A DNA stretch of 64,000 bases, taken from contig CAYRUB010000006.1 of NCBI GenBank assembly GCA_964427405.1, forward strand, positions 15,558-79,557, given 5' to 3'. Positions within the stretch are counted from its first letter, which is position 1, and each line of letters opens with the position of its first letter. Positions 1-64,000 of this stretch are shown piece by piece. Source of the stretch: an uncultured Planctomycetales bacterium (GTDB lineage Bacteria; Omnitrophota; Gorgyraeia; Gygaellales; Profunditerraquicolaceae). Below the pieces are notes generated by a model. That model did not search any database, was not told the origin of the DNA, and saw only the letters and a list, made by a program, of their open reading frames with translations. The position numbers were made by a program, and so were the translations under genes.

Positions 1-381
1 ATTCCGGATGTGGATTTTAATAAACTTAAAAATGACCAGAAGGTCACTAATATTCTAGCTAAAATCCAGCATTTGGATTTGAGAGTTTATTCAGCTTTGG
101 ATGATCAGGATTTTAGTTTGGCTTTGGAAGCTATCTGGGAATTGATTGCTATGGCTAATAAGCATGTTGAAGAAATCAAACCCTGGAATCTTGCCAAAGA
201 GAATAAGCAGGAAGAGTTGAAAGAATTTATTCGTTTATTAATTGATGTTATCAGAGCAGTATCCAGAGAGCTGGAGATTTTTATTCCTCAGACTGCCCTA
301 TCGATTCAGGAACAGTTTGGTGAGGACAGAATAAAAAAAGGCAATCCTTTATTTCCTCGTATTGAAACCAATAAGAAGTAA
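1..381 (+). CDS. metG: Methionyl-tRNA synthetase, C-terminal fragment; gene starts upstream of the window
   Basis: ORF open to the window start. The KPWNLAKE-containing tail resembles the MetRS anticodon-binding/C-terminal helical region. Confidence 0.55.
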   Translation: MPDVDFNKLKNDQKVTNILAKIQHLDLRVYSALDDQDFSLALEAIWELIAMANKHVEEIKPWNLAKENKQEELKEFIRLLIDVIRAVSRELEIFIPQTALSIQEQFGEDRIKKGNPLFPRIETNKK

Positions 382-392
382 TTCCATATCCT

Positions 393-1154
393 ATGTTAGT
401 TGATACCCACTGCCATCTTGATTTTTCACAGTTTGATCCGGACCGCGATGCAGTTATACAGCGCGCCGGAGAGGCAGGGATTAGCTACTTTGTAAATATC
501 GGAGCAACTTTAGATTCTTCAAGCGCCGCTTGTGATTTGGCCGCAAAATATGCGCAAGTTTATGCCGGTGTGGGTGTGCACCCGCATGACGCGGATAGCT
601 TTAATCAGGAAGCAGAAGATAAGCTAAGGGAATTGGCTTTAAGGAATAAAGTTGTGGCTATTGGAGAAACTGGCCTTGATTATTACCGTAATTTATCCTC
701 CGAAGAACATCAATTACATGCCTTTAGCAGGCAGATCAAGTTAGCTAAAGATTTAAATCTGCCCCTGGTAATACATAGCCGTCAGGCAGACGAACAGGTT
801 ATACAGGTTTTAAAAGACGCTATGCCTATCCGGGCGGTAATACACTGTTTTTCCGGTGACGAAAGCTTCTTAAAGGAATGTTTAGGTTCAGGTTTTTTTA
901 TTTCTTTTACCTGCAATATTACCTATAAAAATGCTCAGGGCTTAAGGGATATGATTAAGCTTACCCCGCTTGATAAATTAATGCTTGAAACTGACGCGCC
1001 TTATTTATCTCCCGATGGATTTCGCGGAAAACGTAATGAGCCGATGCAGATAAAATTGTTGGCTGAAGCAGTTAGTTTGATAAAAGGAGCCAGTGTTGAG
1101 GAGATCGCGGATAAAACAACCAAAAACGCCAAAGAGTTTTTTAATTTAAGATGA
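393..1154 (+). CDS. tatD: TatD family metal-dependent hydrolase/DNase
   Basis: N-terminal VDTHCHLD motif; about 253 aa with conserved His/Asp/Glu metal-ligand spacing typical of TatD/YcfH. Confidence 0.85.
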   Translation: MLVDTHCHLDFSQFDPDRDAVIQRAGEAGISYFVNIGATLDSSSAACDLAAKYAQVYAGVGVHPHDADSFNQEAEDKLRELALRNKVVAIGETGLDYYRNLSSEEHQLHAFSRQIKLAKDLNLPLVIHSRQADEQVIQVLKDAMPIRAVIHCFSGDESFLKECLGSGFFISFTCNITYKNAQGLRDMIKLTPLDKLMLETDAPYLSPDGFRGKRNEPMQIKLLAEAVSLIKGASVEEIADKTTKNAKEFFNLR

Positions 1155-2269
1155 ACGCGAAGATTTCCGTAGTTAAGTGTAATAGTTATGAGCCGCATGC
1201 CGTAGAACAGGCAGTCAGGAAGACAGTTGATCTTTTAGGCGGGATAACCTGTTTTGTTAAGCCAGGCTCCCGCGTGTTGGTTAAGCCGAACTTGTTAATG
1301 TCTAAAGAACCCGAATACGCGATTACTACACACCCGCAGGTGGTTCGTTCGGTGATCCGTATTTTGAAGGAGATTAATTGCCGGGTTATTATCGGAGACG
1401 GCCCGAGCGTCTGGGATAGGTATATAGATAATCTGGATGAGGTTTATGAGATTACTGGTATAAAAAAGATTGCGTTTGATGAAGGGGCTAAGCTGGTTAA
1501 ATTTGATAAGCGTAGAATGCGCGATAAGTTCCCGCTTACTACCTGGCTGGATGAATGCGATTATTTGGTTAATCTGCCTAAATTTAAGACTCACGAGCTT
1601 ACTTTAATTACGGGGGCGATTAAAAATCTTTTTGGTTTGGTTTCAGGCACCTATAAAACCGAGTTGCATAAAAATTATTTTAAGCCGTCTGAATTTTCAA
1701 AGATACTTGTGGATATCTATCAGGAGGCAAAGCCCGCATTAACGATTATTGACGGGATATTGGCTATGGAAGGTGACGGTCCGGGGACTAGCGGGAAGAC
1801 CCGTCAACTTAATCTTTTGTTAGGCGGTTCTGATTGTGTGGCATTAGATACGGTTATGGCTAAGATAATGGGGATTAAGCATCAGGAGGTTTTGTCTACC
1901 AGGGAAGCGGCGCTGCGCGGTTTAGGAGAAGGAAAGCTTAGCAGGATTAAAATAGAGGGAGAGGATATTGATAAGTTGAATATCCGTCCGTTCATTATAC
2001 CGCAGGTCTCAAAAATGGAGAATCTGCCGGATGCCTTTAAAATAATCCTTAAGTCGTTAATTAAGTATTATCCTTATTGCCTGTGCCTGAAATGCACGCG
2101 TTGTGGGCATTGTGTGGATATTTGTCCGAAAAAATGTATCACACTTAGTAAGAAGGGTATAGTTTTTAATTATAAAGAATGCATCGCCTGTTTCTGTTGC
2201 CAAGAGGCTTGTCCGTCGGCAGCAATATCAGTAAAGAAAAGTTTGTTGGCCAAGCTTATAGGATTATAA
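1151..2269 (+). CDS. DUF362 domain protein with C-terminal 2x[4Fe-4S] ferredoxin domain
   Basis: DUF362-like N-terminal region. C-terminus carries two CxxCxxCxxxCP motifs (CTRCGHCVDICP, CIACFCCQEACP). Confidence 0.7.
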   Translation: MNAKISVVKCNSYEPHAVEQAVRKTVDLLGGITCFVKPGSRVLVKPNLLMSKEPEYAITTHPQVVRSVIRILKEINCRVIIGDGPSVWDRYIDNLDEVYEITGIKKIAFDEGAKLVKFDKRRMRDKFPLTTWLDECDYLVNLPKFKTHELTLITGAIKNLFGLVSGTYKTELHKNYFKPSEFSKILVDIYQEAKPALTIIDGILAMEGDGPGTSGKTRQLNLLLGGSDCVALDTVMAKIMGIKHQEVLSTREAALRGLGEGKLSRIKIEGEDIDKLNIRPFIIPQVSKMENLPDAFKIILKSLIKYYPYCLCLKCTRCGHCVDICPKKCITLSKKGIVFNYKECIACFCCQEACPSAAISVKKSLLAKLIGL

Positions 2270-2452
2270 GATTAGCGTATGGCTTGGCTTGTTTCTAAGC
2301 AGGGCGTTTGCAGGCCGAGCGGGCAAGGTTACCCTGCTATATGCGAAGTAGGTAGAGCGAGGCCGAAACCCGAGCGAAGTTTGACACGCCGGGTCAAACG
2401 AGCGTCCCTGCGGGAAACAAGACAAGGCAGACGCGTTAATACTATTAATAAG
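2270..2452 (+). ncRNA. GC-rich structured leader or candidate riboswitch upstream of mtnA
   Basis: About 180-nt GC-rich island in an AT-rich genome. The 5' and 3' ends are complementary (GGCTTGGCTTGTTTC / GAAACAAGACAAGGCAG). Several internal hairpins; GCAGGG can pair with either of two downstream CCCTGC copies. Confidence 0.3.
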
Positions 2453-3508
2453 ATGAATATTCGCACAATAGACTGGAAGAATAATAAGGTTAGGATAATT
2501 GATCAGACTAAATTACCGCAGAAATTAGTTTATCTGAACATTGATAAGATAGGGGATTTGAGCAGGGCGATTAAGATAATGCAGGTGCGCGGAGCTCCGG
2601 CTTTGGGTGCTGCCGCTGCTTTGGGGATGTATTTAGGAGTAAAGGATTATTCAGGTTCTGATTGGCCGGGATTCAACCGTAAGTTAAATACGGCGGCAAA
2701 ATATATTGCCAGCTCCCGTCCGACAGCAAGGAATCTTTTTTGGGGGATTGAAAGGGTTACTACTGCGGCTTTAAAGAATAATAGAAAACCTGTTTTTAAA
2801 ATCAAAAAGGCTATTCTCGAAGAGGCAGAGAAGATCATGCAGGAGGATAGTTTATCTTGCCGCAAGATTGGTTCTTACGGAGCCAAGTTGCTTAAGCGCG
2901 ACAGCAAGGTTTTGACAATCTGCAATGCCGGAATATTGGCGACGATTGATTACGGCACTGCCTTGGGAGTTATTTATTCTGCCTGTGACCAGGGTAAGAA
3001 AGTTAAAGTATTTTCTTGTGAAACCCGGCCTTTGCTGCAGGGTAGCAGGTTATCTTCTTGGGAGCTTTATAAACAAGGTGTGGATGTTACGATGATCGCA
3101 GATAATACAGCGGCTTCGCTTATGGCTGAAAGAAAAGTGGATTTAGTAATTACCGGAGCAGACCGTATTGCCGCTAATGGCGATTCAGCGAATAAGATCG
3201 GGACATTAAATTTGGCAATTTTATGTAAATATCATAAAATACCTTTTTATATCGCAGCCCCAAAGAGCACATTTGATTTTAAGATAAAAAGCGGCCAAGG
3301 CATTAAGATTGAAATGCGTAATCCGGGTGAAGTTACCAGTATTTTACTTAAGAAAAGTATCGCGCCTGCCGGAGCTAAGGTAATCAACCCTGCTTTTGAT
3401 GTTACTCCTCATGAGTTAATCAGCGCGATAATTACGGATAAGGGTGTTATCCGTCCGCCTTACATTAAGAATATCAGGAGAGTTCTTAGGGGGAATAAAT
3501 GCATTTAA
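2453..3508 (+). CDS. mtnA: Methylthioribose-1-phosphate isomerase (eIF-2B alpha/beta/delta family)
   Basis: MNIRTIDW...RIIDQTKLP N-terminus, GAPALG and TGADRIAANGD motifs. The track's extended N-terminus (from 2279) is GC-rich leader, not coding. Confidence 0.8.
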   Translation: MNIRTIDWKNNKVRIIDQTKLPQKLVYLNIDKIGDLSRAIKIMQVRGAPALGAAAALGMYLGVKDYSGSDWPGFNRKLNTAAKYIASSRPTARNLFWGIERVTTAALKNNRKPVFKIKKAILEEAEKIMQEDSLSCRKIGSYGAKLLKRDSKVLTICNAGILATIDYGTALGVIYSACDQGKKVKVFSCETRPLLQGSRLSSWELYKQGVDVTMIADNTAASLMAERKVDLVITGADRIAANGDSANKIGTLNLAILCKYHKIPFYIAAPKSTFDFKIKSGQGIKIEMRNPGEVTSILLKKSIAPAGAKVINPAFDVTPHELISAIITDKGVIRPPYIKNIRRVLRGNKCI

Positions 3509-4440
3509 GAGAGATCGGTGAATTTGGTTTAATCAAAAGGTTTCAGAAACAAATCAAGACTGACTTTTCAGTTTTTAGGGGCAGCGGAGATGACTGCGCG
3601 GTTTTGCGCCTGAATAGCTACAGTTATCAATTATTTACCTGTGATATGATTATCGAGGGGGTAGATTTCAGGAAGGTTGATAATCTGGAAGCGGTGGGCA
3701 GAAAGGCCCTGGCCATATCTATAAGTGATATTGCCGCCTGCGGAGGCCTTCCTAGGCATGCGCTAGTATCGTTGGGCCTGCCAAAAAATATGCGAGTTCA
3801 TCAAGTAGATCTTTTAGCTAAAGGGATATTCGGTTTGGCGAAAAAATATAAAATAAATATCGTTGGAGGTGATATTAGCGCTTCTACTAAATTAATTATT
3901 GATGTGAGTATGCTGGGAGAAGTACAGAAACATAAACTTTGCCTGCGCCGGGGAGCAAAATCCGGTGATATTATCATGGTAACAGGCAGCTTTGGCGGGT
4001 CAATTAAAGGTAAACATTTAAAATTTACCCCTCGATTAAAAGAAGCGCGTTTTTTAGTGGATAATTTTAAGATCAATTCTATGATCGATGTTTCCGACGG
4101 CCTGATACAGGATCTGGGGCATATATTAGAACAAAGCTCTGCGGGGGCTGTTTTATATGAAAGCCTTATTCCTTTAAGCAAGGAAGCCAGGGGGATAGAA
4201 GAGGCGCTTTGTTCAGGTGAGGAATTTGAGCTGCTTTTTACTGCTTCAAGAGACCAGGCCAGCAAGATTATCAGATGTTCAAAATACCGTTTTAAGGTAA
4301 TCGGGGAGATCATGCCAGCATCATTCGGCTTAAGGTCGATTAACCAAAAGAATAATTATTCCCGGCTTAATTTTAAGTCCGGGTACAGCGCAGAGGCGCG
4401 TACCGCCCGGTCCAGTAAGGGCGGGTATAGACATTTTTAA
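3499..4440 (+). CDS. thiL: Thiamine-monophosphate kinase
   Basis: GEFGLI N-terminus and AIR-synthase-related fold motifs (GDDCAV, GGDIS). Confidence 0.75.
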   Translation: MHLREIGEFGLIKRFQKQIKTDFSVFRGSGDDCAVLRLNSYSYQLFTCDMIIEGVDFRKVDNLEAVGRKALAISISDIAACGGLPRHALVSLGLPKNMRVHQVDLLAKGIFGLAKKYKINIVGGDISASTKLIIDVSMLGEVQKHKLCLRRGAKSGDIIMVTGSFGGSIKGKHLKFTPRLKEARFLVDNFKINSMIDVSDGLIQDLGHILEQSSAGAVLYESLIPLSKEARGIEEALCSGEEFELLFTASRDQASKIIRCSKYRFKVIGEIMPASFGLRSINQKNNYSRLNFKSGYSAEARTARSSKGGYRHF

Positions 4441-4907
4441 TGAAAAAACTATCTACATCGGTCAAGCAAACACTAAAAATAGGTAAGTTGCTTGCGCAAA
4501 AACTTTGCGGAGGAGAAATCATCCTTTTATCCGGCTCACTTGGCGCAGGCAAGACTGTTCTGGCTAAGGGGATAGCTCAGGGGCTGGGTATTGATAAAGA
4601 TAATGTAGTCAGTCCTACATTTGTTTTTTTGCGCGTATATAAAGGGAAACATTTCTTAAACCACTTTGATTTTTACCGGGTCAGGAACCATAAGGAAATT
4701 CTGGCTTTAGGGTATGAAGAGTATTTTTACTCTGATTCCATAACGGTTATTGAATGGCCGGAGCGGTTAAAATTCCTCTTGCCAAAGGAATTCTTAAAGA
4801 TTAAGCTATCTAATAAGTCCAGAAATCAGAGGATGCTTGAATTTATTGGCAGGGGACCCAGGTATAAACAGCTAGTAAAGATAATTTATGAAAATATTAG
4901 GGATTGA
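4440..4907 (+). CDS. tsaE: tRNA t6A biosynthesis ATPase TsaE (YjeE)
   Basis: P-loop GSLGAGKT; about 155 aa; directly followed by tsaB. Confidence 0.8.
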   Translation: MKKLSTSVKQTLKIGKLLAQKLCGGEIILLSGSLGAGKTVLAKGIAQGLGIDKDNVVSPTFVFLRVYKGKHFLNHFDFYRVRNHKEILALGYEEYFYSDSITVIEWPERLKFLLPKEFLKIKLSNKSRNQRMLEFIGRGPRYKQLVKIIYENIRD

Positions 4908-5562
4908 TACTACTACTAAGTTTTTGTGCCTTGGGTTGTATGTAGACGGCAAGTTCTATGAATACAACCTTGAGACAGGCAGAAGCCTTTCTGTTTTATT
5001 GGTTCCGACTATACAGAGGGTTATCGCTGCGGCGGGATTGAAAATAGCGGATATTGATTATTTTGCCTGTGGTTTAGGGCCGGGATCTTTTACCGGCATG
5101 CGCATAGGCCTGGCTACGATAAAAGGATTAAGTGTTGTTAGAAATAAACCAGTGGTCGGAGTATCTACACTGGACATCCTGGCAGAAAATGTCCTGGTTA
5201 ATAATAATTTGATTGTCCCTGCGATAGATGCCAGGAGGGGGCTTATTTACTGCAGCTCTTATAAAAGAGAACGGGGCCTATTGAAGCGTAAAAGCGAGTA
5301 CCTGCTTTTAAACTTGGATGAATTTGTTAAGAAGTTTGCTAGTAACCCGATAGTTATAGGAGATGCTGCAGTCTTATATGGCGATAAGATACCTGTGCGG
5401 ATAAAAGGCGCAAGTATATTGGATAAGGATTACTGGTTCCCTAAGGCGCATAATCTTATTAAACTTGCTTTAGCCAAAATAAAATCCAGACAATTTAGCT
5501 CGGCGCAAACCATCAAGCCAATTTATTTATACCCTCAAGAATGCCAGATAAAAACAAAATAG
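4888..5562 (+). CDS. tsaB: tRNA t6A biosynthesis protein TsaB (YeaZ)
   Basis: MKILGIDTTT N-terminus; ASKHA/YeaZ-like; synteny with tsaE. Confidence 0.8.
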   Translation: MKILGIDTTTKFLCLGLYVDGKFYEYNLETGRSLSVLLVPTIQRVIAAAGLKIADIDYFACGLGPGSFTGMRIGLATIKGLSVVRNKPVVGVSTLDILAENVLVNNNLIVPAIDARRGLIYCSSYKRERGLLKRKSEYLLLNLDEFVKKFASNPIVIGDAAVLYGDKIPVRIKGASILDKDYWFPKAHNLIKLALAKIKSRQFSSAQTIKPIYLYPQECQIKTK

Positions 5563-6668
5563 GTTACCGGCCCACCTGGGCAGAGGTTAATCTTAATAAC
5601 TTAGAGCATAATTTTAAGCAAGTGAAGTCGCGCCTGCGGACACAGGTAAAAGTTTTAGTTACTGTGAAAGCCGATGCTTATGGCCATGGGTTAATTCCTG
5701 TATCTCACAGATTAGCTGTTTGCGGCGTGGATTATCTGGGGGTCGCTTCTATTGACGAAGGGATAAAATTAAGAAAAGCGCATATAAAAACGCCTATCCT
5801 TGTACTGGGATTAATTTTTAAGCGGGATATTCATTCGCTTTTTACTTTTAAGCTTACTCCTACTATTTGCGATTACGCATTAGCCAGTTCCTTAAACAGA
5901 AAAGCCAGCGCGTTAAAGAAGCCGATACGTATACATATTAAAGTAGATACCGGAATGGGCAGGATCGGAGTCGCGCATCAGGATGCCCTTGAGTTAGTGA
6001 AGAAAATCCATAAGCTTAAATCTATCATTATTGAAGGTATTTTTACGCATTTCCCCTTTGCTGACTCCGAACGTAAATTTACCGCTTTCCAGATCGGATT
6101 ATTTTATAAACTGGCTGATGATTTAAAGAAAAACGGGATAACTATTCCGTTAGTGCATGCCGCTAATAGCGCTGGTTTGATTAACCATCAGGACAGCCAT
6201 TTTACCATGGTTAGGCCGGGGCTGGTTATTTATGGCTTGCATCCGGTTAAACCGGACTTGAGGATAAATCTAAAACCCGTATTAAGTCTTAAGACACGTG
6301 TAGTTTTTATTAAGCAGGTCCCCGCCGGTTACGGGATAAGCTATGGCCACGCCTACGTAACTAAGCGTCCGGCTTATATTGTTACCCTGCCTGTCGGTTA
6401 TGGAGACGGCTATCCGCGTAATCTTTCTAATCTCGGCCCGCTTTTAATCAGCGGAAGGAAGTTCCATATCAGCGGCAGGATTTGCATGGATCAGATCATG
6501 GTCGATGTAGGTAAATTTAAACTAAAGCTTGGCGATGAAGTAGTCCTAATAGGAAAACAGGGCAAAGAAAGAATTACCACTGAACAATTGGCAGATTTAG
6601 CCAGCACTATTCCCTATGAGATCGTCTGTGGTTTAGGCAGTCGCATCCCGCGTATTTATATCTCTTAA
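5541..6668 (+). CDS. alr: Alanine racemase
   Basis: PLP-binding VKADAYGHG motif; about 375 aa; typical Alr C-terminal beta domain. Confidence 0.9.
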   Translation: MPDKNKIGYRPTWAEVNLNNLEHNFKQVKSRLRTQVKVLVTVKADAYGHGLIPVSHRLAVCGVDYLGVASIDEGIKLRKAHIKTPILVLGLIFKRDIHSLFTFKLTPTICDYALASSLNRKASALKKPIRIHIKVDTGMGRIGVAHQDALELVKKIHKLKSIIIEGIFTHFPFADSERKFTAFQIGLFYKLADDLKKNGITIPLVHAANSAGLINHQDSHFTMVRPGLVIYGLHPVKPDLRINLKPVLSLKTRVVFIKQVPAGYGISYGHAYVTKRPAYIVTLPVGYGDGYPRNLSNLGPLLISGRKFHISGRICMDQIMVDVGKFKLKLGDEVVLIGKQGKERITTEQLADLASTIPYEIVCGLGSRIPRIYIS

Positions 6669-6675
6669 AAAATCA

Positions 6676-7776
6676 TTAAGGTAGTTTTGCGATAAGATAA
6701 AGGCTGCTGGACAAAACAATTAAATGGCTCATTGATGCGGCCAGGGAAGGCATAAGTAGTCCGGATTTTCCTATAGCCAGGAATACGGCATCAAGGATAT
6801 AATAAAGAAACCCCACGATAATCGAGATTCCGACAGAGGCCATGCCTGTAGCGCGCCTGCCCGCCATCAGAGAAAAAGGAATCCCTAAAAGTATAATTAT
6901 CAAGCTGGTAAATGGAGCAGCAAAACGCTGGTAGAGATCCACTTTTAAATTACGGATTACGGTAGTCGCCCCGCTTTTAGAAACTCTCCAGATATAATCC
7001 TGCAACTGACGGATATCCATCAGCTCAGGTTTCTGCCTGAGGTTGGCAAAATCCCGAGGAGTTTCAGGTATTGCCATAATCTCTTCCTCAAAATAAGACG
7101 GTTCATCGATCACCTGGCCGTTACGGTCAAAATCATATGTAATGCATTGGGAGAATCTCCATAACCCGTCCACGTAAGTCCCCTTGTCTGCGACAATCTT
7201 TTTGGTAAGATTCTGGTTTTCATCATGCTCTAAAATTGTAATTCCTTCCATGGTTTTGGTATGAGGAAAGAATTTACTGATAAAAAACAACCTGTTTCTT
7301 GAACCGTACATGGAAAGGTTTAAGATTACATCGAGCCTTTTGATTTTATTGCTTTTGGAACCTTCTTCCATTTGTATTTTTATTTTCTGGTTTTCAGCCA
7401 GGGCGGCAGGAACGAGCCTGTCATTTACCCAGAACACCAACAAGCTGATCAGTAAGCCAAAGATCAGGACATTTCTGGCAATTTCAAATATGCTCAAGCC
7501 GCTGGAACGCATGGCAATTATTTCATTATTGTGATTAAGCTTGCTAAATGTATATACTGTACTCAATAGGCAGGCAAAAGGGGATACCTGCACGAACATC
7601 ACCGGCAGGTATGAAAGATAATAACGCGTTAAAAGTCCCAGGGTGGCGCGGTGTTTCAATATTTCGTCTAAATTAGAAAGCAGATCAATGGTGATGTATA
7701 GAAAAAGAAAACTGAAAATACAGGAAAAGAATATATAAATAACTGATTTTAGGATATAGCGGTCTAGGATGCGCAT
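6676..7776 (-). CDS. LptF/LptG family LPS export permease (downstream member of pair)
   Basis: YjgP/YjgQ family: MRILDRYI N-terminus, six TM segments with a large periplasmic insert; adjacent to its paralog. Confidence 0.8.
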   Translation of the reverse strand: MRILDRYILKSVIYIFFSCIFSFLFLYITIDLLSNLDEILKHRATLGLLTRYYLSYLPVMFVQVSPFACLLSTVYTFSKLNHNNEIIAMRSSGLSIFEIARNVLIFGLLISLLVFWVNDRLVPAALAENQKIKIQMEEGSKSNKIKRLDVILNLSMYGSRNRLFFISKFFPHTKTMEGITILEHDENQNLTKKIVADKGTYVDGLWRFSQCITYDFDRNGQVIDEPSYFEEEIMAIPETPRDFANLRQKPELMDIRQLQDYIWRVSKSGATTVIRNLKVDLYQRFAAPFTSLIIILLGIPFSLMAGRRATGMASVGISIIVGFLYYILDAVFLAIGKSGLLMPSLAASMSHLIVLSSSLYLIAKLP

Positions 7777-8867
7777 AGTTTATGAGTTAAATAAACCCCT
7801 ATACTGGCGAATATGATATTAGGTATCCAGAGGGCAAGTGCGGCAGGAAGATGCCCTTCAATCGCCAGCGCCTCAGAGCCGATAAGCAGGGGGTAGTAAC
7901 AGATAATAATTAATACGGCTATACCGATGTTAATTGATTTTTCGCGTCTACGCGTAATAATTCCTAATGAAGAGCCCAAAAGCATAAATACAAAACAAGA
8001 AAAGGCCAGGGCTAACTTTTCATGGATTTTTGTAATCAGCGGAGCCGGGCTGATTCCTTCTTTTTTTAATTTTTCAGCTTCTTTCTTTAATTCCCGAATA
8101 GTCATTTCTTTATATTTTTTATCCACAACCTTGTCCTGCATCTGGCCCATATCCAGGTTCATGAAGTAAGTGCGAAAATTAAGTTTATAGAAGTTAGTGG
8201 GATTTTCCGGGTCAGGTTCGTCGCTTGTGCCGTCAATGAGTTTTAATTTTACGATATTTTTTTCCGGGATACTGATAAATTCACCTGCCTTAGCTACAAT
8301 CGTACGCGTGGGTTTGTCATCTCCCTGAGGTTCATAGATGCGGATGTTATTCATGCGGTTTTTCTTTTGGTCGACATGATAGATAAAAAGGATATACCTC
8401 TGGAATGAGTCGATAAATACCCCTTCTTCAAATGCCGCGGTGGGATTTTTTATCCCCATTTCTTTTAAAGTCTTGCGGTAAGCAAAATGCGCGTAAGAAG
8501 CTGCCTGGTCATTGAAGACTACAAGCCCCAAGCTTAAGATTAGGCTGATGACTAGTAAGGGCAGGATTAATTTAAACAGGCTTACACCGCTTGAACGTAT
8601 AGCAATTATTTCGTTGTCACTGGAGAGCCTGCCTAAAGCAAGTAATACTGCTATAAGCACTGATATGGGTAAGGTGTAGGTAACTATATAGGGAGTAAGG
8701 TAGATAAAAATCTGTATTACGCTGAATAAATCCACTCCTTTGTTAATTACCAGATCGGCAATACGTTTTAAATTACCGATTAAGACCATAACAAAGGTGA
8801 GTACCCCCAGCGATAGTAATAGGGGGGAGAAAAATTCTTTTAAGATATAATTACGCAGGATTTTCAT
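7764..8867 (-). CDS. LptF/LptG family LPS export permease (upstream member of pair)
   Basis: MKILRNYILKEF N-terminus; YjgP/YjgQ topology; overlaps the paralog by 13 nt. Confidence 0.8.
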   Translation of the reverse strand: MKILRNYILKEFFSPLLLSLGVLTFVMVLIGNLKRIADLVINKGVDLFSVIQIFIYLTPYIVTYTLPISVLIAVLLALGRLSSDNEIIAIRSSGVSLFKLILPLLVISLILSLGLVVFNDQAASYAHFAYRKTLKEMGIKNPTAAFEEGVFIDSFQRYILFIYHVDQKKNRMNNIRIYEPQGDDKPTRTIVAKAGEFISIPEKNIVKLKLIDGTSDEPDPENPTNFYKLNFRTYFMNLDMGQMQDKVVDKKYKEMTIRELKKEAEKLKKEGISPAPLITKIHEKLALAFSCFVFMLLGSSLGIITRRREKSINIGIAVLIIICYYPLLIGSEALAIEGHLPAALALWIPNIIFASIGVYLTHKLCAS

Positions 8868-8869
8868 TA

Positions 8870-9595
8870 TTAGTTGGCCAGGGTCATCACGAGAATTATT
8901 CTTGCCCCGGAGTCTTTCAAAGCTTTGGCCGCCTCGCTTGAGGTGGCTCCCGTAGTCAGCACGTCGTCAATGAGCAATAGGTTTGTATCTTTAATTAATT
9001 CAGGATTATTAACCGTAAAACTCCTTTCAACATTTTTACGCCGTTCTTCAAAGGTTAATTCGGTTTGGGTCCTGGTCGGCCTGCTGCGTACTAAAACATC
9101 AGGGAGAACCTTTTTATTAAACTCTTTAGCTACCTGTTCGCTCAAGACCTGGGCCTGGTTGAATTCTCTTTCTCTCAGCCGGATTTTATGCAGTGGTACA
9201 GGGATGATAAAATCAAGATATTCAATAGGCAGGCGGTAATCTTTAATGAATTTATTCATCAGCCTGCCAAAAGGTTCCCCTAAATAGTCTTTGCCGGAAT
9301 ATTTAAACTCGTGAATTAGTTTTTTTATTGTCCCTGTATATGTGCAGGGGCTAAAGGCCCGGTCAAAATGAAACCTAAACTTTAAACAACTTGAGCATAT
9401 GTTTTTGGCCACGCTTAATTTATCCAGGCGTCTGCCGCATGAGGCGCAGAAAGGGGGAAGGTTCTTTTCGATCTTCTCCCAACACTGGCTGCAGACTAAA
9501 TCATGAGCTTTAGCCGGGTCTATCCTGTTTTTGCAGGCCAGGCAGCAATTTGGATAAATTAAATCCTTTATGCCCTTAAAGAAGCTGCGCAACAT
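8870..9595 (-). CDS. comF: ComF family protein (phosphoribosyltransferase domain)
   Basis: N-terminal Cys-rich zinc finger (CxxC...CxxC) plus C-terminal PRTase motif LIDDVLTTGAT. Confidence 0.75.
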   Translation of the reverse strand: MLRSFFKGIKDLIYPNCCLACKNRIDPAKAHDLVCSQCWEKIEKNLPPFCASCGRRLDKLSVAKNICSSCLKFRFHFDRAFSPCTYTGTIKKLIHEFKYSGKDYLGEPFGRLMNKFIKDYRLPIEYLDFIIPVPLHKIRLREREFNQAQVLSEQVAKEFNKKVLPDVLVRSRPTRTQTELTFEERRKNVERSFTVNNPELIKDTNLLLIDDVLTTGATSSEAAKALKDSGARIILVMTLAN

Positions 9596-9672
9596 AAAGA
9601 TATAATAACAATGAAAATCTGGTTTGTCAAAGTAATTGACAGTCGGGCCTATCGATAGTAAAATAATTAATC

Positions 9673-10233
9673 ATGGAAAGCCAAACTCGAGCGCAACTCA
9701 AAGCAAGATTGCTGGATTTATTGAATAAGGAGGCCTTAAAAAGAGGTAAATTTGTGCTTTCTTCAGGCAAAGAAAGCAATTATTATCTTGATGGCCGTGT
9801 AATTACCTTAACTCCGGAAGGCGCGTATCTGGTTGCCGGTATAATATTGGATATGATTAAGCATGAGGTCTTGGATGCCATTGGCGGGCCAACCCTGGGG
9901 GCTGATCCTATCGTCGGCGCCCTGGCAGCCTTAAGTTATATTAACAAGTGCCCAATTAAGACCTTTATCGTGCGTAAACAGGCTAAAGAGCATGGGACAC
10001 AAAAGCAGGTAGAAGGCCCGGCGCTTAAAAAAGGTGCGCGGGTAATTCTTGTGGATGATGTGGCGACCAGCGGCAAGGCGATCATGGAAGCTAAGCTGGC
10101 ATTAGATAAGATCGGGGTAATAGCTGAGAAGGCGATTGTGATTGTTGACCGCAGCGAAGGCGCGGTTGATAACTTGGCTAAAGCGGGCTTGAAATTGGAG
10201 TCAATCTTTAAGTTAGCGGACTTCGGTCTCTAG
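9673..10233 (+). CDS. pyrE: Orotate phosphoribosyltransferase
   Basis: GKFVLSSGKESNYYLD and PRPP-binding ILVDDVATSG motifs. Confidence 0.85.
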   Translation: MESQTRAQLKARLLDLLNKEALKRGKFVLSSGKESNYYLDGRVITLTPEGAYLVAGIILDMIKHEVLDAIGGPTLGADPIVGALAALSYINKCPIKTFIVRKQAKEHGTQKQVEGPALKKGARVILVDDVATSGKAIMEAKLALDKIGVIAEKAIVIVDRSEGAVDNLAKAGLKLESIFKLADFGL

Positions 10234-10242
10234 GTAAACTTT

Positions 10243-11487
10243 GTGCAAAAGATAAAGATTGTAGTAATCGGCGGTGGGCCATCGGGTATGATGGCAGCGA
10301 TCCGGGCTGCAGGCCTTGGCCAGGATGTAACTCTTCTTGAAAAGAAAGACTCTCTCGGTAACAAACTCCTTTTAAGCGGCAAGGGCCGCTGCAACCTTAC
10401 AAATACAGAAGACCTCGAATATTTTCTGAAGCGATTCTCTAAAAACGGCGATTTTCTAAGGGATGCCTTTAAGAAATTTTTTAATCGTGAGCTTATTGAT
10501 TTTTTTGAGCAGCGCGGTTTAAAAATGAAAATAGAGCGTCAGATGCGTGTTTTCCCTCAGAGCGATCGTTCTGCGAGTATTCTTGATATCCTGAAGAAAG
10601 AGCTTGTAAAATCAGGGGTACAGGTTATTTATAAAGCCAAGGTAGTTAATTTACTCTTATCTGCTGGCAAAGTTAAAGCTGTGCGCTTAGAGAATGGTGT
10701 GAATATTGCTTGTGATCGGATAATCTTTGCTTCGGGAGGAGCCAGCTATAGCTTTACCGGCTCTGACGCTTCGGGGATAAATATTGTTCGCAGGCTTGGG
10801 CATGAAATTGTACCTTTGCGGCCAGGATTAATTCCGCTTGATGTAAAGCAGGGTTATCCTAGGAAACTAGAAGGCCTGACCTTGCGTAATATCAGGCTTA
10901 AGTTTTCCGACGGCAAGGTACAAATTGTCTCTGAAATAGGCGAGTTGATTTTTACTGCCTACGGGATATCCGGGCCGCTGGTGATTACTTTAAGCGGTAG
11001 AGTGGTGGATATGTTTTCACAAAATAAAAATGTTTTTGTTGAAATAGATTTAAAGCCGGCCTTATCTATCGAGCAGCTAGACGGCCGTCTACTTAGAGAG
11101 TTCAAGGCAAATGCCAAGAAAAGCATTAAGAACGCGCTTAAGGAATTATTGCCTTTAAGGTTAATCAAGGTTTTTATAGAGGCATCTGCGATTGACTTGC
11201 TTAAGAAATGCAGCCAGATTACGCAAGGAGAAAGAGAAAGAATAATTTCTCTGCTTAAAGGGTTTCGCATGGATATCTCCGGGGCCAGGCCTATTGAAGA
11301 GGGTATGGTTACCCGCGGTGGGGTAAGTTTAAAAGAAATAAATCCACGCACCATGGAGTCACGCCTGATTAAGGGTTTGTATTTTTGCGGAGAGATGATT
11401 GATGTGGATGCGGATACCGGAGGTTTTAACCTTCAGGCGGCATTCTCGACGGGTTATTTGGCAGGCGAAAGCGCTACGATAAGTTAA
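10243..11487 (+). CDS. NAD(P)/FAD-dependent oxidoreductase, HI0933/BaiN-like flavoprotein (GTG start)
   Basis: Rossmann GGGPSGMMAA N-terminus; about 414 aa; HI0933-family C-terminal GGFNLQAAFSTG. Confidence 0.75.
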   Translation: MQKIKIVVIGGGPSGMMAAIRAAGLGQDVTLLEKKDSLGNKLLLSGKGRCNLTNTEDLEYFLKRFSKNGDFLRDAFKKFFNRELIDFFEQRGLKMKIERQMRVFPQSDRSASILDILKKELVKSGVQVIYKAKVVNLLLSAGKVKAVRLENGVNIACDRIIFASGGASYSFTGSDASGINIVRRLGHEIVPLRPGLIPLDVKQGYPRKLEGLTLRNIRLKFSDGKVQIVSEIGELIFTAYGISGPLVITLSGRVVDMFSQNKNVFVEIDLKPALSIEQLDGRLLREFKANAKKSIKNALKELLPLRLIKVFIEASAIDLLKKCSQITQGERERIISLLKGFRMDISGARPIEEGMVTRGGVSLKEINPRTMESRLIKGLYFCGEMIDVDADTGGFNLQAAFSTGYLAGESATIS

Positions 11488-11587
11488 CGGGTCCTGCCAC
11501 GGCGCCACCCTGTTGTCCTCGCTATTCGCTGCGGTCAGCAGGGGACTCGTCGCCGTGTCACCCGTTAATTAAAATCGAGGCATATAT

Positions 11588-12934
11588 ATGAAACAGATAC
11601 AAATATATTTAGCGTCCCACTCTAAGGCCCGCCGGAAGTTATTAAAAGATATGGGTCTGAAGTTTAAAGTCCTCCCGGGCAAAGTTAAAGAGGAAAGGAA
11701 AACCAGGAGAATTTCTTATATCGAGTTGGTAAAGTTGAATGCACTGAGGAAGGCTAAAGATGTTGCCTCAAGAGTAAAGAGCGGAGTTATTATTGCTGCG
11801 GATACTATTTGCGTGCAGGGTGGTAAAATATTCGGCAAGCCGAGAAATATGCAGGATGCCCGTAGCATGCTTAAAAAATTATCAAGCCGTCAGCAGCGTC
11901 TATATACCGGCTTGGCAGTTATAAAAAAAGGCAGAGAAGGAGAAAGGCTTTTACTTGACCATGAAGAAACTAAAGTTTATATGGATAAGTTAAGCGATGC
12001 TGAGATCGCTAATTATTTTAAACAGGTTTCTCCAATGGACAAGGCGGGAAGTTTTGATATCCAGGGCAAAGGGGCTTTTTTTATTAAGAGGATAGATGGG
12101 TGTTTTTATAATGTCGTAGGGCTGCCTTTAAGAAAACTTTACCGGATTTTTCGAAAACTGGGGTTGTTTTTGATGGCCGGGGCATTTTTTGTTATAAGCG
12201 GCTGCTCAACTGAATACAACCTGGCTACCAAGCAAGAAGAAAAATATTATTACAGCACGGATAAAGAAGTACAGATGGGCCGGTCAATTGACCGGCAAGT
12301 GGAAAAACAATATAAATTTTCAGCTGACCCACTGCAGCAAAAACGCGTTGAGGATATAGGTAAAAAAATAGCCGCGGTAAGCGACCGGAAAGAAATTGAT
12401 TATCATTTTCGGGTTTTGGAGGATGACCAGGTGAATGCCGTTTCTCTTCCCGGCGGTTATATTTATGTAAACAGCGGGCTATTGGAGAAGGTTTCAAATA
12501 ATGATGAACTTGCCTGTGTTTTGGCGCATGAAGTAGGGCATATCGTAGCCCGGCATAGCATTAAGAAGCTACAGGCAATGCAAAGCTATACTGTTTTAAG
12601 ATTATTAGTAGCGGTAGCTCCGGGTACAGGAGAAGTGGGGACTGCCGCAGATGTTGCTTTTACCCAGTTTCTTCTTGGCTATAGCCGCGAGGATGAATTG
12701 CTCGCCGATCAATTGGGGGCGCGTTATGCTAAGCTTGCAGGTTATGATCCACATGGCATGATTACTTTTTTAACCAAGCTGCAAGATATAAACCGCAGGA
12801 TGCCGATTCAGGAGAAGTCTTATTATAAAACTCATCCCTATGTTCCTGACAGGATTAGGGTGGTTAAGCAGGAGATGGGGGAAGGAATAGATTTCGGTGA
12901 TTACATCAATATTGAACAAAAGCCTCACGAATAA
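11588..12934 (+). CDS. Maf-like NTP pyrophosphatase (res 1-195) in frame with an M48-family Zn-metallopeptidase lipoprotein (res 196-448)
   Basis: Maf N-terminus (LASHSKARRKLL...AADTIC) and C-terminal VVGLPL. Then an internal Met at nt 12173 followed by lipobox LMAGAFFVISGC and an HEVGHIVARH (HExxH) M48 domain. No stop codon separates the two parts. Confidence 0.6.
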   Translation: MKQIQIYLASHSKARRKLLKDMGLKFKVLPGKVKEERKTRRISYIELVKLNALRKAKDVASRVKSGVIIAADTICVQGGKIFGKPRNMQDARSMLKKLSSRQQRLYTGLAVIKKGREGERLLLDHEETKVYMDKLSDAEIANYFKQVSPMDKAGSFDIQGKGAFFIKRIDGCFYNVVGLPLRKLYRIFRKLGLFLMAGAFFVISGCSTEYNLATKQEEKYYYSTDKEVQMGRSIDRQVEKQYKFSADPLQQKRVEDIGKKIAAVSDRKEIDYHFRVLEDDQVNAVSLPGGYIYVNSGLLEKVSNNDELACVLAHEVGHIVARHSIKKLQAMQSYTVLRLLVAVAPGTGEVGTAADVAFTQFLLGYSREDELLADQLGARYAKLAGYDPHGMITFLTKLQDINRRMPIQEKSYYKTHPYVPDRIRVVKQEMGEGIDFGDYINIEQKPHE

Positions 12935-14057
12935 GATAATTTGGTTTATAGTTTTAGTTTTGTTGATCTTCTCTGGTATTTACGCCGGAGAGTCTTTACT
13001 AAAGTCAAATATGAAAAATGATACGGTTATTTTAAGCAAAGAAAATCTTAATAATCCTTTCGGGGTCTTGGAATTTTTACATTGGAATCACTCCTGGAAT
13101 AATTATAAATATTCATCTAAGCGGGATCTGGAAAAAACCGCCTCTTTGATGCAGGAGGCAGGAGTAGGCTGGGTAAGAGTTGATTTTTTATGGAGTGATA
13201 TAGAGCCTCAGGAAGGCAAGTTTGATTTTGCCAAATATGATGGCATTGTCCAGTTGCTTAAGGATAAGGGGATGCATATTCTAGGAATTTTACATTATAG
13301 TACTGATTGGGCGTCCGCGTGCGGAAAATGGAACTGCCCGCCAAAAGAAAATAAGTTTTTTATTAAGTACGCCAGCCGGGTTATCCAGCGCTATAAGGAT
13401 CAGGTTAAATACTGGGAGCTTTGGAATGAGCCGGATTCTCCTACTTACTGGAAAGAGCAGGATGGCCTAAAATCTTATTGTGCTTTATTGAAGGAAGTTT
13501 ATGTTGCTGCTAAACAGATTGACCCTGAATGTAAAATTTTAAACGGCGGAGTTGCCAATGGCGCCTCCAGCGTTAATCATTTATATGATAATGGGGCAAA
13601 AGATTATTTCGATATACTAAACATCCATTTCTTCCAAAACCCCCTGCATCCCGGGGCAATTAAGGCAGTGGTAAGTTATCCGAAATTAGTCTATAAGATA
13701 ATGCAGCGTAATGGCGACGGGGATAAAAAGATATGGATTACCGAGATCGGCTGCCCCGGAGTAAAGAGATGGTTAAGTGTCGGTAACTGGTGGTTGGGCA
13801 AGAATCCTAGTGAGAGCAAACAAGCCAAATGGCTTAAGGATGTGTATACAGAATTATTGAAAGATGCTCATGTTGAAAAAGTATTTTGGGCTTTTTTCAG
13901 GGATACAAAAAACCACTGGAATAACGGAGTAGACTATTTCGGCCTGGTACGCTGGGGTTTTTCCCGTAAACCTTCTTTTTACGCGTATCAGGAGTGTTTC
14001 CGCAAATGGTTTTTTGAATACAGGAAAAATAGTGGTATACTTAATCCAGGGGGGTGA
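12897..14057 (+). CDS. Glycoside hydrolase, clan GH-A (GH5/GH39-like), N-terminal membrane anchor
   Basis: Acid/base ELWNEPD and nucleophile IWITEIG motifs at typical spacing; N-terminal TM helix. Start is uncertain because it overlaps the upstream gene by 38 nt. Confidence 0.55.
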   Translation: MITSILNKSLTNKIIWFIVLVLLIFSGIYAGESLLKSNMKNDTVILSKENLNNPFGVLEFLHWNHSWNNYKYSSKRDLEKTASLMQEAGVGWVRVDFLWSDIEPQEGKFDFAKYDGIVQLLKDKGMHILGILHYSTDWASACGKWNCPPKENKFFIKYASRVIQRYKDQVKYWELWNEPDSPTYWKEQDGLKSYCALLKEVYVAAKQIDPECKILNGGVANGASSVNHLYDNGAKDYFDILNIHFFQNPLHPGAIKAVVSYPKLVYKIMQRNGDGDKKIWITEIGCPGVKRWLSVGNWWLGKNPSESKQAKWLKDVYTELLKDAHVEKVFWAFFRDTKNHWNNGVDYFGLVRWGFSRKPSFYAYQECFRKWFFEYRKNSGILNPGG

Positions 14058-14449
14058 TGCTCTTGAAGAAGAAAATAATGATTATTGACGACGAAGAGAG
14101 TTTTGCCTCAATGCTTAAGATGCGAATTGAGAACTCCGGAGATTATGAAGTTACGGTTTCCCCGGAAGCAAAAGATATAATCAGCCGCATACATGAGATC
14201 AGGCCGGATGTTATCTTATTGGATCTGCTTATGCCCGGTATTGGCGGACTGGATATTGGTGATATGCTGAATCATGACCCTATCGGCCTGACTATCCCGG
14301 TAATAGTAGTTTCAGGCCTGGATAATCCTATGGACAAGATTAAGGCTTATAAGCTTGGGATTAGCGATTACTTGGTTAAGCCTGTTGATGATCTAAAGCT
14401 GATCAAGGCAATAGAAAAAGCCATTGAATTGAAATCAGGACAATCCTGA
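14054..14449 (+). CDS. Single-domain response regulator receiver (CheY-like)
   Basis: IMIIDDEE...ILLDLLMPG...VVSG...K; 131 aa REC domain. Confidence 0.75.
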   Translation: MMLLKKKIMIIDDEESFASMLKMRIENSGDYEVTVSPEAKDIISRIHEIRPDVILLDLLMPGIGGLDIGDMLNHDPIGLTIPVIVVSGLDNPMDKIKAYKLGISDYLVKPVDDLKLIKAIEKAIELKSGQS

Positions 14450-14477
14450 AGTGGGAGTCCTTCTCCGTACAATTTAG

Positions 14478-14558
14478 TGCGGGGAGAGGGAGTTGAACCC
14501 TCAAGGGTTACCCCACACGCTTCTGAGACGTGCGCGTATGCCATTCCGCCACCCCCGC
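14478..14558 (-). tRNA. tRNA-Leu(CAG), class II with long variable arm
   Basis: Minus-strand fold: acceptor GCGGGGG/TCCCCGC, 3-bp D-stem, anticodon loop CUCAGAA (anticodon CAG), 13-nt variable arm, T-loop GGGTTCAACTCCC, discriminator A. CCA not encoded. Confidence 0.7.
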
Positions 14559-14702
14559 AATGCAATTAAGTATATATTAGCCTCTTTATCCTGTCAATTA
14601 GTTTAGTGTTTTGCCTTGATATAAAGGGATTGCGGCAAGGTTTTTTTGCTGTTATAATACTCCTTTCTTAGAACCTAAGCTATTGTCATACAGGGAGAAA
14701 TA

Positions 14703-15659
14703 ATGTTTTTAACTTATTTTAGGATTACTGGTATAGCCATGGCCCAGATATTTTCTTTGGGCGCATTAGGGTATATTTTTGTAAAGAAAAATATACTTTC
14801 CCACGCAGGCCTGGATGCTTTAAGCCGGCTGGTTATACAGGTCATTTTTCCGGCCTTAATCTTTACCCAGCTACTTGAGAATTTTAGTTTTAACCTTTAT
14901 CCTGACTGGTGGATTTTTCCGCTCGTCAGTTTGTTAATTACTATTGCCGGTTTGATAGTGGGTTGGTTATTGCTTAAACTTTTGAAATTAAAGACGCATA
15001 AACTGCAGTTTTTAAGTTTGGTCGGTTTTCAGAACTCCGGGTATCTTCCTTTGGCAATTGTTGCGGCGATATTCTCTGGCCAGGATGCCGCCAATATGTT
15101 TATTTTTATAATATTATTTCTTTTGGGTTTTGATCTGGTGGCCTGGTCCTGCGGTATCTATATGCTTACTTATGAAAAACAGGCAAAATTCAGGATGCGC
15201 AGTATTTTTAGCCCTCCGGTGATCGCGAATTTAGCAACCCTTGCGCTTATATCGTTAGGCCTGAATAAATTTATCCCGGCTAGTGTGTTTAAGCCAATTG
15301 AAATGATCGGTAATTGTACTCTGCCATTGGCTATGTTTGTAGTCGGTGGCAATATTGCCATGGTGCAGTTAAAGAATATTGATAAAAGAGCAGTTTTTTT
15401 TCTTCTTCTGGGCAAGTTAATTATTCTTCCGGCGCTTGGAATAGCCGTAGTGCTAAGACTCGGGCTTTCTCATCTGTTGGGTTTCTTGATTATTATGCAG
15501 TTGGCTATGCCTTCGGCAACTTCCTTGTCGGTAATTATCCGGCATTACAAAAAAGAGGATGCCTTGATTAGCCAGGGGGTGTTCTTCAGTCATATTGTCA
15601 GCCTCTTGACTATCCCCTTATTTTTGAGTTTGTATTTATCTATGGCTGTGCTAAAATGA
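14703..15659 (+). CDS. AEC (auxin efflux carrier) family transporter
   Basis: About 10-TM protein of 318 aa with the two-repeat AEC/malate-permease-like architecture. Confidence 0.75.
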   Translation: MFLTYFRITGIAMAQIFSLGALGYIFVKKNILSHAGLDALSRLVIQVIFPALIFTQLLENFSFNLYPDWWIFPLVSLLITIAGLIVGWLLLKLLKLKTHKLQFLSLVGFQNSGYLPLAIVAAIFSGQDAANMFIFIILFLLGFDLVAWSCGIYMLTYEKQAKFRMRSIFSPPVIANLATLALISLGLNKFIPASVFKPIEMIGNCTLPLAMFVVGGNIAMVQLKNIDKRAVFFLLLGKLIILPALGIAVVLRLGLSHLLGFLIIMQLAMPSATSLSVIIRHYKKEDALISQGVFFSHIVSLLTIPLFLSLYLSMAVLK

Positions 15660-16108
15660 GTAAATCTATCCTTACTAACCGCAAAGCTTACAGGGATTAT
15701 GAAGTTCTTGAGACTTTAGAGTGTGGTATTGAACTAAAGGGCTCTGAAGTAAAATCTTTACGCGCGGGGAAGATTAATTTAAACGATAGTTTTGCCCGTA
15801 TTGAGAAACTAGAGGCTTTTTTATATAACGCACACATCAGCCATTATACAGAAGCCAGCTATCTGAATGTCGACACGGATAGGATACGCAGGCTTCTTCT
15901 ACACAAGAAGCAGATTGAAAGGATTGCCGGTAAACTTGCCCAGAAAGGCCTGACCTTAATACCGCTTAAGGTTTATTTCAATGACCGGGGTTTTGTAAAG
16001 CTGGAGCTTGGGCTTTGTAAGGGTAAAAAACTTTACGATAAACGAGAAAGTATCAAGCGCAGAGAAACAGATCTTGAGATGCGCCGTGCAGTGAAGAACA
16101 GAAGATAG
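15656..16108 (+). CDS. smpB: SsrA-binding protein
   Basis: KAYRDYEVLETLECGIEL...GSEVKSLR; directly upstream of tmRNA. Confidence 0.9.
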   Translation: MSKSILTNRKAYRDYEVLETLECGIELKGSEVKSLRAGKINLNDSFARIEKLEAFLYNAHISHYTEASYLNVDTDRIRRLLLHKKQIERIAGKLAQKGLTLIPLKVYFNDRGFVKLELGLCKGKKLYDKRESIKRRETDLEMRRAVKNRR

Positions 16109-16110
16109 CA

Positions 16111-16517
16111 GGGGGTGAAAGGGTTCGACTTAAGATATGTCGGATAAAAGCAGCATGCCGCGGAGGTAAGGTTAGCCGCGTTAACAACTCCTTACACAAT
16201 TTAAACGCAAACACGCAAGTGTCACGTTTAGGAACATTTGTCACGCCGTCATTTACGGCAAGACCTATGTTCGTACCAGCCTTCGGGCTTAATTAAGTCC
16301 GAAGCCTCTAACCGTCCTGCCTACGGGATGGATTAGGGCCTAAGTAGGCTAGTTCCGGCGGTTAGCCTTTGAAGCCGGGGCGAAATTAAAAAGGCTGCGC
16401 TTTGCAAATCCTGCCCCGCGGGAGTTGCAAAGGTAAGTTTAAAATGCGGGGCTAAGCATGTAGCGGCTTCTATGCGATTACTTAAGGACGGCGGTTCAAT
16501 TCCGCCCACCTCCACCA
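16111..16517 (+). ncRNA. ssrA: tmRNA (SsrA), standard one-piece form
   Basis: 5' GGGGGUGAAAGGGUUCGAC and 3' GGACGGCGGUUCAAUUCCGCCCACCUCCACCA tRNA-like ends; about 407 nt; immediately after smpB. Confidence 0.85.
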
Positions 16518-16525
16518 TATAACTT

Positions 16526-17614
16526 ATGTTTACTAGAAAAATATATATTTCATATTTTATTTTGTTAGTCTTATTGCTTTCCGGTTGCGCTACTGTTGCG
16601 CCCCAGGTTACTATTCCGGCTTATTCTATAAATGGCGTGACTTATTATCCGCTGGTTAGTTTATGCGATTTGCGCGGAGTAGATATAAAATATGATACGC
16701 TTATACGTACTGCTTATTTAAGCAAGGATTCTAAATATGTAAATTTGCGCGCCGGGGATGCTCTGGTTTTAGTTAACGATAGCATTATGCATCTAAAATC
16801 ACCCATAGATATCTATCAAGGCACGCTTGTCGTTCCTAAGCAATTTAAGGAACAGATATTTGATATACTGTTCCCGCAAGTTATTTCAACGCATCGCCGC
16901 CAGAGCCGGGGGAAAATAAATTTAAATAAGGTGGTCATTGATGCAGGGCATGGAGGCAACGATCCCGGGGCCATAGGAAAAAATAGTTTAAGGGAGAAGG
17001 ATGTAAATCTTGATATAGCCCGGAGATTAAGCGATCTTTTAAGGGCGGAAGGGGTGCGTACGGTGCTCACCCGTTCAAATGACAGGTTTATTCCCCTTTC
17101 CACACGGGTAAATATTGCAAATAAATCAGGCGCGGATTTGTTTATTAGCCTTCATTCTAATGCTAACCGTTCGCGCTCTTTGAGCGGTTTTGAAGTTTAT
17201 TATGTCGCTCCCAGTATAAGTGATTCCAAGCGCGCATCTATGACAGCAAGGAGCGCATCGTTGCATTTAAAGAACGCTGTGTTTGCCAGCAACTCCCAGG
17301 ATTTACAGGCGATTATCTGGGATATGATTTATACAAACAGCCGGGCGGAATCAATAGGATTGGCTCATTCTTTATGCAAGGTTATGGATGCCAGTATTGA
17401 TGCCAATATACTGGGGGTAAAAGGCGCGCGTTTTCAGGTACTGAAAGGGGTAAGGACCCCGGGGATATTAATTGAAGTTGGTTTTGTCTCCAATCTAAGC
17501 GAAGAAAGATTATTAAGGAGCAGCACCTACCGTCAGAGATTAGCCGAAGGTATATTAGAGGGGATCAGGGAATATTCGCAGGATATGGCTTTAGTGGAGG
17601 TATCGTCGAGATGA
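16526..17614 (+). CDS. N-acetylmuramoyl-L-alanine amidase (Amidase_3, AmiC-like) lipoprotein
   Basis: Lipobox LLSGCAT; VVIDAGHGGNDPGA and FISLHSNA amidase_3 motifs. Confidence 0.8.
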   Translation: MFTRKIYISYFILLVLLLSGCATVAPQVTIPAYSINGVTYYPLVSLCDLRGVDIKYDTLIRTAYLSKDSKYVNLRAGDALVLVNDSIMHLKSPIDIYQGTLVVPKQFKEQIFDILFPQVISTHRRQSRGKINLNKVVIDAGHGGNDPGAIGKNSLREKDVNLDIARRLSDLLRAEGVRTVLTRSNDRFIPLSTRVNIANKSGADLFISLHSNANRSRSLSGFEVYYVAPSISDSKRASMTARSASLHLKNAVFASNSQDLQAIIWDMIYTNSRAESIGLAHSLCKVMDASIDANILGVKGARFQVLKGVRTPGILIEVGFVSNLSEERLLRSSTYRQRLAEGILEGIREYSQDMALVEVSSR

Positions 17615-18402
17615 AATCTATCGGTGTTTTTGATTCCGGTGTCGGGGGCCTGACAGTAGTTAAGGAATTGATCCGCCAGCTGCCCAATGAAAACATAGTT
17701 TATTTCGGCGATACGGCCCGCGTCCCTTACGGGATTAAATCGCGTGAAACAGTCATCCGTTTTTCCATTGAGAATATTTTATTTTTATTAAAACAGGATG
17801 TTAAGCTTATTTGCGTTGCCTGTAATACCGCTTCCAGCTTTGCCCTTCCGGTAATAAAGAATTATTTCCGCGCCCCGATTATCGGCGTGATTACTCCCGG
17901 CGTAAGGGAGGCGGTTTATGCTTCGCAAAACAGGCGCATTGGCGTAATTGGAACCAAGGGGACGATTAAAAGCCGCACATATGAAATAGAGATTAAGCAA
18001 CTTGATCCTAAAGCTAAAGTGATTACAGCTTCTTGTCCTTTATTTGTCCCTTTTGTTGAAGAGGGTTGGCTTTCCGGAGAGGTTGTCTTAAATGTGGTAA
18101 GGAGTTATTTAAAACCGCTTAAAGCCGCAGGTGTGGATACGGTAATTTTAGGTTGTACGCATTATCCTTTACTTAAGCCGGTAATTCAGCAGGTCTTGGG
18201 CAAAGATGTTATTTTAATTGATTCCGCCAAACAGGTAGCTTGTGAAGTGAAAAAGATTTTAGCCAGCGAAGACTTGCTTAACCGCGGTAAAGGCGGCACA
18301 CATAAGTTTTATGTTAGCGATAATCCGGAGTGGTTTAGCGGTTTAGCGCAGAGATTCCTGGGCAGGCAATTAAGGAACGTGAAGAAGGTGAACAATGTAT
18401 AG
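17611..18402 (+). CDS. murI: Glutamate racemase
   Basis: GVFDSGVGGLTV...CNTAS...GCTHYP motifs. Confidence 0.9.
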   Translation: MKSIGVFDSGVGGLTVVKELIRQLPNENIVYFGDTARVPYGIKSRETVIRFSIENILFLLKQDVKLICVACNTASSFALPVIKNYFRAPIIGVITPGVREAVYASQNRRIGVIGTKGTIKSRTYEIEIKQLDPKAKVITASCPLFVPFVEEGWLSGEVVLNVVRSYLKPLKAAGVDTVILGCTHYPLLKPVIQQVLGKDVILIDSAKQVACEVKKILASEDLLNRGKGGTHKFYVSDNPEWFSGLAQRFLGRQLRNVKKVNNV

Positions 18403-18751
18403 TCTAAAAGTAGAAGGCACATTTAGCTCCGCGCATAATTTGAGAGGCTACAAAGGCAAGTGCGAGGATCTCCACGGCCATAATTGGCGCGTTGAGATTT
18501 CTGTAAAATCGAAAGATTTGGATCATATCGGAATGGTTTTAGATTTTAAATATCTGAAAAATAAATTAAACGTTGTGCTTGAAAAGATGGACCATAAATA
18601 TTTAAATAAACTGATTTTTTTTAAAAAGATAAACCCGACCTCCGAGAATATCGCAAAATATATTTATAATGAACTTAAAACCCGGATCGCTTTGCTTAAG
18701 AGCGTAACTGTCTGGGAGAACAGTACGAGCAGCGCTACATATGAAGAGTAG
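18395..18751 (+). CDS. queD: 6-carboxy-5,6,7,8-tetrahydropterin synthase
   Basis: CEDLHGHNWRVE zinc/catalytic motif; 118 aa; first gene of a queDCEF run. Confidence 0.85.
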   Translation: MYSLKVEGTFSSAHNLRGYKGKCEDLHGHNWRVEISVKSKDLDHIGMVLDFKYLKNKLNVVLEKMDHKYLNKLIFFKKINPTSENIAKYIYNELKTRIALLKSVTVWENSTSSATYEE

Positions 18752-19397
18752 AGGAGTTAAGCAGGCGGTAGTTCTTTTGTCCGGAGGCCTTGATTCAGCA
18801 ACAGTTCTGTATCTTGCTAAAGCAAGAGGATATCTTTGCCGTTGTTTGATCTTTGATTACGGCCAACTGCATAAAAAAGAGATCAATCAAGCTGTGAAAA
18901 TAGCTAAGGCAGCCGGGTGCGCTTATAAAATTTTAAAGATAGATTTTCCTTGGAAAGGGTCTGCTCTTTTAGATCAGAAAATAAAGGTTCCTGAAAAAAT
19001 TAGCGGGGGCATCCCGGCTACTTATGTGCCGTCGCGCAATATTATTTTCTTGAGTTTTGCCGCTTCGTTTGCCGAGACAATAAAGGCACAGGCGATTTTT
19101 ATCGGAGCGCATGCCCAGGATTATTCCGGTTATCCGGATTGCCGGCCGGAGTTTTTCACAGCTTTTAGCAAAATGGTCAAGGCTGGTACCTACGGAGGTT
19201 TTAAAATTCTTTCGCCGTTGTTGCGTAAGAATAAATCGCAGATTATTCTTTTGGGTCAGAAGTTTGGTGTGCCGTTTGAATTAACCTGGTCATGTTACCG
19301 CGGGGCAAAAACTCCTTGCGCAAAATGCGACAGTTGTTATTACCGCGCCAAAGGTTTTAAAGAGGCGGGCTTGGTTGACCCGTTGATTAAGAAATGA
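18741..19397 (+). CDS. queC: 7-cyano-7-deazaguanine synthase
   Basis: PP-loop VLLSGGLDS; C-terminal zinc cysteines CxxC...C. Confidence 0.9.
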   Translation: MKSRGVKQAVVLLSGGLDSATVLYLAKARGYLCRCLIFDYGQLHKKEINQAVKIAKAAGCAYKILKIDFPWKGSALLDQKIKVPEKISGGIPATYVPSRNIIFLSFAASFAETIKAQAIFIGAHAQDYSGYPDCRPEFFTAFSKMVKAGTYGGFKILSPLLRKNKSQIILLGQKFGVPFELTWSCYRGAKTPCAKCDSCYYRAKGFKEAGLVDPLIKK

Positions 19398-20065
19398 AAG
19401 CAAAAATTGTGGAAGTTTTTGACAGTGTGCAGGGAGAAGGCCTGTATTTGGGCGAGAAGCAGATCTTTGTGCGTTTTCATGACTGCAATTTAAAATGCAG
19501 TTTCTGCGATACCAAGCCGGATAGATTTATGGAGTATGAACCTCAAGAATTGTTTGCCGAGATCAAGCTTTACCGCGATAAGTATCATTCCATTTCTTTT
19601 ACCGGCGGGGAGCCGCTTTTATGCAAAGATTTCTTAAAAGAAATATTGCAACTTACTGCCAAGCATGGCCATAGGCATTACCTGGAGACAAACGGTACCC
19701 TGGCTTCTGAACTGGAAGAACTTATTGAGCATATAGATATAGTGGCGATGGATTTAAAGTTTCCCAGCTCAACCGGTATGGGAGAGCTCTGGGATAAGCA
19801 CAAGAATTTCTTAAAAGTTGCCCGTCGGAAAGAGGTGTTTTTAAAAGCGATTATTTGTCAGGGGACTAGTGAAGAGGATTTAAGGCAGGCGCTTGAGCTG
19901 ATTAAAGAGGTAAATCCGGTGAGTATTTTAATTTTACAGCCGAATAGTAATGAGAATCATGGGGCTTTGAATGAAAAATTGTCTAAATTTAAAAAGATTT
20001 GCAGTCAGGAAAGGGTTACTGCCTGCGTTATACCGCAGATACATAAAATAGTAGGAGTAAGATGA
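19394..20065 (+). CDS. queE: 7-carboxy-7-deazaguanine synthase (radical SAM)
   Basis: CNLKCSFCDT cluster motif; 223 aa. Confidence 0.85.
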   Translation: MKAKIVEVFDSVQGEGLYLGEKQIFVRFHDCNLKCSFCDTKPDRFMEYEPQELFAEIKLYRDKYHSISFTGGEPLLCKDFLKEILQLTAKHGHRHYLETNGTLASELEELIEHIDIVAMDLKFPSSTGMGELWDKHKNFLKVARRKEVFLKAIICQGTSEEDLRQALELIKEVNPVSILILQPNSNENHGALNEKLSKFKKICSQERVTACVIPQIHKIVGVR

Positions 20066-20457
20066 TGAAGAAGTCCAGCTACGAAGGCCTGCAAAAGAAT
20101 GTCAGGGCATTAAAGACTCCTGAAATCGAGGTTTGGCAGAATCAGTATGCGGATAAAGTTTATACGATTAACCTGGATATACCGGAGTTTACCTGTATTT
20201 GCCCAAAAACAGGCTTGCCGGATTTTGCAGTTATCCGTCTTGAGTATTCTCCGTCTAAATTCTGCGTGGAGCTAAAATCTTTTAAGATGTATACGATAGC
20301 TTATCGCAATGTCGGGATATTCCATGAGCATTTGATTAATAAGATGCTTGAGGATTTTGTAAAATCAGTCAAGCCGCGCTGGGCCAGAATTCAAGGTATT
20401 TTTAATCCCCGCGGAGGTATTACAACAACCGTATCCCGGGAGTACAAGACTAAATGA
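20062..20457 (+). CDS. queF: NADPH-dependent 7-cyano-7-deazaguanine reductase (unimodular YkvM type)
   Basis: EFTCICPKTGLPDF catalytic Cys motif; 131 aa. Confidence 0.85.
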   Translation: MMKKSSYEGLQKNVRALKTPEIEVWQNQYADKVYTINLDIPEFTCICPKTGLPDFAVIRLEYSPSKFCVELKSFKMYTIAYRNVGIFHEHLINKMLEDFVKSVKPRWARIQGIFNPRGGITTTVSREYKTK

Positions 20458-21278
20458 TGAGAAGAATAGAGGCAGCAAAAATAACCCAGGTTGTCAGGAG
20501 GCTAGTTAAGCGAGCCAGTTTTTTCTTGCGCAGTGATGTTTTATCTGCCCTACGCAACTCTTATATAACTGAGAAGAATAGGCGGGCAAAGAAAATTCTT
20601 AAGGCAATACTGGATAACGCTGCTTATGCCAGAAAACAAAAGCTGGCTATTTGTCAGGATACTGGCCTGCCGGTTGTGTTCATTCAAATTGGACAAGATG
20701 TTGTAGTTCGCGGAGATTTAAAGGCAGCAATAAATAAAGGCGTGGAACAAGGATATAAAGGATATTACCTGAGAAATTCTATTGTTAGTGACCCGTTAAA
20801 AAGAGGAAAGTCGAAATTTTCTCCTTGTATAATGCATATGGATATAGTAAGGGGAGATAAAATTAAACTAATCCTGTTACCCAAAGGTTTTGGCTGTGAA
20901 AATAAATCGCAATTAAAGATGTTTAAGCCTACGGCAAGTATTGAAGAGATCAAGGAGTTTATTGTTAACGTAGTAAGGGACGCCGGGCCTGATGCTTGTC
21001 CGCCGTATGTTATAGGCGTAGGTATTGGAGGGACAGCAGATTATTCCGGCATCATGGCAAAAAAAGCTTTACTGCGCAAGATTTCGTCTAAGAATTCGAA
21101 ACTGGAAAATGATTTATTGAGACAAATAAATAAAACCGGAATCGGGCCGATGGGCTTAGGTGGTATAAATACTGCTTTGGCAGTTCATCTTCAAACACAT
21201 CCTACGCATATTGCAGGACTGCCGGTTAGCGTAAATATCAGTTGTCATGCCTTAAGAAGCGCGTCAGTAACCTTATGA
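20454..21278 (+). CDS. Fe-S hydro-lyase alpha subunit (class I fumarate hydratase / L(+)-tartrate dehydratase alpha)
   Basis: About 274 aa with Fe-S-ligand Cys residues; paired with an overlapping beta subunit. Confidence 0.7.
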   Translation: MMRRIEAAKITQVVRRLVKRASFFLRSDVLSALRNSYITEKNRRAKKILKAILDNAAYARKQKLAICQDTGLPVVFIQIGQDVVVRGDLKAAINKGVEQGYKGYYLRNSIVSDPLKRGKSKFSPCIMHMDIVRGDKIKLILLPKGFGCENKSQLKMFKPTASIEEIKEFIVNVVRDAGPDACPPYVIGVGIGGTADYSGIMAKKALLRKISSKNSKLENDLLRQINKTGIGPMGLGGINTALAVHLQTHPTHIAGLPVSVNISCHALRSASVTL

Positions 21279-21796
21279 AGAAAATAAATACCCCTTTAGG
21301 TTTAAATGTAATTAAATCCTTGAGAGCTGGCCAGGAGTTTCTTTTAAACGGGACAATTTATACTGCCCGGGATCAGGCGCATAAAAGATTTACTCAAGCG
21401 ATTAAGGCCGGCAAGATTCTGCCCATTGAACTTAAGGGCGCGGTTATCTATTATTGCGGGCCGACACAAACCCCGAAGGCCCAAATAATTGGTTCTTGCG
21501 GCCCGACTACCAGCTCGCGTATGGATGTATTTACTCCTTTGTTGCTTGCTAAAGGATTAAAAGTGATGATTGGTAAGGGAGCCAGGTCTCAAGAAGTAAA
21601 AGCGGCGATTAAAAAATATAAGGGAATTTATTTTGTTACTTATGCCGGATGCGGAGCGCTTTTAGCCAAGTGCGTCAAGAAAGCAAAGATAGTTGCTTAT
21701 GGTGATTTAGGACCGGAGGCAATTCTAAAGTTAGAAGTTGAAGATTTTCCGTTGATTGTCGCAATTGACGCTAATGGGAGGAGTATCTATGGTTAG
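21275..21796 (+). CDS. Fe-S hydro-lyase beta subunit (fumarate hydratase class I beta domain)
   Basis: TTSSRMD...GKG motifs of the FumA C-terminal domain. ATGA overlap with the alpha subunit; start chosen at MKKINTPL. Confidence 0.7.
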
Positions 21797-22508
21797 GCTT
21801 GATGGACGCGGGCTGGATAAAATTAGAAAAGTTACTATAACCAGGAATTATATTAAATACCCCGAAGGGTCTTGCCTTATTGAATTAGGCAGCACCAAGG
21901 TAATTTGCACTGCGTCAGTTGAAGAAACTGTTCCGCCATTTTTAAGAGGCTCAGGTACAGGATGGGTTACTGCTGAGTACGGTATGCTTCCGCGTTCCTG
22001 CGGTAGCCGTATCCCACGCGGCAAGGATTCCGGCCGTACTTATGAAATCCAGCGCCTGATTGGCAGGTCACTTAGATCAGTTACTGAGATGAAATATTTA
22101 GGGGAGCGCAGTATCTGGGTTGATTGTGATGTTATCCAGGGCGACGGAGGCACGCGCACTGCTTCTATTACCGGAAGTTTTGTTGCTTTGGTGGACGCTT
22201 TACAGAAGCTTAAAAAAGAAGGGAAGATTGACCGGATACCGATTCAGGATTATATTGCCGCTACCAGCGTAGGTATCTTAAACGACAATATGATTTTGGA
22301 TTTATGTTATGAGGAGGATTCTAAGGCCGAAGTAGATATGAATGTGATCATGACGGGTAAAGGCGAGTTTATCGAGGTCCAGGGAACTGCCGAGCGCAAA
22401 CCTTTTTCCAAAGAAAAGATGGATGTTATGCTTGATTTAGCCAAAAAAGGAATAGAGGAGCTTTTTAGTATTCAGAGAAAACTTGTAGGGGATATCTTAT
22501 CTAAATGA
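21789..22508 (+). CDS. rph: Ribonuclease PH
   Basis: [11 protein letters not shown]...[12 protein letters not shown]...[18 protein letters not shown] motifs; start chosen at MVRLDGR. Confidence 0.9.
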
Positions 22509-23134
22509 TACAGTTGGTAGTTGCAACCCGTAATAAAAAGAAATTATCCGAAATAAAAGAGATTTTAAGAGGAATAAATTTAGATCTGTTTTCTCTTGAT
22601 AGCTATAAAGATGCCCCGCAGGTATTAGAGAACGGCAGGAGTTTTCAAGAGAATGCTGTAAAGAAGGCGGTAAAGTTAGCGCGCTTTACAGGTAAATTTT
22701 GTCTGGGTGAGGATTCAGGTTTGTGTGTTGATGCCTTAGATGGCGCGCCGGGAATTTATTCTGCGCGTTTTTCAGGTCCTACTTGCCGGGTAGGCAGGGA
22801 TAAAAGCGATCTGAAAAATAATCTTAAACTTTTGAATTTGCTCAAAAGTTTACCTCTTGCAAAAAGAAAGGCGCATTATGTTTGCGCTGTTGCGTTAGCT
22901 GACAAGAACGGTTTGTTGGCGGCATTAGAGGGAAGTTGTTCCGGCTTGATTGCTCTTGAGGCCAAAGGCAGCGCGGGTTTTGGTTATGATCCGTTATTTT
23001 ATATTCCGAAATATAAAAAGACATTTGCCCAGCTAGGGGAAAAGATCAAGCATAAAATGAGCCACCGTTACCATGCTTTGAAGAAAGCCCGGCGGGTTAT
23101 CGAGAAATATATTGAGAAGCAAGTAGTGAATTGA
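22505..23134 (+). CDS. rdgB: dITP/XTP pyrophosphatase (Ham1/RdgB family)
   Basis: [13 protein letters not shown]...GEDSGL...FGYDPLF motifs. Confidence 0.85.
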
Positions 23135-23208
23135 TATACTTTATAAGTTATACGGGGCGTAGTCATCCCGCACAAATCATGCGGGATTTCGCCTCGCGAA
23201 ATCTAATA

Positions 23209-23283
23209 CGGGGCGTGGCTCAGTTTGGCTAGAGCGCTTGCTTTGGGAGCAAGAGGTCACAGGTTCAAGTCCTGTCGCCCCGA
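23209..23283 (+). tRNA. tRNA-Pro(TGG)
   Basis: Cloverleaf: acceptor CGGGGCG/CGCCCCG, D-arm GCTC...GAGC, anticodon stem CTTGC/GCAAG with loop TTTGGGA (anticodon UGG), T-loop GGTTCAAGTCC, discriminator A. Confidence 0.8.
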
Positions 23284-23401
23284 CTTAAACGAGCAGATAA
23301 TTTACGGAGCCAGAGGCGACGTAAATTATAGGCCGTAAGGCCGTCTGCGAGTTTAATCCTTGCGAGTAAGGACGAGCAAGGATAGATAAATGATTATTAA
23401 T

Positions 23402-23475
23402 GCGCCTGTAGCTCAATTGGATAGAGCACCTGCCTTCTAAGCCGGTTGTTGGCCGTTCGATTCGGCCCAGGCGCA
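23402..23475 (+). tRNA. tRNA-Arg(TCT)
   Basis: Acceptor GCGCCTG/CAGGCGC, D-arm GCTCAATTGGATAGAGC, anticodon loop CTTCTAA (anticodon UCU), T-arm GGCCGTTCGATTCGGCC. One mismatch in the anticodon stem. Confidence 0.75.
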
Positions 23476-23503
23476 TAATAATCGAAGATAGATAAAGGTT
23501 TTT

Positions 23504-24712
23504 ATGAATAATTGGAAAAGAATCTTTATAGTAATAGTTATTTTGGTAATTTCCCTGAGTTGTTTTTATGCTTTTTTGATTGTTAAGGCAAAATTCATAC
23601 TTGCGGATAAACTCAGTTCTGCTTTTGGCCGTAAAGTGAAAATAGGCCAGCTCAAGCTTAGTCCGCCGCTTAATCTGGAGTTAATGGATTTAGATGTGGA
23701 GGGTTTAATTAATATAAACTATGTCTATATTTCACCCAGCATTCCGAATCTTTTAACCGGAAGACTTGCTTTAAATAAAATAAGGATTGTAAGGCCTAAG
23801 ATATCTTGCGAAAGGAGCTTGCCTCCGGCTCCTCCGGCAGCAACTGATAGCGCCGCTGTTTTAAATAAGTCAGAAGCCGAGAAACCAAAAGAAGAAACTC
23901 CCGCAGCAGCTAAAGCTAGTTTAAAGTTGGTCATCAAGAGTTTGAAAGTAAGGAGCGGGGAGATATATTTTCTTGACCACACCGCGGATTCGCGCAACGT
24001 TAAAGTAGTGATTAAAAATATAGATGTAAATTTAAATAATTTATATACCTATCCTGTCGACGTCATGGTTAATTTCAATCTAAGCGGTCGCCTGCCCTGG
24101 CAGTCAGGTGAGCCTGATGGTAAAATTTACCTTGATGGCTGGGTCAATCCTTATAAAAAGAATATGTCCGCCAATCTAAGAATTGAAGATATCGATGCTA
24201 TCGCTTTCTATCCGTATTATTCTACTTGGGTGGATTTAGAGAAAGCGCGCATTGATAAAGCTAAGCTTAATTTTAGCAGTAAAATTAAGGGAGAGAATAA
24301 TGATATATCTGCGCAGTGCCATTTGGAATTAGCAGATATTGTGCGTAAGGCGAGGCCTCCCGAAGAGCCGCAACAGAAGGCGGAAAGGCTTACTGACGCG
24401 GTGCTTGATATGTTTAAGGCGATGAATCAGGGGAAAGTAGTCTTGGATTTTACTTTGCATACAAAAATGGACCATCCGCAGTTTGGTTTTGAAAATATCA
24501 AATCGGCATTTGAAGGCAAGCTTATGCAGGCCAGAACTAACTCTGGGCTAAGGCCTCAAGATATGTTATTATGGCCGGGTAAAATGCTGCAAGGCGGGAT
24601 TAAAAGCGGATCGGATTTAACTAAAGCCGCAGTTGATGGCGTATTTGCTTTAGGTAATGGATTAAAGAAGCTTTTTGAAGATTCAATGAACAAACAGACT
24701 TCAGAAGATTAG
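23504..24712 (+). CDS. Hypothetical membrane-anchored protein (N-terminal TM, Pro/Ala-rich linker; AsmA/DUF748-like?)
   Basis: Single N-terminal TM helix, PPAPPAATDSAA linker, beta-rich remainder. No catalytic motif recognised. Confidence 0.35.
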   Translation: MNNWKRIFIVIVILVISLSCFYAFLIVKAKFILADKLSSAFGRKVKIGQLKLSPPLNLELMDLDVEGLININYVYISPSIPNLLTGRLALNKIRIVRPKISCERSLPPAPPAATDSAAVLNKSEAEKPKEETPAAAKASLKLVIKSLKVRSGEIYFLDHTADSRNVKVVIKNIDVNLNNLYTYPVDVMVNFNLSGRLPWQSGEPDGKIYLDGWVNPYKKNMSANLRIEDIDAIAFYPYYSTWVDLEKARIDKAKLNFSSKIKGENNDISAQCHLELADIVRKARPPEEPQQKAERLTDAVLDMFKAMNQGKVVLDFTLHTKMDHPQFGFENIKSAFEGKLMQARTNSGLRPQDMLLWPGKMLQGGIKSGSDLTKAAVDGVFALGNGLKKLFEDSMNKQTSED

Positions 24713-24728
24713 TTTTTATTAGATTTAT

Positions 24729-24803
24729 GGTGGCTATAGCTCAATTGGTTAGAGCGCTAGACTGTGGCTCTGGAGGTTGCGGGTTCGATCCCCGTTAGCC
24801 ACC
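24729..24803 (+). tRNA. tRNA-His(GTG) with encoded G-1
   Basis: G-1 plus acceptor GTGGCTA/TAGCCAC, anticodon loop CTGTGGC (anticodon GUG), T-loop GGGTTCGATCCCC, discriminator C. Confidence 0.85.
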
Positions 24804-24847
24804 CATAAACCTTGTATCTCATTGTAGCGCAATGAGTTACAACAACG

Positions 24848-24880
24848 CACCGACGGGGCAACCTGTCGGTGTTTTTTTAT
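24848..24880 (+). terminator. Rho-independent terminator after tRNA-His
   Basis: CACCGACGGGGCAACCTGTCGGTG hairpin followed by T7 run. Confidence 0.6.
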
Positions 24881-24905
24881 CTGGCGATGTCCCTAGGGTT
24901 TAGGG
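24874..24905. repeat. Left copy of ~32-bp direct repeat (TTTTTATCTGGCGATGTCC[C/G]TAGGG[T/C]TTAGG); candidate island boundary
   Basis: Near-identical sequence recurs at 60580-60611. Each copy starts in the T-run of a terminator. Confidence 0.5.
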
Positions 24906-25117
24906 CGTTATTCCCGTCGGAGAATTCTGTAGTATTTTAAAACAAGATCTCCGTCGAGGAAGAGGGGAAATTTTAAAGAAAATTGTTGGAAAATAGCGCA
25001 ATTCCTCTCGTAGTTTATGGGCGCTAGTTTATGCTATATTCGCGTAATAATGCGCTTATTTCTGCTTTGATTTTTGCCATAAACTAGAGGTGAGGAATAA
25101 TCTGGATAAGAGAGGCC

Positions 25118-26728
25118 TTAAGAGGTTATTTGGGTGAGTTTCTGCCACATCGCGTACTGCTTATCCCAGTCGAGCTCGTCGGTGATAGTCCGCAGTTTAT
25201 ACTCCGGGATTTCAAATAGGCATGGATCATTTTGAAGAACGATCGCTTCCTGAATGCGAGGCGAGAGGAAGAGAAAACTCATGATCTGGTTAATGCGCTG
25301 CTGGCTTAAGTTAAGCCATCCCGAAACTTCCTTAATGTCCTTGGTTTTGTTTTTATCGATTAACTCCTGTATCTGATGAGCAAGCAAGAGATTCTGGCGC
25401 AACTGTGGCTCAGATTGTATCAATCGATCCTTGGGCGTTATGGCGTGGTATTTCAGCTCTGCCTTGCTTACATTAAACTTGTGCGATTTCTGCGTACTAT
25501 TAAGAATAATTTCGAGGATTGCTGTCCCGCCGTCATATTTTATTTCTTTCACGATGTCCTTGAGGGCAGTTCTTTTTTGATCAAGAGTATAGGCTTCCCA
25601 TGATTCAGGTTTTAGCCTTTGGTCGTCAGTCAGTTTCCTGAGGTACTCCATAACCTTTGCTTCCATGAGGCCGGCATTTACAAGCCGTGTAGGGCACTCC
25701 TGGTAGCCTCGCTTCTGCGCGTTTAAGCAGACATAATGAAAATAACGCAGCTTGCCGTATTTGATGTTATGGGTAAGATACATTGATGAATTGCAGGCCC
25801 GGCACCGCAATAGCCTGCTTAATAGGCCTATATTCTTGCCGATAGGCTTACGAGTTCCGAATTTTAGAGGGTTTGTATGCAGTGCATCTTGGACTTTCAT
25901 AAAGATTCCATCATCGAGGATTCGCTCATGTTCTCCGGGATAAAGCACATCTTGGTATCTAACTTTACCAGCATAATAGGCGTTTATGAGGATTTTCTCT
26001 ATGCCGGTGCTTGAAAACTTAACGTATCCGCGTTGTTTACCTTCTGCAAGCTTACGGACTTTTGTCCTGTAGCCTTTTGAATTTGCGATTTTAGCGACCT
26101 CTAAAAGCGAACGTTCTTTTAAGTATAGGTCAAAGAGTTCTCGCACAATTTTTGCTTCCTCTGGATTTATGATGAGTTTATGGTTTTCTTTGTCAAGATC
26201 GTAGCCTAAAGGTATGCATCCGCCGACATATTTGCCTTTTTTCCTGGCAGCGCCCATTTTATCTCGGGTCCTTTCACTGATGATTTCGCGTTCAAACTGA
26301 GCGAAGGAGAGGAGTATATTCAAGGTAAGCCTGCCCATCGAGTTTTGTGTATTGAAATGCTGCGTTACAGAAACAAAGGTGACGCTATTCTGGTCAAAAA
26401 ACTCTAATAACTGGCTGAAATCAAGCAGTGAGCGCGACAATCTATCAACTTTATAGACTACAACGCAGTTAATCCTATGGGCTTTAATATCATCAATAAG
26501 CTTCTGTAAGGCAGGTCTGTCAGTATTGGCTCCTGTAAAGCCACCGTCATCGTAGCGATCTGGTAAAATGATCCAGCCTTCAGACTTTTGGCTTTGGATG
26601 TAGCTTTCAGCGGATTCTCGTTGATTATCTAGAGAAGTGAATTCCTGCTCTAACCCTTCTGTTGTAGATACACGCGTATAAATAGCGCATTTAATTGCAG
26701 GTTTTTCTTTATCTGTCTTTTTTTCCAT
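25118..26728 (-). CDS. Large serine recombinase (resolvase/invertase N-terminal domain + recombinase domain + zinc ribbon)
   Basis: N-terminal AIYTRVSTTEGLEQEFTSLDNQRE with catalytic Ser. 536 aa. C-terminal CRAC...CLNAQ...C zinc-ribbon and coiled-coil region typical of phage serine integrases. Confidence 0.9.
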   Translation of the reverse strand: MEKKTDKEKPAIKCAIYTRVSTTEGLEQEFTSLDNQRESAESYIQSQKSEGWIILPDRYDDGGFTGANTDRPALQKLIDDIKAHRINCVVVYKVDRLSRSLLDFSQLLEFFDQNSVTFVSVTQHFNTQNSMGRLTLNILLSFAQFEREIISERTRDKMGAARKKGKYVGGCIPLGYDLDKENHKLIINPEEAKIVRELFDLYLKERSLLEVAKIANSKGYRTKVRKLAEGKQRGYVKFSSTGIEKILINAYYAGKVRYQDVLYPGEHERILDDGIFMKVQDALHTNPLKFGTRKPIGKNIGLLSRLLRCRACNSSMYLTHNIKYGKLRYFHYVCLNAQKRGYQECPTRLVNAGLMEAKVMEYLRKLTDDQRLKPESWEAYTLDQKRTALKDIVKEIKYDGGTAILEIILNSTQKSHKFNVSKAELKYHAITPKDRLIQSEPQLRQNLLLAHQIQELIDKNKTKDIKEVSGWLNLSQQRINQIMSFLFLSPRIQEAIVLQNDPCLFEIPEYKLRTITDELDWDKQYAMWQKLTQITS

Positions 26729-26736
26729 GCCGTTTC

Positions 26737-27210
26737 CTATAGGTTAAAGAATGAGAATCCATTCCAATGCGCGCCTGTGAGCTCAAAAGCAACTGCTGAA
26801 AGGCTGCGGTAATATTTATCCTTATATTCAAAACCTTTATCCAATATTTTTACGTGAACATCCTGGTCTTTGTACTTTTTATAAATAACAGTACCGGGAA
26901 TAGGCAGCCGTTTATCTCGCATAAATGGGATAGAAACGACATTCTTCCCGGCAGAGATTACCTGTGGCCTGAGCGCCTTATTATTAATAGGATCGTATTT
27001 CTCAATAAGGTCGATAATCTGCATTTTGGCTTCATCTGAAAGCCCGCCTTTAGCCGCTTCTTGCAGCTTGTAAGTGATCTTTTTTATAAGATACGGCTTA
27101 TTAGCGCAGGGAGCCTCAGCAACGTTAAAGAGAGCATTGTGTCGCTCCTGGATTTCCGGTAGAGTCGCGTTTTTAAGCGCCTGTATTTCTTCTGAGATAT
27201 TCTCTTCCAT
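26737..27210 (-). CDS. Small protein adjacent to serine recombinase (DUF2924-like; possible recombination directionality/accessory factor)
   Basis: 157 aa, encoded immediately upstream of and co-directional with the recombinase, the position typical of DUF2924 genes. Assignment by context and size; weak sequence recall. Confidence 0.3.
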   Translation of the reverse strand: MEENISEEIQALKNATLPEIQERHNALFNVAEAPCANKPYLIKKITYKLQEAAKGGLSDEAKMQIIDLIEKYDPINNKALRPQVISAGKNVVSIPFMRDKRLPIPGTVIYKKYKDQDVHVKILDKGFEYKDKYYRSLSAVAFELTGAHWNGFSFFNL

Positions 27211-27313
27211 AATTTAACCTCTCGTTAGTACACATATAGCCATACAACTCGAGATATATCAAGGTAAATAGAGAGGTATTTTTGATTGTGTAAAGAACCA
27301 AAAAGCAGTATAA

Positions 27314-27343
27314 TTGACTACAAATTGCTACATTTTGTTATAT
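27314..27343 (+). promoter_or_regulatory. Candidate sigma70-type promoter for the excisionase/defence operon
   Basis: TTGACT-18 nt-TTATAT upstream of the xis-like ORF, in a divergent intergenic region. Confidence 0.3.
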
Positions 27344-27354
27344 AAGAGGAGATT

Positions 27355-27531
27355 ATGGAAACCTTTACCGTAGAAGAATTAGCAAAATATCTTAAGTTAC
27401 ATGAATTCACGGTTCGGCGTCTCGCTAGAGAGGGGAAAATACCATCTTTTAAGGCAGGCGGTCAGTGGCGATTTCGTAAGGATGAAATTAATAAATGGTC
27501 GAAAGATAATAGAGAAAAACGCGAAGGTTAA
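27355..27531 (+). CDS. xis: Excisionase-family helix-turn-helix DNA-binding protein (58 aa; below ORF-track cut-off)
   Basis: METFTVEELAKYLKLHEFTVRRLAREGKIPSFKAGGQWRFRKDEINKW matches the excisionase/MerR-like HTH_17 pattern. AGGAG RBS 7 nt upstream. Divergent from the recombinase. Confidence 0.6.
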   Translation: METFTVEELAKYLKLHEFTVRRLAREGKIPSFKAGGQWRFRKDEINKWSKDNREKREG

Positions 27532-27552
27532 TGTAATAATTTGGAGGGTCAA

Positions 27553-29682
27553 ATGAAATCAAAAGTTTATGAAAATTTAAAAGAAGATCAAATAAAATTA
27601 ATTCAACAGAAAGCACATGATTTTCTGGGAGCGCTTATCCAAGAAGATCAATATGTAGGAGAGCTCTATTCAATTAGTTATGAATATGGATTAGTTCAAA
27701 TTCATGATCGGCATAGGATGGAAGTTGGGGGGATCCCTGGGTTAAGTTTCTTGATTGCTACCCGTATTAAGCCAGGAGAATCAATTGATTATACGAAAGA
27801 AGATTCTTCAATAATTTTGTTAAGAGTCATGGATGCAGCCCCTTTACCTAACGCAAGTGAGATAGAGCGTATCCGAGTTCAAGCAGCTCAAAGAGCTACT
27901 GGTGAAGATAGTCATTGGGATGAAGCTGGACTTATGGATGGACAAACAGCTAACCTGCTTTCTTTTGCTGGAGTTAAATGCAGAGTAATTGGCACGTTCT
28001 ATCTTGAGCTTGTTGAGGGTAAAGAAAACACTGATCTCGCTATTCGTTTTGGAGGAGACTTATCCAATTACTATCCAAATAGAGGGCTGAAGGTATATAA
28101 ACCAAATGCGAAAGCGTTAGAGGAAATAGTAAATTATTCTGATCCAACAAATATTCAGGATCATTTTGAAAAGTACGGAAGCACTGAAAAAGTAAAGTTA
28201 GGACAAATACGCTATGCTTCAACCAATAGAAAATATCAGCAAATAGATAATGTTCCAGTGTATGTTCATCCTGCTGATCTTTTGTCTCAGAAGTCTGCAT
28301 TGTTTGGAATGACTCGTACTGGAAAGTCGAATACAACAAAGATTATAGCGAAGGCGATCTTTGAGTTGCGTAATCCGAAGGATAAAATTAGCAATTCGCT
28401 TCGAATTGGTCAAATAATTTTTGATCCCAATGGAGAATATGCCAATGAGAATGTTCAAGATAATAATAATGCATTGAAGAATATCTGGGAAATTAATTGT
28501 CCGGCTTCTGATGCGGATGCTAGAAAGAAACATAAAGCAAATGAAGTCGTTACCTATGGCATTTCTGCTCATCCTAATGATCCGGAAAGAAAAATGATGC
28601 TTCTAAATTTTTATGTTGATGATAATTTACAGATAGGTAAAGAAATTGTCGATAATCTTTTCTCATCAGAAGATCCGGTATATCTAAGAAATTTCTCCCA
28701 AGTAGTGTTTGAACTTCCAGATACTCAGGATTGGAGCGCAATGACTAGGTATCGTAGAAGAGTTCTTGCTTATAGAGCAATATTAAATCGAGCAGGTTTT
28801 ACCCCACCAGCAAATATTAGTCCAAATACCGATAGATTATTTAATCCGGAGTTAGTTACTGCCCTCAACAATTACACGGGCGATAATGAAGATTTGTATC
28901 ATGCTGCTGCTGGCATATTTTCAAATACAAATCCTTCATGGGGGCAAATTGCTGATGCGTTTGAATCTCTGGATAAGTTTATTAGAGATGGGCAGAGCAC
29001 CGGATACAGTAATTTTGAAAATTGGTATGTCAATACTCGTCCTAGTGCATCGGGAGAAAGATGGGCCGATGAGGATTTTAAAAAGCTGATCGGCATATTT
29101 CAATATCCAAATGGAATACGGAGAATTGGTCGAGTTGCAAATCAACATACTGCCTTGACAAGTACTGACTATGCAATCGATATTTATAATGATTTAAAGT
29201 TGGGGAGGTTAGTTATTGTTGATCAATCAAGTGGAGATTCGGAATTAAATGAAATGGCAGCGAGACGCATAATGAGGGCTATATTTGAAGAAAATAAGAA
29301 ATATTTTACTTCCGGGAAGATACCTCCTGAGATTATTGTTTTTGTAGAAGAAGCTCATAATTTGTTGCCTCCAGATAAGGAAAAAGATTATAAGGATATA
29401 TGGGTAAGAACTGCAAAAGAAGGAGCCAAGCTAAGACTCGGTTTAGTTTATGCGACACAAGAAGTTAGCAGCATACAGAAAAATATATTGAAAAATACAG
29501 CAAATTGGTTTATCGCCCATCTTAATAATACTGATGAGACAAAAGAATTGTGTAAATATTATGACTTTGCTGATTTTGAACCTTCCATAAGACGCGCCCA
29601 AGACAAAGGGTTTCTAAGAGTTAAAACCTTAAGCAATCCTTTTGTTATACCAGTTCAAATTGATAAATTTGAGGTGAAGTGA
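27553..29682 (+). CDS. HerA-like (DUF87/FtsK-HerA superfamily) ATPase
   Basis: Walker A LFGMTRTGKSNTTK, Walker B IIVFVEEAHNLLP (DEAH-like), N-terminal barrel-like region. ATG at 27553 is preceded by GGAGGG; the track's TTG at 27541 is less likely. Confidence 0.6.
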   Translation: MKSKVYENLKEDQIKLIQQKAHDFLGALIQEDQYVGELYSISYEYGLVQIHDRHRMEVGGIPGLSFLIATRIKPGESIDYTKEDSSIILLRVMDAAPLPNASEIERIRVQAAQRATGEDSHWDEAGLMDGQTANLLSFAGVKCRVIGTFYLELVEGKENTDLAIRFGGDLSNYYPNRGLKVYKPNAKALEEIVNYSDPTNIQDHFEKYGSTEKVKLGQIRYASTNRKYQQIDNVPVYVHPADLLSQKSALFGMTRTGKSNTTKIIAKAIFELRNPKDKISNSLRIGQIIFDPNGEYANENVQDNNNALKNIWEINCPASDADARKKHKANEVVTYGISAHPNDPERKMMLLNFYVDDNLQIGKEIVDNLFSSEDPVYLRNFSQVVFELPDTQDWSAMTRYRRRVLAYRAILNRAGFTPPANISPNTDRLFNPELVTALNNYTGDNEDLYHAAAGIFSNTNPSWGQIADAFESLDKFIRDGQSTGYSNFENWYVNTRPSASGERWADEDFKKLIGIFQYPNGIRRIGRVANQHTALTSTDYAIDIYNDLKLGRLVIVDQSSGDSELNEMAARRIMRAIFEENKKYFTSGKIPPEIIVFVEEAHNLLPPDKEKDYKDIWVRTAKEGAKLRLGLVYATQEVSSIQKNILKNTANWFIAHLNNTDETKELCKYYDFADFEPSIRRAQDKGFLRVKTLSNPFVIPVQIDKFEVK

Positions 29683-31034
29683 TGCCATATGAGGGAGAAT
29701 TTGCCCAGTATCGATCTATAGCTCGAATTACTGAGAGCGAGCGAGTTAAGGGATTGTTGTCAAAATGCGATGTGCGGCTACCCCAAGATGTTGCAAAAAT
29801 AGATATCTCTTCGCTTACGGCATCTATAAAAGCAAGTAACTGGTTGCCAAGATGGATTGTTGCAGTAGATGGTAGCAAGCAAGAAGTGCCTCTTAGGAGT
29901 GGTTTTCCCGGTGCGGAAATTTCGTATCTTACAGTAGCAAGCGTTATGTTAAATGTAGAAAAAATGAGAAAGCTTGACGCTGTGCGTCCTGTTGATCCTA
30001 AAGAATTCCGGAAAATAGAACAGGCCGACTCGATTGATACTGCTTTTCCAAGTTGCAATGTAATACTCAAAGGCGAAGTTTCTGCGGAGAGTTCTTTAAG
30101 GCGAGCCTTATTTGAAACATTAAATAATGTAAAAATGACCGATGATGGAGAAAACTTGCTTGATACTTTTGAAGCATTGTTAAAATATAAAAGCGGCAAA
30201 GAACAGAAATGCCCGTATGAGGATTGCCAAAAAAAAGATCAACAATATTCCAAGAGTAACGGAAGTTACATTTGTTCGTGTAGCTTGAAGAGACAACTTT
30301 ATAGCACTGATTCATTGCGTATTCATGAGGGTATGAATTCAGCTGGAAGTAATGGTGCGATGTTTGAAGAGGTGCTTCAAGTCCTTGAACGCCTCTGGGT
30401 TATCCATATTCTGAGAACAATCGAGCATAAAAAATGGATTTCAAGTCTTAAGAGACTCGCCTTCGTTCTTGATGGTCCGCTTGCTGTTTTTGGACATCCA
30501 GCGTGGCTTAGCGAAGCGATTTATCAGGAATTGACCCGTATCAATGGCATTGCCAAAAAGATTAATGGAGAAGATATTCTTTTCGTGGGAATTGAAAAAA
30601 CAGGGTTCTTCGCAAAACATCTCGAAGACCTCGATCATCATGAAGATGGCTCGACAAATAGACTGCCAAACCAAACAGTAATTTTGTTAACAGATAACTA
30701 TATAAAGGATAATGTAATATTTTCACAAAGCGAAAAATTCTATGGTGAGCAAACTTATTTTGGACGCAAGTTTTTTTATAAAACAAAATCCGGCGCTTTG
30801 ATAGTTGCCTCTTTGCCTTTTTACTGCGAAGAGGATAAAGACCTAAATGTTGCTACTCCGGATCGATTCCCACGATTATCCGATGCTTTAAATTTGTTGG
30901 ATGAATTGGCTTCAACGCGTTATCCTAATGCCTTGATTCCTATTATTTCTGCCCATGCAGAGGCAGCAATTCCTATGAATTTAGGTAGTAGGGTTCTAGA
31001 GAAATTGGCACGGGAGTTAGTGGATAAAGTATAA
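29679..31034 (+). CDS. NurA-like nuclease
   Basis: IVAVDGSKQE (NurA motif I IDGS-like), FVLDGPLAVFG (second DG motif), FVGIEKTGF (GISKTS-like). GTGATG overlap with the upstream ATPase gene implies translational coupling. Confidence 0.5.
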   Translation: MMPYEGEFAQYRSIARITESERVKGLLSKCDVRLPQDVAKIDISSLTASIKASNWLPRWIVAVDGSKQEVPLRSGFPGAEISYLTVASVMLNVEKMRKLDAVRPVDPKEFRKIEQADSIDTAFPSCNVILKGEVSAESSLRRALFETLNNVKMTDDGENLLDTFEALLKYKSGKEQKCPYEDCQKKDQQYSKSNGSYICSCSLKRQLYSTDSLRIHEGMNSAGSNGAMFEEVLQVLERLWVIHILRTIEHKKWISSLKRLAFVLDGPLAVFGHPAWLSEAIYQELTRINGIAKKINGEDILFVGIEKTGFFAKHLEDLDHHEDGSTNRLPNQTVILLTDNYIKDNVIFSQSEKFYGEQTYFGRKFFYKTKSGALIVASLPFYCEEDKDLNVATPDRFPRLSDALNLLDELASTRYPNALIPIISAHAEAAIPMNLGSRVLEKLARELVDKV

Positions 31035-32122
31035 TGTTGAAAAAACAAAAAAAATACAATCACAGGATTGACCGTTGGGCTGCTGTTGGGCCTTACTATG
31101 CTATGTTTCCCATAGATTTTATTTTCAATGTTATTGAAAAGCATTCAAAAAATGGAGATATTGTTCTTGACCCTTTTGCCGGAAGGGCTTCAAGTATTTA
31201 TGCTGCAAGTTTACTCGGTAGAAGAGGAGTTGGCATTGAAATTAATCCTGTTGGATGGATATATGGCAAGGTAAAACTTAATCCAGCTCCTAAAAGTTAT
31301 GTTTTAAAACGACTGTTAGAAATAGATGGTTTAAAAAAACGTTACAATTCTGTTCAGAGGAACTTGCCAGAATTTTTTCGCCGTTGTTATTCACCCCAAG
31401 TTCTTTCATTTTTAATATCTGCTCGACGTAACTTAAAATGGAGAAATAATGCTGTTGATAGGACTTTAACAGCCATAATTCTTATTTATTTGCATGGGAA
31501 AATCCATCAATCACTTTCTAATCAGATGCGTCAAGGTAAAGCCATGTCCCCTCAGTACTCTGTTAAATGGTGGAAAAAGAATAAACTAAGCCCTCCTAAT
31601 ATTAATCCGGTAGATTTCTTGACGAAACGAATTGATTGGCGATATGCCAAAGGGAAGCCTAACTTTACGAAGAGCAAAATTTTGTTCGGGAATAGTGTAA
31701 AAATATTGCAAGATTTAAAAAATAGGGAGAATAAGAAATTTGGCTTACTAGTGACATCGCCTCCTTATTTTAATGTAACAAACTATTATTATGATCAATG
31801 GCTCAGGCTATGGTTATTAGGAGATCAGCGCCAACAACCTGAGAAAATGTACGCAGGTAAATTCGCATCAAAGCCAAATTATGAAAATTTGTTAAAATCA
31901 GTTTTTAAGAATTCCGCCCGTCTTATGAAAAAAAATGCAGTGATATATGTAAGAACGGATGCAAGAGATTTTACTTTGAAGACAACTATAGATGCATTGC
32001 ATGCAGCATTTCCCAAGAAAGTGCTCAAAACTTATCGGAGGCCATTTAAAAAACAGACACAAACTGCTTTGTATGGAGATAAAACTAAGAAGCCCGGAGA
32101 GGTAGATGTTATACTACGATAA
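31034..32122 (+). CDS. DNA methyltransferase (N6-adenine/N4-cytosine type; motif I before motif IV)
   Basis: Motif I VLDPFAGRASS and motif IV LLVTSPPYFNV. TAATG overlap with the NurA-like gene. Confidence 0.7.
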   Translation: MLKKQKKYNHRIDRWAAVGPYYAMFPIDFIFNVIEKHSKNGDIVLDPFAGRASSIYAASLLGRRGVGIEINPVGWIYGKVKLNPAPKSYVLKRLLEIDGLKKRYNSVQRNLPEFFRRCYSPQVLSFLISARRNLKWRNNAVDRTLTAIILIYLHGKIHQSLSNQMRQGKAMSPQYSVKWWKKNKLSPPNINPVDFLTKRIDWRYAKGKPNFTKSKILFGNSVKILQDLKNRENKKFGLLVTSPPYFNVTNYYYDQWLRLWLLGDQRQQPEKMYAGKFASKPNYENLLKSVFKNSARLMKKNAVIYVRTDARDFTLKTTIDALHAAFPKKVLKTYRRPFKKQTQTALYGDKTKKPGEVDVILR

Positions 32123-32173
32123 ATTTTTTTGGTTAAGATTACTTAAAAATTTATTTTTAAATAGGGAAATAAG

Positions 32174-33214
32174 TTGAGCATAAAATTAATTACATATAAC
32201 GATGTTCTTCAGGAGCTACCACAGACAAAATATCTACTTTTAGGCAATGGTTTTAGTATCGCCTGTAGTAAGAAGTTTGAGTATCCAAACCTATTTGAAT
32301 ATGTCAGAAAAACCAGCCTTAGTACTCATGTATTAAAAGTATTTGAATATCTGGGCACAAATAATTTTGAAGGTGTAATGCGTTTGCTTGAGGATTCCAA
32401 ATGGATAGCAAAGCACTATGGATTGGAACGCGCTAAGGGTGTAAAGGCCTCTATTTCTAAAGACTTAACATCAATAAAGAAATCTCTTGTTTCTGCTATT
32501 GCTAAAACGCATCTTCCTAATCCTGGCACCATATCTGATGATCGGAAAAATAAATGTGTTGTTTTTCTTGAGCCCTATCAGAACGTCTTTACAACTAATT
32601 ATGATTTGTTACTTTATTGGGTTGCAAATCATGGACAAGATAAATTAAAAGAGCAAGATGGTTTTAGGGCATCTATCGATGATCCAAGCGCTGCATATCT
32701 GGTTTTTAGCGAGCATCTTGGTCAAAATAAAGGTATTTTATTTTTACATGGAGCATTGCATCTTTATGTTGAAGGGGGAGAAACCCGGAAACATTCCTGG
32801 ATAAGAAGCAGTAAGTCATTAATTGAGCTAATAAAAGAAGGTTTAGAAAAAGGTCAATACCCGCTTTTTGTTGCGGAAGGAAAAGCAGATAAAAAAATGG
32901 CTCAGATTCAAAGAAGTGGGTATTTATTTTATTGCTTAGGGAAGCTTGAGCGTATTGCAAGCCCATTGGTAGTTTATGGTTTGTCTTTCAGTGAGAATGA
33001 TCAACATATTATTAATGCGATTGCCGATAATCGTAATCTCGATCGTGTTTTTATAGGTTTACATGGGAAGATAGATAGTCGTACTAATAAGCAAATTATA
33101 CATATCGGTGACTGGATGATGAAAAGGCGCAAAGAATATATAACCAAAGGACGGAAAGCAAAGGAGCTCAATATTAGTTATTTCAGATCTGATACAGCTC
33201 CGGTTTGGGATTAA
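32174..33214 (+). CDS. SIR2-like (SIR2_2/DUF4917-like) protein, paralog A (TTG start)
   Basis: N-terminal LLLGNGFSIA (GxGxS Rossmann motif of SIR2_2). C-terminal VVYGLSFSENDQH, related to GYSxPDAD of the two paralogs. Confidence 0.5.
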   Translation: MSIKLITYNDVLQELPQTKYLLLGNGFSIACSKKFEYPNLFEYVRKTSLSTHVLKVFEYLGTNNFEGVMRLLEDSKWIAKHYGLERAKGVKASISKDLTSIKKSLVSAIAKTHLPNPGTISDDRKNKCVVFLEPYQNVFTTNYDLLLYWVANHGQDKLKEQDGFRASIDDPSAAYLVFSEHLGQNKGILFLHGALHLYVEGGETRKHSWIRSSKSLIELIKEGLEKGQYPLFVAEGKADKKMAQIQRSGYLFYCLGKLERIASPLVVYGLSFSENDQHIINAIADNRNLDRVFIGLHGKIDSRTNKQIIHIGDWMMKRRKEYITKGRKAKELNISYFRSDTAPVWD

Positions 33215-33220
33215 TAAAAA

Positions 33221-34303
33221 ATGGTAGAGGATATTATTTTCTTAGGAGCTGGTGCTTCAAGGGCAGAAGGCGCGCCTTTGCAGGCCGATTTATTTAAAGA
33301 ATATTTCAAATTGTGTAAACCTACTTTAGATAGCAGGCCGGGTGAGAAGACTTTATACAATCGAATGCGTAAATTTTTCTCTGATTTCTTTGGAATCAAT
33401 ATTAATATCGATAATCTGGATAAAGTTTCTTTTCCTACCTTTGAAGAAGCCCTAGGAATTTTAGAAATAGCTATAAGAAGAGAAGAACTCTTTAGGGGAT
33501 GGATATCAGCCTCAGCTAATTCAGACATAAAGATACAGCGTTATAGACAGAGTTTGATTTATCTTATTGGTACTGTTCTTGAGCGTGCCCTCCGAGGAAA
33601 AGCTACTTATCATCGAAGATTAGTGCAGCAATTACAGAACCAAAAAAGGCTTATCCAGACAGCTTTTATCAGTGTGAATTATGAAATATTAATCGACAAT
33701 GCCATAATGGAGTCTGAGCATATTGATTATGGAGTGCCTACTCTAAAAAGTCAAAATCCTTATTCAGAGCATTTGATGATACCTAACAAAGAGCCTATTT
33801 GCGTATATAAATTGCATGGTTCGCTAAATTGGCTTTACTGTCCGACTTGTATTTCATTAACTATTACTCCATTTACTAAGTCGGGAGCTGAGCTTGTTCA
33901 TGAATCTAAACTATGTGAAAAATGCATGAGTAAGGTAGTTCCGATAATTGTTCCACCCACTTTCTTTAAGGTTATGTCGAACCACTTTTTAGAGCAGATA
34001 TGGTATAAAACCGATGAGCTTTTAAGAACTGCTAGAAGAATCATTTTTTGCGGTTATTCCTTTCCAGATGCCGATATTCATATTAGATATTTGCTGAAGA
34101 GAGCAGAGCTATATCAAACTCGCGGATTAGAAATTTATGTGATTAATTATCATAACTCTAAAACCGTAGAAGAAGCTCGAAACGAAGTAAACCGATACAA
34201 ACGTTTCTTCAAAAATAAAGGGTCAGTTCATTATTTGCAAGGTTCGTTTGAGCAGTTTTGTGAATCTGGTAAGCCCGACATGCCCGAATTTGAATTCACC
34301 TAA
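33221..34303 (+). CDS. SIR2-like protein with Zn-ribbon insert, paralog B
   Basis: IIFLGAGASRAEGAP N-terminus, HGSLNWLYCPTC...CEKC zinc-ribbon, FCGYSFPDADIH C-terminal motif. Confidence 0.6.
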   Translation: MVEDIIFLGAGASRAEGAPLQADLFKEYFKLCKPTLDSRPGEKTLYNRMRKFFSDFFGININIDNLDKVSFPTFEEALGILEIAIRREELFRGWISASANSDIKIQRYRQSLIYLIGTVLERALRGKATYHRRLVQQLQNQKRLIQTAFISVNYEILIDNAIMESEHIDYGVPTLKSQNPYSEHLMIPNKEPICVYKLHGSLNWLYCPTCISLTITPFTKSGAELVHESKLCEKCMSKVVPIIVPPTFFKVMSNHFLEQIWYKTDELLRTARRIIFCGYSFPDADIHIRYLLKRAELYQTRGLEIYVINYHNSKTVEEARNEVNRYKRFFKNKGSVHYLQGSFEQFCESGKPDMPEFEFT

Positions 34304-34367
34304 ATCAGAGTCTGGTCTTGATTATATGTCCCGCAACCATAAGCCCTGTCAAAAAGAATAAATTATC

Positions 34368-34396
34368 TTGACAAAGCTAAAATGATTGTGTATACT
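34368..34396 (+). promoter_or_regulatory. Sigma70-like promoter TTGACA-17-TATACT
   Basis: Near-consensus -35/-10 pair with 17-nt spacing, 18 nt upstream of the ORF at 34414. Confidence 0.45.
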
Positions 34397-34413
34397 CTCT
34401 ATAGGTAAACATT

Positions 34414-35124
34414 ATGCAGACCACAGAATCCTTATGGAATACCTTAATACTCTATGAAGACCTTTTAGAGCACCTCCGCTTGAAGGGTAAGGACAAGAAC
34501 TGGTTTGATACGATCCGCACAAGATACGATATGCGTCATGAGCCGATCATCAAGCCATATGATAAGCTTATTGCATCTGGCAGAAAGAGTAAGCACGGCC
34601 GCCGGGTTTTTTACTTACAAGCTATTCTGCCATATCTTGATGAGATAATAGATCTGCATGATAAAGGCGACCTTACCTATCCAGAAATCAAAAAAAAGAT
34701 GCAAGATAAAACAGATGTTCTTAAAAGGCTGCGCGATGCGGATCTTAATGTTGACGAACAGATGGAACCTGAGAGCTTCTTTATCGATTTCCAGACAGCC
34801 AAGGCAAAGCTAGGCAGTTTCTATGGCTGGGGTGATGATTCGCAGGATATCAAGCTATTAAATCACGTATATCAGACTCGCTGCGAAGAGGGGAAGCGGT
34901 ATTTTGAATTGACCAAGAAAATACAGTGCTTGATCGCGGAAGGCCATAAAGCAGAGGTAGAGAGGCTAAAGGAAGAGCGGGACAAAGTCGGCGATACTCT
35001 TAATTACTGCAGGGCGATAATGCTTGCTTCAATAGAGCATTGCGCCGATCTTATAAAAAAGAAAAAGATAGAGATTAGAGAGGAGGATAAAGAGCATGCG
35101 CGATCCGCAGTATTAGAAGGATAG
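34414..35124 (+). CDS. Hypothetical protein (236 aa, charged/helical)
   Basis: Clean ORF with its own promoter; no recognisable domain. Confidence 0.4.
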   Translation: MQTTESLWNTLILYEDLLEHLRLKGKDKNWFDTIRTRYDMRHEPIIKPYDKLIASGRKSKHGRRVFYLQAILPYLDEIIDLHDKGDLTYPEIKKKMQDKTDVLKRLRDADLNVDEQMEPESFFIDFQTAKAKLGSFYGWGDDSQDIKLLNHVYQTRCEEGKRYFELTKKIQCLIAEGHKAEVERLKEERDKVGDTLNYCRAIMLASIEHCADLIKKKKIEIREEDKEHARSAVLEG

Positions 35125-35187
35125 TTTTTTTTGCCTATAAATGATTATGTAAATATAATTAGATAGACAAATAAAGGGAGGAGATAT

Positions 35188-35514
35188 ATGGAAGACAGAA
35201 TTAAAATCAGCTGGTGTAGAAGACTAGAACAATGGCTTGACGGTATGCCATTTGAAGAGAAGCTAAAAACGCTAGAACATGGAAGGCTGCTAACCTGTCT
35301 ATGTTGCGGGTTTACTGTTTTTGATAAGGAGAAGCCAGAGGACAGGATACAAAGGAAATGCGTAGCAGGTAGTCGTGATCATGCGTTCATGGAAAGCGAG
35401 TATTATATTATTCTCAAGCGAGGATTCTCGGGAATAGTTGATATGGTGAATTATAATCCTCCTGAAACATCGGAAGATGCCGTAGTTCGATATTTTAAAA
35501 GCAAAAGAAAATAG
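35188..35514 (+). CDS. Hypothetical protein (108 aa; Cys-containing)
   Basis: ORF with GGGAGG RBS; no recognisable domain. Confidence 0.35.
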   Translation: MEDRIKISWCRRLEQWLDGMPFEEKLKTLEHGRLLTCLCCGFTVFDKEKPEDRIQRKCVAGSRDHAFMESEYYIILKRGFSGIVDMVNYNPPETSEDAVVRYFKSKRK

Positions 35515-35550
35515 GAAACATATCAATTAACCATGACCATGGAGGTGTTT

Positions 35551-36825
35551 ATGGACATCAGAAAGATTAAGATTGAGGCGATTAATCCGGCGCCGTATAA
35601 TCCGCGTAAAGATCTTAAACCGGGAGACCCTGAGTATGAGAGCTTGAAGAAAAGCATACTTACGCATGGTTGTGTGCAGTTGCTTGTTTGGAATATCCGC
35701 ACAGGCAATCTTGCCGGCGGGCATCAGACATTTAAGGTGCAGCTTGAGCTTGGCGTAAAGGAAGTTCAGGTGTGCGTTGTTGATTTGTCTCTTGAGCAAG
35801 AAAAGGCGCTAAATATCGCCCTCAATAAAATTCAGGGAAGTTGGGACAATGAAAAACTCGCAGCGCTTTTAGATGAATTAACGAAAATACCGAATTTTGA
35901 TACAACCGTTACGGGCTTTAATGCCGTAGAGATTGGGCAGATTTTTGACCGCTACCAAGAACCTAAGGACGTGGATGACTATGATTTTCAATCGGCCCTG
36001 GATGATATTGTAGAACCAGTGACAAAAAGAGGCCAGGTAATTACGCTCGGCGAAAGGCATAAAGTTATGTGTGGAGATGCGACGAGTAAAGAGGATCTTA
36101 ATATACTTCTCCAAGGAGAGAAAGTTGCTCTTTTGGACATTGATTGGCCCTATAACGTAAATTATATGGGAGGAAGCTGCCCGCGTTCTGATACTCGTCC
36201 TAAGGGGTCTCGTAAATGGGACGCTATTTATTCAGACAATATGCCGCAAAATGAATATGAAGCATTCATGCTGAAGGTTCTTGTTAATATAAAACCTTAC
36301 TTAAATCCCGGCGCAGCTTTCTATCAGTGGCAAGCACATCGACAGCTTGGTCCGCTTTATCAGATTCTTACTCAACTTGATTTTCATGTTTCCTGCCTTA
36401 TCTGTTGGGCTAAAGAGTCAGCTGCAATATCTTATGCGGACTATAGTTTCCAGACAGAACAGGCGGTTTATGGATTTTTGAAAGGACAAAGTCACTATTT
36501 CGCAGGGAAGCCAGGCGAGTCGAATTTGTGGCAGGTAAATCGTGATTCTACTAAACTTTATTTGCATCCATGCCAGAAGCCAGCAATTTTAGCCGAACGC
36601 GCAATCAAAAATTCATCAAGACGTAATGATATAGTTCTCGATGTTTTTTTAGGATCAGGATCTGTTTTGATTGCTGCAGAAAACCTTGACCGGCGTTGTT
36701 TTGGGATGGAGCTTGATCCGCGCTATTGTGATGCGATTGTTAGGAGATATATTGCTTTCGTAGGCGTAGATAAGGTTTCGGAAGATTTGCGTAAGAAATA
36801 TCACAAGGAGGTTTCCAATGGATGA
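35551..36825 (+). CDS. ParB-like nuclease domain fused to beta-class DNA methyltransferase (phage-type ParB-MTase)
   Basis: N-terminal ParB/Srx-like region (KIKIEAINPAPYNPRK). MTase motif IV (DWPY-like) precedes motif I (VLDVFLGSGS). Start chosen at MDIRKI after GGAGG. Confidence 0.7.
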   Translation: MDIRKIKIEAINPAPYNPRKDLKPGDPEYESLKKSILTHGCVQLLVWNIRTGNLAGGHQTFKVQLELGVKEVQVCVVDLSLEQEKALNIALNKIQGSWDNEKLAALLDELTKIPNFDTTVTGFNAVEIGQIFDRYQEPKDVDDYDFQSALDDIVEPVTKRGQVITLGERHKVMCGDATSKEDLNILLQGEKVALLDIDWPYNVNYMGGSCPRSDTRPKGSRKWDAIYSDNMPQNEYEAFMLKVLVNIKPYLNPGAAFYQWQAHRQLGPLYQILTQLDFHVSCLICWAKESAAISYADYSFQTEQAVYGFLKGQSHYFAGKPGESNLWQVNRDSTKLYLHPCQKPAILAERAIKNSSRRNDIVLDVFLGSGSVLIAAENLDRRCFGMELDPRYCDAIVRRYIAFVGVDKVSEDLRKKYHKEVSNG

Positions 36826-37498
36826 TAGTAAATCAATATATGACGATGAAGAGCCTATTCTTTCTCTTATTCAGCAAATCAAAGATGGTACCTTAAATCC
36901 TAAAACTTTACCTAGGGAAAAAAGACAGTGGTGTGTAGAGTTTCTTTCTAGCGAAGGCTATACAGAGGCGCAGATTGCACAAGTAATAATGAGAGCCGAG
37001 AAAACTGTGTATCGTGATTTGATAGAGATACAGGATCGTAATGCCATGACGCCGGATATTAATTCGGCTAAACGCATTGTAGGAAATATGTTTCAGAAGG
37101 CTATGACACATCATAAGTATCTAATGCGACTTGCGCGCAACCCAGATGCTTCTAATGGAGAAAAAACTCAATCGGAGTTTCTGGCGTGGCGCGTTTTAAA
37201 GGAGGTGGTAGAAAAAATGCAAACATTAGGGTATCTTCCCCTGAAGCCTCAGGAGATTGTAGAAGATATTTTTCATCACGTAACAAATGGGAATGGTGAG
37301 GAAGGAATTACTGAAGCTAAAAATATGATAGGTGAGATTGAGCGCGCAGCAAAAGAAGCCGGAACGCTTGATCTAGAGACCGAAGAGAAGATTAGGGCTA
37401 TAAGGACAAAGATTGAGCAAGTAGAGATTAATCAGGAAATAAATAAACTCAAGAATAAAGAAAATAAACCAAATGACACAAAAGGAGACTCAAAATGA
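36818..37498 (+). CDS. Putative terminase small subunit / DNA-binding protein
   Basis: 226 aa; HTH-like AQIAQVIMRAEKTVYRDL; position immediately upstream of and overlapping terminase large subunit. Confidence 0.35.
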   Translation: MDDSKSIYDDEEPILSLIQQIKDGTLNPKTLPREKRQWCVEFLSSEGYTEAQIAQVIMRAEKTVYRDLIEIQDRNAMTPDINSAKRIVGNMFQKAMTHHKYLMRLARNPDASNGEKTQSEFLAWRVLKEVVEKMQTLGYLPLKPQEIVEDIFHHVTNGNGEEGITEAKNMIGEIERAAKEAGTLDLETEEKIRAIRTKIEQVEINQEINKLKNKENKPNDTKGDSK

Positions 37499-39126
37499 AA
37501 AATAATATCGTAAGTGACCTATCAAGGCTAAGAAGGCAGGAAGGCAGCAAGTCGCTGCTTGCGTTCGCAAAGTTATATATGAAGCATCATTTAGAATGCG
37601 AGCTATCCCCGGCTCATCTTGAAATATACCGTATTCTTGGTACAGCAACTACCGAGAGAGGTAAAAAGATTGCCATCGCCGCACCGCGCGATTTCGGAAA
37701 AAGCACTATGGTTACCTTAATTTACATGGTTTACAGTATTTGTTATTCGAAAGAGAAATTTATTGTGATTATTTCGAATACAGCTTCACAGGCAAACCAG
37801 ATATTAGATAACATCAAAAAGGAGCTAACGGAAAATGAATTGCTAAAGCTGGACTTTCCGGAAGTATTTGAATCAAATGGTAAATTTAAATTGTTGCGCT
37901 GGAGGCAGTCAGATATAATCACCCGCAATAAGGTTTTGGTTTTAGCATTAGGTTCAGGTCAGCAGATACGCGGACGCAGATTCGGAGTCGCCCGCCCGAC
38001 TTTAGTTGTGGCTGATGATTTGGAGGATTCCGAGAATACCTTTGGAAAAGAATCGCGAGATAAGATGCAAGACTGGTATGAAAAGTCGGTTTTAAAGGTA
38101 GGTTCGGAGGATACCAATTATATTTTCATTGGTAACCTTTATCATCCCTATAGTTTACTAAGCGAGTATGTTTGTCCGGATAAGTATCCAACGTGGATTA
38201 AGAGGGTGTATTCCGCCATTGTAGTTTGGCCTAGACGTATGGATCTTTGGGAGGATAAATGGGCTAACATATACAACCATAAGATAGAATTCAATGGGGC
38301 GAGCGGCCCTGTGGTAGCTTATCAATATTATCAAGAGAATCAAATAGCGATGGACGAAGGAACTGAGCTTCTCTGGAATGCGCGATACAGCTTGCACAAG
38401 CTAATGGGAATACGGCAAGAAAATGAGCTTAGTTTTCTCTCTGAATTTCAAAATACGCCAGTTAATCTCAGGGATTGCCTTCTTGACATAGACAATATCG
38501 TATACTGGGATACATCCGAGCGATCCGTTGATGACCTGCTAAAGTCATTAGGTGATAACGTAAGGTTTTATGGCGCATGCGATCCGAGCCTTGGGTTAAG
38601 CACGGTTAAGGGGGATTTTTCGGCTATTATCGTATTGGCAAAAGACGAAGCCTCTAAGACGCTATATATCATAGTAGCCGACATAGAGCGCCGGCCAATT
38701 GAAAAAATAGTTGATGATATTTTAGCTTATTCCCTGAGGTATAAATTTATTAAGTTTGGAATAGAGGGTAATCATTTCCAGCGAGTTCTTGTTGATTTAG
38801 TTAAGGAAAAGGGGGAGAAGGCAGGACTTTATATCCAGCTTGAGACAGTGATCAATAAGGATGACAAGATTGCGAGGATTCAGTCTTTGCGGACGTGTTT
38901 AAAAAGTGGGAACTTACAATTTAGCAAGAAACATAGACAACTTCTGGAGGAGTGCAGATATTTTCCGAAAGGCAAGCACGATGACGGATTGGATGCTTTA
39001 GAGATGGTAGTGAATCTATCTAATGATAATGGGTTTTCGTTCTGGTTTGCCGGCAGCACAAGGCCAAAGCCTTTCAGTGATGACGAAATAGGTCCCTATG
39101 GATACCGCGGATGGGGAAGAAGGTGA
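37495..39126 (+). CDS. Phage terminase large subunit
   Basis: ATPase P-loop IAIAAPRDFGKST, Walker B LVVADDLEDSEN, C-terminal RNase-H-like nuclease (YGACDPSLG...IIVLA...DDGLDALEM). Confidence 0.8.
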   Translation: MKNNIVSDLSRLRRQEGSKSLLAFAKLYMKHHLECELSPAHLEIYRILGTATTERGKKIAIAAPRDFGKSTMVTLIYMVYSICYSKEKFIVIISNTASQANQILDNIKKELTENELLKLDFPEVFESNGKFKLLRWRQSDIITRNKVLVLALGSGQQIRGRRFGVARPTLVVADDLEDSENTFGKESRDKMQDWYEKSVLKVGSEDTNYIFIGNLYHPYSLLSEYVCPDKYPTWIKRVYSAIVVWPRRMDLWEDKWANIYNHKIEFNGASGPVVAYQYYQENQIAMDEGTELLWNARYSLHKLMGIRQENELSFLSEFQNTPVNLRDCLLDIDNIVYWDTSERSVDDLLKSLGDNVRFYGACDPSLGLSTVKGDFSAIIVLAKDEASKTLYIIVADIERRPIEKIVDDILAYSLRYKFIKFGIEGNHFQRVLVDLVKEKGEKAGLYIQLETVINKDDKIARIQSLRTCLKSGNLQFSKKHRQLLEECRYFPKGKHDDGLDALEMVVNLSNDNGFSFWFAGSTRPKPFSDDEIGPYGYRGWGRR

Positions 39127-39325
39127 CATCTGCTTTTACGTAATTAATTTCTAAGATCTAGCAATTTAGAAATATTATTATTGAACGCCTTACTGAGTCT
39201 TCCCAAGTGTCAATTTTGAAGGCAGGAGATTAGGATAGGGTAATGTTAAGACAAGAAACGCCACGATTAATAATCGTGGCGTTTCTGTTTAATAAATGGC
39301 TTTGTTAATTTAGATAAGAATAAAT

Positions 39326-39613
39326 TTATTTGAAATCCAGTAATTTCGAGAGTGGGATATTAAACGCTTTCGCAAGCTTTTGAAGGGTATCTATCTTTGC
39401 GGCAGAAGGGTGTTTACTTTCTAGTAATTGGATGTGCTTGTAATCAATATTAGAAAGCTCCGAAAGCTTCTGTTGTGTATATTTATATTTCTTTCTAAGT
39501 TGCTTCAATCTAGTTGCTAATTTAAGTCTTACTTCATTCTCCATAATTAGAATTATCTCATATCTTTGTTCCCCTTTACACCGTGTGCATACGGTGATAT
39601 AATTAATTTTCAC
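39326..39613 (-). CDS. XRE-family HTH transcriptional regulator (likely true start at internal MENEVRL, ~39541)
   Basis: LKQLRKKYKYTQQKLSELSNIDYKHIQLLE HTH_3 motif. Confidence 0.65.
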   Translation of the reverse strand: MKINYITVCTRCKGEQRYEIILIMENEVRLKLATRLKQLRKKYKYTQQKLSELSNIDYKHIQLLESKHPSAAKIDTLQKLAKAFNIPLSKLLDFK

Positions 39614-39675
39614 TTGCTATTTAACATGATTTATGGCAATGATTACCATGAGAGGAACTTATACCGGAGGTGACC

Positions 39676-40725
39676 ATGGATACAGAAAAGCGCAATGTGT
39701 GGCAAGTTGGTACTGGTAGTCAGGAGCGTTCCTACGGAAATATTTTCTTAAAATATGACGTAATGGCTGTAGGGCCGGGAGATGATGGTTTTTATAACGA
39801 GAAATTATATTCTCCTTACGGTGATATTAAAAACAGTATTAGGCGTTTTTATCAAAATGCCAAGAAAGGCGATTTAGTAGTTTTACGGTTAGGCACTGGC
39901 CAGGTGCTTGCGCTTGGCGAAATAGCGGATGACGGCCCTGTTATAAATGAGGAATTCGCTGACATTGACGACTATCACTTGCAGCATGTCCGCAGAGTAA
40001 GATGGTTCCCCAATACGGCGAAGGGTTTTCCCGTAAGAACGCTTGGTGGGCAGGTAAGAACTTTTGCAGGAGTTAACGCTTCCAGTGTACTTCGTTGGAT
40101 CGGAAGGGTGAGAGTTTCTTCTAAAGTGTTGCATAGGAAATTAAAGCATCTTCCTAAGCCATCAGTTAGTCTCTCGTCTCAGGAGTTAAAAAGAGGACTT
40201 GTTGCTTCTGGATTGTCTATGGAGCGAACTAATAAGGTTGTTAATAGACTTAATTCCTTGCGAATGATAGCGCAATGGTATAAAGATGAAGAAAAGAGAC
40301 TTGGAAAACGGCCATCTGAGCATGAAACGGTTGCTTACATGGTTATTCCATTCCTTCAATCGTTAGGCTGGATGCGCGAGAATACTGCTATTGAATGGAA
40401 TGGGGTTGACGTTGCCCTGTTTGATCGACTGCCGTCTAAAGATACATTTCTTCGCTGTGTAGTGGAGGCGAAAGCTTTTGGGAGTTCAGTCTTTAAGCCA
40501 TTTGAACAGGCTGCTGATTATGCGCGAGTAAAAGGGCGGGATCATTGTAAGAAATTAATTGTTACAGATGGAATACGCTACACATATTTTAAAAAGCAAG
40601 GTGGTGAGTTTAGTCCACAATCGAGGCCGCAAGCGTATTTGAATATCATGCGCATGAGAAAGAACTATCCTCTATATGACTGTGATGGAGCTGTGGAAGC
40701 GATTAAGGGGATGGTAATGGCATAA
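39676..40725 (+). CDS. Hypothetical protein with putative PD-(D/E)xK nuclease motif
   Basis: GVDVALFD ... CVVEAKAF (D ... ExK) in the C-terminal half. GGAGG RBS before ATG at 39676. Confidence 0.35.
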   Translation: MDTEKRNVWQVGTGSQERSYGNIFLKYDVMAVGPGDDGFYNEKLYSPYGDIKNSIRRFYQNAKKGDLVVLRLGTGQVLALGEIADDGPVINEEFADIDDYHLQHVRRVRWFPNTAKGFPVRTLGGQVRTFAGVNASSVLRWIGRVRVSSKVLHRKLKHLPKPSVSLSSQELKRGLVASGLSMERTNKVVNRLNSLRMIAQWYKDEEKRLGKRPSEHETVAYMVIPFLQSLGWMRENTAIEWNGVDVALFDRLPSKDTFLRCVVEAKAFGSSVFKPFEQAADYARVKGRDHCKKLIVTDGIRYTYFKKQGGEFSPQSRPQAYLNIMRMRKNYPLYDCDGAVEAIKGMVMA

Positions 40726-40983
40726 GTGGTATAGAATACTGTTAAAATAGGAAGCGCCGCGGCTTATAACCGTGGCGCTTTTGTTTAGAGGTTGTTTTCA
40801 GAGAGTCTTTCTGACGTTCCGTATTTCTGGTCACCTTAAGGGAATTACCTCTTGTGACATGTCTTGGGAGCGTTTGTTTGGCGAATACGTAAAAATACCC
40901 ACGGATTATAGGCAAGATTTCAAGCGTAAACCGTCCTTTTTATCCCTTAAGTTTTTATTTACGTGGTATAATATGAAACAAAA

Positions 40984-43900
40984 ATGGCTATCAAATCCTG
41001 CTTTATAGGTATCGATAAATATTTAGATCCTGGTATCCGAGACTTAACGGGAGCAGTTAAGGATGCAACTGTTTTATGGTCCTTATTTTCTGATACTGTC
41101 CCTTCCATACAGGCAGACATTCTCTGCAATGAACACGCCACCTTTGATCATGTGAAAAACAGTCTTTCTTCTCTTCTTGAGTCTGCTACCCAAGAAGATA
41201 CAATTATCATTTCATTTTCCGGACATGGCACAAATCACCATCGTCTCGTAACCCATAATACGTCCAAGGCAGCTCTGGATGATACCACGGTATCAATGGA
41301 TGAGCTGGCTGGTCTCTTCAGAAAATCTAAGGCCAACGCAATTCTTTTTATCCTAGATTGCTGTTTTAGCGGAGCTGTCCCCGCAAGAGTCATTGAAGAC
41401 AGCCCTGTCCCCCGGCAAGATACTTTTTCTTTTGAAAGCTTTGCCGGTAAAGGAAGAATATTAATTGCGGCATCAAGCGCCAATGAGCCAGCCTTCGAGT
41501 TACCTGGGTGCGGTCATGGGCTTTTAACAAAGGCCTTAATTGATGCATTACAAACTACAGATGATCAGGTTAACTTAGCATCGGCAATGGACAAAATTAC
41601 TCAGATGGTGAGAGCTGAGGCTGCACGCATTGGCGTAACACAAACGCCTGTTTGGTTTGGTTTCATAGAGGGAGGTTTAACTTTCCCCTCTCTTAGGCCA
41701 GGAGCTAATTTTTATAAGGCATTTCCGGAGAGCAAAGGAATTAGGATTAGTAAAGCGATCGCAGACCTGCAGGCATTTGGGATTTCCGCACCTATTCTTA
41801 TAGAATGGGCTAGGAATTTTAAAAACGGATTGAACAATCTACAACTAGAAGCAGTCAATAAGCACAGGATATTAGATGGTCAATCTTTGCTTGTGGTGGC
41901 ACCTACAAGTTCCGGTAAAACATTTATTGGAGAAATGGCCGCAGCAAAGGCAATATCTAAAGGTGAAAAGGTAATCTTTCTTTTGCCTTACCGCGCACTA
42001 GTAAATGAGAAATATGATTCTTTTGTTCAGTTATATACTGACAATTTAGGGATTCGTGTACTTCGATGCACAGGAGATTATTCTGATGAAACTGGTCCAT
42101 TTGTCCGTGGTAAATATGAAATCGCTATATTGACATTTGAAATGTTTCTCAATTTAGTCTTAGGGAATCCAACGTTATTAAGTCAGATTGGATTAATCGT
42201 GCTTGATGAAGCTCAATTCATTACGGATCCGACAAGAGGGATAACAGTTGAGTTATTGCTTACCTTTCTTTTAGCGAATGCTGAGAAAGGTATTAGACCT
42301 CAAATAATTGCCCTCTCAGCTGTCATTGGCGGTATAAACGATTTTGATCAATGGCTCGGAGTTGAGGCTATGATTTCGTATGAGCGTCCGGTACCCCTGG
42401 AAGAGGGCGTTATGGACCGTAGCGGTAATTTTCAATTTTTAACTCCTATTGCAGAAACTAAAATAACTTCATTAATTTCTTCATATAATATTGTGCAGCG
42501 GGGAAAGAATCCAAGTCAACAAGATATGATTGTTCCATTGATGCAATTCTTAATGAAAGATCTTAAAGAGAAAGTTATTATTTTTAGGAATACTCGCGGA
42601 CCCGCTGAAGGATGCGCTGGATATCTTAGTCGTGAATTAGGATTGCTCCCGGCAAATGATGTAATAGCACAATTGCCGAATCATGATCTTTCAACCACAT
42701 CTATGCATTTACGGGAATGTTTGTCCGGAGGCGTTGCTTTTCATAATACAAACCTTAACAGAATTGAAAAAGCGATTATAGAGCGTTCGTTTCGAGACCC
42801 CGCCGGTAAGATCAGGGTATTAGTGGCCACTACAACGCTGGCCGCTGGAATAAATACGCCGGCATCAACTGTTGTTTTGGCTGAACAGGAGTTTATCGGT
42901 GAAGATAACCGGCCATTTTCCATTGCAGAGTATAAAAACATGGCTGGTAGAGCTGGCAGGTTAGGTTTTAATGAGGATGGCAAGGCAATTATATTGGCTG
43001 AACAAATGCATGAAACACAGGTTCTTTTTAAGCGATACGTACTTGGAAAACCGGAGGCATTAAGTTCTTCGTTCGATTCTGAGAATGTTGAGACTTGGAT
43101 CATTCGGTTGTTGGCTCAAATTAAAGAGGTTCCCCGACATGATATTGTGCGATTACTGGCAAATACATACGGAGGATATTTAGCGAATCGCCAGAATCCG
43201 GGATGGCGAGAAAGTATAAAACAACATCTAGAGGAATTAATGGTAAAAATGTTATCGCTAGGTCTCTTGGAGCAAGAAGGAGATCTTGTACGGCTTACCT
43301 TACTGGGTCGGGTGTGTGGTCAATCTTCGTTATCGCTTCAATCTGCCATGCGACTTGTTGAATTATTAAAGTCCTTAGGGATGATCCAGGTTAGTTCTGA
43401 GTTTCTTATGGCGATTGTCCAAGGGTTACCCGAATCAGATAATACGTATACACCACTTTTCAAAAGAGGAAGCAAGGAAAGCGGAATGCCTCGGGTAGCA
43501 TCTGCCCGGGTTGGTAATGTTGTTGTTAATTTATTACAGAAGTTTGCCGGGGGAGAGATGTTTACATATTATGCCCGATGTAAAAGAGTAGCCATTTTAT
43601 TTGACTGGATTAATGGTGTGCCTACAGAAAGAATTGAGGCTGAATACACGATGAACCCTTACCAAGGTAAAGTAGGATATGGGGATATTCGGCGTTTTGC
43701 GGATGCCACTAGGTATCATCTTAGAACAGTCGCACCTATTGCTAGTCTTATTTTAGTTGATCGTTGCCCGACCGGTGAGTCAATAGATATTTTGCTAAAA
43801 CAATTAGAAGTTGGTGTGCCGAGAGACTCTCTTGATCTACTTAAACTACCAATCGGCTTTGAAAGAGGTGAATATTTGGCACTCTACGGAAAAGGTATCA

Positions 43901-44010
43901 AGACCTATGAAGCTTTCTGGGCTGTACCGGGAGAGAATCTTATTAGAATCCTTGGCTCAGATCGCGCTGCGGAAATTGAAAAGGCTCGAAGTAAATTAGT
44001 TGTTAAATAA
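40984..44010 (+). CDS. Caspase-like (peptidase C14) domain fused to SF2 (Ski2/Hel308-like) helicase with C-terminal winged-helix region
   Basis: Caspase His-Gly (ISFSGHG) and Cys (ILDCCFSGA) dyads. Helicase motifs I APTSSGKT, II VLDEAQF, III LSAV, VI MAGRAGRLG. 1008 aa. Confidence 0.7.
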   Translation: MAIKSCFIGIDKYLDPGIRDLTGAVKDATVLWSLFSDTVPSIQADILCNEHATFDHVKNSLSSLLESATQEDTIIISFSGHGTNHHRLVTHNTSKAALDDTTVSMDELAGLFRKSKANAILFILDCCFSGAVPARVIEDSPVPRQDTFSFESFAGKGRILIAASSANEPAFELPGCGHGLLTKALIDALQTTDDQVNLASAMDKITQMVRAEAARIGVTQTPVWFGFIEGGLTFPSLRPGANFYKAFPESKGIRISKAIADLQAFGISAPILIEWARNFKNGLNNLQLEAVNKHRILDGQSLLVVAPTSSGKTFIGEMAAAKAISKGEKVIFLLPYRALVNEKYDSFVQLYTDNLGIRVLRCTGDYSDETGPFVRGKYEIAILTFEMFLNLVLGNPTLLSQIGLIVLDEAQFITDPTRGITVELLLTFLLANAEKGIRPQIIALSAVIGGINDFDQWLGVEAMISYERPVPLEEGVMDRSGNFQFLTPIAETKITSLISSYNIVQRGKNPSQQDMIVPLMQFLMKDLKEKVIIFRNTRGPAEGCAGYLSRELGLLPANDVIAQLPNHDLSTTSMHLRECLSGGVAFHNTNLNRIEKAIIERSFRDPAGKIRVLVATTTLAAGINTPASTVVLAEQEFIGEDNRPFSIAEYKNMAGRAGRLGFNEDGKAIILAEQMHETQVLFKRYVLGKPEALSSSFDSENVETWIIRLLAQIKEVPRHDIVRLLANTYGGYLANRQNPGWRESIKQHLEELMVKMLSLGLLEQEGDLVRLTLLGRVCGQSSLSLQSAMRLVELLKSLGMIQVSSEFLMAIVQGLPESDNTYTPLFKRGSKESGMPRVASARVGNVVVNLLQKFAGGEMFTYYARCKRVAILFDWINGVPTERIEAEYTMNPYQGKVGYGDIRRFADATRYHLRTVAPIASLILVDRCPTGESIDILLKQLEVGVPRDSLDLLKLPIGFERGEYLALYGKGIKTYEAFWAVPGENLIRILGSDRAAEIEKARSKLVVK

Positions 44011-44084
44011 ATTAGGGCAATAAAAGATGACGGCTGTAATTTTTTAAAATAAAACATCACCATTTTTATCGGAAGTCGAATATC

Positions 44085-45728
44085 TTGAAAAAACATAAAC
44101 GTATATGGGGTCGGTGGATTTCTTATGAACCTTCATTTGCAGAGGGAGGGCAGGCACGATTGTATTTGGTTACCGATACCACTGGAGATCTCAATGGCGA
44201 ATATGTTCTTAAGGAACTCAAGAATCCTAATCGGCTGAATCGCTTTGACGTTGAACTTAAAGCAATTACATCGTTAGCTGTACATCCAAATATTGTTTCA
44301 TTGATTGATTCTGGTATTTATCGAGATCCTGATAAGCCTTGTTTCGTAATAATGAAAGCTGATCAAAATCTCGAGAAATTTATTTGTGATAATGTGATCT
44401 CAATCGATGAATTATTATTGATTTTTGATAAGATTTGCGATGGTGCAGCATATTTACATACAAATTTAATTATTCATCGTGACCTTAAACCAGAAAACAT
44501 TTTGATGTTTAAAAATGAACCTAAGATTGCTGATTTTGGGCTTTGCCTTATAGTTGACATAACAAGGTTTACCCCTTCTTCAGAAGTTATTGGTTCGCGA
44601 TTTTATATGGCTCCAGAAATGGAAGATGGCAGGCAACTAAATGTCGGTTTTGAAGTAGACGTTTATTCTCTTGGTAAAATTCTCTATTACTTGCTTTCAG
44701 GTGGCAAAATTTTCGCTCGAGAAAAATTTAATGATAAAGATTGGAAACTTTCAAGGTCAAAAGATGATTCTCGTTTAGATCTTTTTGATCCGGTTTTTAA
44801 AAAATCAATTGTTCCTGAACAAAGGAGTCGCTATAAAGATGCTAGCGAATTGCAGAAAGGATTCCGACAAGCGCGGGATAATTTTAATAAGCATCCACTA
44901 ACCACTCTATTTAAGAAGTTCGGAAGTATGAATAATGCATTCCGGGGATCAGAAGATAAACTTCAATCTATAAATGAAAACGAAATGTGCGAAATATTCA
45001 GCCATGCAAAGAAGCATGGAGTTGTTTTACCTCAAGCTGTTTTCAACGCCGCTTTCAACTCACTAACTACAAAATTGGCGCAACCATTCGCAGAGGCACT
45101 TTTAGAAAACGAGCCAACTTTAGATGCCCATTTTATTGCTATTGCAGCAGGGCGTATATTTTGTTTACCACAAGTAGAGGCAGCGTTTATTATTTGGTGG
45201 TTGAATTCTGAGCATTTTAATCGTTTAGCATTACACGCTTTAAGCTGTGCAGATAATAAGGTGTTAAATGCAATAGGGAATTGGAGTATTTTTACTCTTC
45301 AACATTGTAATGAAGTTTTGCAAAAATTGTCGGATAACTTTCATAATCTTAATTCAAAAGCGAAACAGAATTTTCTAGTTGCATCTAGAAAATCACCCTA
45401 CGAAAAAAAAGAGCAACTCCTTCTTGAATTAAGTCAAGACACTAACCTTGACAACGTTTCTCTTAGTGCAGTTGTCGCTGGATTATGTGCTTGTGCTTCC
45501 CAGACCGCAATCGCACGAGTAATTGAATTGGCTGATAGGCAAGATATGGACGAAAAGTTGACTGCCATTGGTGGCGGTATTATTTTAGGGTCGTCTAGAG
45601 ATACAGCACTACAGTTGAGCAAGCTTAGTTATAAAAACCCAGTGTTAAAGGTTCTATTGGACACATTGGATGAAGTGGAGAGTGATAATAAGGAAGATAA
45701 GGGGTTCATTGAGCAAGATGAAAAATAA
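44085..45728 (+). CDS. Hanks-type Ser/Thr protein kinase with C-terminal helical domain (TTG start)
   Basis: VLKELKN (VAIK-like), HRDLKPENIL, ADFGLC, YMAPE motifs; about 270-aa C-terminal extension of unknown function. Confidence 0.8.
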   Translation: MKKHKRIWGRWISYEPSFAEGGQARLYLVTDTTGDLNGEYVLKELKNPNRLNRFDVELKAITSLAVHPNIVSLIDSGIYRDPDKPCFVIMKADQNLEKFICDNVISIDELLLIFDKICDGAAYLHTNLIIHRDLKPENILMFKNEPKIADFGLCLIVDITRFTPSSEVIGSRFYMAPEMEDGRQLNVGFEVDVYSLGKILYYLLSGGKIFAREKFNDKDWKLSRSKDDSRLDLFDPVFKKSIVPEQRSRYKDASELQKGFRQARDNFNKHPLTTLFKKFGSMNNAFRGSEDKLQSINENEMCEIFSHAKKHGVVLPQAVFNAAFNSLTTKLAQPFAEALLENEPTLDAHFIAIAAGRIFCLPQVEAAFIIWWLNSEHFNRLALHALSCADNKVLNAIGNWSIFTLQHCNEVLQKLSDNFHNLNSKAKQNFLVASRKSPYEKKEQLLLELSQDTNLDNVSLSAVVAGLCACASQTAIARVIELADRQDMDEKLTAIGGGIILGSSRDTALQLSKLSYKNPVLKVLLDTLDEVESDNKEDKGFIEQDEK

Positions 45729-45876
45729 ATTTTACTCACTAATGTCTGTCTTTTGAACTATTCGTTCTTTGAAGCGGTAAAATTTCCCCACACTAAATTT
45801 TACCAAAACAAAGGTGGTTTCAAAAAGGAGATTGTTACAAAAAATGATTAGGACTTTTGGTATTCTTAGTTAGTTT

Positions 45877-46488
45877 ATGAATAAAACTATAATAGTTTTT
45901 AACGAAAGAGCAAGGTTTAAGGCAGAAAATGAAATGCTTATTAATAATTTTGAAATATTGAATAGGATTTTATTTGATGCTAGAAATTTTTATGAAATTT
46001 GGTTTGGCTACCTAAGGACGAAAAGTAAAAGTAAATATTTCATCACTTTTCTAAAATATAAAGATTTCTTTGAAACCATAGGATATTCTTGCATTACGAG
46101 TTTGACTATAGATTTATTTAAACTATATGACTCAGGTCAAGAATCTTATAGTATTCTTCATTTAATTAACGATATCAACGAGAGAAGCTTACTGAGTAGT
46201 ACAGATAAGAGAAATATTCGTATAAAAAAGAAGCAAGCAATAATAATATGGGGAAAAGTAAAAGAATTAAGACATAAATTATTTGCACATAGGGATAAAA
46301 ATTTAACCCTAAAAGAAATATACGCTATTGCTAATATAACGCCAAATGATTTTCGAGATTTGACTCAATATACTCTGGAAATTCTAAATTATATTGCTCC
46401 AGTGTTGCATAAGAATAAAATAAGATTCCGTAGAGAAGTGAGAAACGATGCAGTGAATCTATTACGGATACTAATGGAAGCTCAATAG
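45877..46488 (+). CDS. Hypothetical protein (possible HEPN/Abi-like, Rx5H motif)
   Basis: 203 aa, very AT-rich; RHKLFAH fits the HEPN Rx4-6H pattern. Otherwise unrecognised. Confidence 0.3.
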   Translation: MNKTIIVFNERARFKAENEMLINNFEILNRILFDARNFYEIWFGYLRTKSKSKYFITFLKYKDFFETIGYSCITSLTIDLFKLYDSGQESYSILHLINDINERSLLSSTDKRNIRIKKKQAIIIWGKVKELRHKLFAHRDKNLTLKEIYAIANITPNDFRDLTQYTLEILNYIAPVLHKNKIRFRREVRNDAVNLLRILMEAQ

Positions 46489-46518
46489 TATCCCTTTGTT
46501 AATGGGGGGTCAATATAC

Positions 46519-47334
46519 ATGTTTAGTGAAACGTTTAAAGCCCTAAACAATGAGGCACAGTTCACCAGAGAAATACTTGGCTCAGGCGCTTCACAGATTA
46601 GAAACGCTACCTACGCAACTAAGGGCATTTACTTCCAGGCATTTATAAGTCTCTCTACTGGATTTGAAAGGATCGGAAAACTTTGTTTAATGCTTGATCA
46701 TTTTATTGATCATGATGGTGAGTTTCCTGATTACAACTATATGAAGAATGAAATTAGGCACAATATATGTGTTATCTATGAAAAATCACAATCGGTGATT
46801 ACAAAACGTTCAATATCCATGAAGTTTCTGAACAACCTAAATGATCCCATTCATCAATCAATACTGAGAATTATCTCCGAGTTCGCTCAAGGAGATCGTT
46901 ATTCTAACATTGATTTGATTGTGGGGAGGCAACATGAGAGAGATCCTATCGCGTTATGGTTTATGGAAGTAGATAAGCCATTATATGAGACTCGCGTATC
47001 AAAGAAGAAAAAGGAATCTATCAATAGTAACGCCGCTGGCATTGCTTCAATACTTGACCTCTACGTCATGGTTAGGCATACATCTGAGACTGGTAGCGAA
47101 ATCACGGACGTAGAAGATGCAAGCCGCAGAACTGGAATGCAAAAAGCTGTTGTTTCGTATCGCCAGCTATATGTGCTTCAAATCATTAGGTATTGGGTTG
47201 AACTATTATCTTCTCTACAAGACATAGCAATGCAGACTGAGAGCGAAGATATTCCTTTCTTCAATGAAGTATTCGCGCCTTTTTATAACGACGACTCTTA
47301 TATTAGAACGCGAAAAACTTGGGATACTTTTTAA
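46519..47334 (+). CDS. Hypothetical protein (271 aa)
   Basis: Clean ORF; no recognisable domain. Confidence 0.3.
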   Translation: MFSETFKALNNEAQFTREILGSGASQIRNATYATKGIYFQAFISLSTGFERIGKLCLMLDHFIDHDGEFPDYNYMKNEIRHNICVIYEKSQSVITKRSISMKFLNNLNDPIHQSILRIISEFAQGDRYSNIDLIVGRQHERDPIALWFMEVDKPLYETRVSKKKKESINSNAAGIASILDLYVMVRHTSETGSEITDVEDASRRTGMQKAVVSYRQLYVLQIIRYWVELLSSLQDIAMQTESEDIPFFNEVFAPFYNDDSYIRTRKTWDTF

Positions 47335-47788
47335 GCCATATTGTTTTAGATATTTTAGTTCAAGTTTAATTTCTGTTTCTTGAAATATCTGTTTTTGTAC
47401 TCTGAAGCGGAGAAATTTTCCCGCACCAAATTTTGCCGGAGCGAGCGTAGCTGTAGGGTGGCGTGTTCGCACCACGCCCGCCACCATGTTTTTGTTTTGA
47501 ACCACAGACTGCAAGAGGCGGGGCATCCCGCGACCCTGGGTTTCTTTGATTTTGGAAGCAGGAACGGACAACCCTGAACCTTCAATTTATATCCTACCTG
47601 CATACAGAGAGTTTTTCTGTCGCGACGTATTTCTGGTCCGCCAAGATGACTCAGAAAATGATTTACAATGGGGAAGAGGAGGTATAGAATAAACTCATCA
47701 TAAAGAGGTGGTAAATGAGGTTCAAATAGCAAAATTTTAAGGCAACTCCTAAAAATAAGGGGTTGCCTGTTTATTTTAAGGAGGCGTT

Positions 47789-48049
47789 ATGGCTAGAAAA
47801 TTAGTTGAATACGGAGTGTTTCTAAATATACACCCAAGTGGTTACGATAAAAGAGTAATGATTCATAAGCTACCTTGTGCGCATTATAAGCAGCATCTTA
47901 AGAAAGGAAGAGCGACCGGGATGTACACTTTTCATAAAGACTGTTTAACCTTTGATGAGGTAATTAAGCGAACTTCGGAATGGGCCTTAGATTGGCATGC
48001 TCAGATTAAGATTTGCAAAAGTTGTCGGGGAAATTGGAAACTTATTTAA
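47789..48049 (+). CDS. Hypothetical small Cys/His-containing protein (86 aa)
   Basis: ORF preceded by AAGGAGG RBS; CxxH...CKSC residues. Confidence 0.3.
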   Translation: MARKLVEYGVFLNIHPSGYDKRVMIHKLPCAHYKQHLKKGRATGMYTFHKDCLTFDEVIKRTSEWALDWHAQIKICKSCRGNWKLI

Positions 48050-48130
48050 TTCCAATGAAGAATGAAAATGGAGCTGCCTCTAATTTTTGAAAAATAGAAA
48101 GTTTGAATTTCGTTAAGGAGTGATTACTAA

Positions 48131-49825
48131 ATGATTAAGTGGATAAGAAAGATTATAGGTAATAAGAGACAAGAAAAACAATACAGTATATCGAAGGAAA
48201 AAATTGAGTATAGACTACAGAAAGAAGACACCAAGCATTACAAATGCTTTGTGTTAATGCCTATTGGTAAAGAGGGTACTGTAGAATACTCAAATAATAT
48301 GCTGGTATTCCATGAGATAATCAAACCCTGTGTAGTTAATAGTGGCTATGCTATTGACTGTTATTATTTAGATTTAGTCTCAGAATCTGGAGATATAGCT
48401 AAACAGGGGATACTAGCTTTAAAAGATGATACTATTGTAATAGCAGATTTAAGGCGTAGAAATCCAGCAGTAAGCTATGAATTAGGCATAAGACATACGC
48501 TTGGCAAGAGATCCATATTGGTTTGCTCAAGTCAATCCGATCATTTTTTCTATACTATCAGACATCGGGCTATTAAGTATAAAATAGATGGAACTTCTAA
48601 TCAGGAATTTTATGATAAATTATCATCTTGTATTGAGGACATATTAATTAATCCAGAAAAATCAGACAACCCTGTAAGCGATATTTTAGGGGGTATTAAT
48701 AGCATTGCTGGAGTGCAGTTATTAGAAAGGGAGGAATCCGGAGAAACAAAAGTGGTTACTTCTGATAAAGAAAAAGATTTCCACCGGTTAGTAGCGGCTG
48801 GAATACAATATGAAAATGTTAATAGACACGATTTAGCTATTGGTTGTTTTGAGGATGCTTTAAAAATAAAACCCGATGATATAGGTCTTCATATTCAGTT
48901 GAGTATTATATACGGTGAGAAGGTCGGAGATAGAAGTAGTAAAGAAAAAGCAATAGAGCATTGTAAGGACGTATTAAGGATTGATAAAAACAATATTTCA
49001 GCAAAGTTTAATTTAGCTATATATACGAATCATTTAAAGGGTTCGAAAGAAAGCTTGCCAATTTATTTAGAAGTTGAGTCTTTAATTAGAATGCAAGGGT
49101 TATTGGGTTCGGAAATAGATGGAAAGTCAAATCTTTTCATAGGACATGATTATAAGAATGCGGGAGACAAGCCAGAGGCTGAAAAACGTTATGAAAAGGC
49201 GATAGCCATATTAAAGAAACTAGTCGATCAAGGAGATAAGGGAAGCGCTTTTTGGTTAACTGATGCAAAAAAGAATTTAAGAAGTATTTTTAAAATAACT
49301 TCTATTTTGAGTGACGAAGAAACAATATTTGTTAATTCAAGTACAGTCATTTTACTTCCGACAAATATTAAATCAGTTGAAGCTTCGATTCATCCTCTAT
49401 GGAAGCAATTTGATCAGAGGCAGCCGGAATTAGAAGGCGCAAAGTGGATTGCAGATCGCCCGACAATAACTAATGAGGAAGCTTTAAAGGGGGGAATATA
49501 TACATTTACTAGAGAATTTGATTTTAACTCTGAAATTGCGCAATTGCGTTCAGCAGAGATATGTTTACTTGTTGACGATTTTTGTGAATTAATAGTAAAT
49601 AGCACACGATTGGGGAGAGTTCATGGATATGAGGAATTACATAGATTCGTTATTACGCAATACATCAAAAAAGGCAAAAATATCGTTCAGTTTATAGTAG
49701 AGAATATTGCAGCTGAAGAATTTAATGATCCCCATAAGAACCCAGAGTTTTATAAATCCACTGAGAAATATCTTTTTAATCCATATGGTTTGAAATATTC
49801 AATTATTTTAGAGTATAGATGTTAA
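48131..49825 (+). CDS. Nucleoside 2-deoxyribosyltransferase-like (TIR/SLOG-related) domain + TPR repeats + C-terminal domain
   Basis: N-terminal CFVLMPIG...NPAVSYELGIRHTLGKRSILV resembles the Nuc_deoxyrib_tr catalytic-Glu region. Central TPR-like repeats (LAIGCFEDALKIKPDD...). Confidence 0.4.
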   Translation: MIKWIRKIIGNKRQEKQYSISKEKIEYRLQKEDTKHYKCFVLMPIGKEGTVEYSNNMLVFHEIIKPCVVNSGYAIDCYYLDLVSESGDIAKQGILALKDDTIVIADLRRRNPAVSYELGIRHTLGKRSILVCSSQSDHFFYTIRHRAIKYKIDGTSNQEFYDKLSSCIEDILINPEKSDNPVSDILGGINSIAGVQLLEREESGETKVVTSDKEKDFHRLVAAGIQYENVNRHDLAIGCFEDALKIKPDDIGLHIQLSIIYGEKVGDRSSKEKAIEHCKDVLRIDKNNISAKFNLAIYTNHLKGSKESLPIYLEVESLIRMQGLLGSEIDGKSNLFIGHDYKNAGDKPEAEKRYEKAIAILKKLVDQGDKGSAFWLTDAKKNLRSIFKITSILSDEETIFVNSSTVILLPTNIKSVEASIHPLWKQFDQRQPELEGAKWIADRPTITNEEALKGGIYTFTREFDFNSEIAQLRSAEICLLVDDFCELIVNSTRLGRVHGYEELHRFVITQYIKKGKNIVQFIVENIAAEEFNDPHKNPEFYKSTEKYLFNPYGLKYSIILEYRC

Positions 49826-50245
49826 GGAGATATTCAAAAATAATCTTTTTCTCTTTCTCTAAAATCGTGGGACTTTTTTGAAAAAGACACAGCTTGGCGA
49901 GACGTGGATAAAGCAGGTTACTTCTTTTAAAAAATAGAAACACCCGTAATTTATAGTCAAACGAATGAATTAAGATTAAAATGGGATATGCAACTCCCTG
50001 GACTCCCAGTTTATCGGGGGAGCGAGGTGCTGTCGGAGCTCGACGTATCTGCGCCGAGCTCCTACTCAGGGTAACAGGCGACAGTGCCCAAACAGGTTCA
50101 CATATACAGTATACAACAATGCTAGAGGGATTCTTTGTTTCAATCATAGTACAGATATTGGATTATATCAATTCTACAGAATATTTTAACTCTTTTGCGT
50201 TAGAATAAATAAGAGCATGCTAATTCATAAGCTAATGAGGGAGCT

Positions 50246-51328
50246 ATGTCAACAGCCATAATATTAGGAGCTGGTTTTTCTAGATGTGCAGGTTTACCAA
50301 TACAGAGTGAATTCTCTAAATTCCTTTTATCTCCAGAACTTTCCCGAACAATTTTAGAGAAAACAATTACAGAGGTTATTAGTGCGTTTATTAGTGATGT
50401 TTTTGGATGGAGACGTGGCAAGCCATTTCCAAGCATGGAAGACTATTTCACTTGTTTAGATTTATCGGCTAACACCGGTCACCACTTAGGAATTCAGTAT
50501 ACTCCTAAAAAATTAAGAGCTATTAGAAGAATGACGATTTATAGAATTTTTCAAATATTGGATTATAACTATCGAAATTCTTCAGAAATAGCGCATTTTT
50601 TAAAGATGGTTTTTAATAAAGGGACTCCAGGGTTTATTGTGCTTAATTGGGATATTGTTTTGGAAAAAGCAATCCATCTTCAACCATTAAGAAATAAAAT
50701 TAACTATGGTTTTGAGTGTTATGAATGGGATACAAAACGTAGGAAAAACTTTGAAGATGACGATATTTTTGTATCAAAGATAAATGGATCTAGCAATTGG
50801 GTGTATTGTGAAAACTGCACAAGCATATTTTATGATCTTAGTACAAAAATCGCTCTTCATAAAATGATGGGTCTTATAAAAGCAGATTTTAGATTATTTA
50901 GAGAAGGATTTACCGATAGACATTTCGATGAAGCGCTGGGGACTTCTCCTCAAAGCCGAAAATGTCATTTTTGCAACAATATGTTAGCAACGCATATTGC
51001 TACCTTTAGTTTTAGAAAATCGTATAGGACATTTGCCTATCCTGCTATTTGGCATAATGCTCAAAGCATATTGTCTAAAAGCAATGAATGGATCTTTGTT
51101 GGTTATTCACTACCAGATGCTGATTTTGAATTTAAACATATATTAAAAGTTTCCGAATTAGCGTTACGGAAAAAAAAGAATCAGCCCCCTCTTAAGATTA
51201 ATGTAGTGGTAAAAAATGATAATGCTGCAAAAAATAGATACCAATCATTTTTTGGTAACCGAATAACCAAAATATGGCAGGGCGGTCTTCAGGAGTTTGT
51301 AAAGAAAAATACAATGAGCAGGAAATAA
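50246..51328 (+). CDS. SIR2-like protein with Zn-ribbon insert, paralog C
   Basis: IILGAGFSRCAGLP N-terminus, NGSSNWVYCENC...CHFC zinc-ribbon, FVGYSLPDADFE C-terminal motif. Same length (360 aa) as paralog B. Confidence 0.6.
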   Translation: MSTAIILGAGFSRCAGLPIQSEFSKFLLSPELSRTILEKTITEVISAFISDVFGWRRGKPFPSMEDYFTCLDLSANTGHHLGIQYTPKKLRAIRRMTIYRIFQILDYNYRNSSEIAHFLKMVFNKGTPGFIVLNWDIVLEKAIHLQPLRNKINYGFECYEWDTKRRKNFEDDDIFVSKINGSSNWVYCENCTSIFYDLSTKIALHKMMGLIKADFRLFREGFTDRHFDEALGTSPQSRKCHFCNNMLATHIATFSFRKSYRTFAYPAIWHNAQSILSKSNEWIFVGYSLPDADFEFKHILKVSELALRKKKNQPPLKINVVVKNDNAAKNRYQSFFGNRITKIWQGGLQEFVKKNTMSRK

Positions 51329-51480
51329 ATACCCTTCCCGTAACATTATTTACCCTGTATACAGAGAGTCTTTCTGCCGCGCCGTATTTCTGGGCGTCCT
51401 TACCGGGGATACCTCTCAAATTTGCCCATAGCTGTTTACAGAGGGGGCTTCCCCTTGTCCAATATTACTGCCCGGCTTAA

Positions 51481-51625
51481 GAAGGAATGCCTAGTGGCAT
51501 AGAAACGCGTTGACAAATCAAATAGTTATGATAAATTAACGTCGTAAGTAGATTAAATCGTCCCGAGTTGTGAAGGGGTAAATCCCGGACGTTAAAAAAA
51601 TAAAACCTTCGTTGGGCTTAATACT
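51481..51625 (+). repeat. Copy 1 of a ~145-bp duplicated promoter/leader module (IR ATGCC-N4-GGCAT, TTGACA-16-TAAATT, terminator-like leader)
   Basis: Near-identical to 52988-53132. Contains an operator-like inverted repeat, a promoter and a GC stem plus T-run just before the gene start. Confidence 0.6.
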
Positions 51626-51654
51626 CGGCGGAGGTTTTTATCTTTTCTAAACAA

Positions 51655-52878
51655 ATGAATATCGGCAATAAATATGAAGATAAATTGGCCGCGTTAGTTG
51701 CTGACCCCTTGCTCATTGATTATGTGCATTTGAGGCCGAAATATAAAAAAGCACTTATTTTGCGCGAATTATGTGATGTTCTTATAGAGTATCAGCCATT
51801 GGCGATCCCTATTCAATTGAAAGTGCAAGGCGTATTAAGGAAAAATTCGGATGATTGGCTAAAAAAAGAGACTGCTAACGCTACAAAACAAATTTTGGGG
51901 GCATTAAGAAGCTTAAATCTTAATCGTGTTGTTATTGAAAATCCTAGGACCGGTATAATTGAATTTCCCCCTAAAACATTAAAGGCAAAACATGGAATAA
52001 TTATTTTGGATTATAAGGGAGATCCTAGTGTTTTGTCGGCAGCTTGTCTTCGTAGAACAAAAGATAAAATACTGCTGCATTATCTAACGTTAGATGATTT
52101 TTCAATACTCTGCCAACATTTAATGACACTACCCGATTTAATGGATTATTTGGATAAAAGGGGAGAGATTCCAGAATGGGCCTTGCCACGTTTGAACGAT
52201 GAGCGCAATGTCTATGCTTACTACCTCACCCATGATAATTATTTCGGTCCTACGGTAAAAATAAACGATTTTGTTGGCGAGTGGGATAGGTTAACTCAAA
52301 AACATGCTAAAGAATATAAAGAAAAGCTTGAGGAGGATAACCAGGCAGAATTATTTAATTTACTTCTCAAACAAATCCACAAAGAAGATCCCGATCAATC
52401 TACTTATTCACCAGATTTTATTCAAAGAGATTCTGAAAGAGAACGTATTTTGAGAAAAGAAGTTACTAGAAAGCTTAGTAGCATAAGACGTCTTTATCGA
52501 AGAGAAATATCAAAGACATTGATAGAAAAATGTCAGAAAGCAAGCACAAGCGAGAAAGGGTTTAACTATTTTTGTTTTATGCCAGAGGGAGATAATACCG
52601 CATATGTCTTTTTGTCTTCTAGACACCCAAGAAAAGAACGCATTACTCAACTTTGTGCAATAGTAAATTGCGTGCTTAATATTCAAGATGTGGATTATGT
52701 CTTGGGTGTAGCTACAGAGAATTTAGGAGTAAAAGGCAGATCAACTGACTTTATAATGATTGACAAAACCATGAAGGATTGCGATCCAAAGGCGATTGAA
52801 GAAAGTAAGCGAATATTTAAAAATATGGAATATCGGCATATATATGATTTTCCTGCAAACAAACAAATTATTATCTAG
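51655..52878 (+). CDS. Hypothetical protein (407 aa)
   Basis: Clean ORF directly downstream of the duplicated leader; no recognisable domain. Confidence 0.35.
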   Translation: MNIGNKYEDKLAALVADPLLIDYVHLRPKYKKALILRELCDVLIEYQPLAIPIQLKVQGVLRKNSDDWLKKETANATKQILGALRSLNLNRVVIENPRTGIIEFPPKTLKAKHGIIILDYKGDPSVLSAACLRRTKDKILLHYLTLDDFSILCQHLMTLPDLMDYLDKRGEIPEWALPRLNDERNVYAYYLTHDNYFGPTVKINDFVGEWDRLTQKHAKEYKEKLEEDNQAELFNLLLKQIHKEDPDQSTYSPDFIQRDSERERILRKEVTRKLSSIRRLYRREISKTLIEKCQKASTSEKGFNYFCFMPEGDNTAYVFLSSRHPRKERITQLCAIVNCVLNIQDVDYVLGVATENLGVKGRSTDFIMIDKTMKDCDPKAIEESKRIFKNMEYRHIYDFPANKQIII

Positions 52879-52987
52879 CATAGGGTTTTAGAAGAAGTGC
52901 CCATCTTTTATGATAAACAAACGAATAGCAAAAGGATTGACCTACGGCATTCCCATAGGGACGCAGTAATATCATTCTTGGGATTGA

Positions 52988-53132
52988 GAAGGAATGCCTA
53001 GTGGCATAGAAACGCGTTGACAAATCAAATAGTTATGATAAATTAACGTCGTAAGTAGATTAAATCGTCCCGAGTTGTGAAGGGGTAAATCCCGGACGTT
53101 AAAAAAGTAAAACCTTCGTTGGCCGTAATGTG
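52988..53132 (+). repeat. Copy 2 of the ~145-bp duplicated promoter/leader module
   Basis: 120 nt essentially identical to 51481-51600, then related terminator-like GC stem + T-run. Confidence 0.6.
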
Positions 53133-53181
53133 GCCGGCGGGGGTTTTTGTTTTTAAGTTGTTTATATAATTTATAAAGAAT

Positions 53182-54426
53182 ATGTCAGATTACAGAAGAA
53201 ATCACTATGTTCCTGATAGATTTCAGCGTCGTTTTTTGCTAAATGACGGGAAAGAGAAGAAGTTTTTCTACCTGGATCTATCTCCTGAAACTGCCTACTC
53301 AAATAAAAGACAGTATGTTCGTAAGTTTTTACATCGATGGGGTCCTCCTAGTTGTTTCTGCGAAGACGATTTGTATACGACTAAGTTTGGCGACTGGGAG
53401 TCAACTGAGATAGAAGAAAGGTTTTTTGGAAAGGTTGATTCTTACGCTCCTTCGGCCATTGAATATTTCGCAAATTTCCAGCATCCTAGTGTTGATGGCA
53501 AGGCGTTTAATAATTTAGTTTCATATATGAGTATACAAAAGTTACGTACGCCTAAGGGGTTAGCTTATTTATCTGAAATATTGCCTAGGTTAGATAAAAA
53601 TCTCATATTGCTTAAGATGCAAGAATTAAGAAATATTTTTTGTGCTTTGTGGACAGAAAGCATATGGAGTATTGTTGATGCTACTAAGGCAGATACAAAG
53701 TTTATTCTTTCTGACCAACCTGTAACGGTATATAACAAGACTTGTTTACCCAATTCGAAGTGGTGTCTTGGTCACCGGGACCCTGACATAGCTCTTTCCG
53801 GTACGCATACATTATTTCCACTAAGCTTAGATAAAGCCCTTATACTTACAAACTTATCTTGGGTACGTAATCCATATGGTCACCCAAGGAAGCCCAGACC
53901 GAATTTTGATCCTTTTAGAGATACAATTTTTAACTTTCTTCACATACAAACAGGTCGATTCCTCACTGATGTAGAGGTAAATGAAATTAATTATGTGATA
54001 AAAACGAGGGCTTACAGGTATATTGCAGCCGCTAAAAAAGAGTGGCTTTATCCAGAGAATAAAATTCCCTCTCAACGTTGGGAAGAGTTAGGGCAGGGAT
54101 ATTTGTTTATGCCAGATCCTCGTTCCGTTACTTTCTCATCAAAAATATTAATCGGTTATGATAATAAAAAAGCAGATGCTTTTGATGAATACGGGAGAAA
54201 ACCCTGGCATCCAGATTATGATAATAAGCCTGAGCGTGATAAAGAATGGGACACATTTCATGCTTTTCAGGGTGAATTTGCACGGGTTTTCGGTCCAAAA
54301 AGGCGCGGTAGGTCTTTTGAGCTAGGAGAATTAAGTAAAGAGGAAGATTCTCCAGATTATCATGCATATCATCTGGGGCTCGAAAAGCATTATAAGCAAA
54401 AGATTACCGGAGAATCCGGTTCTTAA
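53182..54426 (+). CDS. DUF4238-like protein
   Basis: N-terminal RRNHYVPDRFQRRF matches the HYVPQFYLRxF signature of DUF4238. 414 aa. Confidence 0.4.
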   Translation: MSDYRRNHYVPDRFQRRFLLNDGKEKKFFYLDLSPETAYSNKRQYVRKFLHRWGPPSCFCEDDLYTTKFGDWESTEIEERFFGKVDSYAPSAIEYFANFQHPSVDGKAFNNLVSYMSIQKLRTPKGLAYLSEILPRLDKNLILLKMQELRNIFCALWTESIWSIVDATKADTKFILSDQPVTVYNKTCLPNSKWCLGHRDPDIALSGTHTLFPLSLDKALILTNLSWVRNPYGHPRKPRPNFDPFRDTIFNFLHIQTGRFLTDVEVNEINYVIKTRAYRYIAAAKKEWLYPENKIPSQRWEELGQGYLFMPDPRSVTFSSKILIGYDNKKADAFDEYGRKPWHPDYDNKPERDKEWDTFHAFQGEFARVFGPKRRGRSFELGELSKEEDSPDYHAYHLGLEKHYKQKITGESGS

Positions 54427-54430
54427 TAGA

Positions 54431-55204
54431 ATGAAAAACAGCTTAAATCTTCATCCGCTGGTAGAAGGAACAAGAAAAAGTATCGGTGCCAAACCCTATT
54501 TAGACAAGGGCTGTATTATTGGCAGGTACTCTGGCCTTGACATTCGTGTTAGTCTCAATAGCCTGGATCGAGCACTAAGTATTATGGATACTTTATTCAA
54601 GGCTTTTGAGAAGAAAGGGATTGTGGTCGGTATCAAGAAGGATGACTATAAATACATAACAAGCGTGAATGTTTTTGGAGAAACTTTCGCTATTGATATG
54701 TATGAGAAGATTAATAATATTAAGAAAGGCCAGGATCAGTATGGCTACAATCAGTATGACTATATTCCTAACGGAAACCTAGTTCTACGAATTAAAGATA
54801 CGCCTTATGGCGTTCGCAGTGAATGGAAAGATGGTGAAAGAAAAAAACTAGAGGCGTGTTTAGATAGTTTCATTAATGGACTAATTTTAGCGGCAGAAAA
54901 GCAGAAAGCAAACAGACTTAAAAGAGAGCAAGAAAAACGTGAATGGGAAGAGAATGAGCGTAGAGGAGAAGAAGAACAGAAAATAAGGCAACAGGAACAA
55001 GCGCTTATTGATATGTTGGAAAAAGAAGCAATGGGGTGGCATAAAAGCAAGATAATCCGGTCTTATATTGAAGCCGCCACTACTGCGCATATCCAAAAGA
55101 ATGGCAAGGTTGAGTCTGGAAGCGAATTTGATAAATGGAAAACATGGGCTGGCCAACAGGCAGACCGATTAGATCCTTTAAAAGAAATGTTTGTTAATTC
55201 TTAG
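54431..55204 (+). CDS. Hypothetical coiled-coil protein
   Basis: Start chosen at MKNSLNLHP to avoid overlap. Long charged helix KANRLKREQEKREWEENERRGEEEQKIRQQEQ. Confidence 0.35.
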   Translation: MKNSLNLHPLVEGTRKSIGAKPYLDKGCIIGRYSGLDIRVSLNSLDRALSIMDTLFKAFEKKGIVVGIKKDDYKYITSVNVFGETFAIDMYEKINNIKKGQDQYGYNQYDYIPNGNLVLRIKDTPYGVRSEWKDGERKKLEACLDSFINGLILAAEKQKANRLKREQEKREWEENERRGEEEQKIRQQEQALIDMLEKEAMGWHKSKIIRSYIEAATTAHIQKNGKVESGSEFDKWKTWAGQQADRLDPLKEMFVNS

Positions 55205-55209
55205 GGGGC

Positions 55210-55944
55210 ATGGTGGAAGGTGTATGTAGATTTTGTGGCCAGAGTAAAAAACTGATAAAAGCTCATGTTGTTCCTGAGAAGTTTTTCAGTTTAGACGTGC
55301 AAAATCCTCTTCTTATGATTGCCGCTGATAAGCCTTATGAAACTAGATGTCCTATAGGAATATATGATGAAAATATTCTTTGTGCGGATTGCGACAATAA
55401 ATTAGGGGTTTATGACGAGGAAGCACAAAAGCTATTTTTGACAAATATAGGCATCTACAAACATAAAGATAAGGATTTGCATGAAATACCTCCAAGCGCA
55501 TATAACTATGAAAAGCTAAGATTATTTTTTATTTCATTGATTTGGAGAGCTTCCATTTCTTCAATGAATGCTTTCAGAAATGTGAGCCTAGGGCAAAAGT
55601 TCGAAAAGATGGCATTAGATATATTAAAGGATCCAGCATTAGACAGAGAAGATCTATTTTCTGTACTCATATTTAAACTTAAAGAGAATCCAGATATTCC
55701 TTTAGAAAAAGTTTATATTGAACCGTGGTCTTTCCGCTGTGAAGGAGCCAGGATGTATTCTTTTGTATTCGCGGGCTATAATATTCATATAAAAGTAGAT
55801 AAGCGCAAATTAAACCAACCGATTGCAGATTTCTTTTTGAAATCAAATAGCAACTTATTTATATTATCTCAGAATTCAGAACAAGCACTATCCCTTATGG
55901 CTAGAATTACTACTCAACACAACCAACTGAAATCGAATAATTGA
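55210..55944 (+). CDS. Putative HNH-like endonuclease domain protein
   Basis: CRFCGQSKKLIKAHVVPE ... CADCDNKLG (CxxC...H...CxxC) at the N-terminus. Confidence 0.35.
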   Translation: MVEGVCRFCGQSKKLIKAHVVPEKFFSLDVQNPLLMIAADKPYETRCPIGIYDENILCADCDNKLGVYDEEAQKLFLTNIGIYKHKDKDLHEIPPSAYNYEKLRLFFISLIWRASISSMNAFRNVSLGQKFEKMALDILKDPALDREDLFSVLIFKLKENPDIPLEKVYIEPWSFRCEGARMYSFVFAGYNIHIKVDKRKLNQPIADFFLKSNSNLFILSQNSEQALSLMARITTQHNQLKSNN

Positions 55945-55967
55945 TTTAAAGATGTTTATTCTTCAAT

Positions 55968-56260
55968 GTCCGGGTCGAGAGAGGCGGACATTCGTATCTC
56001 TTAATGCCTCAAGAAGTTAGATAATTTCTGGTCAGAAAATACCGGACAAATAGGACAAAATTAGCGAGGAATTACCTCTCTAAATCCAGAATATTCTTGA
56101 TATATTGAGGTATTGCGCATATAATTAGGCTAATAAATTCAGAGAGGTTTCTACTCTGCTCATGAGAGTGGGACCCCATATTTTCCTACGCAATAAGCTA
56201 CAAAAAATCCTCGATGGGGTAACTTGTCGAGGATTTTTATCTTGGGGTTGCTAATGATAG
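55968..56260 (+). repeat. Copy 1 of ~250-bp repeat family: IR TGTCCG-N12-CGGACA, tandem CGGACAA direct repeats, TTGATA-17-TATAAT promoter, ~110-nt transcript ending at intrinsic terminator
   Basis: Shared with 60300-60586 and, diverged, 63040-63230. Promoter at 56097-56125; terminator hairpin ATCCTCGAT...GTCGAGGAT + T-run at 56207-56241. Confidence 0.6.
56132..56241 (+). ncRNA. Candidate ~110-nt sRNA/leader transcribed from the repeat-borne consensus promoter
   Basis: Predicted TSS 7 nt after TATAAT; conserved 5' AGAGAGGTTTC...GAGAGTGGGACCCCA; ends at intrinsic terminator. Paralogous unit at 60467-60586. Confidence 0.3.
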
Positions 56261-56269
56261 TGGTACAAT

Positions 56270-57322
56270 ATGTCTTTGGAGATATCTAGCATGCAAAAAA
56301 CAAAGATGCCGGGGAATAGAATTTACCCCTACTTAATAAGCGTAGGGTTTGTTTTAATCATGACTTTTTTGGGTGAGTTTGTTAAAAGAAAGCTTGAGCC
56401 GACAAATATCGTGATGTTTTATCTTTTGGCTGTAGTAATAGTTGCCATTCGTTGGGGGCAGGGGCCAGCGATCGTAACCTCAATATTGAGTGTTCTGGCT
56501 TTTGATTTCTTTTTAGTTCCGCCATATCTCACCCTTAATGTTCATGATTTTGAGTATCTTTTTACCTTTGGGGCTTTTCTGGTAGTTGGTCTTATTGTGA
56601 GTACGCTTACTTCAAAAGTAAGAGCACAAATTATCCAACGCCAGACTGAGAAACTTCATTGCGCGCTTTTGAACTCAATTTCCCATGATTTAAAAACACC
56701 GCTTGTATCGATCACTGGGGCATTGAGCACTATTTTGGATAATACATCAAAGCTTAGCCAACAGCAAAAGAATGGGCTTTTGGAAACGGCCCGCGGTGAA
56801 TCTGAAAGATTGAATCACATAGTAAATAATATTCTGGATATGACTAGGACAGAATCCGGCGTATTACGGATTTCTAAAAAGCCATGTGATTTAAGGGATT
56901 TTATAGGAGCTTGTTTTGAACAGCTAAAAGATAAGATAGGCAGTCGAAACATAAAAATAAATATTCCAAAGGAGATGCCTGAAGTAAACGTAGATTTTCC
57001 GTGTATGCTCAAGGCGTTCTTAAATGTTATTGATAATGCTTTAAAGTATTCCCCTGATGGTTCGGAGATTGAAATCGGAGCTTCTTGTATCGACGGAAAG
57101 GCGCGTATTTTTGTGCAAGATTATGGTTATGGAATTCCCAAGGAAGACTTGGGACGTATTTTTAACAAGTTCTACCGGGTCCAGTGCGCTCAAAATATAT
57201 TGGGAACTGGTTTGGGATTAAGTATTTCAAAAAATATTATTGAGGCTCATGGCGGCTATATTAGCGCAGAAAGTGTTCTTGGTAAAGGTACCACGTTTAT
57301 TATAGAATTTCCGCTAGAGTAA
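56270..57322 (+). CDS. Sensor histidine kinase, KdpD-like C-terminal portion (TM domain + HisKA + HATPase_c); lacks N-terminal KdpD/Usp sensor domains
   Basis: Four TM helices; H-box SISHDLKTPL; N, G1, G2 boxes (IDNALKYS, QDYGYGIP, GTGLGLSI). Confidence 0.75.
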   Translation: MSLEISSMQKTKMPGNRIYPYLISVGFVLIMTFLGEFVKRKLEPTNIVMFYLLAVVIVAIRWGQGPAIVTSILSVLAFDFFLVPPYLTLNVHDFEYLFTFGAFLVVGLIVSTLTSKVRAQIIQRQTEKLHCALLNSISHDLKTPLVSITGALSTILDNTSKLSQQQKNGLLETARGESERLNHIVNNILDMTRTESGVLRISKKPCDLRDFIGACFEQLKDKIGSRNIKINIPKEMPEVNVDFPCMLKAFLNVIDNALKYSPDGSEIEIGASCIDGKARIFVQDYGYGIPKEDLGRIFNKFYRVQCAQNILGTGLGLSISKNIIEAHGGYISAESVLGKGTTFIIEFPLE

Positions 57323-57329
57323 AAGTATA

Positions 57330-58031
57330 ATGGCAGAACAAAACAATTTAAGAATTCTGGTTGTTGACGATGAAAAATCCATACGTAGTTTTCTTAAGAC
57401 ATCTCTTTCGGCGCACGGTTACGTTGTTTTTGAAGCAGCAAAAGGTAAAGAAGCCCTAACAGAGTCGGTTAGTGTTCATCCGGATGTTATTATTCTTGAC
57501 TTAGGACTTCCTGATATGGATGGAAGAGAGGTCATTGCAAATATCCGTAAACGGACAAAAACCCCGATAATCATTTTATCAGTAAGGGATGATTCGCTGG
57601 AGAAGATCGCTGCGCTTGATGCCGGAGCGGATGACTATCTTACCAAACCTTTTTCTGTCGGAGAGTTGTTGGCCCGCTTGAAGGCGGTGATGAGGCGTCT
57701 TTTGCCTCTAGAAAAGGACCAAATCCTACGAACAGGCAAGCTTATGATGGATATTACTAGTCGTCGGGTTACTGTTGAAGATAACCAGATTGATTTATCT
57801 CCTACTGAATATGACACTCTCAAGCTTCTTCTTTTAAACTCTGGGAAGGTGCTTACTCATAAACAAATTCTGCGTGAAATTTGGGATAAAACAGAAGATT
57901 ATGAGGGTATTTTACATCTTTTACGCGTAACGATGAGTAATCTGCGCAGCAAAATTGAACCTAACCCGGATCGCCCTATGTACATTCTTACGGAGCCGGG
58001 CGTGGGCTACCGCATGAGGTCTGATGATTAA
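57330..58031 (+). CDS. OmpR/KdpE-family response regulator
   Basis: REC domain (ILVVDDE...ILDLGLPDMDG) plus winged-helix trans_reg_C (LSPTEYDTLKLL...GVGYRM). Confidence 0.85.
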   Translation: MAEQNNLRILVVDDEKSIRSFLKTSLSAHGYVVFEAAKGKEALTESVSVHPDVIILDLGLPDMDGREVIANIRKRTKTPIIILSVRDDSLEKIAALDAGADDYLTKPFSVGELLARLKAVMRRLLPLEKDQILRTGKLMMDITSRRVTVEDNQIDLSPTEYDTLKLLLLNSGKVLTHKQILREIWDKTEDYEGILHLLRVTMSNLRSKIEPNPDRPMYILTEPGVGYRMRSDD

Positions 58032-58282
58032 ATTCTCGTTTTGACCTTTTTTTGACTTGCCTTCCTTGCCCGTCAAGCGTATCGTAATCCAATAGAATAA
58101 ATACAAAAATAAGTTGATTTTACACAGTGCCAGAGTGTTTCATTCTCTGGTTTTTTGTTAAATATTATGAAGAAAATAGCTATTTTTTATACTGTTACTC
58201 TAGGAATATTCTGGGAAGCGGTGTATGTAATGGTAATTATCGGCATAGGTTGGCTATTTGTATTAGCATTTCGGTATATACG

Positions 58283-59788
58283 ATGATACTTAGACCTCAA
58301 GTAAATGATATTAAGAACATCGGTTATTATCTGGGAAGAATAATCCTCGGTATCGGCCTGACCATGTTTTTACCGTTTATTACGGGGCTGGTTTTATTTA
58401 GAGAGCCTAATCCTGCTTTGGATTTCTTGATCAGCGCTAATATTGCTATATTTATCGGTTTGGCTTTAAGTTGGCTGTGTAAAACAAATAAGGAGCTAAA
58501 TTCTGGTCAGGCAATGGTTGTTATTGCTCTTTCATGGCTGGCCGCGATGGCCCTTAGTGCTATCCCGTTATTATTAAGTGGTCACTATAAGTCATTTCTT
58601 GATGCTTGTTTTGAAACCATGTCGGGTTTTACCACCACTGGGCTGACTCTTGTGCAAGATTTGGATCACCTTTCCCAGAGCCATAATTTATGGCGTCATT
58701 TAGGGCCTTTTCTGGGAGGGCAGGGAATCGCTATTATTGCGATTTCATTCTTGGTCAAGGGCACCAGCGGGACATTTAATCTGTATCTTGGGGAAGGGCG
58801 TGATGAAAAATTAGTCCCTAATGTTATCAACACGGCGCGGTTTATTTGGGTGATTAGCATAGTGTACTTAATCCTAGGGACCATTGTGTTAGGTTTGGTA
58901 GGGATCTCTATTGGATTGAAACCTCAAAGCGCATTCTTTCACGGTGCCTGTATTTTTATGGCTGGATTTGATACCGCAGGTTTCTCCCCGCAATCACCAA
59001 ACATTCTTTATTATCACAGCCTGATCTATGAAATTGTTATAATTTTCTTTATGGTCATCGGCTCATTTAACTTTAATTTGCATTATCAAATCTGGAAGGG
59101 GAATTTTAAAGAAATTTGGAAGAATATCGAAACGCGGACTTTCTTGTTTGTGATTATGATTGTTACTTTGATTACCCTGGCTGGCTTGAGGCGCTTGGGT
59201 GTTTATTCGGATGGAATGATACTTTTTCGCAAGGGTTTTTTTCAACTTGTCTCCGGACAAACTACAACCGGTTATATGACAATATATGCTCAGCAGTTTA
59301 TTAAGGAGTGGGGAGATTTAGCGTTGAGCGGGATAATTCTTTCTATGGCGCTGGGAGGTTGCGCTTGTTCTACGGCAGGGGGAATTAAAATGTTACGCGT
59401 AGGAATTATCTATAAGGCATTCAGGCAGGATATAAAAGCAATGATGCTTTCGCCAAGTGCTATCGTGGTGCAGAAATTTCATCATATAAAAACGATGTTT
59501 ATTGAAGATAAGCAGGTACGAGCAGTTTTGATTGTTACCTTAGGGTATCTTTTTCTTTACGGATTAGGTACTTTAGTAGGGGTAGGATTGGGATATCCTT
59601 TTTTGGAATCTCTCTTTGAGTCAACTTCTGCGGCTGCCAATGTTGGGCTTTCCTGTGGGATAACTGATACAAGTATGCCGGCAATATTAAAAGTGACCTA
59701 TATAATAGAAATGTGGGCAGGAAGACTGGAGTTAATGTCGGTTTTTGCGTTATTTGGTTTTTTTGTAGCGTATGTGAAAGGTAGATAA
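58283..59788 (+). CDS. TrkH/KtrB family potassium transporter
   Basis: Multi-TM protein with repeated pore-loop signatures (MSGFTTTG, GFDTAG, QTTTGY, SAAANVGLS). Start chosen at MILRPQV; the track's extended N-terminus lies in intergenic DNA. Confidence 0.8.
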   Translation: MILRPQVNDIKNIGYYLGRIILGIGLTMFLPFITGLVLFREPNPALDFLISANIAIFIGLALSWLCKTNKELNSGQAMVVIALSWLAAMALSAIPLLLSGHYKSFLDACFETMSGFTTTGLTLVQDLDHLSQSHNLWRHLGPFLGGQGIAIIAISFLVKGTSGTFNLYLGEGRDEKLVPNVINTARFIWVISIVYLILGTIVLGLVGISIGLKPQSAFFHGACIFMAGFDTAGFSPQSPNILYYHSLIYEIVIIFFMVIGSFNFNLHYQIWKGNFKEIWKNIETRTFLFVIMIVTLITLAGLRRLGVYSDGMILFRKGFFQLVSGQTTTGYMTIYAQQFIKEWGDLALSGIILSMALGGCACSTAGGIKMLRVGIIYKAFRQDIKAMMLSPSAIVVQKFHHIKTMFIEDKQVRAVLIVTLGYLFLYGLGTLVGVGLGYPFLESLFESTSAAANVGLSCGITDTSMPAILKVTYIIEMWAGRLELMSVFALFGFFVAYVKGR

Positions 59789-59790
59789 AA

Positions 59791-60276
59791 GTGAGAAGTT
59801 TTTTCTTATTATTGGTGTTGTGCTTGGTGCCGACTGTTTCTAGTTCTAACTGCTATGCTCAGACACCCACGAGTTTAGAATTGATAAACAATGCCAAACA
59901 GTATGACGGTAAAACTGTTAACTATAGAGGAGAGGTCATAGGAGAAGTAATGGTCCGCGGAGAGTTCGCTTGGCTACATGTGAATGATGGTATTATTGCA
60001 ATCGGTATTTGGGTTCCAAAGACAATGGTTCAAGATATTCTCTATGCCGGGAATTATCATAAAAAAGGAGATATCGTAGAAGTTTTCGGGACGTTTCATC
60101 GAAGCTGTTTGGAGCATGGGGGAGATTTAGATATTCATGCCTCTGAAATAAATAAAATAACTCCGGGAAGTTTGGTTATTCAGCCCATCAGTAGAAAGAA
60201 AGTTTATATCGGAGTCTCGTCTTTAGTACTCGTTTTGTTATTCTATGCATTAAAGAAATTTTTTCAGCGCAGATAA
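59791..60276 (+). CDS. Hypothetical secreted/membrane-anchored protein (161 aa)
   Basis: N-terminal signal peptide, C-terminal hydrophobic helix; GTG start overlapping the trkH stop. Confidence 0.35.
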   Translation: MRSFFLLLVLCLVPTVSSSNCYAQTPTSLELINNAKQYDGKTVNYRGEVIGEVMVRGEFAWLHVNDGIIAIGIWVPKTMVQDILYAGNYHKKGDIVEVFGTFHRSCLEHGGDLDIHASEINKITPGSLVIQPISRKKVYIGVSSLVLVLLFYALKKFFQRR

Positions 60277-60299
60277 CGTTAATATCTGGATTTAATTAT

Positions 60300-60586
60300 A
60301 AATGTCGTCACTCAAGGGCGGACATTTTGTATTCATTTGTCTCTCTGATAGTTGCGTCATTTCTAGCCAAAAAATACCGGACAAAACGGACAAGTTGGCG
60401 AGGAATAGCCTTCTCTAAAACCAGAATATTCTTGATATATTAAGGTATTACGCATATAATTAGGCTAATAATTTTAGAGAGGTTTCCCTTTGTGGAATAC
60501 GAGAGGGACCCCAGTAATATCATTCTCCTCGCTGTATTGGAGAGTTTAAGGCCTATGATCGCAATAGCGGTTGTAGGCCTTTTTAT
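60300..60586 (+). repeat. Copy 2 of the ~250-bp IR/DR/promoter repeat family, including a predicted ~118-nt transcript (60467-60586) ending at terminator AAGGCCTA...TAGGCC+T-run
   Basis: ATGTCG-N12-GGACAT inverted repeat, CGGACAAAACGGACAAG direct repeats, TTGATA-17-TATAAT promoter at 60432-60460, terminator at 60548-60586. Confidence 0.6.
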
Positions 60587-60611
60587 CTGGCGATGTCCGT
60601 AGGGCTTAGGA
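60580..60611. repeat. Right copy of ~32-bp direct repeat; candidate island boundary
   Basis: TTTTTATCTGGCGATGTCCGTAGGGCTTAGGA versus TTTTTATCTGGCGATGTCCCTAGGGTTTAGGG at 24874. Confidence 0.5.
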
Positions 60612-60790
60612 CATTGTATTTATTAGCCATATATCGAAACCTTCCGCACTACATCAAATTCATCTATATCTGTAAACGGAGAGGTCTTCCACTTGTCGAA
60701 TATTACTGCCCTCCTTACCTGGGATACTTCTTGACAAAAAAAGTGTTTTATTATATTATTAGCATATGCCAATAACTAAAAGGAAACTAT

Positions 60791-61087
60791 ATGACTAGAC
60801 CTTGTAGATGTAGAAGAATAAGATGTAGTCCTGACACGAATTACTTTAAGCCTCGGGGCATCCCTTTGGATATGCTTGAAGAGGTTAATCTTACCCTGGA
60901 TGAATTAGAGGCGGTTAGGCTTGCGGATTTAGAAGGTTTATATCAGGAGGATGGTGCTAGGAAAATGGATATTTCCCGGCAGACATTTGGTAATATCATA
61001 AATTCAGCTCACAGGAAAATAGCGGATGTTCTTTTAAACGCTAAAGCATTAAAGATAGAAGGCGGAAAGGTTAAAAAGGTAGGCTAA
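60791..61087 (+). CDS. DUF134 (UPF0251) family predicted DNA-binding protein
   Basis: CRCRRIRCSPDTNYFKPRGIP N-terminus typical of DUF134. Promoter TTGACA-17-TATTAT upstream. Confidence 0.6.
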   Translation: MTRPCRCRRIRCSPDTNYFKPRGIPLDMLEEVNLTLDELEAVRLADLEGLYQEDGARKMDISRQTFGNIINSAHRKIADVLLNAKALKIEGGKVKKVG

Positions 61088-61684
61088 ATGAATAATCTAA
61101 TAAAACAGGATCAAGATAGGTTAAAGCTTTTCAAGAAGCATGGTTATGATATCCCTAAAGCCAGAAATTTTATTCTTGCCAAAGCTGGGCCTATTCAGGG
61201 TCGAGTTTTGGAAGTGGGTACTGGCAGAGGACATACGGCGGTAGCTCTAGCAAGAAAAGGGATAAAACTTATTTCGATTGATTTAGACAAGAAAGCTCAA
61301 AGTGCAGCCAAGTTAAACCTTAAGAAAATGAAGTTAAATAAATATGTTGTTTTTAGGGTAATGAACGCCGAAAAATTAATTTATCCGGATAATTATTTTG
61401 ATTTTGTGATTTCGGTAAATTTTATTCACCATGCTGATTATCCCGGTAAATGCATTAGGGAGATGATAAGAGTTACTAAGGAAAAACTGGTAATTGTAGA
61501 TATTAATCAAAAAGGTCAGCGTGTTATGGAAAAAGTCCATGCGTTAGATGGGCATAGTCATGCGTCGTCTAAAATGTCCATGTTGGTTGTAAAAGAATAC
61601 TTACGTAAAACCGGATTGGTGGTTAAGGTTTATAGAGATGTATGTCAGACTGTTATCGTGGCTAAGAAAGGAGTAGTAAAGTGA
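61088..61684 (+). CDS. Class I SAM-dependent methyltransferase
   Basis: Motif I VLEVGTGRGHTAV; motif II/III spacing typical of small-molecule MTases. Confidence 0.65.
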   Translation: MNNLIKQDQDRLKLFKKHGYDIPKARNFILAKAGPIQGRVLEVGTGRGHTAVALARKGIKLISIDLDKKAQSAAKLNLKKMKLNKYVVFRVMNAEKLIYPDNYFDFVISVNFIHHADYPGKCIREMIRVTKEKLVIVDINQKGQRVMEKVHALDGHSHASSKMSMLVVKEYLRKTGLVVKVYRDVCQTVIVAKKGVVK

Positions 61685-62046
61685 AAGTATGTATTCCAAC
61701 AGAAACAAATGAAGGAAAGAACGCAAAGGTTTATGGTCATTTCGGTAGCGCACCATATTTTACCATTGTTGACACAGAGAAAGACGCTGTAGAGATTATT
61801 GACAATGCGAACCAGCATCATGCGCATGGGATGTGTCAACCGATGAACGCGTTAATGGGGAAGTCGATTGATGCTGTGGTTACCGGTGGAATGGGCGCCC
61901 GGGCGGTTCAAGGACTTAATCAAGGCGGAATCAAGGCTTATCGGGCTATTCCGGGGACAGTTGCTGATATTGTTAGTCAATTTACCAAAGGTGGGCTTGA
62001 GGAAATAACCGTCGAGAATGCCTGCTCTCAACATGGATGTCATTAA
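61681..62046 (+). CDS. Dinitrogenase FeMo-cofactor-binding (NifX/NifB C-terminal-like) domain protein
   Basis: GHFGSAPYFTIVD...VVTGGMGARA pattern of pfam02579-like proteins. Confidence 0.55.
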   Translation: MKVCIPTETNEGKNAKVYGHFGSAPYFTIVDTEKDAVEIIDNANQHHAHGMCQPMNALMGKSIDAVVTGGMGARAVQGLNQGGIKAYRAIPGTVADIVSQFTKGGLEEITVENACSQHGCH

Positions 62047-62059
62047 AGAGGAGGACATA

Positions 62060-62380
62060 ATGAAGATAGGGGTTATAATCTCCAGTAATGATACCGAGAC
62101 TTGTTGGAATGCTCTACGATACGGCAATTTTTGCCTTGGGCAGAAGGATGAAGTAAAGGTATTTTTGACCGGCAAAGGCGTCGAATACCAGAATATTAGC
62201 ACGGAAAAATTCAACACGATTGAGCAGGCGGAAGAATTGCTTCAGTCTGGTGGTAAAATACTGGCTTGCGGAACGTGCATTAAATCGCGGAATCAGGAAG
62301 GTACGGAAATGTGTCCGATTAATACGATGAAGGATATGTATGAAATTATTAAAGAGAGCGACAAGGTTGTTACCTTTTAG
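62060..62380 (+). CDS. DsrE/DsrF-like family protein
   Basis: MKIGVIISSND ... ILACGTC pattern. AGGAGG RBS before ATG at 62060. Confidence 0.45.
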   Translation: MKIGVIISSNDTETCWNALRYGNFCLGQKDEVKVFLTGKGVEYQNISTEKFNTIEQAEELLQSGGKILACGTCIKSRNQEGTEMCPINTMKDMYEIIKESDKVVTF

Positions 62381-62389
62381 CAAGAGGAT

Positions 62390-62581
62390 ATGAATAAAAC
62401 AGTTTTGATCAATGAAAATCTTTGCATTGGCTGCGCAAAGTGCGTTGAATTATGTCCCAAAAATATCTTGTATGTAGATAAGACAAGCAATAAATGTAAG
62501 GTTTCAGATGAAACTAAATGCGATAAGCTTGCTGGTTGTCAACGAGTCTGCCCTGTAAAAGCAATCAACATAATCGAATAA
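62390..62581 (+). CDS. 4Fe-4S ferredoxin (63 aa)
   Basis: CIGCAKCVELCP and C...CQRVCP cluster motifs. Confidence 0.7.
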   Translation: MNKTVLINENLCIGCAKCVELCPKNILYVDKTSNKCKVSDETKCDKLAGCQRVCPVKAINIIE

Positions 62582-62617
62582 TCCCCTACAAAAATAGCAG
62601 AATGAATTCTATGGGAT

Positions 62618-63070
62618 ATGTGGGAATCATACAGAAATATTCTTAGGCGCTACCCTAAAATTCCCCTATCTGAAGAAAGACGTTTGATTCTCAAGGCTCA
62701 AAGAGGATCCAAGAAAAGCAAGGATGAACTTGTTCTCCGTCATATCAGTTTCCTAATCTTTAGAATTCGCAAAATAGCATTTTCTTCCTTGCTTTGGCCA
62801 TTTGGAGAGGATTTATTAGCAGAAGCCATTCTTATCGTTTATAAAAAAATTGAAAGTTATGACCTTAATTACTGCGATAAGAAGGGGAATCCTAACCCGG
62901 TTAAATTTACCTCTTACATTTGGAAACGAATTGATGGTTTCATAATTGATTCATTAAAGAAAGAGCTTAACGAATCAAATTATTACGATAGATACAGCGG
63001 GTATGCCATCAAAAATGGGGATTCATCGTCTATGTCCGGGTCCGGAGAGGTGGACAATTCTATCTCTTGA
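62618..63070 (+). CDS. Sigma-70 family fragment (region 1.2/2-like), apparently truncated
   Basis: LSEERRLILKAQRGSKKSKDELVLRHISFLIFRI resembles sigma70 region 1.2-2.1. Only 150 aa; the C-terminus is encoded by the repeat element. Confidence 0.35.
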   Translation: MWESYRNILRRYPKIPLSEERRLILKAQRGSKKSKDELVLRHISFLIFRIRKIAFSSLLWPFGEDLLAEAILIVYKKIESYDLNYCDKKGNPNPVKFTSYIWKRIDGFIIDSLKKELNESNYYDRYSGYAIKNGDSSSMSGSGEVDNSIS

Positions 63071-63230
63071 CTTATCAGAGAGTTATAAATTACAAGTCAA
63101 TAATGACCGGACAAGGCGGACATTCCCGCTCTAAATCCACAATATCCTTGATATATTGAGTTATCAAGCCTATAATTACTTGTATAAATAGAGAGGGGTT
63201 TCTCTTTGGTTTATACGAGTGGATTATTAT
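63040..63230 (+). repeat. Copy 3 (diverged) of the IR/DR/promoter repeat family; promoter TTGATA-17-TATAAT at 63148-63176
   Basis: TGTCCG-N14-GACAA inverted repeat, CGGACAAGGCGGACAT direct repeats, consensus promoter, conserved AGAGAGGGGTTTC leader. Confidence 0.5.
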
Positions 63231-63259
63231 TTTAATAAAAATACAAGTTATAGAAAGAG

Positions 63260-63634
63260 GTGCGAGATATGAAAAAGATACTTTTAACAGCATTCGTTTT
63301 TGTATTTACTAGCCCTTTGTGTTTTGCCCAACAGGCTTCAGCACCGGTTAGCCAAACTGCGCAAACATCAGCAGGAATCAGAACTATGACCGGCACCGGC
63401 AGGGTTGGTTCGATAATTATTGGGGACTCTACGAAGGGAATAAAATCACAACTTTCGGTTATGGATGACTATGGGAAGAATACTAGCTTTGCAGTATCAG
63501 GCGAAACCGCTATCACTGATAAAGACGGAAAGGTTGTTGCCATAAGTGATTTAAAGAAAGGCGATAAGGTTACTGTAGTTTATGCAGTAGGTAAGAAAGT
63601 TAATAGAGCGCAATCTATTAAATTAGTAGAATAA
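63260..63634 (+). CDS. Hypothetical secreted protein (124 aa)
   Basis: Signal peptide KKILLTAFVFVFTSPLCFAQ; Gly/Thr-rich beta-type mature region. Confidence 0.35.
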   Translation: MRDMKKILLTAFVFVFTSPLCFAQQASAPVSQTAQTSAGIRTMTGTGRVGSIIIGDSTKGIKSQLSVMDDYGKNTSFAVSGETAITDKDGKVVAISDLKKGDKVTVVYAVGKKVNRAQSIKLVE

Positions 63635-63835
63635 TAAGTCGTCAGTAGCGGATTACGGAAAAATTGATATATTAAGCGTCACTTGAAGGCTATTGATCGG
63701 AGACGGTCAGTAGCCTTTTTGCTCCTTTCAATTATACCTAGGTACAATTGATTCCATTTTAGATACTTCTATACTATTACAAGGCTGGAGAATTGTAACC
63801 TATGGAAATTGATTTAGAAAATGGAGGTGAATATA

Positions 63836-63988
63836 ATGGGTGAACACAATTGTTACAAAAAAGATGAAGCGGAGTGTATCAGAAAAAAGGCTTATGAATT
63901 ATGGGAGCAGGACGGACGTAAACATGGCCGTGATCTGAATTATTGGCTGCATGCTGAGAAAGCTGTAAAAATCAAGATTAAAAAATAA
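63836..63988 (+). CDS. DUF2934-like small protein (50 aa; below ORF-track cut-off)
   Basis: AYELWEQDGRKHGRDLNYWLHAE matches the DUF2934 core pattern. GGAGGTG RBS 8 nt upstream. Confidence 0.45.
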   Translation: MGEHNCYKKDEAECIRKKAYELWEQDGRKHGRDLNYWLHAEKAVKIKIKK

Positions 63989-64000
63989 TATAACAAAGGA

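What the first reader, a model, noticed from the sequence alone, without database searches (positions are those of the whole stretch)
55968..63230. Three-copy ~250-bp regulatory repeat: inverted repeat TGTCCG-N12-CGGACA, tandem CGGACAA direct repeats, consensus promoter
Copies at 55968, 60300 and 63040 each start at the 3' end of the preceding ORF. That ORF's last codons are encoded by the repeat. Each copy has a palindromic ATGTCCG...CGGACAT site. About 45 nt further on there are two CGGACAA half-sites spaced 9-11 nt apart, the geometry of an OmpR/PhoB-type response-regulator site. About 45 nt beyond that lies a textbook TTGATA-17-TATAAT promoter. One copy sits directly upstream of a KdpD-like/KdpE two-component operon, so KdpE is a candidate binder. 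Two copies appear to have truncated pre-existing genes (the sigma-70 fragment and the HNH-like ORF's tail), suggesting a mobile, MITE-like promoter cassette.
Basis: seen in the sequence. Interest (0 to 1): 0.6.

Follow-up and report, generated by a model that had tools for sequence, protein, structure and literature searches.

The report
Conserved Omnitrophota terminator–promoter–leader cassette
The three repeats are real and belong to an old, selectively maintained family of about 230-nt intergenic cassettes found across Candidatus Omnitrophota, which head ion- and stress-homeostasis operons and a family of roughly 115-nt small RNAs; they are not an active MITE and have not truncated their neighbouring genes.

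Summary
The three-copy repeat is real (c1 55960-56185, c2 60297-60522, c3 63026-63223). A fourth, decayed copy lies at 63664-63721.

It is not a local duplication. The same cassette occurs in at least 11 Omnitrophota MAGs and more than 120 metagenome contigs, giving 203 copies in 131 loci.

The cassette is modular, in this order:
- a terminator-like hairpin (TGTCC…GGACA);
- two GGACA boxes 9 nt apart, 44-45 nt upstream of the -35;
- a TTGATA-17-TATAAT promoter (-10 intact in 111 of 119 copies);
- a conserved transcribed hairpin whose substitutions favour G·U pairing on the + strand.

Half the copies run into a strong terminator. c2 makes a conserved ~115-nt sRNA that is absent from Rfam.

Flanking genes are 88% co-directional and enriched for ion, metal and stress homeostasis.

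The "sigma-70 fragment" is a full-length, conserved 150-aa sigma-region-2-like family whose 3' end overlaps the cassette. The 244-aa ORF is also full length.

There are no terminal inverted repeats, target duplications, transposase genes or viral copies. Paralogues are as diverged as any two copies, so MITE mobility is not supported.

The protein that binds the GGACA boxes is unidentified. The KdpE-like regulator is only a candidate by association.

The parts
55960..56185 (+). Cassette copy c1, hairpin through leader
   Evidence: nhmmer hit covering HMM positions 3-228, E=1.3e-66; alignment.
55966..55991 (+). c1 module M1 hairpin: ATGTCCG, 12-nt loop, CGGACAT
   Evidence: Read; CGGACA hits at 55967-72(-) and 55985-90(+). 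Across the family, 83 of 87 copies have a stem of at least 5 bp, with median dG -10.1 against -2.8 when shuffled.
56042..56058 (+). c1 GGACA direct repeat (CCGGACAAATAGGACAA), 9-nt period
   Evidence: Across the family the spacing is 9 nt in 63 of 64 copies and the boxes start 44-45 nt before the -35 in 62 of 64.
56097..56125 (+). c1 promoter TTGATA-17-TATAAT
   Evidence: 11 of 12 consensus matches. TATAAT sits at exactly 17 nt in 111 of 119 family copies, although the -10 lay outside the search pattern.
56141..56177 (+). c1 transcribed leader: AGAGAGG plus a bulged hairpin ending in GGGACCCC
   Evidence: The 11-pair model is 84.7% paired, against 40-63% when the partners are slid. Substitutions that keep G.U pairing on the + strand number 147, against 55 disruptive ones.
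56203..56240 (+). Terminator-like hairpin (CCTCGA…TCGAGG plus a T-run) between the c1 leader and the kinase gene
   Evidence: dG -17.8. No other promoter-like site lies before the kinase start.
57330..58031 (+). OmpR-family (KdpE-like) response regulator, a candidate GGACA-box binder by association only
   Evidence: Pfam Response_reg plus Trans_reg_C. The NCBIfam KdpE model scores 213.7 bits, below its 325-bit cut-off. The same kinase-regulator-TrkH-161aa operon is cassette-headed in L053, L142 and L144.
60297..60522 (+). Cassette copy c2
   Evidence: nhmmer hit covering HMM positions 4-230, E=7.4e-62.
60432..60460 (+). c2 promoter TTGATA-17-TATAAT
60467..60586 (+). Predicted ~115-120-nt sRNA driven by c2: leader hairpin, a second hairpin (TTCTCC…GGAGAG) and an intrinsic terminator at 60548-60581
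   Evidence: Terminator of 15 pairs. 24 unique homologues of near-constant length, 121-123 nt as extracted. RNAalifold predicts 28 pairs, 14 of them with compensatory changes, mostly in the terminator. No Rfam family matches. The 5' end is inferred from the -10.
60593..60614 (+). Second M1-type hairpin (ATGTCCG…GGACAT) directly after the sRNA terminator
   Evidence: The same arrangement is seen in L003, L011, L014, L033, L076 and L119.
62618..63070 (+). Sigma-region-2-like 150-aa ORF whose last ~13 codons are encoded by the c3 hairpin
   Evidence: 775 homologues, nearly all ~150 aa. In 16 of 20 loci it is the ORF directly upstream of a cassette, and again in 4 of 4 further loci. Pfam Sigma70_r2 scores E=9.5e-4, below its cut-off.
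63026..63223 (+). Cassette copy c3, the most diverged: it lacks the GCGAGGAA box and its leader 3' arm has decayed
   Evidence: nhmmer hit covering HMM positions 3-215, E=3.4e-47. The related locus L116 carries about 62 extra nt at this junction.
63148..63176 (+). c3 promoter TTGATA-17-TATAAT
63664..63721 (+). Decayed fourth copy: a TTGATATATTAAG remnant joined to an sRNA-type terminator, with the leader and second hairpin deleted
   Evidence: Read. L116 8367-8441 carries the missing ~74 nt.

Best explanation
The repeat is a lineage-specific, modular operon-boundary cassette of Candidatus Omnitrophota.

**Modules, 5' to 3'**
1. M1: a GC-rich hairpin with conserved TGTCC/GGACA at its base. It sits a median of 13 nt after the upstream stop codon and most likely terminates or insulates the upstream operon.
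2. Two GGACA boxes with a 9-nt period. Together with the hairpin arms they give four GGACA-type boxes at fixed positions. They are most likely operator or activator sites for a so far unidentified DNA-binding regulator. An OmpR-family response regulator such as the KdpE-like one behind c1 is the best candidate.
3. A near-consensus sigma-70-type promoter with a fixed 17-bp spacer.
4. A ~45-nt transcribed leader that folds into a bulged hairpin.

**What the transcript becomes**
- Either a stand-alone ~115-nt sRNA ended by a strong intrinsic terminator (c2),
- or the 5' UTR of the downstream operon (c3),
- or a 5' UTR that must read through a terminator (c1).

**Organisation and history**
- Several copies, roughly 5-10 per genome, sit in one region. 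They head co-directional operons for K+, phosphate, arsenic, metal and oxidative-stress homeostasis.
- One copy always follows the sigma-region-2-like gene.
- The copies are old paralogues kept by purifying selection and reshuffled module by module. They are not active transposable elements.

**Shown versus inferred**
- Shown: the anatomy, its conservation, its positional and orientation bias, the + strand bias of leader substitutions, and the absence of MITE hallmarks.
- Inferred: promoter activity, the transcription start, termination, and the identity of the box-binding protein.
For: **Breadth**
- 11 Omnitrophota MAGs.
- 203 HMM hits in 131 loci, 50 of which hold 2-6 hits.

**Selection**
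- The cassette core is 69-83% identical between genomes whose sigma-like genes share only 45-60% of third codon positions, the closest pair (window and L007) excepted at 75%.
- Conservation stops sharply after GGGACCCC.

**Promoter**
- The -10 TATAAT, which was not part of the search pattern, sits at exactly 17 nt in 111 of 119 copies.

**Boxes**
- TGTCC peaks at -140/-130, GGACA at -120, and two GGACA at -56/-47 relative to the -35. These bins hold 40-50 of 59 copies against about 0.45 expected per bin.
- The spacing is 9 nt in 63 of 64 copies.
- A diverged lineage (L139) keeps the hairpin, the boxes and a TTGAAA-17-TATAAT promoter.

**Leader**
- 84.7% of cells are paired, against 40-63% when the partners are slid.
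- Wobble-preserving versus disruptive transitions number 147 against 55.

**M1 hairpin**
- 83 of 87 copies have a stem of at least 5 bp; dG is -10.1 against -2.8 when shuffled.
- The upstream stop codon lies a median of 13 nt before the hairpin.

**Orientation**
- 841 of 953 ORFs run in the cassette's direction.
- The first downstream ORF is co-oriented in 127 of 140 cases.

**Transcript fate**
- 65 of 131 copies have a terminator-like hairpin within 170 nt after the leader.
- 24 unique sRNA-type homologues have near-constant length.

**Age**
- Copies within one locus are 73% identical. Random pairs from different loci are 76%. Sigma-linked positional orthologues are 82%.
- The nearest neighbour lies in another locus for 30 of 30 copies.

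**Neighbours**
- OmpR-family regulators, DUF4118 kinases, TrkH, PstB, PhoU, ArsC, ACR3, ArsP, SOD, ferritin, P-type ATPase, NikR/CbiMNQO and MscL.
Against: - No expression data exist. The transcription start, termination and promoter activity are all inferred.
- RNAalifold predicts no consensus structure for the 132-leader alignment. Covariation there is only slightly above the shuffles, because the sequence itself is so conserved.
- The M1 hairpin has only a weak T-tract (4.3 T in 10 nt, background 3.0). It shows no clear strand bias (G.T 34 against A.C 22). It could therefore be a DNA site rather than a terminator.
- Only 64 of 119 promoters carry two exact boxes at the canonical distance. 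About 14 copies have 57-200 nt inserted between boxes and promoter. The boxes are therefore separable from the promoter.
- The 9-nt period is off the 10-11 nt that I recall for OmpR/PhoB sites.
- Nucleotide-level conservation of the promoter spacer and the initially transcribed region is not explained by a simple promoter-plus-operator model.
- Clustering in one genomic region is inferred from one hit stretch per MAG and from dense loci, not from a whole-genome census.
Confidence: 0.6

Rival explanations
1. MITE-like mobile promoter cassette. On this reading it is a non-autonomous transposable element that carries a promoter, spreads within and between genomes, and truncates genes on insertion.
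For: - Multiple copies sit in front of non-homologous genes.
- c1 and c2 meet the operational 'putative mobile promoter' criterion of at least 50 nt at at least 80% identity upstream of unrelated CDSs (PMC3488235).
- Partial and chimeric copies exist:
  - copies holding M1 only, the promoter module only, or the leader only;
  - a toxin-antitoxin pair lying between a partial and a full copy in L013.
- By eye, about 12-25 nt of the sigma-like gene's 3' end travels with hairpin variants in non-sigma contexts. My quantitative attempt at this was mis-registered and is uninformative.
Against: - Terminal inverted match between the two ends averages 5.5 nt against 5.2 when shuffled. Direct match between the flanks averages 4.56 against 4.52.
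- No transposase or integrase appears in the Pfam gene tables of four 16-20 kb loci.
- There are 0 hits in 2.9 million viral contigs.
- Each MAG gave only one hit stretch in the genome scan, including a 1.19-Mb contig. This is despite 45% of copies matching that pattern.
- Paralogues are no more alike than copies from different genomes.
- The neighbouring genes are intact.
Confidence: 0.12
2. The primary product is a multi-copy regulatory sRNA of about 115 nt. It would resemble RsmX/Y/Z, Qrr or OmrA/B, whose paralogues share a conserved promoter and an upstream activator site. Copies that lead into mRNAs would then be secondary exaptations of the sRNA's promoter and 5' hairpin.
For: - 24 unique sRNA-type units have near-constant length and conserved inter-helix sequences (CCCCAGUAAUAUC, GUUUAA) plus strong terminators.
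- At least two, and up to three, units occur in one 20-kb locus (L142).
- The sRNA after c2 is followed by a separate TTGACA-17-TATTAT promoter for the next operon.
- Conservation of the initially transcribed region fits a functional RNA 5' end.
Against: - About half the copies have no terminator and run into an ORF within a median of 65 nt.
- Covariation outside the terminator is weak.
- No target or seed has been identified.
- A proposed closing helix between AGAGAGG and a downstream CU-rich stretch is not enriched over controls (4.18 against 3.96 and 3.64).
Confidence: 0.3
3. The GGACA hairpin and direct repeat are recombination sites. The region would then be an integron-like array in which gene cassettes are inserted or exchanged at the junction between boxes and promoter.
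For: - Arrays of co-directional units are each bounded by the same element (window; L088 with 6 hits in 8.5 kb).
- The junction between boxes and promoter is an indel hotspot:
  - inserts in 14 loci;
  - a toxin-antitoxin insertion in L013;
  - a deletion in c3.
- The hairpin stem shows compensatory changes while its base sequence stays conserved.
Against: - No integrase or recombinase lies near any examined locus.
- The units are whole operons of ordinary homeostasis genes, each with its own promoter.
- The sites do not resemble attC core sites as I recall them (not tested).
- Indels between a terminator and a promoter are expected to be nearly neutral anyway.
Confidence: 0.05
4. The whole ~230 nt is one structured RNA, for example the 3' UTR of the upstream gene, and the promoter-like hexamers are incidental.
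For: - Nucleotide-level conservation runs right through the promoter spacer.
- Several small inverted repeats are present (GAGG…CCTC, and CCTCTCT…AGAGAGG flanking the promoter).
- Hairpins with variable loops occur in the inserted modules.
Against: - The -35 and -10 hexamers and the 17-nt spacing are almost invariant.
- Modules occur independently of one another.
- RNAalifold finds nothing in the leader set.
- M1 shows no + strand substitution bias.
- By eye on two variant copies, CCTCTCT and AGAGAGG show no covariation.
- No Rfam match was found.
Confidence: 0.04

Closest known systems
Putative mobile promoters / promoter propagation (Matus-Garcia, Nijveen and van Passel 2012, PMC3488235)
   Same: Homologous promoter sequence upstream of non-homologous CDSs within a genome. 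The c1-c2 core is 75 nt at 93% identity. Families can be shared across taxa, and conservation extends into the 5' UTR.
   Different: This family is conserved across many species under purifying selection rather than by recent duplication. It is composite (terminator-like hairpin, boxes, promoter, leader RNA). It is clustered in one region and also drives a stand-alone sRNA.
Paralogous sRNA families with a shared promoter and upstream activator site controlled by a response regulator (RsmX/Y/Z with the GacA box; OmrA/B with OmpR). This comparison is from my own knowledge.
   Same: Several sRNA copies per genome of about 115 nt. They have conserved 5' parts, a Rho-independent terminator and a conserved repeat motif upstream of the promoter. 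A two-component system is encoded nearby.
   Different: The same promoter and 5' hairpin also head many protein-coding operons. No targets or GGA-type motifs have been established, and the regulator is unidentified.
OmpR/PhoB-type response-regulator sites, such as the Pho box and the KdpE site (from my own knowledge)
   Same: Tandem direct repeats with an xxACA core, upstream of a promoter and next to an autoregulated two-component operon.
   Different: The period is 9 nt rather than 10-11. The position is about -90/-81 from the inferred transcription start, with a full -35 hexamer present. The same motif also occurs as an inverted pair forming a hairpin about 65 nt further upstream. Binding is untested.
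Correia elements and other promoter-bearing MITEs; REP/BIME and BOX mosaic repeats (from my own knowledge)
   Same: Short intergenic repeats with hairpins and modular composition, which can provide promoters or terminators.
   Different: No terminal inverted repeats, no target-site duplications, low copy number, strictly oriented with the flanking genes, and deep divergence between paralogues.
Phage lambda PR'-6S RNA-tR' with Q antitermination (from my own knowledge)
   Same: A strong promoter gives a short terminated transcript, with genes beyond the terminator. The promoter spacer and early transcribed region are conserved in sequence. c1 requires read-through of a terminator.
   Different: No Q-like gene was found, and no phage context (0 viral hits). 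Half the copies have no terminator.

Membership tests
MITE (miniature inverted-repeat transposable element) | Terminal inverted repeats | tested here: not met
   The longest inverted match between the two 50-nt ends of 62 full copies averages 5.5 nt, against 5.2 when shuffled.
MITE (miniature inverted-repeat transposable element) | Target-site duplication flanking each copy | tested here: not met
   The longest direct match between flanks averages 4.56 nt, against 4.52 when shuffled.
MITE (miniature inverted-repeat transposable element) | Many dispersed, recently amplified (near-identical) copies, plus a related autonomous element with a transposase | tested here: not met
   Each MAG gave only one hit stretch, including a 1.19-Mb contig. 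Paralogues are 73% identical, about the same as random pairs. No transposase appears in the Pfam gene tables of the examined loci.
Putative mobile promoter family (PMC3488235) | At least 50 nt at at least 80% identity upstream of non-homologous CDSs in one genome | tested here: met
   c1 and c2 share 75 nt at 93% identity. The downstream genes are a histidine kinase versus an sRNA followed by a DUF134 operon.
Sigma-70-type promoter | -35 and -10 hexamers close to TTGACA/TATAAT with 16-18 bp spacing, conserved in homologues | tested here: met
   11 of 12 matches in all three window copies. TATAAT sits at exactly 17 nt in 111 of 119 copies.
Sigma-70-type promoter | Transcription initiates about 7 nt downstream of the -10 | not testable with these tools
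   No expression data are available. Indirect support comes from the + strand-specific substitution pattern in the downstream hairpin.
OmpR/PhoB-type response-regulator binding site | Tandem direct repeats with a ~10-11-bp period near the promoter | tested here: inconclusive
   A direct repeat is present, but its period is 9 nt in 63 of 64 copies and it starts 44-45 nt upstream of the -35. The family definition is from my own knowledge.
OmpR/PhoB-type response-regulator binding site | Binding by the cognate regulator | not testable with these tools
   There is only association. OmpR-family regulators occur in 21 of 131 loci. The kinase-regulator-TrkH operon is cassette-headed in 4 of 4 genomes examined.
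Intrinsic (Rho-independent) terminator, applied to the M1 hairpin | GC-rich stem-loop followed by a U-tract, placed after a stop codon | tested here: inconclusive
   The stem has a median of 8 bp and dG -10.1. The stop codon lies a median of 13 nt upstream. The tract, however, holds only 4.3 T in 10 nt, and there is no clear strand bias.
Any Rfam 15 RNA family | Covariance-model match | tested here: not met
   Nothing at gathering thresholds in the region. With E up to 10 over 55900-63300 only three chance-level hits appeared, at 17-21 bits.
Integron cassette array / attC | Adjacent IntI integrase; attC sites with conserved core and inverse-core sequences; mostly promoterless cassettes | tested here: not met
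   No integrase appears in the Pfam scans of the window ORFs or in the gene tables of four loci. Every unit carries its own promoter. The comparison with attC core sequence is from my own knowledge and was not tested.
Sigma-70 family, applied to the 150-aa ORF at 62618-63070 | Region 2 (core binding, -10 recognition) | tested here: inconclusive
   - Pfam Sigma70_r2 scores 19.4 bits, below the 24-bit cut-off.
- NCBIfam SigY and ECF models score far below their cut-offs.
- hhalign against RpoE residues 8-65 gives 12% probability.
- By eye, regions 1.2-2.4 are recognisable at motif level (for example KFTSYIWKRIDGFI against the KFSTYATWWIRQAI motif I recall from sigma-70).
Sigma-70 family, applied to the 150-aa ORF at 62618-63070 | Region 4 (-35 recognition) | tested here: not met
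   The protein ends about 30 residues after the region 2.4-like motif. 775 homologues have the same ~150-aa length. A profile search of 1.84 billion representatives finds 167 relatives, nearly all under 200 aa.

The most novel reading that the evidence does not exclude
The cassette may be the cis-element of a previously unrecognised, locus-specific transcription system centred on the sigma-region-2-only protein.

- That gene is the last gene of different ion- and metal-homeostasis operons.
- Its stop codon lies inside or right next to a cassette in every genome examined.
- The protein could act on cassette promoters, either as one half of a split sigma factor or as an RNA-polymerase-binding modulator.
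- Its partner could be a GGACA-box-binding protein, for example the sigma-region-4-like DUF134 helix-turn-helix protein or the OmpR-family regulator.
- The shared leader and sRNA would then be the system's common output.
Probability: 0.08. Interest if true: 0.8.

Novelty: new member of a known kind. Interest (0 to 1): 0.5.

Why it matters
Omnitrophota are uncultured, and almost nothing is known about how they regulate genes. This cassette gives three things.

- A concrete, phylum-level promoter, operator and leader consensus. It marks a co-regulated set of K+, phosphate, arsenic, metal and oxidative-stress operons.
- A candidate new sRNA family that can be added to RNA family databases.
- A well-defined DNA motif (GGACA boxes at fixed positions) and three candidate binding proteins for direct tests.

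It is also a clear case of promoter reuse that is maintained by selection over long times rather than spread by transposition. That bears on how "mobile promoter" families should be interpreted.

Tried and rejected
- **Rfam.** Nothing relevant at gathering thresholds or with E up to 10.
- **RNAalifold on 132 leaders.** It predicted no pairs. The hairpin model rests on manual pairing, pair counts and transition asymmetry.
- **A closing helix between AGAGAGG and a downstream CU-rich stretch.** RNAalifold suggested it for the sRNA subset. It is not enriched across all copies.
- **Sigma-54 promoter reading of the inserted module.** By eye the GG-to-GC spacing is wrong. Rejected.
- **A second promoter using GGACA as its -35.** Inserts of 57-200 nt break any fixed spacing. 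Rejected.
- **Antisense ORF across c3 (63090-63293, 67 aa).** It is open in only some copies. It is conserved only because the DNA is conserved.
- **AlphaFold model of the sigma-like protein.** Mean pLDDT was 52.7, too low for a fold search.
- **PDB sequence and profile searches for the sigma-like protein.** Only E of about 0.2-1 to sigma factors.
- **HUH/RAYT-REPIN analogy.** By eye the sigma-like protein has no HUH motif. Rejected.
- **Reaching the source contig beyond 64 kb by exact protein look-up.** This failed or returned only a 2.2-kb contig.
- **Measuring how far the sigma-gene 3' end travels with the hairpin.** The attempt was mis-registered and uninformative. The claim of 12-25 nt rests on reading the sequences.
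- **Non-Omnitrophota genome hits.** The seven such hits lack the other modules and are chance matches. This agrees with my own estimate of about 8 chance matches for that pattern.

Full report

Yes. The repeat finder returns a three-member family with a 75-nt core (56077-56151, 60412-60486, 63128-63202). Identity to c1 is 93% for c2 and 79% for c3. An alignment of about 300 nt around each copy has 73% mean column identity.

Each copy carries three features:
- a TGTCC…GGACA inverted repeat;
- two GGACA boxes 9 nt apart;
- TTGATA-17-TATAAT.

CGGACA is over-represented in the window: 27 occurrences against 11.8 +/- 3.5 expected. The three promoters are three of the four best sigma-70-like matches in 55-64 kb.

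One sub-claim holds for only one copy. Only the ORF before c3 (62618-63070) reads into the repeat. The ORFs before c1 and c2 stop 21 and 25 nt upstream of the hairpin.

**2. It is a lineage-wide family, not a local duplication.**

- A gapped pattern scan of one genome per GTDB species found the same architecture in 11 Candidatus Omnitrophota MAGs. Two of them are labelled Planctomycetales. The scan also returned seven hits that lack the other modules and are chance matches.
- An HMM built from 15 copies finds 203 hits in 131 loci. Fifty of these loci hold 2-6 hits.
- Viral contigs have none.
- By these relatives the window is from an Omnitrophota genome. L116 is about 90% identical to it over 62.6-64 kb.

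**3. Anatomy.**

The cassette is modular.

- **M1 (HMM positions 3-101).** A hairpin with a conserved TGTCC/GGACA base. Its inner stem varies with compensation (CCGCC/GGCGG, CCACC/GGTGG, CCGGT/ACCGG). About 60 nt of conserved spacer follows.
- **GGACA direct repeat.** Consensus ACCGGACAAAACGGACAAATT.
- **Promoter module and leader.** A GCGAGGAA-N4-5-CCTCTCTAAA box, the promoter, and the leader AGAGAGGTTTCCCCTCGGCTCATACGAGAGGGACCCC. Conservation ends abruptly after the leader.
- **Independent modules.** Hits covering only M1, only the promoter module or only the leader exist.
- **Inserted unit.** About 14 loci carry an extra unit between the boxes and the GCGAGGAA box. It is a hairpin plus TTTCGCTAGATAAAAGCTTAAGGTGCTCAAA, present one to three times.
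- **c3.** It has lost the GCGAGGAA box relative to L116.
- **A fourth copy in the window.** The remnant at 63664-63721 keeps a -35 remnant and an sRNA-type terminator. It has lost the ~74 nt that L116 retains.

**4. Promoter.**

The search pattern covered only the -35 region. TATAAT nevertheless sits exactly 17 nt downstream in 111 of 119 copies.

Flanking genes are 88% co-directional with the cassette. The first downstream ORF is co-oriented in 127 of 140 cases.

Promoter activity itself is inferred, not shown.

**5. GGACA boxes.**

Relative to the -35 start, the boxes fall at fixed positions:
- TGTCC peaks at -140/-130;
- GGACA peaks at -120;
- two GGACA peak at -56/-47.

These bins hold 40-50 of 59 full copies, against about 0.45 expected per bin.

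Spacing is 9 nt in 63 of 64 copies, and the distance to the -35 is 44-45 nt in 62 of 64.

A diverged lineage (L139) keeps the hairpin, the direct repeat, extra TGTCC boxes next to the -35 and a TTGAAA-17-TATAAT promoter. The boxes and the promoter are therefore the most persistent features. This fits a DNA-binding regulator.

However, only 64 of 119 promoters have two exact boxes at the canonical distance. The boxes are a separable module.

**6. Leader RNA and sRNA.**

I paired the leader by hand into an 11-pair hairpin with one bulge and one C·A position.
- It is 84.7% paired across 132 distinct leaders, against 40-63% when the partners are slid.
- RNAalifold calls no structure on this set.
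- Covariation is small, because the sequence itself is nearly invariant.

The better evidence is directional. Transitions that keep G·U pairing on the + strand outnumber disruptive ones by 147 to 55. For C-to-U opposite G the count is 95 against 18. These counts are of sequences, not independent events. They indicate selection on an RNA transcribed from the predicted promoter.

Downstream of the leader:
- 65 of 131 copies have a terminator-like hairpin within 170 nt.
- A subset of 24 unique sequences, including c2 and up to three in L142, forms a unit of near-constant length. It is 121-123 nt as extracted, so about 115 nt from the inferred start. The unit has the leader hairpin, a CU/GA hairpin, conserved linkers and a strong terminator.
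- No Rfam family matches it.
- After c2 the next operon has its own TTGACA-17-TATTAT promoter, so this unit is probably a stand-alone sRNA.
- After c1 the terminator lies 32-54 nt before the kinase start with no other promoter-like site. That operon must depend on read-through. This is an inference.

**7. M1 hairpin.**

- 83 of 87 unique copies have a stem of at least 5 bp, with a median of 8.
- dG is -10.1, against -2.8 when shuffled.
- The upstream stop codon lies a median of 13 nt before the hairpin.
- The following 10 nt hold only 4.3 T.
- Mismatch types show no clear strand preference: 34 G·T against 22 A·C.

A terminator or insulator role is the simplest reading. A double-stranded DNA site for the same GGACA-binding protein is not excluded.

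**8. Neighbours, and the "truncated genes".**

*The sigma-like ORF before c3.*
- It is one of 775 homologues, nearly all ~150 aa.
- They are 75-88% identical in protein while third codon positions are about 55% identical.
- It is the ORF directly upstream of a cassette in 16 of the 20 loci that hold it, and in 4 of 4 further loci fetched through homologues.
- Its similarity to sigma factors is remote:
  - Pfam Sigma70_r2 below cut-off;
  - NCBIfam far below cut-off;
  - hhalign 12% probability;
  - 167 relatives among 1.84 billion representatives, almost all under 200 aa.
- By eye the region 1.2-2.4 motifs are recognisable, and there is no region 4.
- It is therefore a full-length small protein, not a fragment made by insertion.

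*The 244-aa ORF before c1.* It has 33 homologues, most of them 235-283 aa and most covering 85-100% of the query, so it is also intact.

*Other recurrent neighbours*:
- OmpR-family regulators (21 loci) and DUF4118 kinases (18 loci);
- TrkH, PstB, PhoU, ArsC, ACR3, ArsP, DUF134, SOD, ferritin, P-type ATPase, NikR/CbiMNQO, MscL;
- small GIY-YIG proteins.

The kinase-regulator-TrkH-161aa operon of the window recurs in L053, L142 and L144, each time preceded by a cassette or leader.

**9. Evolutionary behaviour.**

- Core identity is 73% between copies in the same locus, 76% between random copies from different loci, and 82% between sigma-linked positional orthologues.
- All 30 copies in multi-copy loci have their nearest relative in another locus.
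- There are no terminal inverted repeats or target duplications beyond the shuffled controls.
- In the genome scan each MAG gave a single stretch, although 45% of copies match that pattern.
- Individual 8-20-kb loci hold up to six hits.

Together these results point to roughly 5-10 old copies per genome, concentrated in one region and maintained by selection. Module-level indels and recombination occur among them, for example the toxin-antitoxin pair between a partial and a full copy in L013. An actively transposing MITE is not supported.

**10. Most likely mechanism.**

The cassette most likely works as an operon boundary.
- The hairpin closes the upstream unit.
- The GGACA boxes recruit a regulator.
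- The near-consensus promoter starts a transcript whose first ~45 nt form a conserved hairpin.
- That transcript is either a short sRNA or the 5' UTR of a homeostasis operon.

The regulator is unknown. An OmpR-family regulator is the best candidate by conserved linkage, and because I recall an xxACA core as typical of tandem sites in that family. The 9-nt period and the distal position are atypical, however.

The DUF134 protein is an alternative. Its helix-turn-helix aligns weakly to RpoE region 4.2, and its best solved relative is the DeoR N-terminal domain.

The function of the leader hairpin is open. It could stabilise the transcript, bind a protein, or take part in attenuation.

**11. Comparison and novelty.**

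Operationally the window copies qualify as a "putative mobile promoter" family (PMC3488235). The cassette fails every MITE criterion tested. In function it most resembles regulon promoters with upstream activator sites that drive paralogous sRNAs, such as RsmX/Y/Z or OmrA/B (from my own knowledge).

Two literature searches found nothing describing this cassette or the sigma-like family. I rate it a new member of a known kind. It has a low-probability but interesting possibility that the sigma-region-2-only protein is part of a dedicated transcription system for this locus.

Noticed in passing
window 62618-63070: A conserved ~150-aa protein family with only a sigma-70 region 1.2-2.4-like part and no region 4. 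It has 775 homologues and seems essentially confined to Omnitrophota. It is always the last gene of varied ion- and metal-homeostasis operons and is always followed by a cassette.
   Followed up: partly
window 60467-60586; L142 1373-1494, 5477-5585, 10611-10732; about 20 other loci: A candidate new sRNA family of about 115 nt with three hairpins and conserved linkers (CCCCAGUAAUAUC and GUUUAA). It is absent from Rfam 15 and multi-copy within one locus.
   Followed up: partly
window 63664-63721: A decayed fourth cassette/sRNA copy. A -35 remnant is joined directly to an sRNA-type terminator. The related locus L116 (8367-8441) keeps the ~74 nt that are deleted here.
   Followed up: partly
window 51340-51480 and 60654-60717; also L007, L017, L078, L092, L097, L103, L121: Another conserved intergenic motif family, CTGT(A/T)TACAGAGAG…CTTCCCCTTGTCCAATATTACTGCCC, sometimes in tandem. 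It contains the palindrome CTGTATACAG. Its first half resembles the start of the cassette leader (AGAGAGG..TTCCCCTTGT).
   Followed up: no
window 51461-51622 and 52968-53129: A separate 162-nt repeat at 93% identity. It has a TTGACA-type promoter, a structured leader (CGTCG…CCCGAG…GGGG…CGGACG) and an intrinsic terminator. It lies upstream of a 407-aa ORF and a DUF4238 414-aa ORF. It has no Rfam hit at gathering thresholds and looks like a riboswitch or attenuator.
   Followed up: no
L116 9017-9079; L028, L032, L037, L051, L082, L088, L089, L102, L106, L114, L119, L131: A small insertable unit, present 1-3 times between the GGACA boxes and the GCGAGGAA box. It consists of a hairpin (TCCTGC, variable loop, GCAGGA) plus TTTCGCTAGATAAAAGCTTAAGGTGCTCAAA. 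The hairpin loops vary from a few to more than 100 nt.
   Followed up: partly
window 60791-61087 and 12 other loci: DUF134 proteins have a Cys-rich N-terminus (RPCRCRRIRC) and a helix-turn-helix that aligns weakly with sigma region 4.2. They are the first gene of cassette- or promoter-headed operons carrying a methyltransferase, a NifX-like protein, DsrE, ferredoxin and arsenic-related genes. In the window and in L141 the same operon ends with the sigma-region-2-like gene.
   Followed up: partly
L013 2440-2790 (- strand): A RelE/ParE-type toxin-antitoxin pair with its own palindromic-operator promoter. It lies between a partial cassette (hairpin, boxes and GCGAGGAA box) and a full cassette.
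   Followed up: partly
window 56270-57322; L142 1-1207: The kinase behind c1 has only the DUF4118 membrane part and the kinase core of KdpD. In L142 a separate KdpD-N/Usp/DUF4118/GAF protein is encoded nearby and is itself followed by a cassette. This suggests a split KdpD-like sensor that controls TrkH rather than Kdp.
   Followed up: no
L021, L037, L075, L128, L131: Small GIY-YIG (YhbQ-like, ~81 aa) genes recur directly downstream of cassettes. Each is preceded by a GC-rich hairpin.
   Followed up: no
L015 4760-4880: An Armatimonadota contig carries a tandem run of CGGACAAA(A/C)C units. It lacks the other cassette modules and is probably unrelated.
   Followed up: no
window 16111-16517, 14478-14558, 23209-24803: A tmRNA gene and four tRNA genes lie upstream of the region (Rfam gathering hits). 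Nearer the cassettes, genes at 50-55 kb have a weak SIR2-like hit (below the Pfam cut-off) and a DUF4238 hit.
   Followed up: no

What the first reader, a model, noticed from the sequence alone, without database searches (positions are those of the whole stretch)
56132..56241. Two paralogous ~110-120-nt promoter-to-terminator units (candidate sRNAs) carried by the repeat family
In copies 1 and 2 the consensus promoter is followed after 110-118 nt by a strong intrinsic terminator. The terminators are 56207-56241 (ATCCTCGAT...GTCGAGGAT + T5) and 60548-60586 (AAGGCCTA...TAGGCC + T5). The predicted transcripts share a 5' AGAGAGGTTTC...GAGAG(T)GGGACCCCA core. The second unit's terminator T-run is the first base of the island-boundary direct repeat. 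These could be sRNAs or attenuating leaders for the downstream kdpD-like operon.
Basis: inference. Interest (0 to 1): 0.5.

Follow-up and report, generated by a model that had tools for sequence, protein, structure and literature searches.

The report
Reused promoter-leader cassette driving short RNAs
The two units are real promoter-to-terminator transcription units, but what they share is a roughly 240-bp promoter-plus-leader cassette reused at well over a hundred loci in Omnitrophota bacteria; only the second unit belongs to a conserved, structured, multi-copy small-RNA family.

Summary
Near-consensus promoters (TTGATA-17-TATAAT) at 56097-56125 and 60432-60460 are followed after about 107 and 117 nt by strong intrinsic terminators, and both transcripts begin with the same AGAGAGG + hairpin leader. 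A third copy (63148-63176) runs straight into an ORF.

The shared core is not sRNA paralogy. It is a cassette: upstream hairpin, GGACAA boxes, promoter, then a 47-nt leader. I found 139 unique copies in Omnitrophota genomes and metagenomes, co-oriented with very diverse downstream genes. About one third are followed by a terminator.

Unit 2 belongs to a conserved RNA of about 115 nt (P1, invariant linker, P2, terminator) with strong covariation. About 40 hits span the whole model. It is multi-copy in some genomes and sometimes lacks a promoter, sitting in a 3' UTR. Rfam has no match.

Unit 1 is only leader plus terminator. The KdpD-like kinase operon downstream has its own conserved extended -10 promoter, and orthologous loci carry different upstream units or none. 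The attenuating-leader idea is therefore poorly supported.

A sigma-region-2-only orphan protein (62618-63070) is often encoded immediately upstream of the cassette. No transcript has been observed; all transcription claims are inferred from sequence.

The parts
55965..55992 (+). Cassette copy 1: upstream hairpin AATGTCCG...CGGACATT. It is a remnant of the 3' end of the p150 gene and carries an inverted pair of the GGACA motif.
   Evidence: inverted repeat I6, 8 nt, 100% complementary; (conserved in the 65-copy profile).
56042..56057 (+). Cassette copy 1: direct repeat CCGGACAAATAGGACA (GGACAA boxes, 9-bp period).
   Evidence: 3 exact matches in the window, one per copy; scores 9 in the conservation profile; also kept in the diverged cassette of L133.
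56063..56085 (+). GCGAGGAATTACCTCTCTAAAT. Its CCTCTCT is the left arm of an inverted repeat that brackets the promoter; the right arm is AGAGAGG at 56141-56147.
   Evidence: I5: 12 nt, 92% complementary, 51 nt apart; present in about 90% of 128 copies, fixed 66-bp spacing, no covariation.
56097..56125 (+). Unit 1 promoter TTGATA-17-TATAAT; start site inferred near 56132.
   Evidence: 11 of 12 matches; conserved in more than 100 copies.
56132..56178 (+). Common 5' leader of unit 1: single-stranded AGAGAGG (56141-56147, Shine-Dalgarno-like) and hairpin P1 (56146-56176). Here an A-U pair replaces the usual C.A mismatch.
   Evidence: 68 bits, E 3.9e-13.
56203..56238 (+). Unit 1 intrinsic terminator (stem AAAAATCCTCGA/TCGAGGATTTTT, T-run 56234-56238).
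   Evidence: I4, 100% complementary. The ortholog L039 has a terminator of unrelated sequence at the same place.
56261..56269 (+). The kinase operon's own extended -10 promoter, TGGTACAAT.
   Evidence: TGnTAnAAT lies about 21-22 nt before the conserved ATG in the window, L039, L083, L014 and L129. Read directly from the sequences.
56291..57322 (+). Histidine kinase (DUF4118-HisKA-HATPase, resembling the C-terminal half of KdpD). It is the first gene of a kinase / OmpR-type regulator / TrkH / 161-aa operon (to 60276).
   Evidence: The start at 56291 is inferred from orthologs.
60300..60327 (+). Cassette copy 2: upstream hairpin AAATGTCG...CGGACATTTTG, terminator-like, just after the 161-aa ORF.
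60377..60392 (+). Cassette copy 2: GGACAA boxes (CCGGACAAAACGGACA).
60432..60460 (+). Unit 2 promoter TTGATA-17-TATAAT; start site inferred near 60467.
60467..60583 (+). Unit 2 RNA of about 117 nt: leader with P1 (60481-60512), invariant linker CCCCAGUAAUAUC, P2 (60522-60545), terminator (60548-60581) and T-run.
   Evidence: 130.4 bits, E 3.9e-30.
60731..60759 (+). Separate promoter TTGACA-17-TATTAT for the DUF134 operon, followed by a palindrome.
   Evidence: conserved upstream of DUF134 genes in L090 and L076.
63107..63238 (+). Cassette copy 3: GGACAA box 63107-63122, promoter 63148-63176, leader with a degenerate P1. There is no terminator; it runs into the 124-aa secreted-protein ORF (63260-63634).
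   Evidence: 39.9 bits.
62618..63070 (+). p150, a 150-aa protein that resembles sigma-70 region 2 only. Its last codons form the upstream hairpin of cassette copy 3.
   Evidence: linkage to the cassette.

Best explanation
Both units are short, terminated transcription units driven by copies of a lineage-wide Omnitrophota promoter-leader cassette of about 240 bp.

The cassette contains, in order:
- a hairpin that ends the upstream gene;
- GGACAA direct repeats;
- a near-consensus sigma-70-type promoter bracketed by the inverted repeat CCTCTCT/AGAGAGG;
- a 47-nt leader: a single-stranded Shine-Dalgarno-like AGAGAGG followed by hairpin P1.

The cassette is a reusable expression module. Whatever lies behind it is transcribed with the same 5' end. 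In most copies that is an mRNA; in about a third it is a short RNA ended by an intrinsic terminator.

Unit 2 is a member of a conserved, multi-copy ('sibling') small-RNA family: P1, invariant single-stranded linker CCCCAGUAAUAUC, P2, terminator. The RNA body is the functional part, because it also occurs without the promoter in 3' UTRs.

Unit 1 produces an RNA of about 107 nt consisting only of the common leader, a short linker and a terminator. That terminator insulates the kinase operon, which is started by its own promoter.

Shown: the sequence elements, their conservation, their orientation relative to genes, and RNA covariation for unit 2.

Inferred: that the promoters fire, the start sites, termination efficiency, and the leader's role. 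I favour a 5' stabiliser or protein/30S-binding site, by analogy with STAB-SD and 5' stem-loops.
For: Promoters and terminators.

Cassette distribution:
- 8 genome loci, 7 of them Omnitrophota MAGs.
- 139 unique copies. 107 have a same-strand ORF of at least 60 aa starting within 450 nt (median 80 nt). 23 of the 32 without one lie at contig ends.
- The downstream proteins hit 111 Pfam families among 107 proteins.

Terminators follow 29 of 89 copies within 300 nt.

Unit-2 family:
- Structure statistics as given above.
- About 40 full-model hits above 72 bits, including 3 within 20 kb of L129.
- Promoterless copies directly after stop codons in L129, L057, L072 and L093 keep the sequence from the predicted +1 onward.

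Leader P1: 83.6% of cells are paired on 97 sequences. A conserved C.A mismatch is replaced by A-U, U-A or C-G in 14 of them.

Diverged by-catch copies and L133 keep promoter hexamers with different spacers.

The kinase operon's own promoter is conserved with or without a cassette upstream.

GAGGT, which occurs inside AGAGAGGT, is the pentamer most enriched upstream of start codons in this window. STAB-SD precedent: PMC4113751.
Against: - There are no expression data; promoter activity, start sites and termination are predictions.
- P1 is supported mainly by conservation. Covariation on 97 sequences is modest: 86 of 500 shuffles reach the observed number of covarying pairs.
- In the window-versus-L039 orthologous pair, the cassette core (75% identity) is no better conserved than third codon positions of the kinase gene (76%). 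It is better conserved than the rest of the spacer (50%).
- Some diverged copies keep the flanking CCTCTCT and AGAGAGG-P1 elements but have lost the -35 box. The conserved unit is therefore more than a promoter.
- Unit 1 has only one positional ortholog (L039). It could be a decaying or silenced cassette.
- Copy 3 has a degenerate P1 although its gene is 98% identical to the L093 ortholog, whose P1 is intact.
Confidence: 0.6

Rival explanations
1. Conditional attenuators. The cassette promoter is the main promoter of the downstream operons (kinase-regulator-TrkH; DUF134 operon). The terminators are regulated, either by a factor that binds the leader or P1 (processive or hairpin-dependent antitermination, as with lambda N/nut, put RNA, or Q at PR'-tR') or by a ligand.
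For: - A strong promoter, a conserved early-transcribed hairpin, a terminator and then co-oriented genes has the same geometry as known antitermination leaders.
- Termination at the unit-1 position is kept in L039 with a different hairpin.
- Unit-2-type RNAs lie 250-450 nt upstream of DUF134 genes in the window, L090, L076, L118, L062 and L064.
- A sigma-region-2-like protein is often encoded next to the cassette.
Against: - Both downstream operons have their own conserved promoters after the terminator (56261-56269; 60731-60759).
- Kinase-operon orthologs have a different upstream unit or none.
- Most cassette copies have no terminator to regulate.
- In the unit-2 family the terminator stem varies freely (12 of 15 pairs have compensatory changes) while everything upstream is nearly invariant. 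No conserved antiterminator pairing is therefore possible.
- The ACCCCAU/AUGGGGU complementarity in unit 1 is not conserved in L039.
- There is no Rfam riboswitch hit, even at E up to 5.
Confidence: 0.15
2. DNA-level repeat without an RNA function of its own. The cassette and its relatives (D3-type units, the common terminator, the P1-P2 body) are pieces of a mosaic intergenic repeat system, like BIME/REP or MITE/Correia elements. They spread by recombination or transposition, and any promoter or terminator activity is a side effect.
For: - Mosaic behaviour: the same pieces occur in different combinations.
- An 86-nt P1-linker-P2 body is present in L093 and absent from the window, exactly between AAGGCT direct repeats.
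- A 7-12-bp inverted repeat brackets the promoter at fixed spacing and shows no covariation, as a protein-binding end or operator would.
- Tandem D3 units share these ends with a short interior and no promoter.
- Fragments and vestiges are present in the window.
- The two canonical window copies are 93% identical to each other, yet the cassette core of copy 1 is only 75% identical to that of its positional ortholog.
Against: - The orientation bias toward downstream genes is strong, with short and regular distances to start codons.
- Promoter hexamers persist in diverged copies whose spacers differ.
- Compensatory changes in P2 and the terminator show selection on RNA structure.
- No transposase is associated, no target-site duplications were seen, and conservation extends well beyond the inverted repeat on both sides.
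- No copy was found in viral contigs.
Confidence: 0.15
3. Dedicated transcription system. The cassette is the cognate promoter of p150, the sigma-region-2-only protein encoded next to it. p150 would be a minimal sigma in the manner of T4 gp55, or one half of a split sigma. The cassette-driven genes and sRNAs would then form its regulon.
For: - p150 matches sigma region 2 weakly but consistently: Pfam Sigma70_r2 E 9.5e-4; NCBIfam SigY 2.7e-4, ECF 0.007, FliA 0.03.
- Foldseek hits are almost all sigma factors, including gp55.
- The FTSYIWKRI motif resembles the -10-melting segment of region 2.3 (read).
- There is no region 4.
- The cassette follows p150 within about 50-105 nt in 17 of 17 complete cases among cassette-selected loci, and in 3 of 7 p150-anchored loci plus one diverged version.
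- Cassette copies elsewhere carry a remnant of the p150 3' end.
- Conservation is contiguous from about -70 to +47, which is unusual for a plain sigma-70 promoter.
Against: - The hexamers and 17-bp spacing are textbook housekeeping sigma-70, and a region-2-only protein could not read the -35 box.
- 3 of 7 independently chosen p150 genes are followed by a different conserved sequence.
- The p150 model has low confidence (pLDDT 59), and all sequence and fold E-values are above the usual thresholds.
Confidence: 0.1

Closest known systems
Putative mobile promoters / promoter reuse (Matus-Garcia, Nijveen & van Passel 2012, PMC3488235)
   Same: Highly similar promoter-bearing DNA (at least 80% identity over 50-100 nt) sits upstream of non-homologous genes, both within one genome and across genomes. 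The window copies are 93% and 79% identical over 75 nt, upstream of a kinase operon, an sRNA/DUF134 operon and a secreted-protein gene.
   Different: This unit is much longer (about 240 bp). It includes an upstream hairpin, GGACAA boxes and a 47-nt structured transcribed leader. It also drives short terminated RNAs and is linked to a particular neighbouring gene, p150.
Multi-copy 'sibling' sRNAs with a common promoter type and intrinsic terminators (for example Qrr1-5, LhrC1-5, streptococcal csRNAs); from general knowledge
   Same: Unit 2 is about 115 nt and has a promoter of its own, stem-loops, an invariant single-stranded stretch that could act as a seed, and a Rho-independent terminator. 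There are several copies per genome.
   Different: No targets or chaperone are known. The 5' third of the RNA is shared with many mRNAs. Some copies lack a promoter and sit in 3' UTRs. The family is not in Rfam 15.
5' mRNA stabilisers: STAB-SD of cry3A and 5' stem-loops (PMC4113751, citing Agaisse & Lereclus 1996 and Mathy et al. 2007)
   Same: A Shine-Dalgarno-like sequence near the 5' end is not followed by a start codon, and a stem-loop follows it. GAGGT is the pentamer most enriched upstream of start codons in this window.
   Different: The presence of a 5'-3' exonuclease (RNase J) in this organism was not examined. No stability effect has been shown. The element also heads non-coding RNAs.
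Lambda PR'-6S RNA-tR' with Q, and N/nut or put antitermination leaders; from general knowledge
   Same: A strong constitutive promoter gives a short terminated RNA of about 100-200 nt just upstream of co-oriented genes. The promoter spacer and the early transcribed region are conserved.
   Different: The downstream operons have their own promoters. Most cassette copies have no terminator. No Q- or N-like factor was identified, and no copy occurs in viral contigs.
Mosaic intergenic repeats (E. coli BIME/REP; Neisseria Correia elements, which can carry promoters); from general knowledge
   Same: Short conserved intergenic modules combine in different orders. An inverted repeat brackets a promoter-bearing segment. 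Indels occur between short direct repeats.
   Different: No target-site duplications or transposase were found. Orientation is strictly polar toward genes. Selection on RNA structure is evident in the unit-2 body.
T4 gp55 and other minimal or split sigma factors (PDB 7d7c chain F was among the fold hits)
   Same: p150 is a small protein with only a region-2-like domain.
   Different: Membership in the sigma-70 family is not established at accepted thresholds. No partner protein, promoter specificity or RNAP binding is known.

Membership tests
Independently transcribed bacterial sRNA gene | Own promoter directly upstream | tested here: met
   TTGATA-17-TATAAT, 11 of 12 matches, upstream of both units. 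This is a consensus match only; activity was not measured.
Independently transcribed bacterial sRNA gene | Rho-independent terminator at the 3' end | tested here: met
   In the unit-2 family the terminator stem has 12 of 15 pairs with compensatory changes.
Independently transcribed bacterial sRNA gene | Sequence and structure conserved across genomes independently of neighbouring genes | tested here: met
   Met for unit 2: about 40 full-model hits in varied contexts. For unit 1 the result is inconclusive: there is one positional ortholog (L039), in which only the cassette part and a short linker are conserved.
Independently transcribed bacterial sRNA gene | A discrete transcript is detected | not testable with these tools
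   No transcriptome data were available.
Riboswitch or attenuator leader of the downstream operon | Lies in the 5' UTR of the regulated gene with no promoter in between | tested here: not met
   Conserved promoters lie between terminator and gene: TGGTACAAT at 56261-56269 (also in L039, L083, L014 and L129) and TTGACA-17-TATTAT at 60731-60759.
Riboswitch or attenuator leader of the downstream operon | Conserved alternative (antiterminator) pairing with the terminator | tested here: not met
   Terminator sequences vary while the upstream RNA is nearly invariant. The complementarity in unit 1 is not conserved in L039.
Riboswitch or attenuator leader of the downstream operon | Consistent association with one gene family or pathway | tested here: not met
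   111 Pfam families among 107 downstream proteins. The unit-2 class shows only a partial association with DUF134 genes.
Any Rfam 15 family | Covariance-model score at or near the gathering threshold | tested here: not met
   No hit at 55900-63300 at gathering thresholds. At E up to 5 only two chance hits appear (MIR2934 and RFPL3-AS1_2), neither on a unit.
Putative mobile promoter (PMP) | At least 80% identity over 50-100 nt upstream of non-homologous genes within a genome | tested here: met
   The definition is taken from the abstract of PMC3488235. Copies 1 and 2 are 93% identical over 75 nt; copy 3 is 79%. The downstream genes are unrelated.
MITE / Correia-type element | Terminal inverted repeats at the element ends plus target-site duplication | tested here: inconclusive
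   An internal inverted repeat ACCTCTCTAAAT/ATTCAGAGAGGT brackets the promoter, but conservation extends about 110 nt upstream and 30 nt downstream of it. No target-site duplication was seen. One clean indel between AAGGCT repeats concerns the P1-P2 body.
STAB-SD-type 5' stabiliser | Shine-Dalgarno-like sequence near the 5' end that does not start translation | tested here: met
   AGAGAGG lies at about +10 to +16. No start codon is conserved at the right distance. GAGGT is enriched 9-fold upstream of start codons.
STAB-SD-type 5' stabiliser | Protects the transcript from 5'-3' decay | not testable with these tools
   Requires half-life measurements.
Sigma-70 family (for p150) | Region 2 recognised at the family threshold | tested here: inconclusive
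   Pfam gives 19.4 bits against a cut-off of 24. NCBIfam hits are far below their cut-offs. The PDB profile search gives E 0.44 to sigma-F. Foldseek hits are sigma factors with probability up to 0.99 but E at least 0.07, on a model with pLDDT 59.
Sigma-70 family (for p150) | Region 4 (-35 recognition) present | tested here: not met
   The protein ends about 30 residues after the region-2.4-like helix, and no region 4 hit was found.

The most novel reading that the evidence does not exclude
The cassette is the cis element of a dedicated expression system. Under this reading p150, the region-2-only sigma-like orphan encoded beside the master copy, would act on cassette promoters or their conserved early-transcribed region, as a minimal or split sigma or as an elongation or antitermination factor. 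The leader-only RNAs (unit 1) and the sibling sRNAs (unit 2) would then be outputs or decoys of one regulon that also covers stress and ion-homeostasis genes.
Probability: 0.12. Interest if true: 0.85.

Novelty: new variant of a known kind. Interest (0 to 1): 0.55.

Why it matters
Omnitrophota are uncultured, so almost nothing is known about how they control transcription. This cassette gives three concrete handles.

- It is a promoter-leader module that can be recognised by sequence and used to annotate transcription starts in this lineage's genomes.
- It points to a new multi-copy structured sRNA family, not in Rfam, with an invariant single-stranded stretch suited to target prediction.
- It points to an orphan sigma-region-2-only protein that is physically linked to the module.

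The case also illustrates promoter reuse in which a structured 5' leader travels with the promoter. It warns against inferring sRNA paralogy from shared 5' sequences.

Tried and rejected
- **Rfam.** At gathering thresholds over the whole window, only tmRNA and tRNAs were found. At E up to 5 over 55900-63300, there were only two chance hits, neither on a unit.
- **Exact-sequence look-up of the kinase protein.** It is not on record, so the source genome itself could not be retrieved.
- **Viral contigs scanned for the cassette.** None found, which argues against a phage late-promoter origin.
- **Long-range RNA helix CCUCUCU/AGAGAGG enclosing the promoter.** The motif is present in about 90% of copies, but pairing equals what independent columns would give. 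I rejected it as an RNA helix and kept it as a DNA-level feature.
- **Small ORF in unit 1.** The ATG-initiated 31-codon ORF (ATGAGAGTGGGA...) is not conserved in other copies; L001 has ATG immediately followed by TGA.
- **CtsR-like operator for the GGACAA boxes.** Considered from memory, but both the period (9 versus 10) and the third base differ. The distance from the boxes to the promoter also varies through insertions of about 60 nt, so direct control of the promoter from a fixed position is unlikely.
- **Sequence searches of p150 against PDB.** Only insignificant hits.
- **Conserved unit-1 class beyond L039.** L012 and L094 share only a short TTTTCC...AATAGC stretch and have different downstream genes.
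- **'Island-boundary direct repeat'.** It is one member of a widespread repeat family.
Full report
**1. Observation.**
Three direct repeats (56077-56151, 60412-60486, 63128-63202; 93% and 79% identity to the first) each contain TTGATA-17-TATAAT, matching 11 of 12 consensus positions.
- In copies 1 and 2 the promoter is followed by strong intrinsic terminators. Unit 1 has perfect 12-nt arms at 56203-56214 and 56227-56238 plus T5. Unit 2 has a 15-pair stem at 60548-60581 plus T5.
- The predicted RNAs, about 107 and 117 nt, fold far better than shuffles (z -3.96 and -5.04).
- Both begin AAUAA(A/U)UU(C/U)AGAGAGGUUUC, then a hairpin, then GGGACCCCA.
- Copy 3 has no terminator and runs into a 124-aa ORF.
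- nhmmer and a covariance model find exactly these three copies in the 64 kb.
- One detail is not confirmed. The direct repeat near unit 2 starts about 70 nt after the T-run and belongs to another common repeat family.

**2. The repeat family.**
- A pattern spanning the GGACAA boxes and the -35 region hit eight species-representative genomes. Seven are Omnitrophota MAGs; the eighth looks like a chance match inside coding sequence.
- Together these give 139 unique copies.
- The conserved unit is about 240 bp and has five parts:
  - a hairpin ATGTCCG...CGGACAT;
  - CCGGACAAnnnGGACAA;
  - GCGAGGAA-n4-CCTCTCTAAA;
  - the promoter;
  - a leader AGAGAGG plus hairpin P1.
- A site between the GGACAA boxes and GCGAGG tolerates insertions of about 60 nt.
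- Downstream of P1 the copies diverge into many unrelated sequences.

**3. Evidence that it acts as a promoter.**
- 107 of the 139 copies have a same-strand ORF of at least 60 aa starting within 450 nt of P1 (median 80 nt). 23 of the 32 exceptions lie at contig ends.
- The downstream proteins are very diverse: 111 Pfam families among 107 proteins. The most frequent are DUF134, GIY-YIG, superoxide dismutase, response regulators, TPR and cold-shock proteins.
- In a distant version (L133) and in several by-catch copies, -35 and -10 hexamers persist at 16-17 bp spacing while the spacer differs.
- A few copies keep the flanking elements but have lost the -35 box, so the conserved unit is more than a promoter.
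- A 7-12-bp inverted repeat, ACCTCTCTAAAT/ATTnAGAGAGGT, brackets the promoter at a fixed 66-bp spacing. It is present in about 90% of copies and shows no covariation. I therefore read it as a DNA-level feature (operator or element end), not an RNA helix.

**4. The leader.**
- On 97 sequences P1 is 83.6% paired, against 37-65% in slid registers, but it is mostly invariant.
- A conserved C.A mismatch is replaced by A-U, U-A or C-G in 14 sequences, window copy 1 among them.
- AGAGAGG is nearly invariant and single-stranded in the predicted folds.
- GAGGT is the pentamer most enriched upstream of start codons in this window, so AGAGAGGU is Shine-Dalgarno-like.
- No start codon is conserved behind it.
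- This resembles STAB-SD and stem-loop 5' stabilisers (PMC4113751). That role is an inference.

**5. Unit 2.**
- Eighteen full-length homologs align from the predicted start site to the T-run.
- For the structure P1 + P2 + terminator, 90.4% of cells pair against 40-54% in slid controls. Seventeen pairs change on both sides, and 0 of 500 shuffles reach any measure.
- The linker CCCCAGUAAUAUC is almost invariant.
- A covariance model finds about 40 hits above 72 bits that span the whole model, the window copy among them at 130 bits. There are three within 20 kb of L129, and two each in L083, L060 and L072.
- Several copies lack the promoter and start right after a stop codon (L129, L057, L072, L093). 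They still keep the sequence from about the predicted +1. The RNA body, not the promoter, therefore defines this family.
- Rfam 15 has nothing similar.
- The downstream DUF134 operon has its own promoter and palindrome at 60731-60759, conserved in other loci.

**6. Unit 1.**
- The unit-2 model matches it only through the leader and the terminator (65 bits). There is no P2.
- The kinase (DUF4118-HisKA-HATPase), OmpR-type regulator, TrkH and 161-aa genes form the downstream operon.
- Five orthologous loci can be compared:
  - the window and L039 have a cassette, P1, a partly similar linker and a terminator; the two terminator sequences are unrelated;
  - L083 has a cassette plus a unit-2-type RNA;
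  - L129 has a promoterless unit-2-type RNA behind a DUF502 gene;
  - L014 has only the terminator of an upstream gene.
- All five have TGnTAnAAT about 21-22 nt before the conserved ATG, which is 56291 in the window.
- The operon therefore does not depend on the cassette. The terminator is best read as insulation.
- Between the window and L039, identity is 75% in the cassette core, 76% at third codon positions of the kinase, and 50% in the remaining spacer.
- The ACCCCAU/AUGGGGU complementarity that could oppose the terminator is not conserved.

**7. The neighbouring gene p150 (62618-63070).**
- Homology evidence is weak but consistent:
  - It hits sigma-70 region 2 models, all below their thresholds.
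  - A low-confidence model (pLDDT 59) finds almost only sigma factors by Foldseek, T4 gp55 among them.
  - There is no region 4.
- The family is narrow:
  - 775 homologs at 70% identity or more come from Omnitrophota-type samples.
  - Only 166 clusters at 50% identity appear among 1.84 billion representatives, most of them fragments.
- Its last codons (MSGxxExDxxIS) are the cassette's upstream hairpin. Cassette copies elsewhere keep that remnant.
- Linkage to the cassette is frequent but not universal:
  - The cassette follows p150 in 17 of 17 complete cases among cassette-selected loci.
  - Among seven loci chosen through the protein alone, three have the cassette, one has a diverged version, and three have a different conserved sequence.
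- p150 sits at the 3' end of different ion or metal operons: TrkH, ArsP/CDF, NikR-CbiMNQO, Pst-PhoU and DUF134-NifX-DsrE-ferredoxin.
- A functional link is possible but unproven.

**8. Wider context.**
The cassette is one piece of a mosaic of conserved intergenic modules in these genomes.
- D3-type units occur at 51350-51480 and 60640-60735 in the window, and in tandem behind unit-2-type RNAs elsewhere. They share the CCTCTC and AGAGAGG ends and the 5' half of the leader.
- A common terminator, AAGGCTATTGATC...GGTCAnTAGCCTTTTT, also ends protein genes.
- L093 has an 86-nt P1-P2 body that the window lacks, exactly between AAGGCT repeats.
- The D3 core AATATTACTG is complementary to the invariant linker of the unit-2 RNA. 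This 9-mer occurs four times in the window against 0.66 expected, and all four occurrences lie in these elements. I cannot explain this.

**9. Verdict.**
Unit 2 is a good sRNA candidate from a new multi-copy family. Unit 1 is a leader-only terminated transcript from the same reused cassette.
- The attenuating-leader reading is disfavoured.
- The closest known concepts are reused or mobile promoters (PMC3488235), sibling sRNAs and 5' stabilisers. What is unusual is that one promoter-plus-structured-leader module serves mRNAs and sRNAs alike, and that it is linked to a region-2-only sigma-like orphan.
- All statements about transcription are inferences from sequence.

Noticed in passing
window 51480-51645 and 52985-53150: A second pair of promoter-to-terminator units. 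Each has TTGACA-16-TGATAAATT (51510-51537 / 53017-53044), about 60 nt of RNA, and a strong terminator (51602-51638 / 53109-53147, differing by compensatory changes). They lie upstream of two paralogous ORFs (51655-52878; 53182-54426, DUF4238). There is no Rfam hit and no copy in any fetched locus.
   Followed up: partly
window 51350-51480 and 60640-60735: D3-type repeat units (CTGTnTACAGAGAGG...CCCCTTGTCGAATATTACTGCCCG...GGGGATACCTCTCAAATT). The family is present in 23 fetched loci, often in tandem after unit-2-type RNAs, and is related to the 5' half of the cassette leader.
   Followed up: partly
window 51462-51470, 60700-60708 (+) versus 60512-60520, 52964-52972 (-): The D3 core ATATTACTG is the exact complement of the invariant single-stranded linker CAGUAAUAU of the unit-2 RNA. 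It occurs 4 times against 0.66 expected, always inside these elements. The meaning is unknown: a target site, cis pairing on read-through, or common descent.
   Followed up: partly
window 52950-52985: An isolated fragment of a unit-2-type RNA (GGGACGCAGTAATATCATTCTT: the 3' arm of P1, the linker and the start of P2) lies just upstream of the second D1 unit.
   Followed up: no
window 63664-63721; L093 8328-8450: After the 124-aa ORF there is a vestigial cassette piece (TTGATATATTAAG, 63664-63676) and the common terminator (63686-63721). The close ortholog L093 has an additional 86-nt P1-linker-P2 body inserted exactly between AAGGCT direct repeats.
   Followed up: partly
window 62618-63070: p150 is a narrow orphan family restricted to Omnitrophota-type samples that resembles sigma-70 region 2 only (counts in section 7 of the full report). 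It lies at the 3' end of varied ion or metal transport operons in different genomes.
   Followed up: partly
L135 4432-4650, L136 4396-4600, L137 4453-4650: In three p150-anchored loci the cassette is replaced by another conserved non-coding stretch (AATTAAGAnAGTCTGAGCnCATGAAAnTGG...TTTTTGTCTAAATGGTGGGTTTTGGGTGG...TGCGGTAGCCTTCG...GGCTACCGCA). It may be another structured RNA.
   Followed up: no
window 56270-56293: The longest ORF of the kinase starts at 56270, but orthologs indicate that the real start is the ATG at 56291. That start is preceded by GGAG and by the extended -10 element at 56261-56269.
   Followed up: yes
window 60760-60790; L090, L076, L118, L062, L064: DUF134 genes carry their own TTGACA promoter followed by a palindrome (for example TTAGCATATGCCAA, or CTTGTTATGAACATGTGTTCATAACAAG in other loci). 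This is probably an autoregulatory operator.
   Followed up: no
window 16111-16517: A tmRNA gene with an unusually long predicted tag (ANTQVSRLGTFVTPSFTARPMFVPAFGLN). tRNA genes lie at 14477, 23209, 23401 and 24730.
   Followed up: no
window 50246-55944: The genes upstream of cassette copy 1 look like accessory or defence-type genes: a weak SIR2_2 hit, two DUF4238 paralogs, and two ORFs (280 and 244 aa) with no significant family match.
   Followed up: no
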